Source of the DNA: an uncultured Calditrichaceae bacterium
GTDB lineage: Bacteria; Calditrichota; Calditrichia; RBG-13-44-9; J075
Direction of reading: 5' to 3'
NCBI GenBank assembly: GCA_964416895.1
Contig: CAYQGB010000005.1
Location: forward strand, 1 to 41,070
Length of the DNA stretch: 41,070 bases
Shown: positions 1 through 41,070 of the stretch, in pieces
Position numbering within the stretch: position 1 is the stretch's first letter
How the letters are laid out: each line of letters opens with the position of its first letter
Position numbers and translations under genes: made by a program
Notes under the pieces: model-generated
Told to the model about the DNA's origin: nothing
The model's database searches: none
The model's input: the letters and a program-made list of their open reading frames with translations, nothing else

Positions 1-272
1 CCCTGGCCCAGCGGATGGAAGAACTCGCCGAGGCTCAGAAACGCACCGAACAGCGGCTGGATTCCCTGACTCAGCGAGTGGATTCCCTGGCCCAGCGGAT
101 GGAAGAACTCGCCGAGGCTCAGAAACGCACCGAACAGCGACTGGATTCCCTGGCCCGGCGGATGGAAGAACTCGCCGAAGCCCAAAAACGTACCGAACAG
201 CGGCTGGATTCCCTGGCCCGGCGGATGGAAGAACTCGCCAAAGCCCAAAAACGCACCGAGCAGCGACTGGAT
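1..272 (+). repeat. Intragenic 63-bp (21-aa) tandem repeat, at least 4 copies
   Basis: atggaagaactcgcc starts at 15, 99, 162 and 225; the first unit carries an extra 21 bp (one heptad). Confidence 0.95.
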
Positions 273-701
273 GGAGTAGCCACTCAGGTGGGTGGGCTGA
301 GCGATCACCTGGGTTACGGTCTGGAAAACGCCGCCTATGCTGTGTTGCCGGAAATCTTGAAAACTCGCTACAATATCCAGGTGGAGAAGCTATATCGCAC
401 CAATGTGGTGTATTCCCTCAAAGAGAACAAATATGACGAAGTAAACATCTTCGGAGAAGGGGTTCGCAACGGCCAGAAGATATATGTGGTGGGTGAGTGC
501 AAGTCTCGATTTGGAACTCGCAACCTTCGTCAAATGGAGAGCATGCTCAAACGGTTGGAGAAACATCTGGATGCTCCGATTTTCCCCATGGTACTGGCCC
601 ATCATTATCATCCCCAGGCGGAAGCGCTATTGAAGCAGCGCGACATTCCCTATATATGGTCATACGAACTGAAAACGAGTGATAATTTCGCCAACAATTA
701 A
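3..701 (+). CDS. 5'-truncated coiled-coil tandem-repeat protein with C-terminal PD-(D/E)XK-like domain (DUF3782/'chordopoxvirus fusion protein'-like)
   Basis: Frame is open from the window edge; repeated MEELAEAQKRTEQRLDSLA; C-terminal EVNI...GECK resembles a PD-(D/E)XK motif. Confidence 0.8.
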   Translation: MAQRMEELAEAQKRTEQRLDSLTQRVDSLAQRMEELAEAQKRTEQRLDSLARRMEELAEAQKRTEQRLDSLARRMEELAKAQKRTEQRLDGVATQVGGLSDHLGYGLENAAYAVLPEILKTRYNIQVEKLYRTNVVYSLKENKYDEVNIFGEGVRNGQKIYVVGECKSRFGTRNLRQMESMLKRLEKHLDAPIFPMVLAHHYHPQAEALLKQRDIPYIWSYELKTSDNFANN

Positions 702-834
702 TACTTTCCGGCCCACCGGAAGGAAGGGAGGAGTTTTCGTCCCGTTATGGAAATAGGATATCACAACATTTACTTCTGTTAAATTCGGTAACCATTCCAT
801 TGCCCCTGTTTTCTGTACTTCATCCTCATTCCCC

Positions 835-1653
835 ATGGACATCTTAAACCATCTCCCCCAAAAGCGATTTGAACAGATCGACGAACTGCTGGCGTTTATC
901 TCCATTTACGAAGACGACCGCCGTGCCGAGGCCTATCGGGCGCTGTTGCAGGCGCATGCTGCGGAAATCCGCGACCGCGTATGCGTGGAAGGCGGCTGCG
1001 GCCTGGGACTTTTTGCCGAGGAGATGGCCCGATTGGGCGCCAGAAAAGTGTATGCCGTGGAACAAAATCCACTACTGGCCGCCCTGGCCCGGCGCCGATT
1101 TCAGCAGTTGTCCGCGGACATCTCCCGGCGCATTGAACTGGTGGAATCCCCTCTGGAACAGTTTCGCCCCCCGCAACCGGTGGACGTGTTAGTGCACGAA
1201 TTCTACGGGCAACTCCTGTACGATGAAGACCTGTGGGTGCTGGAACAACTGCTTTTTCATCCCCGTCTGGTGCTTCCCGATGGAGGAGAACTGCTGGCGG
1301 GAGTGGTTTCGGCATCGGATTATGTGGATGAGGTGGTGTCGGCAGAAGTGCTGCAATCGCTGAAGGGGGTGCTGGTGTCCGGTTTGTTCGAGGAGCGCCT
1401 TACCGAATTGCAGTTTCCGGTGCTGCGGTGGCAGTTCGGGCAGGGATTGAAACAGATTACCGAAACCCTGCCGGATACATCCGGGGATTTACTCTGCTTC
1501 GGGTTGCAGATCACCCATCGGGGGGAACCGGTTTGTCAGGCGGGGGAATGCCCTAACTGGGCTTATGTCTGGACTCCCCGGGTGGGCAGGCGATTTCGCT
1601 TCCGGTTTCAGCCCACCGCTCGCGGCGCCACCTGCCATTTCCGATGGCAATAG
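835..1653 (+). CDS. Class I SAM-dependent methyltransferase, protein arginine methyltransferase (PRMT)-like
   Basis: DxxRxxxY (D27-R30-Y34), motif I VEGGCGLG, post-I VYAVE, VDVLVHE-FYGQLLYD-E double-E loop, LPDGG, C-terminal PNW. Confidence 0.8.
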   Translation: MDILNHLPQKRFEQIDELLAFISIYEDDRRAEAYRALLQAHAAEIRDRVCVEGGCGLGLFAEEMARLGARKVYAVEQNPLLAALARRRFQQLSADISRRIELVESPLEQFRPPQPVDVLVHEFYGQLLYDEDLWVLEQLLFHPRLVLPDGGELLAGVVSASDYVDEVVSAEVLQSLKGVLVSGLFEERLTELQFPVLRWQFGQGLKQITETLPDTSGDLLCFGLQITHRGEPVCQAGECPNWAYVWTPRVGRRFRFRFQPTARGATCHFRWQ

Positions 1654-1844
1654 ATCCCATCGGTGTATAATCTATGCACACCTACCGCCATTCCGGTAAC
1701 CCTCACACAGGTTTACACTTCTGTCTTTTTTCTCCCAAAATCCCCCAAAAGCAGATCCAGCTCCCTAAATTTCTCCCTCTTCAAAGCGTGTAGTCAGATT
1801 TTAATTACCCATAAGTTACTTATAATAATTATCTTATGGTCTTC

Positions 1845-1883
1845 AATCTTTCATCGTTAATCTTTCATCGTTAATCTTTCATC
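1845..1883. repeat. 14-bp tandem repeat aatctttcatcgtt, about 2.8 copies
   Basis: Copies start at 1845, 1859 and 1873. Confidence 0.9.
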
Positions 1884-1888
1884 ATAAC

Positions 1889-1907
1889 TGGCACACTCTT
1901 TGTTAAA
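1889..1907 (+). promoter_or_regulatory. Candidate sigma54-type -24/-12 element (TGGCAC-N5-TTGT)
   Basis: tggcacactctttgttaaa; -12 is GT rather than GC; same shape as the motif at 16403-16421. Confidence 0.35.
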
Positions 1908-2067
1908 ACCGAATTCCATTCGCTTGACGAAAGCGGAATCTCAGAACAGCCTCCATTTTCTATAATTGCCGTTCTATTTTCGGCGATAATATATTTTCTC
2001 GACGGAACACCCCTCTAAGGGCAAAATCGGGGTGTGATGGAAGTCATATAAAATTCAAAACTTGCTG

Positions 2068-2096
2068 TTTACATTAACGTGAAATTTTGCTAACTT
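2068..2096 (+). promoter_or_regulatory. Sigma70-type promoter TTTACA-N17-TAACTT with extended -10 TG
   Basis: 17-bp spacer, 15 bp upstream of ATG 2112. Confidence 0.55.
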
Positions 2097-2111
2097 AAAG
2101 GCAAATTCACT

Positions 2112-2609
2112 ATGATAACTTTCAAGGAAATTCAACGGGACATGGACGTGAGAGACTTGATCCAGGCAGTGGATGAAAATTTCCGGCTGTACCACCAACT
2201 ACTCAGCAAAATATACGAACGCCCGGTAGGCGAAGATCGGCAGGCGGATATGCTCAATGAGTTGTTGCGCACCATCGCCGTCATTCAAGATGAGGTGGTC
2301 GATTTTCGCCTCAAAAAGATCTTGCAGGAAGAGCACCCCTATCTTCCGCAGATCAGTATCGACAAGATCAGGATGAACCGGGACATCCAGCGTATTCCCC
2401 TGCCCCAGATTGTGGATCATTTTTTGCGCCAGCGTCAGGGGCTGGTAAAGTTACTCTCTTCCCTTTCCGGGGATACCTGGGAGCGCACCGGGGTTCATGA
2501 GGTGGAAGGCCACGTCTCGTTTAAAGAATTTGTCCGCCGCCTGGTAGAAAAAGACAAAGAAGTGCTCCACAAGCTAAGCGCCCTGATGAACACCCTGCAT
2601 TTATCTTGA
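2112..2609 (+). CDS. DinB/YfiT-like four-helix protein lacking canonical His ligands
   Basis: RLKKILQEEHPYL, F..QRQGLVKLL..LS...WERTGVH..EG.VS are typical DinB_2 segments. Confidence 0.7.
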   Translation: MITFKEIQRDMDVRDLIQAVDENFRLYHQLLSKIYERPVGEDRQADMLNELLRTIAVIQDEVVDFRLKKILQEEHPYLPQISIDKIRMNRDIQRIPLPQIVDHFLRQRQGLVKLLSSLSGDTWERTGVHEVEGHVSFKEFVRRLVEKDKEVLHKLSALMNTLHLS

Positions 2610-2780
2610 TGTTCCCGGGCTTTTCCCGGAAGTCCCCTGAATTTTCACCGGGATAGTGACGGTTTACTTCCTTCCCTGCTTCCCCACTGCCGGAAAAAAT
2701 CACATAATTTTATGTGCCTGGAAGTATTTGGGTGGGCACCTTTCCCTCCCCGGCCCATTTCCTGTCCGCAGATACGCTTT

Positions 2781-3350
2781 TCACCATGAAGGAATTTCTC
2801 TACCCCGTTCCCGGCGTCGCCATCCCCAAACGATTCCCCCACCGATGAGCATTCCCAACATCCAGCCGGCAACCACATCCAGGGGATAATGAACCCCCAC
2901 ATAAACCCGGGACAATCCGATCAAAAAACCCAGAAGCACCCAGATGACCGTCGAGCGGGGAAAGAAAGAGGCCATCACCCACCCGATGGCGGCGATATTC
3001 GCCGCATGACTGGAGGGAAACCCGTATTTGCTCCCACAGTGAACCAGCAGGCGAAACCCTTCCAGCACCTTGCAGGGGCGGTATCTTGCGATCAGCGGCT
3101 TCAGCAGGCTGCTGGATAGCTGATCCGCCAGTATGAGGGCCAGGAGGGTCAACAGAACCGCCCAACGCCCCCGCCGGCCTCCCTTCCACGTCAGCACTAC
3201 CAGCAAAATCCCCGCCGGAAGATACCAGTGCTGCTTGTGAGTGATGAAGGAAAAGAAAACGTCCAGATATGGGGTAGCCCACCCCAGGTTGATAGAGAAG
3301 AACAGGGAAGTGTCCAGGTCATTCAGATGTGACAGAAGCCGCGAAATCAC
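2781..3350 (-). CDS. PAP2 family membrane phosphatase (undecaprenyl-diphosphatase BcrC-like)
   Basis: KPLIARYRP, FPSSH, SRVYVGVHYPLD motifs; hydrophobic helices. Confidence 0.9.
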   Translation of the reverse strand: MISRLLSHLNDLDTSLFFSINLGWATPYLDVFFSFITHKQHWYLPAGILLVVLTWKGGRRGRWAVLLTLLALILADQLSSSLLKPLIARYRPCKVLEGFRLLVHCGSKYGFPSSHAANIAAIGWVMASFFPRSTVIWVLLGFLIGLSRVYVGVHYPLDVVAGWMLGMLIGGGIVWGWRRRERGREIPSW

Positions 3351-3364
3351 CGGGGAACAGCAGG

Positions 3365-4423
3365 CTACATGGTGGGATGGTAAGAGTACACTTTGCGCAC
3401 AGATTCCAGAATTTCCTGGCGATTGAACGGTTTGCGAATGAAATGCAGCGCGCCCCGGTTCAACGCCTCCTGCACCGCCTCATCCACGTCAAAACCGGAG
3501 GTCAGCAACACCTTGACGGAAGGATCGATGGCCTGCAACTGCTGAAGCACTTCCAGCCCGTCGGCATCGGGGAGATTGAAGTCGAGGATCACCAGCTCGA
3601 TCAGATGCCGGTCGGCGCGGTACAGATCCACCCCTTCATGGGCGGTTTCCGCCAGGATGACCTTGTAGGATTCGGCATCCAGCACATCCTGAATGATCTG
3701 GCGAAGGTTCTCTTCATCCTCAATCACCAGAATGTACCGGCTATCCCTGGAACGCTCCTCCAGCCCTTCCTGAATGTCGATCATCTTCATCCCCAGAGGC
3801 ACGTCCTGAATCTTGGGATGGGTGATTTCCCGCAGGCGCCGCAAAATTTCCGCAATCCTCATGGAGGATTTGTGCATCAACTGGATGTAATTGTTCAGCC
3901 GGGAATTGTCGATGCCCAGCTTTTGCAACTCCATGCGGATCATGTCGATGGCGGAGATGATCACCGTCAGAGGCTGGTTAATTTCATGGTTGGCGGTGGC
4001 AATGGTGGCATTGTAGGTCAGCTGACGTTCCGCTTCGTACAGGCGGCGTTCCAGTTCAATTCGTTCAAAGGCCTTTTCCACCCGGATCTGCAGCTCCTCC
4101 AGGTTGATGGGCTTCAGCAAATAATCGTTAGCGCCCAGGCGAACCGCCTGGACCGCCGTTTCAATAGACGCATGACCGGTGAGGAGAATGGTGGCCAGAT
4201 CCTTCCCCAACTCTCGTACCCGCTCCAACAGGTCAATCCCACTAATCCCTTCCATGATCAGGTCGGTCAGCAGCATGTCGAAGTCCTGTTCTTGCAATAA
4301 CTTGAGCGCTTCGTTGCCGTTGCTACACAGGATCACTTCGTAATCATGCTGCTCGAGCGCTTTCTTGAGCATCAACCGGCTGGCGTAATCATCATCTACT
4401 ACCAAAATTTTGTAGGCGCTCAT
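3365..4423 (-). CDS. REC-HisKA(DHp)-REC signalling protein without ATPase domain
   Basis: N-terminal REC (VDDD, TDLIM, KP), H-box HEINQPLTVI, C-terminal REC (IEDE, LDFNLP, KPF). Confidence 0.85.
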   Translation of the reverse strand: MSAYKILVVDDDYASRLMLKKALEQHDYEVILCSNGNEALKLLQEQDFDMLLTDLIMEGISGIDLLERVRELGKDLATILLTGHASIETAVQAVRLGANDYLLKPINLEELQIRVEKAFERIELERRLYEAERQLTYNATIATANHEINQPLTVIISAIDMIRMELQKLGIDNSRLNNYIQLMHKSSMRIAEILRRLREITHPKIQDVPLGMKMIDIQEGLEERSRDSRYILVIEDEENLRQIIQDVLDAESYKVILAETAHEGVDLYRADRHLIELVILDFNLPDADGLEVLQQLQAIDPSVKVLLTSGFDVDEAVQEALNRGALHFIRKPFNRQEILESVRKVYSYHPTM

Positions 4424-4616
4424 AAGCCTCCCCAGAGTTGTTTTGTCGATGATCAGCCAAAAGTAGTCCGTATCAAGTTAATGGTTATAAACGAAAATCA
4501 CAAACATTAGAAAATGTTTGTTGGGGGATGGTCATGAGAGAATGGAATCGAATGCTCCGGGCGTCGATACAACAGCAGGGGTAGAGACAAAGACCCGACC
4601 TCCCCAGAAGGGCAAT

Positions 4617-5546
4617 TCAGCGAGGTTCTCGAGATTTGATCAAAGTGATGGAATTTCCGGCCTCATTAAAATACACTTCGTCGATGACATGGCGAATTAG
4701 CAGAAACCCCCTCCCATAAGCTTCCGTACTCCCCTGATAGAACTGGTTGGATTCGCCGACATATCGGCGCCAGTCAAACCCCGGTCCTTCATCCGCAATC
4801 GTGAGGGAGAAACGTTCCGGGTTGAACAGGAAAGAGATTTTCACCAGGCGGTTACCGTAGTGAGGATCCTTCATACGCTCCTGTCGCAGCCTGTCAAACT
4901 CTCCCAATTTCTGAAAATCATCTCCCTTGATCGACGAGGGTAGTTCCAGGTTCCCGTGTTCAATAGCGTTGATCAGAGTTTCGATGAAGGCCATGTAATA
5001 CTGATGATACTCCTCCTGATCGCAAAATCCTGAATTTACCAGGAAACGGGCCAGATAATCGGCCATTACCGCCTCATTTAATTCTCTGGTGGGAACCTCC
5101 CAATTTATACTCATGGCCTGGGTGAACCGGAAAATGCGTTCCTTCAGTTGAGCGCTAATTCGATGCCGAAGCACCTTTTCCACAATTTTCCGCACTTCAC
5201 TAAGCTCGAACGGCTTGGTGATGTAATCAATCGCCCCATGCTTGATGGCGGAAATCGCATAATCCAGAGTTTTCAGGCCGGTAATGATGATCACCGGCAG
5301 CCCCTGGCGAATACTTCGGGCTACCTGAAGGAAATCAATCCCGGACATCCCCGGAAGGTCAATATCGGTAATCACCAGGTCCAGGCCATTCTCTTTCCGG
5401 ACCAGGTCGATTCCCCTCTCGGCGGTAGGCGCTTCCAGCACCACATAATCCAGGGAGCGGAAATATTCGCACAACATGTTCAGAATGGCTTCCTCATCAT
5501 CAATGATGAGAATGCGAGGGGGTCTTTCCACGGAAGTGTGCGGCAT
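4617..5546 (-). CDS. Receiver domain fused to RsbW-like anti-sigma/Ser kinase (HATPase_c_2)
   Basis: REC (IDDE, TDIDLPG, KPF) plus ETLINAIEHGN, DEGPGFD, GRGFLLI boxes. Confidence 0.85.
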   Translation of the reverse strand: MPHTSVERPPRILIIDDEEAILNMLCEYFRSLDYVVLEAPTAERGIDLVRKENGLDLVITDIDLPGMSGIDFLQVARSIRQGLPVIIITGLKTLDYAISAIKHGAIDYITKPFELSEVRKIVEKVLRHRISAQLKERIFRFTQAMSINWEVPTRELNEAVMADYLARFLVNSGFCDQEEYHQYYMAFIETLINAIEHGNLELPSSIKGDDFQKLGEFDRLRQERMKDPHYGNRLVKISFLFNPERFSLTIADEGPGFDWRRYVGESNQFYQGSTEAYGRGFLLIRHVIDEVYFNEAGNSITLIKSREPR

Positions 5547-5551
5547 GGGTT

Positions 5552-5857
5552 TTACGGTTCGATGGGAAACAGTTGGTCTAACTTGATGGATTTGAAAAGC
5601 TCCAGCAGGTTGTCGTTGATGCCCTTCACCCGCATGCGCTTTCCCCGGGCCACGACGTTTTTATAGAAAATCAGGATTTTGCCGATCCCCGAAGAGGTGA
5701 TGAAGGGAACGTATCGGAAATCGAAAATAGCTTCCTCAAAATCTCTGGTTAGCAGTTGCTGAAATTCCTGCTTCAGTTCTTCGGCATTCTCGTTATCCAC
5801 CGCCCCCAGAATGGTAACATACACCTTCCCTTCCCGTTCTTCCACTTTAAATTCCAT
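5552..5857 (-). CDS. STAS-domain anti-anti-sigma factor (RsbV/SpoIIAA-like)
   Basis: 101 aa; DFRYVPFITSSGIG phospho-Ser motif; GGAGG SD upstream. Confidence 0.9.
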   Translation of the reverse strand: MEFKVEEREGKVYVTILGAVDNENAEELKQEFQQLLTRDFEEAIFDFRYVPFITSSGIGKILIFYKNVVARGKRMRVKGINDNLLELFKSIKLDQLFPIEP

Positions 5858-6072
5858 ACCGACCTCCAGGTACCTGAATCACTTCGGATTGTATATTTCT
5901 CATTCCTCAACGCCTGAAAATTTTGTTTTCCCGGCGCCCCGCCCCTCTTTTTACGGTTGGAAGTATTGACCCATGCAAGCGCATTTAGCGAATTCCGAAA
6001 CTAATTGAGATAGTTTCGACAGGGTTTCTCAAAATATGAGTAGAATTCCCTTCGCCGGTTGAGACCTTCTCC

Positions 6073-6507
6073 TCAGGAGGGAGTGGATTTCATTGATGGC
6101 AGCGCCGGCAATTGCCGGAGCCGGCGGGCGATTTCCACATCGGCATCCGAAAGATCGTAATCCAGCAGCCGGAAGCGGGATACCCAGCGAATTTCATCGT
6201 GATCCGTGAGCCGCCAGTTTTCCCCGGTAATGCGACAAAAATACCCTAACAGCAGGATATTCTGGGTGGGATAGGCATGGTTCACCGCCCAGAACGGAGC
6301 ATACACCTCAATGGTTATTCCCATCTCTTCTTCAATTTCCCGGCACAGGCAGGCCTCCGGCGCCTCTCCGGGGCGCAACTTCCCGCCGGGAAACTCCCAC
6401 TTTCCCCCATTTCGAAGATGCGACTTGCGACGGGCAATTAACACTTCTCCCTGATCATTCACAATGAGCGCCGCCGTCACCGGGATAATGCAGGAACCGT
6501 TCTCCAT
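6073..6507 (-). CDS. mutT: NUDIX hydrolase, MutT/NudG-like
   Basis: WEFPGGKLRPGE...REIEEEMG Nudix box. Confidence 0.8.
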   Translation of the reverse strand: MENGSCIIPVTAALIVNDQGEVLIARRKSHLRNGGKWEFPGGKLRPGEAPEACLCREIEEEMGITIEVYAPFWAVNHAYPTQNILLLGYFCRITGENWRLTDHDEIRWVSRFRLLDYDLSDADVEIARRLRQLPALPSMKSTPS

Positions 6508-7478
6508 TACAGTTGCCTGGCAATTTCGGCGATGATCCTTTCCTTCAGTTCCAGGGGATCTCCGGAAGCCCGACAGCCGGCGGCGTGAACATGTCCCCCG
6601 CCTCCGAACACCCGGGCCACCCGGTTGACATCCACGTTCCCTTTGGAACGAAAGCTCACTTTGACAAAATTGGGTTCCGCCTCGCGAATAAACAATCCCA
6701 CTTCCACCCCCTTAACCGCCAGGCTATAATTGGCCAGCTCTTCCAGATCCAGATGGCGGGCATTTTGCATTACCTCCAGGGGGAGATAGATGACGCAGAC
6801 CTTCCCCTCCAGATACGCCTCCATATTGGCCAGCCCCATCCCGATGGTTCGCAGCGATTCGATGTTGTGGCTGAAAAAAAGGTGGTTGGCGATCACGTTG
6901 GGTTTGGTGCCGTGGGAAACCAGATCGGCAGCAATTTCAAAATCGCGCTGGTTGGTGTTGGAAAAGGAGAACCGCCCCGTGTCATACATAATCCCGCTAA
7001 ATAACAGGCTGGATAGATGCACGTCAAAAGGAATATCGCTTCGCACCAGAATTTCGTAAACCAGCTGGCAGGTGGAACTGGCCGCAACATCCACCAGGTT
7101 ATATTGCGAAAAATCCTCCTCCATGGGATGGTGATCGATTTTTACGCACACGTTCGGTTCCGGGAGCAGGGCAGCGGGATCGCCGATCCGGGCTTTGGTG
7201 GGCACATCAACCACAATGGCCGCATCGTAGCGATGGGGCCAGGGATTGGTATAGGAGAGGATTTTATCCCATCCCCATAGATAGCTGTATTTTTCCTCTC
7301 TCTCCTGATCATGGAAAACCACATGATATTTTTTGCCTTTGGCCTCCAGAAAATAAGCCACCGCCAACGCCGAACCATAGGCATCCCCATCTGCGTTCAA
7401 GTGTGTGGTGACCAAAAAATTGTCCTGCTCACACATGAATCGCAGGATCTTTTCATAGACCTGCTCTCGATCACTCAT
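6507..7478 (-). CDS. nrnA: DHH/DHHA1 nanoRNase/pAp phosphatase
   Basis: HxxxDGD, IDHH, DTG.F, SFRS, GGGHVHAAG motifs. Confidence 0.88.
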   Translation of the reverse strand: MSDREQVYEKILRFMCEQDNFLVTTHLNADGDAYGSALAVAYFLEAKGKKYHVVFHDQEREEKYSYLWGWDKILSYTNPWPHRYDAAIVVDVPTKARIGDPAALLPEPNVCVKIDHHPMEEDFSQYNLVDVAASSTCQLVYEILVRSDIPFDVHLSSLLFSGIMYDTGRFSFSNTNQRDFEIAADLVSHGTKPNVIANHLFFSHNIESLRTIGMGLANMEAYLEGKVCVIYLPLEVMQNARHLDLEELANYSLAVKGVEVGLFIREAEPNFVKVSFRSKGNVDVNRVARVFGGGGHVHAAGCRASGDPLELKERIIAEIARQL

Positions 7479-7692
7479 TAACCAAGCTCCGCCTTAGCTC
7501 GTGAAAAACCGGAATGACACTTGTCGGTTAAGAATTGGGCTACTTGTTTGTCCATTTATTCCATAGAGGAAAATATAATCAGATCGGCACAAAAAATTCA
7601 ATTGCTGTAAAATTTTTGTGTCAATCCGGGGAATTTGGGGTTCCCACCTGTTCAGGATCGATCCGGTCGGGAACCGAAAATGTTTTTTCCAG

Positions 7693-7723
7693 TTGTTTTG
7701 AATATTCAGGAGGATTAAATTTG
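7693..7723 (+). promoter_or_regulatory. Candidate promoter of tRNA-Arg (TTGTTT-N17-TAAATT)
   Basis: 17-bp spacing just upstream of the tRNA. Confidence 0.4.
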
Positions 7724-7758
7724 CACCGCTTTTTGAAGCAGCAATACATATTCTTCTT

Positions 7759-7835
7759 GCGCCCGTAGTTCAACTGGATAGAACGCCTGACTACGGATCA
7801 GGAGGTTGGGGGTTCGACTCCTCCCGGGCGCACCA
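7759..7835 (+). tRNA. tRNA-Arg (ACG)
   Basis: Acceptor GCGCCCG/CGGGCGC, anticodon arm cctga-CTACGGA-tcagg, GGTTCGA T-loop, encoded CCA. Confidence 0.97.
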
Positions 7836-7838
7836 GAT

Positions 7839-7864
7839 AAAAAAGGGAGCTTCTCCCTTTTTTT
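7839..7864 (+). terminator. Intrinsic terminator between tRNA-Arg and tadA
   Basis: aaaaaagggag-ctt-ctccctttttt hairpin with T tract. Confidence 0.7.
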
Positions 7865-7872
7865 AATGAACG

Positions 7873-8337
7873 ATGCGGAACTTCACTCACGAATACTGGA
7901 TGGATTTGGCCTTTAAGGAGGCGGAAAAAGCCTATCAGGCCGGTGAGGTTCCCATCGGTGCGGTAGTGGTCTTTGAAAATCGGATTATCGGTCGAGGGCA
8001 TAACTCCACCGAACGCCTGCAAGATCCCACAGCCCATGCGGAGGTGCTGGCTATCACCGCGGCGGCAGAATATCTGGGGTCCCGCCGACTGCTGGATACG
8101 ACCCTGTATGTCACCCTGGAACCCTGCGCCATGTGCGCCGGCGCCATTGTGCTGGCCCGCATTCCCCGGCTGGTATATGGGGCTTCGGATCCCAAAGCGG
8201 GGGCCTGCGGCACTCTCTTTAACATTGTGCAGGACAAGCGGCTCAATCACCGGGTAGAAGTGATTGCGGGCATTCGGGAGAGTAAATGCGCCCTGATCTT
8301 ATCCGATTTTTTTCGTAAGCTTCGGGAGACCAATTGA
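7873..8337 (+). CDS. tadA: tRNA adenosine(34) deaminase
   Basis: EVPIGA, DPTAHAE, TLEPCAMCAGA motifs. Confidence 0.96.
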   Translation: MRNFTHEYWMDLAFKEAEKAYQAGEVPIGAVVVFENRIIGRGHNSTERLQDPTAHAEVLAITAAAEYLGSRRLLDTTLYVTLEPCAMCAGAIVLARIPRLVYGASDPKAGACGTLFNIVQDKRLNHRVEVIAGIRESKCALILSDFFRKLRETN

Positions 8338-8341
8338 GATC

Positions 8342-8429
<88 letters not shown>

Positions 8430-8476
8430 TAATTTTTTTGGAGTATTCCCCCTTACTTCCATCCCCCAAATTGTTC

Positions 8477-8515
8477 TGAAAAAATAGCCCTCCCTGCCAT
8501 TGCCTCAGGGAGGGC
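8477..8515 (-). terminator. Intrinsic terminator downstream of korB
   Basis: gccctccctg/cagggagggc stem followed by T run on the minus strand. Confidence 0.7.
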
Positions 8516-8570
8516 CAATATACGTTCTCCACCCGGTACCGTGAGCGAGTGCAAGGCTCACAACAGCCCG

Positions 8571-9608
8571 TTAATCCACTTTCCAGGTATCGCCGCTGAT
8601 AAATAGCTGTTTTAGATCTCCCTTCCCTTTCTTATCCATCACCGCCTGAATCTGCTCATGGAACAGGCGCTCGTAGGTCGGTCGTTCCACGGCGCGAAGG
8701 ACGCCCACAGGGGTCGGCCAATCCGGATGGTCGGACATTCGCGCCAGCAGATAGGGATAGGCGTCGTTATCCGCCTGCTCTCTGTGCACCAGCACCCCTT
8801 CGGGAACGGTGTCCCCTTCTACTTCTACCACTTCCAGAGAGAACTCCCGGAATCTCAGGGCCTTCTTTTTTTCCTTCCCAAAGATCAGTGGCTGCCCGTC
8901 TTGCAGATAGAGCACGTGGTCATCTCGGGTTTGGGGATCGGTGAGCACATGAAAAGCCCCATCGTTATAGATGTTACAGTTCTGATAGACTTCCACGAAA
9001 GAACATCCTTCATGCATGGCCGCCCGTCGAAAGATTTCCGCCATATGTTTGGTGTGGCGGTCGATGGTGCGGGCAACAAAAGAGGCCCCGGCGCTCACCG
9101 CCATCGCCAGAGGATTGAACGGGGCATCCAGAGAACCGTAGGGAGTGGTTTTGGTAACCTTGCCCAAAGGGGAAGTGGGGGAATATTGCCCCTTGGTCAA
9201 TCCGTATATTTGATTGTTGAACAGTATGACGTTTACATTGACGTTTCGTCGGAAAAGATGCATCAAATGGCTGGCGCCGATGCTCAGTCCATCGCCGTCC
9301 CCGGTAATAACCCATACGGAAAGCTCGGGATTGGCCAGCTTCAGCCCCGTGGCCACCGTGGGTGCCCGCCCGTGAATGGTATGAAATCCATAGGTGTTTA
9401 AATAGTAAGGAAAGCGACTGGAACAGCCAATGCCGGATACAAACACAATCTTTTCCCGGGGAATTCCCAATTCGGGCAACACCCGCTTCATCTGGGCCAG
9501 AATGGCATAATCGCCACACCCCGGACACCAGCGTACATCCTGATCTGAGGAAAAGTCCTCCTTGACCTGCCCTTCCGTGGAACCGGCCACCGAAACCTTG
9601 TCTGCCAT
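8571..9608 (-). CDS. korB: 2-oxoacid:ferredoxin oxidoreductase beta subunit
   Basis: WCPGCG, SGIGCS, HGR, GDGD TPP motif; start moved to ATG 9608 behind GGAG. Confidence 0.92.
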   Translation of the reverse strand: MADKVSVAGSTEGQVKEDFSSDQDVRWCPGCGDYAILAQMKRVLPELGIPREKIVFVSGIGCSSRFPYYLNTYGFHTIHGRAPTVATGLKLANPELSVWVITGDGDGLSIGASHLMHLFRRNVNVNVILFNNQIYGLTKGQYSPTSPLGKVTKTTPYGSLDAPFNPLAMAVSAGASFVARTIDRHTKHMAEIFRRAAMHEGCSFVEVYQNCNIYNDGAFHVLTDPQTRDDHVLYLQDGQPLIFGKEKKKALRFREFSLEVVEVEGDTVPEGVLVHREQADNDAYPYLLARMSDHPDWPTPVGVLRAVERPTYERLFHEQIQAVMDKKGKGDLKQLFISGDTWKVD

Positions 9609-9609
9609 T

Positions 9610-11442
9610 TTATTTCTCCTCCAGCATTCTGTCAATGGTTGCCTTAAGTTCGCTCACCGAGAGCGGCTGTCCTTTTACCCGATTAAATCCCACCGCATCC
9701 ACCAAATAGGCATCTCGAATCAGCCGGCGCAATTGCCCCATGTTTACTTCCGGAACCAGCACTCTCTTGAAGTTATGAATGTACTGCTCCAGTTTTCGAG
9801 GTAAGGGATTGATCCACCGGAGATGATAGAACGAGACGCTTTTCCCTTCATTGCGGAGTTCATCCACCGCCGTGAGCACGGCGCCGTAGGTGCTTCCCCA
9901 GCTAACAATCAAGAGGTCTCCCTGAGGATCTCCATAAATCTCCGGTTCGGTCACATGATCCCGCACCCGCTGAATTTTTTCAGCTCTCAGGGTAACCATT
10001 TTGTGGTGGTTATCAGGATCGTAGGAAACATTTCCGGTAACATCTTCTTTTTCCAGTCCGCCGATACGGTGCTCCAGGCCGGGGGTTCCCGGAACCGCCC
10101 AGCGACGGGCCAGAGTGACCTCGTCTCGCTGGTAGGGGAAATACGGTTCTCCCTCCCGGGCAAATTCGATTTCGATTGTCGGCAACTGATCCACATCGGG
10201 GATTTTCCACGGTTCGGCGCCGTTGGCCAGATAGGCATCGGAGAGTACCAGCACCGGGGTCATAAATCGGGTGGCCACCTGCACCGCCTCAAAAGCAGCC
10301 CAGAAACAATCCGCCGGGCTTTGGGCGGCGATCACCGGAATGGGAGCCTCCCCGCTGCGCCCAAACAGGGCCTGCAATAAATCGGCCTGCTCGGTTTTGG
10401 TGGGCATCCCCGTGCTGGGGCCGGCCCGCTGGATATTGAGGATCACCAGAGGGATTTCCGCAATCACCCCAAAACCGATAAACTCCGTTTTCAGGGCCAG
10501 GCCGGGGCCGCTGGTCGCGGTCACACCGATATCGCCTCCAAAAGACGCTCCGATGGCGGAACCGATAGCGGCAATCTCATCCTCGGCCTGAAAACTCTTC
10601 ACCCCAAAATTCTTATACAGGGCCATGTACTGAAGCACATCGCTGGCCGGGGTGATGGGATAGCTGGCGTAAAAGATATTTCGCCCGGCCTTCTCTCCGG
10701 CGGCAATCAGCCCAAAACAGAGCGCCTCGTTGCCGGTAATATGTCGGTAAATCCCCGGTTCAATTTTGGCCGGGGGCACCTCGAAGCAAGAGGTAAAAAT
10801 CTCCGTGGACTCGGCGTAATTGTAACCGGCTTTCAACGCCAGAGTATTGGCTTCTACCCATATGGGCTTTCCGGCAAACTTGCGAGCAATCCAGTCAATG
10901 GTGGGTTGCAGGGGGCGATTGTACAGCCAGTAGAGTATCCCCAGGGCAAAGAAATTTTTACACCGCTCTTTTTCTTTGTGGGTCAACTCCACCCCTTCCA
11001 GAGCCGCCCTGGTTAACTGGGACATGGCCACCGGAAACACCTGATACCCCTGCAACTCGCCATCTTCCAGGGGATTGCTCTCAAAATGAGCCAGCCTTAG
11101 ATTTCGGGGGGTAAAGGCATCGGTATTGACGATGATGATGCCGCCTTTTTTGAGATACTTCAGGCTGCGTTTCAGGGCGGCAGGATTCATGGCTACCAGC
11201 ACATCGGCCTGATCTCCCGGCGTATGGATGGATTCGCTGCTGAACTGAAGTTGAAATCCAGAAACGCCGTACAGGGTACCCGCCGGAGCGCGAATTTCGG
11301 CAGGGAAATCCGGCAGGGTGCTGATGTCGTTCCCGGCAATCGCCGTCGTTCGGGTGAATTGATGTCCGGTTAATTGAATGCCGTCTCCGGAGTCTCCGGC
11401 AAAGCGGATGGTAACACGGGTAACTTGTTGAGCCGTTTTCAT
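9610..11442 (-). CDS. korA: 2-oxoacid:ferredoxin oxidoreductase alpha subunit (gamma-alpha fusion)
   Basis: AGDSGDG, YPITP, EDEIAA, TSGPG, QRAGPSTG motifs. Confidence 0.92.
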   Translation of the reverse strand: MKTAQQVTRVTIRFAGDSGDGIQLTGHQFTRTTAIAGNDISTLPDFPAEIRAPAGTLYGVSGFQLQFSSESIHTPGDQADVLVAMNPAALKRSLKYLKKGGIIIVNTDAFTPRNLRLAHFESNPLEDGELQGYQVFPVAMSQLTRAALEGVELTHKEKERCKNFFALGILYWLYNRPLQPTIDWIARKFAGKPIWVEANTLALKAGYNYAESTEIFTSCFEVPPAKIEPGIYRHITGNEALCFGLIAAGEKAGRNIFYASYPITPASDVLQYMALYKNFGVKSFQAEDEIAAIGSAIGASFGGDIGVTATSGPGLALKTEFIGFGVIAEIPLVILNIQRAGPSTGMPTKTEQADLLQALFGRSGEAPIPVIAAQSPADCFWAAFEAVQVATRFMTPVLVLSDAYLANGAEPWKIPDVDQLPTIEIEFAREGEPYFPYQRDEVTLARRWAVPGTPGLEHRIGGLEKEDVTGNVSYDPDNHHKMVTLRAEKIQRVRDHVTEPEIYGDPQGDLLIVSWGSTYGAVLTAVDELRNEGKSVSFYHLRWINPLPRKLEQYIHNFKRVLVPEVNMGQLRRLIRDAYLVDAVGFNRVKGQPLSVSELKATIDRMLEEK

Positions 11443-12118
11443 CAGCAGGTAACCTCATCTTAAGTTCACGATGAAAAACAAAATTTAACCACATCTCCGA
11501 AGAAAAAACAGTAAAAGGAAAACAAATTCTCCGTACCGGAGAATGCACTACATCAGTAGATAACTCTACAGGTTAGGGAATATGCACGATTTTCGTGTTG
11601 GACTTTGATAAGAACCAGCAGTTCCCATGGGGTACCGAATTCCCGGATACGCTCTCATCCGGGGAATAACAATTCCTTCATTCCGGAAATTGAGCAACCG
11701 GGGTACCCCTACACGCAAGCCCGGGGAATCAGAAAACCGCAGATCAGATCTAAGCACTGGAATGTACTTATGGAGAAAGACAGGAGTATAAGTTCAGCAA
11801 AAACAAATTCTTTCAGGAAAGCGCAATAAAATTTCTCCTCCCATTCCCGAATCGGGCATTCACGTTTCCCGAATGCAGGGGGACTTCTTTACGACCGCGG
11901 GGAAGGGAAGGAAATTATCGCTTACGGAGTTTTTATCGAAATCCGCTGTGCGTTTATTGTCCATGGGGAATACCACGTGGCAACCTCTGCGAATGTGGCA
12001 AGCCACCATGATCCCCAAACGTTTCTACCGGAAATTTGGGCGATGCACTGAGAGATAAGTAACTGGAGGGTAATTGAGAAAGAGCGAAAGGCTGAACAGG
12101 CGCCGTGAGGTCGGGTGG

Positions 12119-12370
12119 TTATTTATCCGTTTTTTTATCCTCTTTCTTGATCGCTTCGGCAGCTTTTTTCAAATCTGTGGGATCAGCCTGTTGGGCAGCG
12201 CGCAGATTTTCCTGCTTGATTCGGTCATACACTTCCTTGCGATAAACCGAAACCTGTCGAGGTGCCCGAATTCCAATTTTTACTTGTTTTCCATCAATAT
12301 CTACCACCGTGATCTTAATATCATCGCCGATACAGATGGTTTCGCCCACCCTCCGTGTTAATACCAGCAT
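12119..12370 (-). CDS. csrA: Carbon storage regulator CsrA
   Basis: [18 protein letters not shown]...GIRAP..V.VYRKE. Confidence 0.95.
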
Positions 12371-12803
12371 ATGCAACCTCTCTTCTTCTTGTACTCAGGG
12401 AATCTTCTTACATTCAGAAAGTTACAGAATAATCCGAATTATCCAAACGAAATTTCTTGAGGTAAAATGAGAAAACATTTAATCCCGGTTTTTCTATCGA
12501 TTCTCCATAAAGAAGGCAACCCCACAAAAAATATATCATGGACATTTCGTAATAATCAAGAACTAAATCAAATGACTCCCATCCCGGAGGCAGGGGAACC
12601 TTGCCGTACCTCAATGAAATTATAGATTTCAAGCAAAAGATTTCAGGGTTAAACAACGCCCGACTTTACTCCTCTTCTCCGCGGAAGCCGGGGAAGGGGA
12701 AAACGGGGGTACCCCTGCTCAAAGGGAATGGGAATTCCCCAAACTTTTTCAAGCAGCCCCCAAAACATCCCCGAGCCATTTTTACCACCAATGCACTATA
12801 TAC

Positions 12804-12835
12804 AAAAAAAGGAAGGTCTACCCGACCTTCCTTTT
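12804..12835 (-). terminator. Intrinsic terminator downstream of grpE
   Basis: aaaaggaaggtc/gaccttcctttt stem with A/T tracts. Confidence 0.8.
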
Positions 12836-12910
12836 GACTTAAAGGTTTCGATCACTTCAGACTTTTTCTGAAAAATATCCCGGAAAGCGCTCCGGCCGAA
12901 ATCGCTGCTT

Positions 12911-13720
12911 TCACGAAGTGGAGGATCCATCCTCCGAAGGCTCCTCAAATTTACCCACTACCACTTTGCTGGGACGAAGCAGCTTATCCTTGAGCATGAA
13001 CCCTTCCTGGAATACTTCTACCACCGTATCATGCTTCTCCTTATCCTCGGTGGGGCGCAACATCAACGCCTCGTGAATCTGAGGGTCAAACGGTTGTCCC
13101 AACGCGTCGATCTTTTGCAAGCCTTCCTTTTCCAGAATCTGCACCAGTTTTTCGTAAATCAACCGGGCGCCTTCCAGAACACTCCGCTCATTTTCTCCCT
13201 CTTCCGACCTCTCCAGCATGCTCTTGAAATCATCCACCACCGGCAACAGCTTTTTGATCATTTCGCCCTTGATGTAGGTAGCAAATTCCTGCTGTTCCCG
13301 TTCCACTCGCTTCTTGTAATTGGCGAATTCCGCTCGAATTCGCAGGTTCTGCTCTTCCAGAGCTTTCACCTTTTCCCGAAAAATTTCCCGGGCTTCTTCC
13401 AGCAGTTCTTCCGCCGTCGGTTCCCCTTCTTCTTCCGCCGTCGGTTCCCCTTCTTCTTCTGCCGGTTCGGTCTCCGCTTCCCCGGTGGCAGTTTCCACTT
13501 CGGTTTCCGCCGCCGCGGTCTCTGCCGCTTCCGGGACTTCTTCCGTTTCCGCCTCTTCGTTCTCATTCACCGGGGCCATCCCATCTCCGGAGGTCGGCGA
13601 ATTGTTCTCTTCAGGCGCCTCGGTATCGGCACGGGAACCGGTTTCGGTGATCTCTTCCTGCGTTTCTACGGTAACCTCTTCGGGAGTTTTATCGGGTTCA
13701 AGGTTTTTCTTCTTTTTCAT
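12911..13720 (-). CDS. grpE: Nucleotide exchange factor GrpE with long acidic N-terminus
   Basis: AEFANYKKR, LLPVVDD, FDPQIHEA, GFMLKDKLLRPSKVVV; ATG 13720 with AGGAGG. Confidence 0.93.
   Translation of the reverse strand: MKKKKNLEPDKTPEEVTVETQEEITETGSRADTEAPEENNSPTSGDGMAPVNENEEAETEEVPEAAETAAAETEVETATGEAETEPAEEEGEPTAEEEGEPTAEELLEEAREIFREKVKALEEQNLRIRAEFANYKKRVEREQQEFATYIKGEMIKKLLPVVDDFKSMLERSEEGENERSVLEGARLIYEKLVQILEKEGLQKIDALGQPFDPQIHEALMLRPTEDKEKHDTVVEVFQEGFMLKDKLLRPSKVVVGKFEEPSEDGSSTS
13406..13459 (-). repeat. 24-bp in-frame tandem duplication (EEEGEPTA x2) in grpE
   Basis: ttcttccgccgtcggttccccttc at 13406 and 13430. Confidence 0.9.
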
Positions 13721-13837
13721 CAGACTACCAACCTCCTTCTGAAATTTTTTCTTCCCCTTACACCTCGGGTGCAAATGTTTTTGCTCCCCGGCAAGGAGCA
13801 TCGGTGCACGTTTACCGGAGCAACCCACCCCTTAATG

Positions 13838-13872
13838 AAAAACCGGGCAGACTGTCATGGGAGCCTGCCCGG
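13838..13872 (-). terminator. Terminator-like hairpin between dnaK and grpE
   Basis: ccgggcag/ctgcccgg stem followed by ttttt on the minus strand. Confidence 0.55.
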
Positions 13873-13881
13873 AAAGGTGAG

Positions 13882-15816
13882 TTACTGTTTATCCTTGCTA
13901 TCGTCATCCACGACTTCGAAATCGGCTTCCTCGACGTTTTCATCGCTCTTGCCGGTTTGCTGTGCTCCGCTGCCATCGGTAGCGGTCGCACCCGCCTGCG
14001 CTCCGGCCTGCGCTTGCTGATACAGATTTGCGGAAACCTGGTTCCATACCTGATTCAACGCCTCGGTAGCCGAACGAATTTCTCCGATGTTGTCGCCTTT
14101 CAGCGCTTCCTTTACCCGGTTTACGGCCGCCTCCAGTTTGGCCTTGTCATCGGCGGAGAGCTTGTCGCCATATTCTTTCAGATTCTTCTCCGTCTGATAG
14201 ACCAGTTGATCGGCGTTGTTCTTGGCGTCCACCAATTCCCGCCGTTTCCGGTCTTCGGCGGCATGTTCTTTGGCTTCCCGAACCATCCGTTCAATTTCCG
14301 CTTCGCTCAAGCCGCTGCTGGCCTCAATGCGGATCTTCTGCTCTTTTCCACTGGCCAGATCCTTGGCGGAGACATTGAGGATTCCGTTGGCGTCGATGTC
14401 AAAGGTCACCTCGATCTTGGGCACGCCCCGGGGTGCCGGAGGAATCCCATCCAGAATAAACCGCCCCAGCGTTCGGTTGTCTTTGGCAAACTCCCGTTCT
14501 CCCTGCAATACGTGGATTTCCACCGAGGTCTGATTGTCGGTAGCGGTGGTAAAGATTTCGCTCTTGCGGGTGGGAATGGTAGTGTTCCGTTCGATCAGCC
14601 GGGTAAATACACCGCCCATGGTCTCGATCCCCAGCGACAGGGGAGTCACATCCAGCAGCAGCACATCCTTCACTTCTCCGGCCAACACACCTCCCTGAAT
14701 GGCGGCCCCAATGGCAACCACTTCATCGGGATTGATGCCCTTATGCGGCTCCTTGCCGAAAAATTCTTTCACCAGTTGCTGAATCCGGGGAATCCGGGTC
14801 GATCCTCCGACCAGGATCACTTCGTCAATGTCGGAAGGTTGCAAGCCGGCATCTTCCAGAGCCATCCGGCAGGGTTCCAGCGTTCGCGTTACCAGATCTT
14901 CGATCAGTTGCTCGAACTTGGAACGGGTTAGCGTGATTTGCAGGTGTTTGGGACCGCTGGCATCGGCGGTAATAAAGGGCAGGTTGATGTCCGTCTGCAG
15001 GGTGCTGCTCAGCTCGATTTTGGCCTTTTCCGCCGCTTCCCGCAGTCGCTGCAAAGCCATGGGGTCTTTACGCAGGTCGATGCCGTGCTCTTTCTGAAAC
15101 TCATCGGCCACGTAATCCACAATCCGCTGATCGAAGTTATCGCCGCCCAGGTGGGTATCCCCGTTGGTGGCCTTCACTTCGAACACTCCATCACCGATTT
15201 CCAGAATGGAGATGTCGAACGTACCACCACCGAGGTCGTACACGGCGATTTTCTCATTGGCCTTCTTATCCAGCCCGTAGGCCAGAGAAGCCGCCGTCGG
15301 TTCGTTGATGATCCGCAGCACGTTCAACCCGGCAATTTCGCCGGCCTCTTTAGTGGCCTTCCGCTGACTGTCGTTGAAATAGGCCGGTACGGTAATCACC
15401 GCATCGGTAACTTTGTGCCCCAGATAGTCTTCTGCGGTTTGCTTCATTTTTTGCAAGATCATGGCCGAGATTTCCTGGGGCGTGTAATCCTTATCCCCCA
15501 CTTCCACCACGGCCAGATTATTCACCCCTTCCTTGACTTTATAGGGCACCATCTTGGCTTCTTCGTCCACTTCCGAAATGCGCCGTCCCATAAACCGTTT
15601 GATGGAATAGATGGTGTTTTCGGGATTGGTGATCATCTGCCGTTTGGCCGGCGCTCCCACCAGGATTTCCCCGGATTTGGTAAACGCCACAATCGAAGGC
15701 GTCGTCCGGGACCCCTCAGAGTTGGGGATAACGATGGCTTCGCCGCCTTCCATCACGGCAACCACCGAGTTGGTCGTCCCCAGGTCAATTCCGATGACTT
15801 TCTTCTTTTCTGCCAT
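13882..15816 (-). CDS. dnaK: Chaperone DnaK (Hsp70)
   Basis: [32 protein letters not shown]. Confidence 0.99.
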
Positions 15817-15848
15817 AAGTTGTTTCCTCCTTTGAATTCAAACCTACC

Positions 15849-16334
15849 TTACAAAGCCCCGTTGATTTTCATAATCAAACTTTCGATGGCTTCCTGATAT
15901 CCATAATGTTTTTCCTTCAATTGCATCAGCAGATGCGCCTGCTGTTCCAGACCGAGATCTTCCGCCCAGTTGGCATCGTCGATAAGCTGCTCGCCGATTT
16001 CGTTCTCCAGCGCCAGAATTCGGGTAAATTCCCCGGTCGGCTCCGCCCGGTGATCTTCCGCCGTCTTCGCCTCCGGAGTGCCTCCGAATTCCCGAATCAG
16101 CCCGGCAATGGTCTGCACGTCTTTCTGTTTGTCCTCCACGATCTTCAGCGCCGCTTCCGTCAGATGAGGATAGGGTAAATGACGCGCCTCCGCTTCCAAC
16201 TCTCTCATCAGAACCAACTCCTTTTCGTACAACTTCTGAAACCGATGAAGCAGATCCCGCTTCGTGTCTTCGCCCGGTTGGGAGTCGCTGCTCAACCTGG
16301 TAATCCAGCGATCAATTAAACTTTGCTCACCCAT
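15849..16334 (-). CDS. Ferritin-like four-helix bundle protein, metal ligands apparently degenerate
   Basis: All-helical; IREFGGTP turn typical of ferritin-like fold; SD GAGGAG; 32 bp upstream of dnaK. Confidence 0.55.
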   Translation of the reverse strand: MGEQSLIDRWITRLSSDSQPGEDTKRDLLHRFQKLYEKELVLMRELEAEARHLPYPHLTEAALKIVEDKQKDVQTIAGLIREFGGTPEAKTAEDHRAEPTGEFTRILALENEIGEQLIDDANWAEDLGLEQQAHLLMQLKEKHYGYQEAIESLIMKINGAL

Positions 16335-16402
16335 CTTTCTCCTCGCCGTCTCGGGTTCATAAATTGGGTAATTTGATCCAGCCCTTGCAGAGGCACCTCT
16401 TG

Positions 16403-16421
16403 TTTAACAACAATGATGCCA
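16403..16421 (-). promoter_or_regulatory. Candidate sigma54-type -24/-12 promoter (TGGCAT-N5-TTGT)
   Basis: Minus strand tggcatcattgttgttaaa, about 70 bp upstream of ATG 16334. Confidence 0.5.
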
Positions 16422-16510
16422 AAAAAGGGCATATATCTGTAAGAAAAGAAAAAATAATCGGTTACAAAGGAAACATTTTAAGCAGGTTCATTCTTCGGAA
16501 ACCGCATAAA

Positions 16511-16544
16511 ATGCCACAATGCCAACATGTATGCCACGATGGCA
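16511..16544. promoter_or_regulatory. Tandem candidate activator sites ATGCCACAATGCCA and ATGCCACGATGGCA
   Basis: Two near-identical 14-mers exactly 20 bp apart; the second is a TGCCA-N3-TGGCA palindrome. Confidence 0.5.
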
Positions 16545-16669
16545 AGTTTGCCTCACCGCGGCAAGTTCAACTGACAAAGTGCGCCACCGGGTGGGAGTTC
16601 CCCGGGGATAGCCGGGGTATGGCTCCGCTGATGGAGGCAATTCGCCGCTGTTTGAGAGGGCCGGAAAAG

Positions 16670-18001
16670 TTACAGCACGGAGAAAAATATCTGATTATGG
16701 TTGATCACCGCGTGGGGGCGACCGGTAAATTCCCATCCCTGAAAGGGAGAGTTCTGACTTTTGGAGAGTCCTCTGGTCACATCGTAGCGCCACTCCGCCG
16801 CAGGATCAAAAATGGTGAGATTGGCCGGTTGTCCCTTCCGGATTGCCGGGGGTTCCAGGCGCAAGATGTGGTACGGATGGAGGGTAAATTTGGCGATCAA
16901 ATCCTTCAGGCTCAACAGGCCCGGTTTGACCAGTTGAGTGAGGCTCAATCCCAGCGCGGTTTCCAATCCGATAATCCCAAAGGGCGCATAAATGAACTCG
17001 GAGGCTTTTTCTTCCCAGGAGTGCGGGGCATGATCGGTGGCGATCACCTCAATGGTGTTATCCTGCAATCCTTCCAGAATGGCCTGACGATCTTCCTCGG
17101 TGCGCAACGGTGGACTCATTTTGGTGTTGGTGTCAAATCCCCGCACGGCCTCTTCCGTCAGGGTAAAATGGTGAGGGGTGGCTTCGGCGGTTACGGGAAT
17201 GCCCCGGGCTTTGGCTTCCCGCACCAGTTCCACTCCCCGGCGGGTGGACAGATGGGCCACATGAAAACGCCCTCCGGTGTATTCGGCAAGCATGATATCC
17301 CGGGCAATCATTACCTCTTCCGCGACCGAGGGCATCCCCCGCAGGCCCAGACAGGTGGAGACGAACCCCTCATTGATATGTGCATTCACGGTCATGGTAT
17401 TGTCTTCTTCGTGACCGATGACGGGGATGTCCACCATCCGGGTATATTCCAGCGCCCGGCGCATGATCTCTGCACTCATCACCGGGCTGCCGTCATCGGA
17501 GATGGCCACCGCTCCCTGTTCGGCCAGTTCCAGAATCTCGGTCAATTCCTTGCCTTCCCGGCCTTTGGTAATCGCGGCGATGGGATGCACATCCACCAGG
17601 GCTCCCTCCGCCCGGTCTTTGATGTATTGAATGATCTCCTGAGAGTCGATGGGGGGAGAGGTGTTGGGCATGCAACAAACGGCGGTGAATCCCCCGTTGG
17701 CCGCCGCCAGGGAACCGCTGGCAACAGTCTCTTCATCTTCCCGACCGGGTTCCCGCAGATGTACGTGCATATCCATCCAGCCGGGGCTGATCACTTTGCC
17801 GGTTACCTCCATCACCTCGCCGGAAAATCCTGCCGCATCCACCGGCCCCACCGCCACAATCATTCCATCTTCGATGAGCACATCGGTCACTTCATCCAGT
17901 TCAAGGCCGGGGTCGATCACCCGACCGCCTTTCAGCAGCAGCCGGGAAGGTAACTGCTGAAATCGCCCATCCCGGGCGGAAACGTTCTTAGTGAATTTCA
18001 C
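16670..18001 (-). CDS. pyrC: Dihydroorotase
   Basis: HVHLREPG, MPNT, ATDHAPH; GTG 18001 with GGAGG; overlaps the pyrB end. Confidence 0.94.
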   Translation of the reverse strand: MKFTKNVSARDGRFQQLPSRLLLKGGRVIDPGLELDEVTDVLIEDGMIVAVGPVDAAGFSGEVMEVTGKVISPGWMDMHVHLREPGREDEETVASGSLAAANGGFTAVCCMPNTSPPIDSQEIIQYIKDRAEGALVDVHPIAAITKGREGKELTEILELAEQGAVAISDDGSPVMSAEIMRRALEYTRMVDIPVIGHEEDNTMTVNAHINEGFVSTCLGLRGMPSVAEEVMIARDIMLAEYTGGRFHVAHLSTRRGVELVREAKARGIPVTAEATPHHFTLTEEAVRGFDTNTKMSPPLRTEEDRQAILEGLQDNTIEVIATDHAPHSWEEKASEFIYAPFGIIGLETALGLSLTQLVKPGLLSLKDLIAKFTLHPYHILRLEPPAIRKGQPANLTIFDPAAEWRYDVTRGLSKSQNSPFQGWEFTGRPHAVINHNQIFFSVL

Positions 18002-18917
18002 TTTTGCCTCCTGCAAGTAAGTACAACACCGCCATACGCAGGGCCACCCCGTTGGTCACCTGCTCCAGGATAACGGAATGTTCGCTATCGGCCACGTCGC
18101 TGGCGATCTCCAGCCCCCGATTCATCGGTCCCGGATGCATGATCAGGATGGGACGGGTGGCCTTCTCCAGGCGTTCCCGGGTGATTCCGAAGTAGTTGTG
18201 ATACTCCCGCAGGGAAGGAAACAGTCCGCTGCGCTGCCGCTCCAGTTGCAGGCGGAGAATGTTCAGCACATCCACCTGGGGAATCACCTCGTCGATGTTA
18301 TGGTACACCTCCACGCCCAGGCGCTCGATATGACGGGGGATCAAGGTTGATGGCCCGCAGACGATCACCCGGGCGCCCATGGCCTTCAGGCCGTAAATGT
18401 TGGAGAGGGCCACACGGGAGTGGGAGATATCCCCCACCAGGGCGATGGTAAGCTTGCTCAGGTCGCCCAATTTTTCCCGGATGGTCATCATATCCAGAAG
18501 CGCCTGAGTGGGATGTTCATGCCCGCCGTCGCCGGCGTTGATCACGTTGGCATCCACCACCCGGCTCAGCAGGTGGGCTGCTCCCGGCGAAGAATGCCGC
18601 ACCACCACCATATCCATGCGCATGGCCTCGATGTTCTTCACCGTATCGATCAGCGACTCTCCCTTCTTCACCGAACTGGTGCTGGCCGAAAAATTCACGA
18701 TGTCCGCAGACAGACGCTTCTCTGCCAGCTCGAACGAAATCCGGGTACGAGTAGATGGCTCATAAAACAGGTTGACCACCGTCTTTCCCTGAAGGGTGGG
18801 TACCCGTTTGATCGGTCGATCCAGAATTTCCCGGAACGATCGGGCCGTATCCAGAATGATCTGGATCTCTTCCCGATCCATGCCATCCAGACCTAAGAGA
18901 TGCCTTGATTTCAACAT
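17988..18917 (-). CDS. pyrB: Aspartate carbamoyltransferase catalytic subunit
   Basis: FYEPSTRT, HPTQALLD, HPGP. Confidence 0.97.
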   Translation of the reverse strand: MLKSRHLLGLDGMDREEIQIILDTARSFREILDRPIKRVPTLQGKTVVNLFYEPSTRTRISFELAEKRLSADIVNFSASTSSVKKGESLIDTVKNIEAMRMDMVVVRHSSPGAAHLLSRVVDANVINAGDGGHEHPTQALLDMMTIREKLGDLSKLTIALVGDISHSRVALSNIYGLKAMGARVIVCGPSTLIPRHIERLGVEVYHNIDEVIPQVDVLNILRLQLERQRSGLFPSLREYHNYFGITRERLEKATRPILIMHPGPMNRGLEIASDVADSEHSVILEQVTNGVALRMAVLYLLAGGKSEIH

Positions 18918-18960
18918 AGACGCTTCCCTGTCTATTGGAGAGAGCTATTTGGATATTCGG

Positions 18961-19518
18961 TTATTGGGAAGGGGGGCTTTCTACCAGATACACCCCGTCC
19001 TCTTCATCGACCTCTTTCATTTTCACCCGCACTTCCTCTCCGATGGAGGTGGGGATGTTTTTTCCCACGAAATCGGCTTTGATGGGCAACTCCCGATGCC
19101 CCCGATCCACCAGCACCGCCAGATAGATTCGCCGGGGGCGCCCGAAATCCATCAGGGCATCCAGGGCTGCCCGAACGGTTCGCCCGGTATACAGCACATC
19201 GTCGATTAACACCACATTTTGCTCGTCGATGGCAAAAGGGATATTGGTGACTTCCACCGAGGGCTGTTTCAGGCGGGTGCGGAAATCATCCCGGTACAGG
19301 GTTACATCCAGGAAACCGGTGGGTACGCTTACACCCTCAATCTCCTGTATTTTTTGAGAGATGCGCTCGGCCAGATAGGCTCCTCGAGTACGCAATCCCA
19401 CCAGCACCAGATTTTCGGTGCCGCGATTCTTTTCCAGGATTTCATGGGCCAGGCGGGTAATAATGCGCTGGAGATCGTCGGCGGTAAGCACCTGTGCTTT
19501 GATGCGTTCGGTCATCAT
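18961..19518 (-). CDS. pyrR: Pyrimidine operon attenuation protein/UPRTase
   Basis: LDVTLYRDD, DDVLYTGRTVRAA, DRGHRELPI. Confidence 0.97.
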   Translation of the reverse strand: MMTERIKAQVLTADDLQRIITRLAHEILEKNRGTENLVLVGLRTRGAYLAERISQKIQEIEGVSVPTGFLDVTLYRDDFRTRLKQPSVEVTNIPFAIDEQNVVLIDDVLYTGRTVRAALDALMDFGRPRRIYLAVLVDRGHRELPIKADFVGKNIPTSIGEEVRVKMKEVDEEDGVYLVESPPSQ

Positions 19519-19531
19519 CTACCTCTCAGGC

Positions 19532-19564
19532 AAAAAAATAGCCTTTGGAGAAACTCCAAAGGCT
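19532..19564 (-). terminator. Attenuator terminator upstream of pyrR
   Basis: agcctttggag/ctccaaaggct perfect stem plus T7 tract on the minus strand. Confidence 0.85.
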
Positions 19565-19627
19565 TCCAGAATCCACACCGTACAATTGGTTATTGATATA
19601 CCAAATAATTGGGGTATCATTAACACT

Positions 19628-19658
19628 CCTTCACTACCTCGCGGGGTAGTATTAAAGG
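19628..19658 (-). promoter_or_regulatory. PyrR-binding RNA loop (anti-antiterminator)
   Basis: Minus strand CCUUUAA-UACUACC-CCGCGA-GGUAGUG-AAGG fits the UUUAA...CCNGNGAGG PyrR-site pattern. Confidence 0.75.
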
Positions 19659-19672
19659 ATTAGCAGGGTTTG

Positions 19673-19746
19673 TGGGCGGTGCAGGACTCGAACCTGCGAC
19701 CTTTGCGATGTGAGCGCAACGCTCTAGCCAGCTGAGCTAACCGCCC
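19673..19746 (-). tRNA. tRNA-Val (CAC)
   Basis: Minus strand GGGCGGT...ttgcg-CTCACAT-cgcaa...GGTTCGAGTCC...ACCGCCCA; CCA not encoded. Confidence 0.96.
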
Positions 19747-19752
19747 ATGTGT

Positions 19753-20574
19753 TTACAACTTTGCCAGATACTCCTCCGCTTTGGGAACCAGCGGAGAATT
19801 CCGGTAATTATCCACAAAACTTTGAAACTCTTCCCGGGCGCGCTTGCGATCATTCAGGTGATAATAGCACAACCCCAGCTTAAACTGCGCGTAGTCGTTT
19901 TTGTTGGAATTCTTATACGTAAACACCTTTTCAAAAGCCAGAATCGCCGCCTGATAATCCCCCAACATGTAGTAGCATTCGCCGATCCAGTACTGAGCAT
20001 TATCGGCCAGGCTGTGCTCGGAATTCGCCGCCAACAAACTTTCAAAGACCTCGATGGCTTCCCGATAGCGATGACTTTGAAACAGATCCAGGCCGGTTCG
20101 GTAATTGCGCTGGTATTCTTCATCGCTCATGGAACCGGCATTTCCCACCAATACCGGCGCCCCCCCGCTTCCTGAAGAACGCTCCGATTCCAGCACCATC
20201 AACTGGGCTTTCAGATCGGCGATGGTCTTATTTTTTTCCCGAAGCTCCTTCTTCAGTTTATCCACCTGATCTTGCAACTCGATCAGGCGCTTTTCCGTTT
20301 CCGGTTCCGTCTGAGGAGGCTGGGCTTCCGCCTGAGGCTGCTGTTCATCGCCCAACAGTTGTAACAGATCATCCCCTCCCTCTTGCTGAGCACCCTGACC
20401 GGAATTTCCTTGCTGGGGAGAAGAAATGCCTAACAGTTCTTCAATCTCACTGTAATCTTCATCGCCGGCATAATTTTCATCGCCGCCGTTTCGGGAGCCG
20501 GCACAGCCATACATCAAACTCGCCAGCGCCAACGGCAACATCCACAATACAACCCGGTAAAGTGCTCGTTTCAT
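19753..20574 (-). CDS. cpoB: CpoB/YbgF-like TPR lipoprotein
   Basis: Lipobox LMYG-C, coiled coil, TPR segments ADNAQYWIGECYY and AQFKLG; start moved to ATG 20574. Confidence 0.75.
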   Translation of the reverse strand: MKRALYRVVLWMLPLALASLMYGCAGSRNGGDENYAGDEDYSEIEELLGISSPQQGNSGQGAQQEGGDDLLQLLGDEQQPQAEAQPPQTEPETEKRLIELQDQVDKLKKELREKNKTIADLKAQLMVLESERSSGSGGAPVLVGNAGSMSDEEYQRNYRTGLDLFQSHRYREAIEVFESLLAANSEHSLADNAQYWIGECYYMLGDYQAAILAFEKVFTYKNSNKNDYAQFKLGLCYYHLNDRKRAREEFQSFVDNYRNSPLVPKAEEYLAKL

Positions 20575-20599
20575 TTCCCATCCCGAAAAAGACCGGCCA

Positions 20600-20628
20600 A
20601 ATATATGCATGATTTTGCCCTCTGTCAA
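20600..20628 (-). promoter_or_regulatory. Sigma70 promoter TTGACA-N17-TATATT
   Basis: Near-consensus boxes with 17-bp spacer upstream of cpoB. Confidence 0.7.
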
Positions 20629-20702
20629 GAGTTAGTTACTTGTTCAACCGGGCGCATTGGGCTACCTGCTGTGTGCGACGAAACCCGGCCCTCCTCGATT
20701 TT

Positions 20703-21524
20703 CTAAGCGTCCAGGGAAGGGGTTTCCGGCTCAGAAGCGCGGGGCAAAAGGCGTTTTTTCCACAGCAACATGGCTCCGGTACCCAGCATAACCAGGCTGA
20801 TCAGCTGGTTAACATCTAATCCCGGAAAAACGAACATCTGGCTTTCATAAAACCGGAAAAAATCCACCGTGAACCGGGCAATTCCATAGAGCACCAGGAA
20901 AACTGCCGAGAGCGTTCCCGGTTGGGGTCGGCGGCGCTCCAGCCACATCAGCACTCCGAAAATGATCAATCCATAAAACGAGGAATATAGCTGTGTGGGA
21001 TGAAGGTGCACCGGCCCCATGATGGCGCCGGCAGGGCTGGTGGGAGGGAACTGCACCCCCCAGGGCAGATCGCAGGCTTTGCCAAAACAGCAGCCGTTGA
21101 GGAAACAGCCGATGCGGCCCAGGAAAATTCCCAGGGCCAGCGAGGGCGCGATGCTGTCGCTGATCTTCCAGAAGGGCAACTTTTTGTATTTGATATACAC
21201 CAGACCGGCCAGCAGCGCCCCGATCACCCCGCCCAGCAACACCAGCCCGCTCAGGCCGATGGAGCCATCCCGCTGGATGGGCAAAAAGGTGTACTCCCAG
21301 CGGCCCCGGAATTCGTCCAGGTGGAATACCACATACATCAATCGGGCGCCCACAATGGCACTGAGCATGATCACGAACGCCAGATTGATGACATCGTCTT
21401 TAGAGACGCCCCGTTTGGCGGCCAGGCGAGTGCTCAGGCTGATGCCGATAATGAAGCTCAACGCCAGCATCAGGCCGTAGCTGCTGACAATCACCGGGCC
21501 GATACGTACCAGTTCCGGATGCAT
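20703..21524 (-). CDS. lgt: Prolipoprotein diacylglyceryl transferase
   Basis: YG, GARL.YV, GRIGCF.NGCC.G, HPTQLY, RF..DFFR; ATG 21524 with GAGGTG. Confidence 0.92.
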   Translation of the reverse strand: MHPELVRIGPVIVSSYGLMLALSFIIGISLSTRLAAKRGVSKDDVINLAFVIMLSAIVGARLMYVVFHLDEFRGRWEYTFLPIQRDGSIGLSGLVLLGGVIGALLAGLVYIKYKKLPFWKISDSIAPSLALGIFLGRIGCFLNGCCFGKACDLPWGVQFPPTSPAGAIMGPVHLHPTQLYSSFYGLIIFGVLMWLERRRPQPGTLSAVFLVLYGIARFTVDFFRFYESQMFVFPGLDVNQLISLVMLGTGAMLLWKKRLLPRASEPETPSLDA

Positions 21525-21537
21525 GTTCACCTCAGGA

Positions 21538-22764
21538 TTAATATTCAAAACGGTATCGATAAAAGTTCAACAGCAGGCCGATCATCCACATGTTGGTCAG
21601 CATGGCGCTTCCCCCGTAGCTGATGAACGGCAGGGGCAGACCGGTCACCGGGAACAATCCCACGGTCATGCCTACATTCACAAACATGTGAAAACCGAGA
21701 ATGGTGGCAAATCCAATGGCGGCAATGCTGTTGAAACGGTTTTTGAACATGTTGGCATCGTACACGATGCGGCACAACAGGACGGCAAATAACAACAGAC
21801 CGATCAAGACGCCGAAGAAACCGAACTCTTCCCCGATGACGGCAAAGATAAAATCGGTGTGCTGTTCGGGAAGAAAGCGCAACTGTGTCTGAGAGCCGTG
21901 AAGAAAGCCTTTTCCGAAAAATCCTCCTGAGCCAATGGCAACTTTCGACTGGATGATCTGATACCCCGCTCCCAGGGGATCGGCTTCCGGATTCAAAAAG
22001 GTCAAAATCCGCTGCTTCTGGTAGTCCTTAAGGTGGTTCCATATTGCCGGGGTCAACAGCCCTACTCCTACATTCAGTCCCAGGTGCAACACCTTCCACC
22101 AGAACCCGCTCTCCCAGTATATCAAATAGATTAGCAGCAACACCATCACCGCTCCAAAAGCATAGCGATTGAACGACGCGGCCATCACCAGGCCGGGAAA
22201 AATAAACAGGGGCAAATTTTCCGGCTTCAATCCGGCCCAGAAAATGATCGGGAGGGCCAGCACGGCAAACACCAGGGCGGTTCCCAGATCCGGCTGGCGG
22301 GCAATGAGTACGAAAGGTACCAGAATGATGGTTGCCGCGATGGTAAAGGTTTTCCAGTGGTTAATATCCAGTCGGCGATCGGAAAGATACCGGGCAACCG
22401 CCAGGACGGTGGCGACTTTGGCAAATTCCGAGGGCTGAAATCCAATGCCGCCGATGCGTAGCCAGCGGGTGGCGCCGTAGCCGGTGCTTCCCCAGAAATA
22501 CACCAGAATCAGCAGAACAATCGCTCCCCCGTACAACAGATAGGCGGTCAGGAAAAAGAACCGATGGGGAAAGAGAAACGCCGTTGCCAGCATCACCACC
22601 AGTCCCATGGTAATCCACTGGATCTGGGAGATAAAATAATTGGCCTGAGAACCGGACTGGAGCAGCGATTGGGTAATGGAATAGATAGCCACCAGGCCCA
22701 TGGCCAGCAGTCCCAACACACTCCCCAACAGCAGAAAATCAATATCTTTGAGGCGAAATTTCAT
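21538..22764 (-). CDS. rodA: Rod shape-determining protein RodA (SEDS)
   Basis: GATRW, QPSEFAK, QPDLGT, LPEQHTDFIF, PFISYGGS; follows mrdA. Confidence 0.95.
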   Translation of the reverse strand: MKFRLKDIDFLLLGSVLGLLAMGLVAIYSITQSLLQSGSQANYFISQIQWITMGLVVMLATAFLFPHRFFFLTAYLLYGGAIVLLILVYFWGSTGYGATRWLRIGGIGFQPSEFAKVATVLAVARYLSDRRLDINHWKTFTIAATIILVPFVLIARQPDLGTALVFAVLALPIIFWAGLKPENLPLFIFPGLVMAASFNRYAFGAVMVLLLIYLIYWESGFWWKVLHLGLNVGVGLLTPAIWNHLKDYQKQRILTFLNPEADPLGAGYQIIQSKVAIGSGGFFGKGFLHGSQTQLRFLPEQHTDFIFAVIGEEFGFFGVLIGLLLFAVLLCRIVYDANMFKNRFNSIAAIGFATILGFHMFVNVGMTVGLFPVTGLPLPFISYGGSAMLTNMWMIGLLLNFYRYRFEY

Positions 22765-24644
22765 TGCGGTTCATCCTCGATGATTTCGGGGGTTTCTCCG
22801 GTTTCCGGCTCCAGCGCCCCGGCGGCCTGCAAGCTATCCTGACGGGCCTGTTCCCGTCGTTTGGCCCACAAAGCCCGCAAAAATCGCTGTTCCTCCTGAT
22901 AGTCGTACAATCCCCGGTAGTAAAAATACCGCCGCAGAAATTTTCCCGCAATGGGAGCGGCTACCGCTCCCCCCGATCCTCCGTTCTCCACCAGCACGGC
23001 CACGGCGATCTCCGGGTTTTCATAGGGGGCAAATCCGATATACCAGGCATGGGGTTTTCCGTGGGGATTCTGGGCCGTGCCGGTTTTCCCCGCCCCGGTA
23101 AGGCCGTACACTCCGGCCCGCCAGCCGGTGCCCCCGGCCACCACCTGGCGCATGCCTTCGCGAACAAATTGAAACACCTCCGGCTTGATGTCTTCAATAC
23201 GATGTGGCCGGGGATGATAGTTTTCTACTTCCCCGGTGATTTTATCCACCAGCCGATACCGCAGATGAGGGGGATAGTACACTCCACCGTTGGCCAGAAT
23301 CATGGCAAATTGGGCCATTTGCAGGGGAGTGACCAGCAGCTCTCCCTGACCAATGGCCAGATTCGCCAGCATGCCGGTGGTCCATCGGCCGGGACCGTAT
23401 TTCCGATCGTAATACTCCCGGCTGGGCACCAGACCGGGATTTTCCGAGGTCAGTTCTATCCCGGTTTTTTTGCCGAACAAAAATTTCCGGCTGTATTTGC
23501 TCCACAGGTCGATGCCGATTTTCTTGCCCAGTTGAAAGAAATAGACGTTGCAGGAGTTTCGGATGGCGGAAATCAGGTTGATCTCTCCGTGTCCATCGGC
23601 AAACCAGCAGTGCACCACCCGCCGCCCGATGCGGGTATAGCCGGGACAAAATGCCGTCCAGTAGGGGGTAATGATTCCTTCGTTCAGGGCGGCAATGGCG
23701 GCGACCATTTTGAAGGTGGAGCCGGGGGGATAGGCCGCCTGGGTGGCTCGATCAAACAGGGGTTTAAGGGTATCGCTGATCAAACGATGCCATAGTTCCC
23801 GATACTGTCCCAGATCGTAATTGGGCCGGGATACCAGAGTCAATACCTCCCCGTTCTGCACATTGATGGCCACCAGAGCGCCGGTGCGGTCGCCGAACAG
23901 GGAATCGGCGTATAGTTGCAGGCGAGCGTCGATGGTTAAATACAGGTCTTTCCCCGGAATCGGGGGGGTATCTTTTCCGGAAGAGACTTCTCCGACAACC
24001 CGCCCCAGGGCATCGACTTTGAGATAGCGGTAGCCTTTTTTGCCCCGAAGGGCGGCATCCATCACCCGCTCGACGCCTTTTTTGCCCACCAGATCCCCCT
24101 GCTCATATTCCGGATTTTTTCCCAGTTCGTTCTCGCCAATCTCCCCCAGCGGCCCCAGCACATGGGCAAAGCTTCGGGAAAAGATGTAGTTGCGCCGCGG
24201 TTCCACCTTCCACTCCAGCCCCGGCAAATCCAGTTTGTTTTCCAGCAGGAGGGTCAGGGTGCGCTGATCCACGTGACGGGCGATTTTTACCGGCTGGAAC
24301 CGGCGGGTGGTGTGCAGTTTTTGGCGGATGACCCGGGGCTTTAATCCCAGCACCGCGGCAACGGTGGAAACGGTCGCCGGGGTGGTCAGCGCCGGTACCA
24401 GATAAACGGAGAAGGCCGGACGATTATCGGCGATCAGCCGACCGTTGCGGTCATAAATCAATCCCCGCACCGGTATCCGGGTTTCCACTTTAACGCTGTT
24501 CTTCTCCGATTTTTCTCGATAGATATTTTGTTCCACAATCTGCAGGCTGTAAAACCGAACGGCCAGGATGAAAATCGCCCCGACAATCGCCAGATAGAAT
24601 GCCCAGTGACGGGAAAGGATGATGCGGAAGTTAGTAGGAATCAT
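22761..24644 (-). CDS. mrdA: Penicillin-binding protein 2
   Basis: N-terminal TM, RG.I.DRNG, STFK, SCN, KTG motifs; mre context. Confidence 0.95.
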   Translation of the reverse strand: MIPTNFRIILSRHWAFYLAIVGAIFILAVRFYSLQIVEQNIYREKSEKNSVKVETRIPVRGLIYDRNGRLIADNRPAFSVYLVPALTTPATVSTVAAVLGLKPRVIRQKLHTTRRFQPVKIARHVDQRTLTLLLENKLDLPGLEWKVEPRRNYIFSRSFAHVLGPLGEIGENELGKNPEYEQGDLVGKKGVERVMDAALRGKKGYRYLKVDALGRVVGEVSSGKDTPPIPGKDLYLTIDARLQLYADSLFGDRTGALVAINVQNGEVLTLVSRPNYDLGQYRELWHRLISDTLKPLFDRATQAAYPPGSTFKMVAAIAALNEGIITPYWTAFCPGYTRIGRRVVHCWFADGHGEINLISAIRNSCNVYFFQLGKKIGIDLWSKYSRKFLFGKKTGIELTSENPGLVPSREYYDRKYGPGRWTTGMLANLAIGQGELLVTPLQMAQFAMILANGGVYYPPHLRYRLVDKITGEVENYHPRPHRIEDIKPEVFQFVREGMRQVVAGGTGWRAGVYGLTGAGKTGTAQNPHGKPHAWYIGFAPYENPEIAVAVLVENGGSGGAVAAPIAGKFLRRYFYYRGLYDYQEEQRFLRALWAKRREQARQDSLQAAGALEPETGETPEIIEDEPQ

Positions 24645-25119
24645 CTTCTTCTTGCAACCAGTTGGTCAATAAAAAGGCAATGGGGATTCCCACCAACGAG
24701 GTGTATACCAGGTTGGGGATGATGAATTTCAGGATGATCACCCACCAGGAGATTTCCACCCCCAGGGTGTTGATGTAAAAATAGATCAAATCATGCAAGA
24801 AGCCGCTGATGAACAGGGTAAAGATGAATTCGCTGCGCTCATGGAAGAAATCGCCGATGCGCCCGGCCACAAATCCGGTGACGGTCTTGCTCAATGCTCC
24901 CAATCCCAACAGCCCTCCGGAGATGAGGTCGCTGATCACTCCCAGCAGGAATCCGGCAGTGCTGCCGGCATTCTGGCCGTTGTGCAGGGCAAAGATCACC
25001 AGCATGATCAGGATGAGATCCGGTCGCCAGTTCAGAATATTAATATACTGCACAAAGGTCACCTGAAGCACCAGCGCCACCGCAAAGGCAATCCCATACC
25101 GCAGGTAACGTCTATTCAC
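24631..25119 (-). CDS. mreD: Rod shape-determining protein MreD
   Basis: Hydrophobic, PDL, GF..G...D; between mreC and mrdA; GTG 25119. Confidence 0.88.
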   Translation of the reverse strand: MNRRYLRYGIAFAVALVLQVTFVQYINILNWRPDLILIMLVIFALHNGQNAGSTAGFLLGVISDLISGGLLGLGALSKTVTGFVAGRIGDFFHERSEFIFTLFISGFLHDLIYFYINTLGVEISWWVIILKFIIPNLVYTSLVGIPIAFLLTNWLQEEDDSY

Positions 25120-25927
25120 CGGAGGTTTTCTCCTGCTTTGCCGTGGGCACCACCACAAATACTTCTTCCAGAGCGTCGAAATTTACTGCCGGATCAACCC
25201 GAATTTGCTTGAAAAAATCGTATTCCGTCTCCTCAATCGTGGTGACCACCCCGATTTTGATGCCGGGAGGATAAATCTGACTGTTTCCGGAGGTCACCAC
25301 GACTTCTCCCGGCTCTACCTGAATGTTGCGAGGTATCTGCCGGAGATCCAGCCAGGAGTTGCCCGAACAACTGATGAAACCCACTTCCCGACTGTTTTGC
25401 AACCGCGCGCTGACAAACATGTTTTGATCCAGCAAAATCTGCACGATGGCCTGCCCCGGAGTGGTGGCAATCACCTTGCCCACCAGCCCCTGAGCATTGA
25501 TGACGGCCATGTTTTTGCGTACTCCTTCCCGCTCCCCGATGTCGATGAGCACGGAACGAATGCCCCGTTCGGTACCTTCCGCAATGACCCGGGCGGCGAG
25601 ATATTTGTAGTCGCTGCTCTCTTTTAACCGCAATAACCGACGCAACCGCACGTTTTCCAGCACAATTTCCCGCAGCTTCTGCTGGGTTAACCGCAACCGG
25701 AAGTTTTCTTCTTTCAGGCGATCGTTTTCCCGCAACAACTGCTCCCGGGTGCGCCAGTCAATTTTTAGCCCATCCATGAATTCGATGACCTGCAATAACG
25801 CCCACCGAATTCCCCGCAGGGAAGTGTCATCGCTGAAGTTCATCAACACGGTGGAAAGAAAGACGTAAATCATTAACAATACCAGGGGGCGCTTGAAAAA
25901 GGCCAGATATGGAGGGAGTCGTCTCAT
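25112..25927 (-). CDS. mreC: Rod shape-determining protein MreC
   Basis: TM plus coiled coil (ENVRLRRLL), GLVGKV, VVTSG, YPPGI. Confidence 0.93.
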   Translation of the reverse strand: MRRLPPYLAFFKRPLVLLMIYVFLSTVLMNFSDDTSLRGIRWALLQVIEFMDGLKIDWRTREQLLRENDRLKEENFRLRLTQQKLREIVLENVRLRRLLRLKESSDYKYLAARVIAEGTERGIRSVLIDIGEREGVRKNMAVINAQGLVGKVIATTPGQAIVQILLDQNMFVSARLQNSREVGFISCSGNSWLDLRQIPRNIQVEPGEVVVTSGNSQIYPPGIKIGVVTTIEETEYDFFKQIRVDPAVNFDALEEVFVVVPTAKQEKTSGE

Positions 25928-25980
25928 TGGCTGCAAACAAAGAGGTTTTAACCTGATTACGGGAGAGGTTGCGGGAGCTT

Positions 25981-26136
25981 CAGGGCGCTTAAGCGCCCTT
26001 GCTATCCGGCGGCGTTAAGGGCGCTTAAGCGCCCTTCATTCCGGGGCGGCGGTGGCCGGGATGCAAGCGAACCTCAAGGGCGCTTAAGCGCCCTTCCTGC
26101 CCGGGCCGGCGGCGTCAAGGGCGCTTAAGCGCCCTT
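25981..26136. repeat. Array of four 20-bp palindromes AAGGGCGCTTAAGCGCCCTT (REP/BIME-like)
   Basis: Copies at 25981 (first base C), 26017, 26076 and 26117; spacers 16, 39 and 21 bp. Confidence 0.92.
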
Positions 26137-26205
26137 CCCTCCCCCGGCGCCACATCCGGAAACCGGCATCCCCGGCTATCTCGAGAGTCCTGCCCAACCG
26201 GCCTC

Positions 26206-27234
26206 TCACAACCGCCGATTGCCCTTAATCAGCACTTTTTGATACCGGGCATAATTTTCCAGAATGCGACCGGTTCCCCGGGCCACGCAACTCAGAGGGT
26301 CTTCGGCCACATTCACCGGTAGCCGGGTTTCCTGCATAATCCGATCATCCAGTCGCCGCAGCAACGCCCCTCCCCCGGTCAAAATAATCCCCCGATCCAG
26401 AATATCGGCGGCCAGCTCCGGCGGTGTATGTTCCAGAGTAATCTTAATCGTCTCCACAATCGTATTGATCGGCTCATTCAGGGCCTCCCGAATCTCCACC
26501 GAGGTGACCTCTTCGGTCTTGGGAATACCGTTTACCAGATCCCGTCCTTTCACCGTGGTGGTAATTTCTTCTTCCAGAGGCAGGGCCGAGCCGATCTCGC
26601 ACTTCAAATTCTCGGCGGTCTTCTCTCCGATCAGCAGGTTATAATTCTTCTTAAAATACTGCACGATGGCTTCGTTCATCTCATCGCCGCCGATGCGGAT
26701 CGAGGTATGCAGAACGATCCCGTTGAGAGAAATAACCGCAATCTCCGAGGTGCCCCCGCCGATATCCACGATCATATTGCCCACAGGCTTGTCGATCTCC
26801 AGGCCGATCCCGATGGCCGAGGCCATGGCTTCCGGCACCAGCGCCACCTCCCGGGCACCGGCGCGTTCGGCGCTATCCCGCACCGCTCGTTTCTCCACCT
26901 CGGTCACCCCGGAAGGCACGCACACCACAATCTTATCAATGCTAATCCGATTGACCCTGGCCTTCTTGATAAACTCCCGGATCATCGCTTCGGTGGCCTC
27001 AAAATCGGCAATCACCCCGTCCTTCAGCGGGCGGATGGTGATAATATCCCGGTGCGTGCGTCCCAACATCTCCCGGGCTTCTCGTCCCACCGCCACAATC
27101 CGGTGATTATGCTCCTCAAATGCCACAATAGAGGGTTCATTGACAACGATGCCTTTACCCTTAACATAGATCAGCGTATTGGCCGTTCCCAGATCAATGC
27201 CCAAATCGGTAGAAAAAAAGTCAAACAGCCCCAT
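26206..27234 (-). CDS. mreB: Rod shape-determining protein MreB
   Basis: DLGTANT, EPSIVA, DIGGGT, TGGGALL. Confidence 0.97.
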   Translation of the reverse strand: MGLFDFFSTDLGIDLGTANTLIYVKGKGIVVNEPSIVAFEEHNHRIVAVGREAREMLGRTHRDIITIRPLKDGVIADFEATEAMIREFIKKARVNRISIDKIVVCVPSGVTEVEKRAVRDSAERAGAREVALVPEAMASAIGIGLEIDKPVGNMIVDIGGGTSEIAVISLNGIVLHTSIRIGGDEMNEAIVQYFKKNYNLLIGEKTAENLKCEIGSALPLEEEITTTVKGRDLVNGIPKTEEVTSVEIREALNEPINTIVETIKITLEHTPPELAADILDRGIILTGGGALLRRLDDRIMQETRLPVNVAEDPLSCVARGTGRILENYARYQKVLIKGNRRL

Positions 27235-27248
27235 AGTCCTGCGCATCC

Positions 27249-28808
27249 TCAATGTTTAAAGTGTCGTCTTCCTGTGAATATCATGGTCATGCCGTGTTCA
27301 TCGGCAGCCTGAATGACTTCTTCATCTCGAATCGAACCTCCCGGCTGGATAACTGCACTCACCCCGGCTTTAGCGGCTTCGTCGATGCCATCGCGAAAGG
27401 GAAAAAAGGCATCCGAGGCCAGCACCGTATCGGTCAACTCCCGCCCGGCTTTCTCCGCTTTCATTCGGGCAAACTCCACCGCATCCACCCGGGACATCTG
27501 TCCCGCGCCCACGCCATACAGCTCCCCGTCCTTCGCCAGCACAATAGCGTTGGATTTCACATGCTTCACCACCTTCCAGGCGAACTCCATATCCTCCCAT
27601 TCCCCATCGGTGGGAGAGCGTCGGGTCACCACCCGCCAATCTTGCGGTGTTTCCCGGAGATCATCCGGTTGCTGCAACAGATAAGCCCCCGAAAGCGGCT
27701 TGATTTCGTAGGCGCCTCTCAAAAACGTTTCCGGAGAAAGTTTCAACAACCGCAGATTTTTTTTTCGTCTTAGCCGTTCCAGCGCTCCAGGAGAGAAATC
27801 CGGAGCGATAATGCATTCCAGAAAGATTTTGCTCATCTCTTCGGCGGTGGCGGCGTCTATTTCCCGGTTGCAGGCCACAATCCCCCCAAAAGCCGACACC
27901 GGATCCCCTTGCAGCGCCCGACGATAGGCATGGATCAGATTTTCCGAATCCACCGCCGCCCCACAGGGATTGGTATGCTTCACAATCACCGCCGCCGGCA
28001 GAGAAAACTCCAGCGCCAGAGCGTAGGCCGCCTGCACATCCACATAATTGTTGAAAGAAAGCGGCTTGCCCCCCAACTGCTCCATTTCGGCCATCCCCCG
28101 GGGAGTTTCTCCAAATGGCCGATACAACGCCGCCGCCTGATGGGGATTCTCCCCGTAGCGGAGATCGGTAACCTTTTCCAGATGACAGGTCTGATACCGG
28201 GGCAGGGAGGCCTCCGGCTCTACCTGAGCAGAAAAGTAGGCTTGAATTTGGCCGTCATACCAGCCGGTGTAAAAAAACACCTCCTGCGCCCGCCGCCGAC
28301 TGTAGTGTTCCGGAATCGCCCCCTGATGAGCATTCAACTGCGCCAGAAACTCCTCATATTGCCCCGGATGATGCAGCGCCACCACAAACCGATAATTTTT
28401 GGCCGCCGCTCGCAGCAGGGCCGGCCCCCCGATGTCGATAAATTCCACCGCCTCCTCCGGCGCCAACCCCTTTTCCAGCGCCGCTTCTACAAAGGGATAC
28501 AGGTTGACCACCACCAGTTGAATGGGCTGTACCCCCAGCGTCTGTAAATCCTGTTGATGTTCCGGTGAGTCGGTGGCCAGAATGGCCGCATGAATTCGAG
28601 GATGGAGCGTTTTGACCCGCCCACCCAGCACCTCCGGCGACTGAGTGAGGGCTTCCACGCGGGTCACCGGGAGATGATGCTGTTCCAGAAAGGTAGCCGT
28701 CCCGCCGCTGGAGATTATCTCCACACCGTGGGCTTGCAGCCCCCTGGCAAGTTCGGTCAATCCCTGTTTATCCCAGCAACTGAGCAGGGCGCGCTGAATC
28801 CGTATCAT
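27249..28808 (-). CDS. purH: Bifunctional AICAR transformylase/IMP cyclohydrolase
   Basis: GRVKTLHP, IDIGGP, LRYGENPHQ, KHTNPCG, ASDAFFPF, RHFKH. Confidence 0.97.
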   Translation of the reverse strand: MIRIQRALLSCWDKQGLTELARGLQAHGVEIISSGGTATFLEQHHLPVTRVEALTQSPEVLGGRVKTLHPRIHAAILATDSPEHQQDLQTLGVQPIQLVVVNLYPFVEAALEKGLAPEEAVEFIDIGGPALLRAAAKNYRFVVALHHPGQYEEFLAQLNAHQGAIPEHYSRRRAQEVFFYTGWYDGQIQAYFSAQVEPEASLPRYQTCHLEKVTDLRYGENPHQAAALYRPFGETPRGMAEMEQLGGKPLSFNNYVDVQAAYALALEFSLPAAVIVKHTNPCGAAVDSENLIHAYRRALQGDPVSAFGGIVACNREIDAATAEEMSKIFLECIIAPDFSPGALERLRRKKNLRLLKLSPETFLRGAYEIKPLSGAYLLQQPDDLRETPQDWRVVTRRSPTDGEWEDMEFAWKVVKHVKSNAIVLAKDGELYGVGAGQMSRVDAVEFARMKAEKAGRELTDTVLASDAFFPFRDGIDEAAKAGVSAVIQPGGSIRDEEVIQAADEHGMTMIFTGRRHFKH

Positions 28809-29434
28809 TCCGTTGGTTTCCTTATGGTCACCCGCCGACCGTCAATGAGCACTTCGTTTTCCAGCAAAAGTTTGATGGCCCGGGGAAATACCTCATGTTC
28901 CCGTTCCAGTACCCTCCGGGCAATCTCCTCCGGGGAGGCACAATCGGAAATGTCCACCGCCTCCTGAAGCACAATCGGCCCGGCGTCATACTCATTGTTC
29001 ACCAGATGCACGGTAACTCCGGAAACTTTGGCTCCGGAGCGAAACACCGCTTCGTGAACCTTCATCCCGTACATCCCCTTGCCTCCAAAGGCGGGCAGTA
29101 GCGCCGGATGAATATTCACAATGCGGTTGGGATACGCCTCCACCACGTTGGCGGGGATTTTCTTCAGGTAGCCCGCCAGGACAATGAAACCTATCCCAAA
29201 TTCCTGTAAACACCGGAGTAGCGCGTCACCAAACGCTTCCGGGGAAGCATAGTCTCGAGGGCGGATCACCCGAACCGGGATATGATGAGTACGGGCAAAT
29301 TCAATGCACGGTGCGCCAGAATTGTCGGTAACCAGCAGCGAAATGCGGGCTGGAATGAATCCCTCCTCAACCTTCCGGTAAACCGCCTGAAAATTGCTTC
29401 CTCTTCCGGAAGCAAACACCGCAATGTTCGTCAC
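28805..29434 (-). CDS. purN: Phosphoribosylglycinamide formyltransferase
   Basis: SGRGSN, NIHPALLP, YDAGPI. Confidence 0.96.
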   Translation of the reverse strand: MTNIAVFASGRGSNFQAVYRKVEEGFIPARISLLVTDNSGAPCIEFARTHHIPVRVIRPRDYASPEAFGDALLRCLQEFGIGFIVLAGYLKKIPANVVEAYPNRIVNIHPALLPAFGGKGMYGMKVHEAVFRSGAKVSGVTVHLVNNEYDAGPIVLQEAVDISDCASPEEIARRVLEREHEVFPRAIKLLLENEVLIDGRRVTIRKPTE

Positions 29435-29459
29435 GTCCTGCGCCTCGTGTTAGCTTGCA

Positions 29460-29488
29460 AATATAACACCAGAAGGGGGGGAATTCAA
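29460..29488 (-). promoter_or_regulatory. Sigma70-type promoter of purN (TTGAAT-N17-TATATT, extended -10)
   Basis: 17-bp spacer, 25 bp upstream of the GTG start. Confidence 0.55.
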
Positions 29489-29557
29489 TTGCAAAACGGT
29501 ATGAGTTTTCAGGAATTTAACGCGAGGCCCCGATGGGAGGAAAATGACCGCATCCGG

Positions 29558-29586
29558 TTGAAATTGGCAGGGAAGAGGCTTATATT
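29558..29586 (+). promoter_or_regulatory. Sigma70-type promoter of the TA pair (TTGAAA-N17-TATATT)
   Basis: 17-bp spacer upstream of ATG 29658. Confidence 0.55.
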
Positions 29587-29657
29587 GCGTGGCAGCACTT
29601 TGGGATATGCATATCGAGAACCGGCTGCTTTTGCAGCAAAACAGAGGTTAGATTCTC

Positions 29658-30008
29658 ATGGCAACCACTTCTCTTACAATTGAAGCGGAAACCGTTCCAC
29701 TTCGCATTGACAAAAACGGGGTCGTTCGCGTGGGAAACACCCGGGTGACTCTGGATACAGTAGTTCTGGCTTTCCGGCAAGGGGCTACAGCCGAAGAAAT
29801 CGCTCACCAGTATCCCACGCTGGATCTGGCCGAAGTTTATGCGGTTATTGCCTACTACCTGCGGCATCGGGCAGAAGTAGAGGAGTATCTTGCTCGTCGG
29901 CGAGCAGAGGCAGAAGAGATTCGGAAAGAAAACGAGAGTCGCTTTGATCCCACAGGCATCCGTGAACGGTTATTAGCCAGACGTGCTAAGCAGAGTGGGA
30001 CAATATGA
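29658..30008 (+). CDS. DUF433 family putative antitoxin (VapB45-like)
   Basis: GNTRVTLD..V..F.QG.TAEEI..QYPTL.L.EVYA.IAYY. Confidence 0.88.
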   Translation: MATTSLTIEAETVPLRIDKNGVVRVGNTRVTLDTVVLAFRQGATAEEIAHQYPTLDLAEVYAVIAYYLRHRAEVEEYLARRRAEAEEIRKENESRFDPTGIRERLLARRAKQSGTI

Positions 30009-30355
30009 TCCGATTTGCCGCTGATGAAAATTTCAATAATGATATACTCCGGGGAATGCTGCGCCGCAAACCCGATTTAGATATTGTACGGGTGCAGGAT
30101 GTGGGGTTATCAGGGGCGGATGATGAAACAATTTTAGAATGGGCTGCTCAGGAGAATAGAGTTTTGTTGACCCATGATGTTTCAACGATAACCCGATACG
30201 CATATGAACGTGTTCGAGCTAAAAAACCCATGCCGGGGGTTTTTGAAGTGAACCGCAATGTTCCTATCGGCACAGCTATTGAAGACCTGTTGCTTATAGC
30301 TGAATGCAGCTTTGAAGGGGAATGGGAAGGACAAGTACGGTATTTGCCACTATAA
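30005..30355 (+). CDS. DUF5615 PIN-like putative toxin (VapC45-like)
   Basis: FAADENF, G.DD..IL.WA....R.LLTHD; ATGA overlap with the antitoxin. Confidence 0.88.
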   Translation: MIRFAADENFNNDILRGMLRRKPDLDIVRVQDVGLSGADDETILEWAAQENRVLLTHDVSTITRYAYERVRAKKPMPGVFEVNRNVPIGTAIEDLLLIAECSFEGEWEGQVRYLPL

Positions 30356-30600
30356 AGAATCCCTGATCTCTCTGTCAATGCAGTTATAGCCCCGGATCAG
30401 ATCAGAAAATAAACGATTTGCAGAGAATTTCAGTTGCCTCCTACTTTTTTCAACCTCCTTTGTACTCACTCGTTCATACCCCTTCCCAAAAATCAAAAAA
30501 GCGAGCATGGGAAGGCCTGAAGCAAGGCCGTTTTTGACTACCCAGGGATACACACCAGTACATCTCACATTTATCATGCACCTCATCATGAGAAAAATCC

Positions 30601-31494
30601 TTACGACCCTTTCCATTCCAGCCGAAACGGCTCCGCCTGTAGCCGGGCGGCAACGCCCGAAGGAAAGGGAAGGGCATTGGAGAAGTGACCGTAGGGAAGG
30701 TTATACACGATGGGAACCTCCGGCCCCACCAGAGGCGTAATCAGGGGCAAAACATCCTGTTCGGTCTCATCCAGCAGGAATTTCCCCAATAGCAGCCCGG
30801 CGACATTTTCCCAGAATCCCATCAGCCGCAACTGTTGAAAATACCGATCAATCCGATACAACGGCTCGTTCACATCTTCCAGCGCCAGAATAATCGGCTC
30901 CGCTTTCGGCCAGAAGGGCGTGCCACACAGGGTGCAGATCATCGACAACGTGCCCGCCATTAGAGTCCCCGAAGCCTCTCCCGAACGAAACGCCTGCACC
31001 GATTCTCCCGATAGGTCGCGAGCAACGAGCGCTTTCCGCTGCCCGCTCAGAATTTCCAGCCCCACAGAAACATACCGGTTTTCCGGGCGAGTCTGGGTGG
31101 TCAACGTCAGGCCGCTGAGAGAAGGTAGCCCCAGACGGGCATACAACGCCCATTGCAACGCCGTAATGTCGCTGAACCCTACCAGAATTTTGGGGTGCCC
31201 CCGGAACAGGCCGTACTCCAGCCGATCCAGCAACTGAATACTACCGTACCCTCCCCGCAAGGCCCAGATGACCTTCACCTCCTCATCGGCCACAAAAGTA
31301 TGCAGATCTTCCAGCCGCCGTTCCACCGGAGCGGAGGTCAGGCCGTTATCGGAAAAGGCGTGTTGTCCCAATTTGCAGATATATCCCAGGGAAGTAAGAT
31401 AGTCAATGCCCGGCTGGACCTGCTCCCGGCGAACGGCCCCCGCCGGGGACACCAGACCGATTGCATCTCCGGGATTAAGGACGGGCAGGTTCAT
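30601..31494 (-). CDS. ldcA: LD-carboxypeptidase, peptidase S66
   Basis: RGGYG, GFSDIT (Ser), LEDVNE (Glu), YGH (His); ATGA overlap with the ROK gene. Confidence 0.88.
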   Translation of the reverse strand: MNLPVLNPGDAIGLVSPAGAVRREQVQPGIDYLTSLGYICKLGQHAFSDNGLTSAPVERRLEDLHTFVADEEVKVIWALRGGYGSIQLLDRLEYGLFRGHPKILVGFSDITALQWALYARLGLPSLSGLTLTTQTRPENRYVSVGLEILSGQRKALVARDLSGESVQAFRSGEASGTLMAGTLSMICTLCGTPFWPKAEPIILALEDVNEPLYRIDRYFQQLRLMGFWENVAGLLLGKFLLDETEQDVLPLITPLVGPEVPIVYNLPYGHFSNALPFPSGVAARLQAEPFRLEWKGS

Positions 31495-32456
31495 ATCCGG
31501 GTAAGCCCTTCTTCTGAGGTGTCGCCAAAATGGCTCAGGGCAAAGGCGGCCGCGCCCAGCCACCCCGCTTTGTTCCCTAATGTCGCCCGAACAATTTCCA
31601 GATTTTCCAGCGCCGGCTCCATTGCCCGCTCCCGGGCAGCCCCGGCAATGCGCTCCACAAACCAGTCCCCCGCTTCACTCACTCCCCCGCCGATGATGAT
31701 CTTCCGGGGATTGAAAATGTTGATCAGATTGGCAATCCCCACCGCCACCATCCGAATTTCGGTTTCCACCACCTGCTGCGCCGCCGGTTCGGAAGCGTGA
31801 TAGCGCTCAAAAATCGTTCGGGTATCGCTCACCGGGTCGTCGGGATTGAGTTGGGCATAGTGTTCGATCATGGCCGTGGCCGAGGCGTAACGCTCCCAGC
31901 AGCCAACACCCCCACACCGACAGGGATGCCCGTTGTAGCAAATGCTCATGTGCCCCAATTCCGCTCCGGCATACATGCTCCCCCGGAACAGCTTGCCGTC
32001 GATAATCACTCCCCCACCGATACCGGTTCCCAGAGTAATGCACACCACCTGATCGCTTCCCTGTCCCGCGCCGAAGCGCGCCTCTCCAAAGGCCATGACA
32101 TTGGCGTCGTTATCCACAAACACGGGAATTTGCAGCCGATCCTCCATCCGGCGTTTGATGGGCACATTGCGCCAGTGCTTGAAGTTCGGAGTATTGCCTT
32201 TCAGGAACCCTTCTTCTACATCCACGCTACCGGGAGTTCCCAGGCCAATAACCTCGATGGACATTCCCTGAGACCGGGCGAACGCCAACGCCTCCTCGGC
32301 CGCTTCAATAAGATGCTCCAGGATGGCATCTACCGGACTGTCCGCGTGGGTAGGGCGGGAAAATTCCCGGACAATTTCTCCCTCCCGGGAGCAAATCCCG
32401 TATTTGATCGCCGTCCCCCCCAGATCAATGCCGATCGCGTACCGGGTTTTCTTCAT
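31491..32456 (-). CDS. ROK family sugar kinase
   Basis: GIDLGGT, DNDAN, TLGTGIGGG, ELGH, CRCG..GCWE. Confidence 0.92.
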   Translation of the reverse strand: MKKTRYAIGIDLGGTAIKYGICSREGEIVREFSRPTHADSPVDAILEHLIEAAEEALAFARSQGMSIEVIGLGTPGSVDVEEGFLKGNTPNFKHWRNVPIKRRMEDRLQIPVFVDNDANVMAFGEARFGAGQGSDQVVCITLGTGIGGGVIIDGKLFRGSMYAGAELGHMSICYNGHPCRCGGVGCWERYASATAMIEHYAQLNPDDPVSDTRTIFERYHASEPAAQQVVETEIRMVAVGIANLINIFNPRKIIIGGGVSEAGDWFVERIAGAARERAMEPALENLEIVRATLGNKAGWLGAAAFALSHFGDTSEEGLTRI

Positions 32457-33688
32457 AATAAAGAACCTTTTTCAACTTCACGAGCCAGCCGACGCACCGC
32501 TTCAAACAGAAGCCGGGTATCCTCGGTAAAATCCACCTGCCGCCGGGCCATGACCACCCGGGCCACTTCCAGGGCTTTATCAAAATCATACCGGGCCAAC
32601 CCCCCGGCGCCTCCCCAGGAAAACGAGGGTACGAACTTCGGCGGCATCCCCGCGCCGAATATGTTGCAGCATACCCCCACCACCGTGCCGGTATTGAACA
32701 TGGTGTTGATGGCGCATTTGGAATGATCCCCCATCATCAGCCCGACAAACCGCCGCCCGGTAGACACCGGCTCCCCGTTCACCAGCACCGTAATCAGGCC
32801 GTAATTGTTCTTTAAATCCGAGTTGTTGGTGTCGGCGCCAAGATTCACCCATTCCCCCAGAAAAGCATGCCCCAGAAATCCATCGTGCTGCTTGTTGGAA
32901 TATCCCTGAATGATGCTCGCTTCCACCTCTCCCCCGATTTTGCACACCGGGCCAATGGTGGTGTTCTCATAAATTTTGGCCCCCACTTTGATGGTGGAAT
33001 TTTCCCCCACGTACACCGGCCCCTCCAGCACCGCATTGGGCATAACTTTCGCCCCTTTCCCGATCCACACCGGCCCGTTCTCGGCGTCAATTACCACTCC
33101 CGGCTTGATCACCGCCCCGGCTTCCACGGTCACCTGCTCCTCCCCCACGATGTGTACTCCGGGGAAAATGTTGCCTTCACGCGCGCCCGCTTTGGCGAAG
33201 TGCTGATAATCTTCCACCAGCGCCTCACCGTTCCAATCCACCGCTTCCCATAGATAGCCCACCATTCGGGTAGAAAATTCCTCGGAAGAACGCTCCTGCA
33301 ACACGCGGGAGGGATCGATCACACCCCCGCTCAGAAAACGGGAAAGCTCCCCTTTGCGGATGCGAAACGCCGCCACCTCTCCCTCACACACCAGGGCAGT
33401 CTTTTCTTCCAGTTCCAGCACCTTCGCCGCCTCTTCCCTGCTCATCAGCCACCGACCGTTGATCATCAGCAGTTCTTCGGAATCTGCCAGCGTCTGAACG
33501 TCCCGGGATGGAGGAAGGTAGTGCCGGAGCAGATATTCCCGGGCAAGTGCAAAGGAAGGTTGCTCCATAAAGCGGGCAATCCGTTGCCCCGGGGTCATGG
33601 CCCCGCAGCGCAACTCCCACACCGGCCGGAAATACACCAGCGGCAACAGCCGGGTAAATCCCCAATCCTCAAACAGAACGATCTTCAT
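32453..33688 (-). CDS. GlmU-related putative sugar nucleotidyltransferase with hexapeptide-repeat C-terminus
   Basis: LLPL...RPV..LRCG, left-handed beta-helix repeats, NKQHDGFLGHA.LGEWVNLGA.TNNSDLKN. Confidence 0.85.
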   Translation of the reverse strand: MKIVLFEDWGFTRLLPLVYFRPVWELRCGAMTPGQRIARFMEQPSFALAREYLLRHYLPPSRDVQTLADSEELLMINGRWLMSREEAAKVLELEEKTALVCEGEVAAFRIRKGELSRFLSGGVIDPSRVLQERSSEEFSTRMVGYLWEAVDWNGEALVEDYQHFAKAGAREGNIFPGVHIVGEEQVTVEAGAVIKPGVVIDAENGPVWIGKGAKVMPNAVLEGPVYVGENSTIKVGAKIYENTTIGPVCKIGGEVEASIIQGYSNKQHDGFLGHAFLGEWVNLGADTNNSDLKNNYGLITVLVNGEPVSTGRRFVGLMMGDHSKCAINTMFNTGTVVGVCCNIFGAGMPPKFVPSFSWGGAGGLARYDFDKALEVARVVMARRQVDFTEDTRLLFEAVRRLAREVEKGSLL

Positions 33689-33724
33689 CCCTTACAACCC
33701 CTGTATCTACCAACGGAAAAGGAT

Positions 33725-33758
33725 AAAAAAAAGCAGTGTAAAAAGATACACTGCTTTT
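33725..33758 (-). terminator. Intrinsic terminator downstream of tonB
   Basis: aaaagcagtgta/tacactgctttt stem with T8 on the minus strand. Confidence 0.8.
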
Positions 33759-33808
33759 GAGAAATAAAACCGCTCACCGATCATATATTCGGCAAGACAG
33801 AATTTTAT

Positions 33809-34447
33809 CTATTTCAGCTTGAAGTTGAAGGGAATACTCACCCACACTTTCACATAGCGATCCCGCTGCTTTCCGGGAGTAAATTTGAATTGCCAGGCCG
33901 CTTCGATGGCCGCTTCATCCAGCAACGGGTGCGATTTGATCACCTCTACTTTTTCCACTTCGCCCTTGGTATTCACCAGCACCTTCACCACCACGGTGCC
34001 CTCGATCCCGGCCTTCCGGGCCAGATCCGGATACTTGGGCTGAACGCTCTTGATCTGTTTGGGCTTTTCCGACAGCGCATAGAAGGGCACGATCGGCTCT
34101 TCTTCTTCCGGAGGAGGAGGCAAATCTTCAATCGCCGATTCAAAATCCACTTCCGTTTCCTCGATAGTCAAATCTTCCGGCACATCTTCATCTTCCGATT
34201 CCACCGGAATTTTGGGGCGCGCCGGAGGAGGGGGCTTCTGGATTTGCTGAGTGGGAGGAATGTATTCCATCTGGATTTCTGTATCCACCTTTTTTTCCAG
34301 CTTGGCCTTCCCCTCAAACTTCTTGAATGAATAAAACAGCGCAATAACTATCAGCAAAGAAATGGCCAGAGAAGCTTCAAACCACTTCCTGGATTTGGGG
34401 CGGAGGTCAACCTCCGGTTTCTTATAAATCAAACTCCTGTGAGCCAT
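33809..34447 (-). CDS. tonB: Energy transducer TonB
   Basis: Single TM, Pro/Glu-rich linker, YPDLARKAGIEGTV C-terminal domain. Confidence 0.93.
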   Translation of the reverse strand: MAHRSLIYKKPEVDLRPKSRKWFEASLAISLLIVIALFYSFKKFEGKAKLEKKVDTEIQMEYIPPTQQIQKPPPPARPKIPVESEDEDVPEDLTIEETEVDFESAIEDLPPPPEEEEPIVPFYALSEKPKQIKSVQPKYPDLARKAGIEGTVVVKVLVNTKGEVEKVEVIKSHPLLDEAAIEAAWQFKFTPGKQRDRYVKVWVSIPFNFKLK

Positions 34448-34592
34448 AACGGCCTCCTTTTACCATCTATGAGAGAAACACACGCCTTGCACATCCCAAC
34501 GTCCCAACCGACGGCCTTTCCCTGAATTTCTCAGGTCAGGCGTGAGGCCATTGCCGTGGAATCCGGCATATAACCTCGAGTAAACGCCTGAC

Positions 34593-35015
34593 TTATCCCG
34601 CCGGAATAGTGGAATAGTTTACTTTCAACGCATTGGCTTTCCGAAGCTCCTGCTGAACATCATTCAGAATTCCCATGCTGGCATTCTTGTCCACTTTGAG
34701 GGAAATCACCAGCTTGGGATTTTCCGCCAGTTTGTTGTAGGCGATGACCCGGAGTTCAGAAAGTTTATCCTTCTTGATGGTGATGTCATCAATGACCACT
34801 CGATCTTGCAAATCGATCCAGATGGTGGAAACATTTCGTTTACTGGGCAACTTCTCCACCATCTTGGCCTCCGGCAACTCCACTTTCAATCCCTGATACT
34901 GCCGGAGCACGGTGGTAACCATGAAGAAGACCAGCAACAGAAAAATAATATCCGGCATGGAAGCCGTGGGAATGGCAATTTTGACCTTGGTTTTCCGTTC
35001 AATCTTAACAGCCAT
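34593..35015 (-). CDS. exbD: Biopolymer transporter ExbD (copy 2)
   Basis: SMPDIIFLLLVFFMV. Confidence 0.92.
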   Translation of the reverse strand: MAVKIERKTKVKIAIPTASMPDIIFLLLVFFMVTTVLRQYQGLKVELPEAKMVEKLPSKRNVSTIWIDLQDRVVIDDITIKKDKLSELRVIAYNKLAENPKLVISLKVDKNASMGILNDVQQELRKANALKVNYSTIPAG

Positions 35016-35072
35016 GAACCGTCCTCACAAATTTGATGGTGAGAGACGGAAGCGCGCAGCTTCCGAATCCGA

Positions 35073-35477
35073 TCAGGTTTTTTCCGGCTCCGCCAGCGAG
35101 ATACGGGTTGCTCCGGCCTGCTTCAATTGATCCAGAACATCGATGTAAACTTCGTACCGGGTGCCGCGGGTGGTCTTCAGCGAGACAATCAGCTTATCAT
35201 TCTCCTGCAACTTCTTGCGGATGATATCCGAGACATCTCGCACATTGACAATCTTGTTGTCCAGCAACACCTCTCCGGCATCGTTGATCAGAATATTGGT
35301 GATGTTCTTGGGATTGATCTTAATGATGTCTTCTTGGGCGGGAGGCAACACCAGGTCCAGTCCCTTATCCACATCAATCGTAGTGGCCACCAGGAAAAAG
35401 ATCAGCAGCAGGAAGGCAATATCCGCCAGCGAAGCGGAAGGGATTTCCACCTCTTCCTTTTCGCGTTTTCGAATCAT
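35073..35477 (-). CDS. exbD: Biopolymer transporter ExbD (copy 1)
   Basis: SLADIAFLLLIFFLV. Confidence 0.92.
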   Translation of the reverse strand: MIRKREKEEVEIPSASLADIAFLLLIFFLVATTIDVDKGLDLVLPPAQEDIIKINPKNITNILINDAGEVLLDNKIVNVRDVSDIIRKKLQENDKLIVSLKTTRGTRYEVYIDVLDQLKQAGATRISLAEPEKT

Positions 35478-35501
35478 GACACAACCCTTTGTGTACGGTT
35501 A

Positions 35502-36113
35502 TTATTTGCCCTGCATATCGATTAAGGTGTCCACCAGTTCCACGGAAGCTTCTTCCATGTCGGTGATCAGCTTATCGATACGGGAGGTGGCCCAATTATA
35601 GAAGAACTGAATGATGATCGCCACTATCAGACCGAAGGCGGTAGTCAACAGGGCCTGAGAAATCCCCCCGGCCACGATGGCCGGCGAAATATCGTTAGCG
35701 GTTTCAATCGCCTCGAACGCCACAATCATTCCCCATACCGTACCGGTAAACCCCAGCAGGGGAGCAATCACGATCACAAACCCCAGCCAGACCATTCCCC
35801 GCTCCAGAAAGGCCATCTCAATAGAACCGGCATTGGTAATGGCTTTTTCGGCATTCTCAATCCCATCCTTGGCCCGGCTCAATCCGGCATGCATAATCGA
35901 GGCCACCGAACCGCGGGTATTTTCGCAAATTTCCAGCGCCTGATTGATTCCACCTTTCTTCAAAGCGGCGCGAATATCGGCCATAAACTTGCGCGTATTC
36001 ACACCGTGCATATACAGGGTATACAGCTTCCAGATTCCGATGGCAAGTCCTACGATTCCGAAAATCAGAATCGGCCACATGAACATGCCGCCCTTGAGAA
36101 ATAGCTCGACCAT
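35502..36113 (-). CDS. exbB: MotA/TolQ/ExbB proton channel protein
   Basis: APLLGFTGTVWGMI, GISQALLTTAFGL. Confidence 0.93.
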   Translation of the reverse strand: MVELFLKGGMFMWPILIFGIVGLAIGIWKLYTLYMHGVNTRKFMADIRAALKKGGINQALEICENTRGSVASIMHAGLSRAKDGIENAEKAITNAGSIEMAFLERGMVWLGFVIVIAPLLGFTGTVWGMIVAFEAIETANDISPAIVAGGISQALLTTAFGLIVAIIIQFFYNWATSRIDKLITDMEEASVELVDTLIDMQGK

Positions 36114-36180
36114 AACAGAAAGCCTCCTCAGTTCAATTAAAAGTTAGCCAAACCAGTTTAGTTTCAGCAAAATCCGGCAA

Positions 36181-36209
36181 ATATTACGGATTGTATCCCA
36201 AAAAGTCAA
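36181..36209 (-). promoter_or_regulatory. Sigma70 promoter TTGACT-N17-TAATAT of the exbB operon
   Basis: Near-consensus boxes with 17-bp spacer. Confidence 0.6.
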
Positions 36210-36627
36210 TATTTTTTTTGGAGCGAGATTCGATGCGCTTGAGGCAAGTTCGGCGTAAATATCGCCATACCAAAAGCGGATTGTCAGATGCGTATCGCCT
36301 GGCGAGGTTCGGCACCCCCCCATCCCGCCGGGAGTGGATGGAACAGCCACGGGGAAACCGCGCGGGCACATTTATCGGAAACCGGGGGATCGTATCTCAT
36401 CCGGAGAGATAGTTACAAAAAAGGGAATAATTTTCCCCAGAAGTTGATTATATTTGTAACCGGAAAAAATGAAGACATTGCCCCCTGCAGCAAACGGGGA
36501 AACGGGCATTCGGGAGAAGCAGTTTCCGCCTCCCGGCAGCAGATACCCTCCGGAAATTTGCCCCGGCGAACCGCCGTGGAGGGCAATGGTTCTGACAGTC
36601 TTTGAGTAGCGGGAAAGCACCGCGAGT

Positions 36628-38109
36628 ATGGCAAATCTGATCTTCATTTGCGAAGCTTCTTCAGAGCTGGCTCAACAGCTTACCGCCGCCCTGGAAAAAG
36701 AAGGGGTGACCGGGAAAGTTTTCGCCAGCTTCACCGAGCTGCGGGAAAACGCCGCTCGCACGGTGCCGGATGCCGTGGTGCTCAATGCCGCGATTTCTCC
36801 GGATGAGCAGGCCTCCCGGCAGCTATTCCAGGAAATTCCCACCGTCATCTATGGGCAGGGCCTGTCCATAGAAGAACAACTGGCCCTGTACGATGAAGGG
36901 GTCAAACGCTACCTTCCCCTGGATGAGACCCTCCCCACCCGGCTGGCGGCGGTCATCCGGCGCATCCTGTTTCGGATAACCGAACTGCGCCGAATACGAC
37001 AGCAAGCGCTTACCCACGGAACGGTCCAGGCCTTCTCCCTCACCGATGTACTGCAAAACGCCCTGGGGGAGCAAAAAAATCTTATTCTCAAATTGCGCCA
37101 CGGGGATTGGATATCCCGGATACGCATCTTCCAGGGGCATATCATTGAAGCCCGCACGCCCAACCTGGCCGATGAGGATGCGGCTCTGAAAATTCTACAT
37201 ATCCCCGCAGGAACCTTTGCCATTCGCGGCTATCGGAAAGCGGAAGCGCTCTCATCGGTACGGGCATCTACCCTGGCGCTGCTGGCCGAAGCCGCCTTCG
37301 AGAAGAAAGAAATCCAGCAGTTTCTGGAACCGTTCCAATCCACCGATCCCCGGTTCGAGGTCATCCCTTCGGAACGACTTACCGAACTATCCTCCGAGGA
37401 ATTGCAGGTGCTGGATCTGGTGGAAGAATTCGGAAACTTTCGGGAGGTGCTACTCCGCAGCCCATTTTCTGTGTTGCGCACGGTGCGGTTGCTGAAAGAG
37501 TTTCTGGAACGAGAAGTAATGGCCCCGGCCGGCAAGGGCCGGGAGGTGGAGACGTTTCAGCCGGAGGATATCCGGTATTTGCGGGAGCATCTGTTTGAAG
37601 ATGAGGTTCACGAAGGACATCTCATCGTGCTGGGGTTGCCCACTTCCGGGCGCACGGAACTGATCCGCACCATCGCCGGCCATCAAAACGCCCCCTTGCG
37701 ATCCCTGCAATCCCTGGACTTTACCCGGCTCCGCCTCCAACCGGGGCTGACCCTGTCCATCTTCGGCATCTCTATCGACGCCGCTTTCCTGCCCATCCTG
37801 GAAAAACTCTCCCAGGCCATGGTGGCGGTGATCTTCCTGATCGACTACACCCGAACCGCTCAGTACGAATTCAGCAACTATGTGCTAAACCAGCTCATTC
37901 GCATCTACGACGTGCCGTTCGTCATCGGATTGACCAATTTGCCCGAAGACGCCGGGGAAGCGGTAACAGAGTTCCATCGGCACTTCACTGTTCCCAAAGG
38001 AATCTCGGTATTGCCGGTGAAAACCGATTCATTTGCCGACATTCGCAGGCTGTTGCATCATCTCCGAAAAGTGCCCACCCGAAAGGATAAGGAAACCACC
38101 AATGCATGA
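36628..38109 (+). CDS. Receiver-like + DUF4388 (PatA-N-like) + degenerate MglA/CvnD-like small GTPase fusion
   Basis: REC-like N-terminus (PDAVVLN), GTVQAFSLTDVLQ...IFQGHIIEA, G1-like GLPTSGRT, LDFTRL...LSIFG, VIFLID, VPFVIGLTN. Confidence 0.7.
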   Translation: MANLIFICEASSELAQQLTAALEKEGVTGKVFASFTELRENAARTVPDAVVLNAAISPDEQASRQLFQEIPTVIYGQGLSIEEQLALYDEGVKRYLPLDETLPTRLAAVIRRILFRITELRRIRQQALTHGTVQAFSLTDVLQNALGEQKNLILKLRHGDWISRIRIFQGHIIEARTPNLADEDAALKILHIPAGTFAIRGYRKAEALSSVRASTLALLAEAAFEKKEIQQFLEPFQSTDPRFEVIPSERLTELSSEELQVLDLVEEFGNFREVLLRSPFSVLRTVRLLKEFLEREVMAPAGKGREVETFQPEDIRYLREHLFEDEVHEGHLIVLGLPTSGRTELIRTIAGHQNAPLRSLQSLDFTRLRLQPGLTLSIFGISIDAAFLPILEKLSQAMVAVIFLIDYTRTAQYEFSNYVLNQLIRIYDVPFVIGLTNLPEDAGEAVTEFHRHFTVPKGISVLPVKTDSFADIRRLLHHLRKVPTRKDKETTNA

Positions 38110-39247
38110 TGTTCTGGTATATGTATCCGATCCTGACGCCTCCGGCGAGGTGGAAGCGCTGTTTTCCGAAGGCTGGTATCGGCTTCAACTGGTGGATCAA
38201 CTTTCCGGGGTGATGGAAATATGCCAGCAGGAGCTTATTGATCTGATCGTGGTCTGGAATCCAACGCCGGATGAGGTGCGGGAATTGCATGGGCAGCTTT
38301 ATGAACAGGGATTTGGCTACATCCCCCTGGTGGCGGTAGTACCCGACGATGCCGACTGGGGTCTTTTCGCCGATCTTCCCCTGGCCGAATTGATCCAGAT
38401 GTCCCTTCCCCGGGCGGAGTTCTTTCATTTATTATATCAAGTGTTGCTGGATGTGGATGTTCAGGCCAGCACGGTGGAGGGAACCAACTGGCAGGGCAGC
38501 CTGGAGGAATACAATCTTATCGACCTGATTCAAATGGTTGAGCACAGCCACCGGGATGCCGAACTGGTGCTGTCCTGGGGCGAACGGGTGGGAAAAGTGT
38601 TCTTCCACGAGGGCAAAATCATCAACGCCCAGTTCGAGCTGCTGCAGGGAATGCCCGCCCTGTATCGGCTGGCGCTGTGGTCCCGGGGACAATTCATGAC
38701 CCGGCTCTCCACCTGGCAATCCCTCAACGATGAAATCGGCCTGAGCAATCAGGAAATTCTGATGTCGCTGGTGGAAAAGCTGCTGAAGATCGGCCAGATT
38801 TCCCGGGGCCTGCCGGATCTGATGGAGCCGATCCTGCGCAACCCGTACGCGGAACTCACCGAATTAACCCCTCTGCAACACAAGATCGTGAATTACTGCG
38901 AGGCCGTTACCACAATTTTTGATCTGTTGATGACCCTGAGCGACGATCTGGAAGAGGTGATGCTGGAAATGAAGGGGCTGTTCCGCATGGGCGTATTGGG
39001 GCGGAAAGAAGATGTGGAGCGGCGTATCCAGGAGGAGAAACAGAAGAGCGGCCTGGGCAAGCTGGTTTCGTCTATCTCCTCGGTGTTTCGCAAAAAGCCG
39101 GCTTCGCAATCCCTGTTGCCGGAAGATGATTTCGTTCCCGAAGACCAGCTTCCCCCGGCCCAACCCCGGGTGAAGATTCCTCCGCTTCAACTGGATGAAA
39201 ACACGCTGCAACGGATTCACCACCGAATAGAGGCATTGGGGCGATGA
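38102..39247 (+). CDS. Receiver-like + DUF4388 domain protein
   Basis: IDLIVVW REC-like strand; QGSLEEYNLIDLIQ...GKVFFHEGKIINA...W.RGQF; ATG 38102 overlaps the upstream gene. Confidence 0.75.
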   Translation: MHDVLVYVSDPDASGEVEALFSEGWYRLQLVDQLSGVMEICQQELIDLIVVWNPTPDEVRELHGQLYEQGFGYIPLVAVVPDDADWGLFADLPLAELIQMSLPRAEFFHLLYQVLLDVDVQASTVEGTNWQGSLEEYNLIDLIQMVEHSHRDAELVLSWGERVGKVFFHEGKIINAQFELLQGMPALYRLALWSRGQFMTRLSTWQSLNDEIGLSNQEILMSLVEKLLKIGQISRGLPDLMEPILRNPYAELTELTPLQHKIVNYCEAVTTIFDLLMTLSDDLEEVMLEMKGLFRMGVLGRKEDVERRIQEEKQKSGLGKLVSSISSVFRKKPASQSLLPEDDFVPEDQLPPAQPRVKIPPLQLDENTLQRIHHRIEALGR

Positions 39248-39729
39248 AGTTTATCGAAACCGCGGTAATCGCTCAACATCCCCGGGATCTGGAAGCACTG
39301 ATGGGATTTTTAGAGGCGGATCGGGAAACCGTGGCCGGGGTGGAAGTGTACCGCTTTGAAATCGACACCGATTTGATTGCCCTGCTATACGATTTCCATC
39401 CCGAAAAGGCGCTTCCGGAAGCGGTATTGGAACATCTGAATCCCCATCTGGAGGCCCTGTTGCTGATGGTTCAGAAGCCTTTTGAGGAAACCGACAGGGA
39501 ACTGGCGGCGCACATGAACCGAATCGCCTCTACCTTTTCTCATCTTCCCACCATTATGGCCGTGCGGATAACCCCGGAAAGCCTGGCCGCACTGCCTGCC
39601 CCGATTCGAGAACAGGGGTTATTCCTCTCTTCCCGGGGGCGGATGATGTTCTGGCATCCTTCCGACCGGGATTCTCAGGCACGCATCTGGGAGATGCTCT
39701 GGCATCAACTTCCCCGGCATCAATCCTGA
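39244..39729 (+). CDS. Hypothetical protein, possibly a highly degenerate small-GTPase fold
   Basis: ATGA overlap; beta/alpha pattern parallels the C-terminal domain of 36628-38109. Confidence 0.6.
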   Translation: MKFIETAVIAQHPRDLEALMGFLEADRETVAGVEVYRFEIDTDLIALLYDFHPEKALPEAVLEHLNPHLEALLLMVQKPFEETDRELAAHMNRIASTFSHLPTIMAVRITPESLAALPAPIREQGLFLSSRGRMMFWHPSDRDSQARIWEMLWHQLPRHQS

Positions 39730-39753
39730 GCAGGATACCGTTTCGTCCTCCTT

Positions 39754-40617
39754 ATGGAAACAACTCGCAGCGTTTACATCGGTCTGGATATCGGGGGCAC
39801 CAAAACGCTGGTGGCTGCCGCCACGGAAACGGGCCGGATTCTTACCCTGCGCCGGGCCGATACCCCCCTTAAACTTGCACAAGGGCTACAACTGATCAAG
39901 GATTTGACCCGGGAGGTAGCCCAGGGGGCCACCATTCGGGGAATGGGTGCTGCCGTGGGTGGGCCGCTGGAATACCGCACCGGGGTGGTCTCTCCGCTGC
40001 ACCAGCCGGAATGGCGAGAGGTTCCCCTGAAGCAGATCATGGAGACCGAATTTCAGGCCCCCTTCACCGTGGATGTGGATACCAATCTGGCCGCGCTGGG
40101 AGAATACACCTTCGGCGGGGAACGCTCCTCCCGGCTGTTGTACATCACCCTGAGCACCGGGATGGGCGGAGGCCTCCTCCTCGAGGGGGAAATTTACCGG
40201 GGCGTCGATGGCGCGCATCCGGAAGTGGGGCACCAGGCCATTCCCTTTCGCTGCGCCTATCCGGAGCGGGTGCAGTGCGAGTGCGGGGCGCCGGATTGCC
40301 TGGAAGGCCTCATTTCCGGGAACGCCATCCGGCGCATTTACGGGAAACCACCCGAAGCGCTCACCGATGCAGAATGGGCAGAGGTGGGATATAACCTGGG
40401 GCAGGGCCTGCGCAACGCCGCCGCGCTGTATGCCCCGGAAGTCATCGTGCTGGGAGGAGGGGTGGCTTTGGGTGGCGGGGAAAAGCTGCTGACACCGGCC
40501 CGGGAAGTGCTCCGTCGCCACCTGAATATTGTGCCCGTGCCGGAAGTGCGGCTCAGCCATCTGCAGGATCAAGCCCCGCTGATGGGCGCCATCGCGGTAG
40601 CGATACGTAACCAATAG
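39754..40617 (+). CDS. ROK family sugar kinase/regulator
   Basis: GLDIGGT, DVDTN, TLSTGMGGG, EVGH, CECG..DCLE. Confidence 0.9.
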   Translation: METTRSVYIGLDIGGTKTLVAAATETGRILTLRRADTPLKLAQGLQLIKDLTREVAQGATIRGMGAAVGGPLEYRTGVVSPLHQPEWREVPLKQIMETEFQAPFTVDVDTNLAALGEYTFGGERSSRLLYITLSTGMGGGLLLEGEIYRGVDGAHPEVGHQAIPFRCAYPERVQCECGAPDCLEGLISGNAIRRIYGKPPEALTDAEWAEVGYNLGQGLRNAAALYAPEVIVLGGGVALGGGEKLLTPAREVLRRHLNIVPVPEVRLSHLQDQAPLMGAIAVAIRNQ

Positions 40618-40672
40618 AGGCAGCGGCTAAGGCGCGATTTTGAGATAATCCCCTGTTGGTATGGAATCGAAT

Positions 40673-40716
40673 TATTGCGTATTGCGTATTGCGTATTGCG
40701 TATTTGCAATTGCGTA
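40673..40716. repeat. Heptamer tandem repeat TATTGCG x4 plus degenerate copies
   Basis: Perfect copies at 40673, 40680, 40687 and 40694. Confidence 0.9.
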
Positions 40717-40757
40717 ATCCAATGCACCATGCGGGGGCTGAATTTCTTTTGTGGGTA

Positions 40758-40908
40758 AATGTCGGTCTTCAATCACCGACTGCGTCAGGATGTCCCGACG
40801 GCACCGGGATGCAAGCACAAGCACAGGCTCAGACCGACATTCTCGGGCTGTCATCCTGATTCCGCCAGGGCGGAACCCGACGCAGTCGGTGGTTGAAGGA
40901 TGACAGCC
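40758..40908. repeat. Composite REP/MITE-like element with three pairs of inverted repeats
   Basis: 40758-40768/40831-40841, 40846-40857/40897-40908 and 40767-40786/40879-40898. Confidence 0.7.
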
Positions 40909-41070
40909 AACGCTCAGGGTATCCCGCCCCGCCGTGGCCCCGCCCAGGCGGGGTAAACTTAAGCCGGTTATTAGAGCCTCGGCTGATCAGGGCGGTAACC
41001 TTTAGCTGGGCGTTCTTGCCCTCACCCTACCCCTCCCGCCCCGACAGCCCGAAAATACCGGAGTTTTTCC

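Follow-up and report, generated by a model that had tools for sequence, protein, structure and literature searches.

Small GTPases and receiver domains are textbook molecular switches. Three adjacent genes of an uncultured Calditrichaceae bacterium appear to encode both folds with the usual switching residues missing, and no published description of this gene triad was found in the literature. Which function could proteins serve that have kept the folds of switches? We analyzed the triad in the window, i.e. the whole stretch of 41,070 nucleotides, and in relatives. Since the usual switching residues are lost, the triad is probably a fixed docking complex rather than an on/off switch.

The three genes are located on the forward strand. 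A preliminary description had reported an 8-bp and a 4-bp overlap between them, and coordinates and overlaps matched exactly: the ATG of gene 2 (38102-38104) precedes the TGA of gene 1 (38107-38109), and genes 2 and 3 share ATGA at 39244-39247. The start codon of gene 2 is internal to a listed TTG open reading frame (38033-39247). Upstream, an exbB-like gene is oriented divergently from gene 1; the forward strand of the region between them contained no sigma-70-like site, with site counts not above those of shuffles, and the region gave no Rfam match at E ≤ 1. Downstream, a ROK-family kinase gene starts 24 bp 3' of gene 3 on the same strand, with no terminator-like site found on the forward strand of the gap, and is possibly co-transcribed with the triad. 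It follows gene 3 in 5 of 20 loci of relatives and is outside the conserved core of the triad.

Table 1. Positions of the triad genes, their domains and motifs, and flanking features in the window
Feature	Residues	Position (nt)	Strand	Evidence or remark
exbB-like gene		35502..36113	-	divergent from gene 1
Presumed promoter region		36114..36627	+	514-bp intergenic region, exbB-like gene / gene 1
Gene 1	493 aa	36628..38109	+	pseudo-receiver, PATAN/DUF4388, helical linker, degenerate MglA/CvnD-like G domain
Gene 1 pseudo-receiver	~1-120	36628..36987	+	profile match to PDB response regulators
Gene 1 VVLN	50-53	36775..36786	+	
Gene 1 PATAN/DUF4388	130-227	37015..37308	+	Pfam PF14332, E 1.5e-5, 25.4 bits
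Gene 1 linker	228-311	37309..37560	+	homologous to gene 2 aa ~227-306
Gene 1 G-like domain	~312-480	37561..38067	+	AF2, Foldseek, VIA
Gene 1 P-loop GLPTSGRT	336-343	37633..37656	+	
Gene 1 SLDFTRL		37711..37731	+	
Gene 1 FGISID	379-384	37762..37779	+	in place of GTPGQ
Gene 1 GLTNLPED	434-441	37927..37950	+	in place of NKxD
Gene 2	381 aa	38102..39247	+	pseudo-receiver, PATAN, linker, C-terminal extension
Gene 2 DUF4388	131-226	38492..38779	+	Pfam E 1.1e-13, 51.7 bits
Gene 2 amphipathic helix candidate, GLGKLVSSISSVFRKK	317-332	39050..39097	+	hydrophobic moment, conservation
Gene 3	161 aa	39244..39729	+	G-domain fold without Walker A; paralogue of gene 1 G domain
ROK-family kinase gene		39754..40617	+	Pfam ROK, E 7.6e-51

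The N-terminus of gene 1 is receiver-like at the profile level. A profile of residues 1-125, built from 21 sequences, matched PDB entry 8svz (E 6.8e-8 over residues 1-113), NtrC (4.3e-6) and FrzS (1.3e-4); Pfam Response_reg (PF00072) gave no match at E ≤ 1 in gene 1 or gene 2. In the profile alignment to response regulators Asn53 occupies the phospho-Asp column, and the receiver columns read EANGL, with E and A at the acidic pair and Gly and Leu in place of the conserved Thr/Ser and Lys. Asp is present at the phospho-acceptor column in 4 of 21 orthologues; in gene 2 of the window the column holds Trp52. The DUF4388 match of gene 1 is borderline with respect to the Pfam gathering cut-off of 25 bits, and a whole-genome domain scan also found it (37015-37311), as it did that of gene 2. 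Alignment by hhalign of gene 2 (residues 5-306) with gene 1 (residues 4-306) yielded a probability of 99.6% and an E-value of 5.2e-24 over 297 columns; judged by this alignment, gene 2 is a paralogue of the first ~306 residues of gene 1.

For the C-terminal domain of gene 1, an AF2 model was obtained with a pLDDT of 88.4 and a pTM of 0.84. Foldseek matched it to Arl3, Arf and Sar1 at E ~1e-8, and VIA to Arf with Z 16.0 (rmsd 2.7, 146 residues aligned) and to MglA 5ymx with Z 14.3 (rmsd 3.4, 156 aligned); we are therefore confident of a small-GTPase fold in the model. The Walker A motif GxxxxGK[ST] of the MglA family is replaced by GLPTSGRT, with Arg for Lys, and the [NT]KxD motif (G4) by TNLPED, which comes after strand 5. 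When 1.84 billion representatives were searched by profile, 653 matches were returned at E ≤ 1e-3. Ten of 13 short matches (173-206 aa) that were scanned are ATP_bind_1/Ras proteins, and several of these nearest stand-alone relatives carry GxxxxGKT, MDFGRI and FGTPGQ, which align with GLPTSGRT, SLDFTRL and FGISID of gene 1. The G domains of genes 1 and 3 probably descend from MglA-family (group 2-5, CvnD-like) GTPases. The domain reading of the preliminary description was sound: the Asp-less receivers and DUF4388 segments of genes 1 and 2 and the MglA/CvnD-like fold were all recovered, and the motifs VVLN, GLPTSGRT, GISID and TNLP were located.

Gene 3 was modeled with a pLDDT of 91.5 and a pTM of 0.87. 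Its Foldseek matches at E ~1e-5 include YsxC/EngB, G-alpha, Arf and KRas; VIA gave Z 12.3 for Sar1, 11.7 for Arf and 10.2 for MglA, all 50 listed rows being G-domain or G-domain-like folds, so that the modeled G fold can be assigned with confidence. Strand 1 is followed by VIAQHPRD, and no Walker A motif was found in gene 3, 16 orthologues and 22 long-form relatives. To judge from the model, gene 3 fits the concept of a pseudoGTPase, in which the G fold is kept and nucleotide-binding motifs are missing. Gene 3 aligned to the gene 1 G domain with E 1.6e-4 over 142 columns (hhalign), and gene 3-like open reading frames of other loci match the profile of that domain with E-values between 1e-6 and 3e-16. 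Its ESM Atlas neighbors belong to the same ATP_bind_1/Ras/Arf clusters; a further one is a 485-aa Calditrichota PatA_N cluster (TM 0.63). As gene 2 is paralogous to the first part of gene 1, genes 2 and 3 together appear to be a second copy of gene 1 that was split, with receiver-PATAN-linker and G domain on separate proteins. Neither this mirroring nor the second, P-loop-less G domain had been noticed in the first reading of the sequence.

The three genes had been regarded as one module, and they remain together in relatives. A gene 2-like reading frame adjoins gene 1 in 20 of 20 loci; a gene 3-like one was found in 16 of them by BLASTP and in three more by profile (E 6.9e-12, 5.7e-5 and 0.0067), and the remaining locus ends within gene 2. 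Of 86 Calditrichota genomes, 80 contain a single copy of the gene 1 G domain; among the 53 genomes of high quality the number is 49. The triad is single-copy and near-universal in the phylum, far beyond chance. For all three genes dN is far below dS, the latter being saturated. Of 32 metagenome loci with a length of 9 kb or more, 29 contain a long form of the triad. Both switch folds are apparently under purifying selection throughout the phylum while their switching residues decay.

A complex of the gene 1 G domain with gene 3 was modeled with a score of 0.61 (runs 0.60, 0.61 and 0.64), the best control reaching 0.00. Among solved complexes 58 of 80 attain this mark, as do 2 of 110 mismatched pairs; the calibration holds only roughly because the complex was modeled from our own alignments. 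At least 77% of the contacts agree between runs, and the partner pLDDT is at least 80. Gene 3 is predicted to dock on the P-loop/switch II/alpha3 face of the G domain, touching residues 337-338 of the P-loop and 383-389 of switch II. Conservation at the modeled interface does not exceed that of the remaining columns (one-sided Mann-Whitney test: gene 1, p 0.20; gene 3, p 0.45).

Gene 2 contains, in its C-terminal extension, a possible membrane-targeting helix. The hydrophobic moment of the 14-residue window 318-331 is 0.66, a value reached by 0.3% of 5000 shuffles; conservation is 0.593 over the 18 columns 317-334 as compared to 0.505 for the whole protein, and the amphipathic motif is retained in an alignment of 18 sequences.

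We therefore propose, at about an even chance, that the triad forms a fixed adaptor which works without hydrolysis or phosphorylation switching. Two copies of the architecture receiver-PATAN-linker-small GTPase, one fused in gene 1 and the other split into gene 2 and the G domain of gene 3, would build one protein complex. All switch chemistry would be disabled in this genome (Asp-less receivers, Arg in Walker A, GISID, P-loop-less gene 3). Genes 1 and 2 would pair via their paralogous receiver-PATAN halves to a pseudo-symmetric assembly, which the helix of gene 2 would tether to the membrane, and this constitutive adaptor would recruit some envelope or polarity machine or set its position, without toggling. 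The analogy is with PATAN regulators binding the motor of type IV pili and with PATAN genes that neighbor MglA/MglB genes (bioRxiv 10.1101/2021.06.11.447907; PMC4316618). A scaffold or localization function, as suggested before, finds support in the one complex model. A more far-reaching version can be offered only tentatively: the triad would be the compact version, in Calditrichota, of an ancient and widespread bacterial system in which an MglA/CvnD-type GTPase became fused to receiver-PATAN, the fusion was duplicated and one copy was split. Both G domains would have lost their nucleotide chemistry, repeatedly and independently, leaving a constitutive G:pseudo-G heterodimer within a membrane-tethered pseudo-symmetric scaffold. 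Because the triad is single-copy and near-universal, such a scaffold would organize a core envelope or polarity process and not an accessory behavior.

GTPase-deficient small G proteins exist, and gene 1 may likewise still depend on nucleotide. Its G domain would then bind GTP or ATP by the Gly-rich loop, with Lys or Arg, and be locked in one state or hydrolyze very slowly, and gene 3 would be a dedicated GDI-, GAP- or co-GTPase-like regulator on the switch II face, in line with its modeled contacts to P-loop and switch II. Among 41 gene 1 orthologues, 15 have a canonical [GA]xxxxGK[ST] loop; the others show full-length GR[ST] (7), GRN (2), shortened GRS (2) or other loops (15). In the family to which the window belongs, 10 of 11 members have the Arg of the GRT loop, including ones with a loop two residues shorter; the last Gly of the loop is nearly invariant, and sampled members of most families retain the Thr in DFT. 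Given the retained Arg and the 15 canonical loops, the pocket of gene 1 may still bind phosphate or nucleotide. Moreover, MglA groups 2 and 3 deviate in G4, yet CvnD9 hydrolyzes GTP, according to PMC4316618. However, none of the 41 orthologues has the G3 motif any longer: both the Gly of DxxG and the Gln are missing, and TPGQ or GTPGQ is kept in none, as compared to 7 of 25 short representatives with an aligned P-loop region. Entire lineages retain the gene although its P-loop can no longer be recognized (family f5, 0 of 4 sampled members; f6, 5 of 9); 71 of 106 full-length representatives have neither GK[ST] nor GR[ST]; and the invariant Arg37 of gene 3 is outside the modeled interface. We consider a nucleotide-dependent device rather unlikely. 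In the preliminary description every signaling domain looked catalytically dead. Homologues, checked for canonical GKT and GTPGQ motifs, give a mixed answer: GTPGQ is gone from all of them, but Walker A survives in the 15 orthologues.

The fixed scaffold can be compared with known systems. MglA carries TVPGQ as G3 motif in group 1 and GTPGQ in groups 2-5, G4 deviates in groups 2-3, and the protein is usually single-domain with an MglB/Roadblock gene within four genes (Wuichet & Sogaard-Andersen, PMC4316618). Gene 1 shares with groups 2-5/CvnD the G fold and Gly at the position of the DxxG Asp, but its G domain is fused behind receiver and PATAN, lacks TPGQ and carries Arg instead of the Walker A Lys. 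The triad has no Roadblock/MglB, DUF742 or kinase neighbor, its partner being a P-loop-less G domain. A domain scan of the window, in which the preliminary description had seen neither MglB/Roadblock nor kinase genes near the triad, bore this out: receiver, HisKA and HATPase_c_2 domains occur no closer than at 3368-5546, over 31 kb from the triad. The actinobacterial conservon combines a histidine kinase (CvnA) with CvnB (Roadblock), CvnC (DUF742) and CvnD, whereas the triad adjoins neither kinase nor Roadblock gene; no DUF742 match exceeded the cut-off in 41 related genomes. Both the triad and the MglA/MglB switch of Myxococcus and Thermus with its PATAN neighbors combine small-GTPase-type, PATAN and receiver-type domains, but the triad lacks the Roadblock GAP, a catalytic G3 and a phosphorylatable receiver, and judging by these residues MglA-like cycling would be impossible.

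In PatA and in Synechocystis PixG and PixE a PATAN/DUF4388 domain is also joined to a CheY-like domain, and PATAN of PatA-type regulators is described as a module that binds the proteins PilB1 and PilC (bioRxiv 10.1101/2021.06.11.447907). In the triad the order is reversed with the receiver first, the receiver lacks Asp, and linker and G-like domains are added. FrzS of Myxococcus xanthus also has a receiver fold without phosphorylation residues, which works by protein binding in a polarity pathway (PMC11580455); unlike gene 1 it has a coiled-coil C-terminus and neither a PATAN nor a G domain.

Eukaryotic pseudoGTPases such as CENP-M and the pG domains of p190RhoGAP have kept the G fold, lost the nucleotide motifs and serve as interaction modules. 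The likeness is one of concept: the triad is bacterial and encodes a partly degenerate and a fully P-loop-less G domain in the same operon. If the scaffold exists, its G:pseudo-G pair would be a bacterial counterpart of such adaptors. To our knowledge, MglA/PATAN components were so far known only as separate genes; the triad contributes an architecture in which receiver, PATAN and G domain are fused, as well as a G:pseudo-G pair, with the longer form in many other metagenome contigs. Furthermore, one orthologous group forms a natural series from Walker A Lys to Arg to no loop, in which it can be probed what keeps a G domain after hydrolysis is lost. A scaffold would represent an unstudied core cell-organization complex in Calditrichota and relatives.

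G-domain proteins are often assembly factors, and the triad might instead serve ribosome or RNA maturation. In 10 of 14 loci of relatives, which represent five or more families of the class, the triad directly follows genes for an RlmD-like 23S-rRNA-type m5U methyltransferase and a SpoU-family 2'-O-methyltransferase that have its orientation; in one locus the SpoU gene and gene 1 share 4 bp. The ribosome-biogenesis GTPase YsxC/EngB is among the best Foldseek matches of gene 3. This upstream pair and the near-universal single copy are no less compatible with housekeeping than with a role in motility. However, the adjacency is absent at the window and at loci L023 and L024, so the link is not obligatory, and the pair may be merely inherited gene order. 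Domain scans of the triad proteins found no RNA-binding domain, the likeness to YsxC is that of a generic G fold for which Arf, Sar1, Ras and G-alpha score alike, and receiver and PATAN domains suggest signaling or polarity partners; we regard such a role as improbable. That genes 1 and 2 are DNA-binding regulators with a winged-helix-like segment between PATAN and C-terminus is still more improbable: the linker is helical and conserved between both genes, but a 39-sequence profile gave no credible helix-turn-helix or other match in PDB or Pfam, single weak matches being DUF742 in 1 of 39 members (E 0.0025) and a MarR chain (E 0.26), and the PATAN preprint argues against DNA binding for PatA-type proteins (10.1101/2021.06.11.447907).

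Additionally, the same genome harbors a canonical operon on another contig (C96), which had been absent from the first reading. It encodes a kinase, a receiver, a PATAN/Roadblock protein, an sCache-HAMP protein, MglB and MglA; the only Robl_LC7 match over the cut-off in the whole genome lies on this contig and none in the window. The MglA encoded there carries GPGMSGKT, TVPGQ and NKRD.

Gene 1 (a pseudo-receiver, a PATAN/DUF4388 domain, a linker and a G-like domain), gene 2 (a receiver-PATAN-linker paralogue) and gene 3 (a G-domain fold) form a closely packed triad. The ATG of gene 2 (38102-38104) lies upstream of the gene 1 TGA (38107-38109), giving an 8-bp overlap immediately preceded by an AAGGA-rich stretch, and genes 2 and 3 overlap by 4 bp via ATGA (39244-39247). 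Each motif listed in the preliminary description was found at its position in the window. In the region 5' of gene 1, neither an Rfam match nor, on the + strand, a consensus promoter was present; promoter and terminator scans gave results at chance level. A lncRNA model at 40360-40494, the sole Rfam match, stayed below the gathering score of 70 with 20.6 bits (E 0.34) and was rejected. The 24-bp gap behind gene 3 is devoid of a terminator-like site; in 5 of 20 relatives, the gene after gene 3 is likewise a ROK gene.

Positions of the triad, of a segment within gene 2, of flanking features and of the MglA/MglB operon of the same genome
Feature	Position	Strand	Details
Gene 1	36628-38109	+	ORF, 493 aa
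Gene 2	ATG 38102 to 39247	+	ORF, 381 aa
Gene 3	39244-39729	+	ORF, 161 aa
Gene 2 amphipathic segment	aa 317-332		GLGKLVSSISSVFRKK; conserved; hydrophobic moment 0.66, reached by 0.3% of shuffles
Intergenic region 5' of gene 1	36114-36627		514 bp, unusually long; separates gene 1 from divergent exbB-exbD-exbD-tonB cluster
ROK-family kinase gene	39754-40617	+	starts 24 bp past gene 3
Second ROK-family kinase gene	31491-32456	-	
Canonical sensory MglA/MglB operon	contig C96, L060:1901-8209	-	own genome; domain matches

Of 41 related genomes, 40 had a match to the gene 1 profile; a profile of the gene 1 G domain hit 80 of 86 phylum genomes (49 of 53 of high quality), a single time in each. The triad was kept across relatives: a gene 2-like ORF adjoins gene 1 in all 20 fetched loci, and BLASTP detected a gene 3-like ORF in 16. 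One of the remaining loci, L035, terminates within gene 2; the other three hold an ORF of 153-170 aa at the gene 3 place, which the gene 3 profile matched (L039, E 6.9e-12; L041, 5.7e-5; L040, 0.0067). Tight spacing or overlaps between the triad genes recurred in the relatives' loci. Pseudogene decay was ruled out by phylum-wide conservation, by dN/dS values below 0.21 where computable, which, dS being saturated, support no more than a dN far below dS, and by intact frames. The exceptions are two gene 2 orthologues, one split into two overlapping frames by a frameshift or assembly error (L027:3354-4534, -) and one in which the listed ORF begins about 33 residues further downstream than in the others (L022:3413-4438, +). 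Furthermore, a metagenome search with long REC-PATAN-G proteins as query recovered 69 loci. A longer version of the operon, the long form, was found in the order gene 1-2-3 on one strand in 29 of 32 loci of at least 9 kb, some of these contigs being near-identical. Its gene 3-like proteins (n = 22) lack Walker A and keep the pattern FGR...LHLYG.

The small-GTPase fold proposed for the gene 1 C-terminus was borne out by structure prediction. AlphaFold2 gave a confident model of aa 296-493 from a 21-sequence alignment (pLDDT 88.4, pTM 0.84) with the small-GTPase order beta1-loop-alpha1-beta2-beta3; Foldseek returned Arl3, Arf and Sar1 (E ~1e-8), and VIA-align returned Arf (Z 16.0), Sar1 (Z 14.9) and Myxococcus xanthus MglA (Z 14.3). 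Sequence searches pointed to the same fold less strongly: the top PDB matches of the G-domain profile were all of Arf/Arl/Sar/Rab type and weak (best E 0.0017), Pfam gave a sub-threshold Arf match at the C-terminus (E 0.066), and a word-index homologue search with gene 1 found just 8 proteins. NCBIfam had no match for any of the three proteins.

The model of gene 3 showed the same G-domain fold (pLDDT 91.5), with YsxC/EngB, G-alpha, Arf and KRas as Foldseek matches (E ~1e-5) and Sar1 (Z 12.3), Arf (Z 11.7) and MglA (Z 10.2) as VIA matches. Gene 3 lacks Walker A, since VIAQHPRD stands after strand 1. It has no Pfam match, and the word-index search returned only the gene 3 protein itself; its relatives were therefore located via synteny and profiles. 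The gene 3 profile matched only a designed protein and annexins among PDB sequences, which we rejected. Comparison with the gene 1 G domain by hhalign gave E 1.6e-4 over 142 in-register columns at a probability of only 51%, and the structure neighbours of gene 3 in the ESM Atlas include a 485-aa Calditrichota PatA_N cluster (TM 0.63). Decisively, the long-form gene 3-like ORFs match the gene 1 G-domain profile (E 1e-6 to 3e-16); hence, judged by sequence, gene 3 and the G domain of gene 1 are paralogues.

When searched against 1.84 billion representatives, the G-domain profile gave 653 matches at E<=1e-3, of which 213 reached E<=1e-10 and 60 reached E<=1e-30, the top matches sharing an architecture of about 490 aa. 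Among short matches (173-206 aa), 10 of 13 scanned were ATP_bind_1/Ras proteins, several with GxxxxGKT, MDFGRI and FGTPGQ; these are of the MglA group 2-5/CvnD type, for which PMC4316618 gives a description. The equation of GLPTSGRT, SLDFTRL and FGISID of gene 1 with the motifs of MglA/CvnD GTPases was therefore right. Membership of the MglA family itself was excluded on the defining motifs of that family, and the module is neither a conservon nor a PatA-type regulator.

All 14 scanned matches above 600 aa contained Response_reg and DUF4388 (Pfam). The phospho-site of five such receivers read LSEVNLP (Glu) in three and LTETNLP (Glu) in one, and the fifth, P0074, retains Asp. The Pfam-positive receivers of P0098, P0100, P0112 and P0144, long relatives with Glu at the phospho-acceptor position and Thr and Lys kept, are by their residues phosphomimic-like and atypical.

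A profile of the gene 1 receiver (aa 1-125, 21 orthologues) run against solved structures matched response regulators (8svz over the entire domain, E 6.8e-8; NtrC, 4.3e-6) and also the pseudo-receiver FrzS (E 1.3e-4). Its phospho-Asp column holds Asn53, and the Thr/Ser and Lys columns are unconserved. Gene 2 aa 5-306 proved homologous to gene 1 aa 4-306 by profile-profile comparison (probability 99.6%, E 5.2e-24, 297 columns), with Trp52 opposite Asn53. Pfam placed PATAN at aa 130-227 of gene 1 (25.4 bits, cut-off 25) and aa 131-226 of gene 2 (51.7 bits). A 39-sequence profile of the linker that follows yielded no credible PDB or Pfam match, its top match being a designed TIM barrel. Beyond the linker, gene 2 carries a putative membrane-targeting helix, the amphipathic segment, followed by an acidic tail. 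DUF742, looked for as a sign of a fused conservon, had no match above cut-off among the 41 related genomes.

Modelling of the gene 1 G domain with gene 3, using a separate alignment for each, supports a predicted binding between them. The complex scored 0.61 (runs 0.60, 0.61 and 0.64) and the best control 0.00; in calibration, which is only rough with custom alignments, 58 of 80 solved complexes came up to this mark, as did 2 of 110 mismatched pairs. At least 77% of contacts agree between the runs, with a partner pLDDT of at least 80. On gene 1 the modelled interface comprises residues 337-338 (P-loop), 383-389 (switch II) and 409-425 (alpha3, with invariant Tyr418), and on gene 3 residues 79-82, 107-129 (with invariant Gly125 and Leu128), 134 and 136. 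As a set, the interface columns are no more conserved than others (p 0.20 for gene 1, 0.45 for gene 3).

The G domain had been described as looking catalytically dead. We examined 41 orthologues, 21 initial ones and 20 picked from the phylum's other families. Canonical Walker A, [GA]xxxxGK[ST], was kept in 15 of them; a full-length loop with GR[ST] occurred in 7, including the window, GRN in 2, a loop shorter by two residues with GRS retained in 2, and other sequences in 15. TPGQ, and with it GTPGQ, was found in none, and TNxxxD-like strings replace NKxD. Of the 106 representatives with a length of 450 aa or more, 22 had GK[ST], 13 GR[ST] and 71 neither. Thus, canonical-type catalysis looks lost across the gene 1 family. 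Part of the family may still bind phosphate or nucleotide. Walker A Lys predominates in families f2, f3 and f4; the P-loop was recognisable in 0 of 4 samples of f5 and unrecognisable in 5 of 9 samples of f6. In f1, the family of the window, 10 of 11 members have Arg, a conservation which argues that the P-loop is not merely drifting.

The best-supported reading is that the triad products form a constitutive complex that joins a fused to a split copy of the same architecture, includes a G:pseudo-G pair and would serve as an adaptor without switching. The leading analogy for an adaptor role is the tie of PATAN to type IV pilus motors together with the synteny of MglA/MglB with PATAN (10.1101/2021.06.11.447907, PMC4316618); FrzS offers a further likeness (PMC11580455). 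The main rival explanation is a device with bound nucleotide that is locked or slow and has gene 3 as its regulator; retained Walker A sequences speak for it and the lost catalytic motifs against it. Neither a receiver-PATAN-G fusion nor a bacterial G:pseudo-G operon was described in the openly licensed main texts searched; the analysis in PMC4316618 was, according to its text, aimed at single-domain GTPases.

Additionally, 10 of 14 relatives' loci from several families (L026, L029, L031, L032, L034 and L037-L041) carry genes for an RlmD-like (TRAM + tRNA_U5-meth_tr, ~460 aa) and a SpoU-family (~180 aa) methyltransferase directly upstream of gene 1 on the same strand, the SpoU gene overlapping gene 1 by 4 bp in L038. 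The pair, absent in the window, L023 and L024, may mark a functional link or merely inherited gene order. A ribosome/RNA role of the module is a minor rival to the adaptor complex, as is a DNA-binding role.

As had been noted, the surroundings of the module contain no Roadblock protein or kinase. The operon on C96, another contig of the genome, encodes a PAS-HisKA-HATPase kinase, a receiver, a DUF4388 protein (with weak Roadblock), a DUF4388-like protein, two unknown small proteins, sCache-HAMP, an MglB-type Roadblock protein and MglA with GPGMSGKT, TVPGQ and NKRD. Single-sequence hhalign of this MglA was insignificant against the profiles of the gene 1 G domain (E 0.15) and gene 3 (E 0.25). 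A "live" MglA/MglB system and the "dead" triad coexist in one genome, which has nine DUF4388 matches (eight above cut-off) and three T2SSE-type ATPases. Within the window, an mreB-mreC-mreD-PBP2-rodA cell-shape cluster is situated some 10 kb upstream of the module (21538-27252, -). More than 31 kb from the module is an odd pair of signalling genes, one for a 352-aa protein in which two receiver stretches accompany a HisKA segment (3365-4423, -) and one for a receiver fused to an anti-sigma-kinase-like HATPase_c_2 domain (4617-5546, -).
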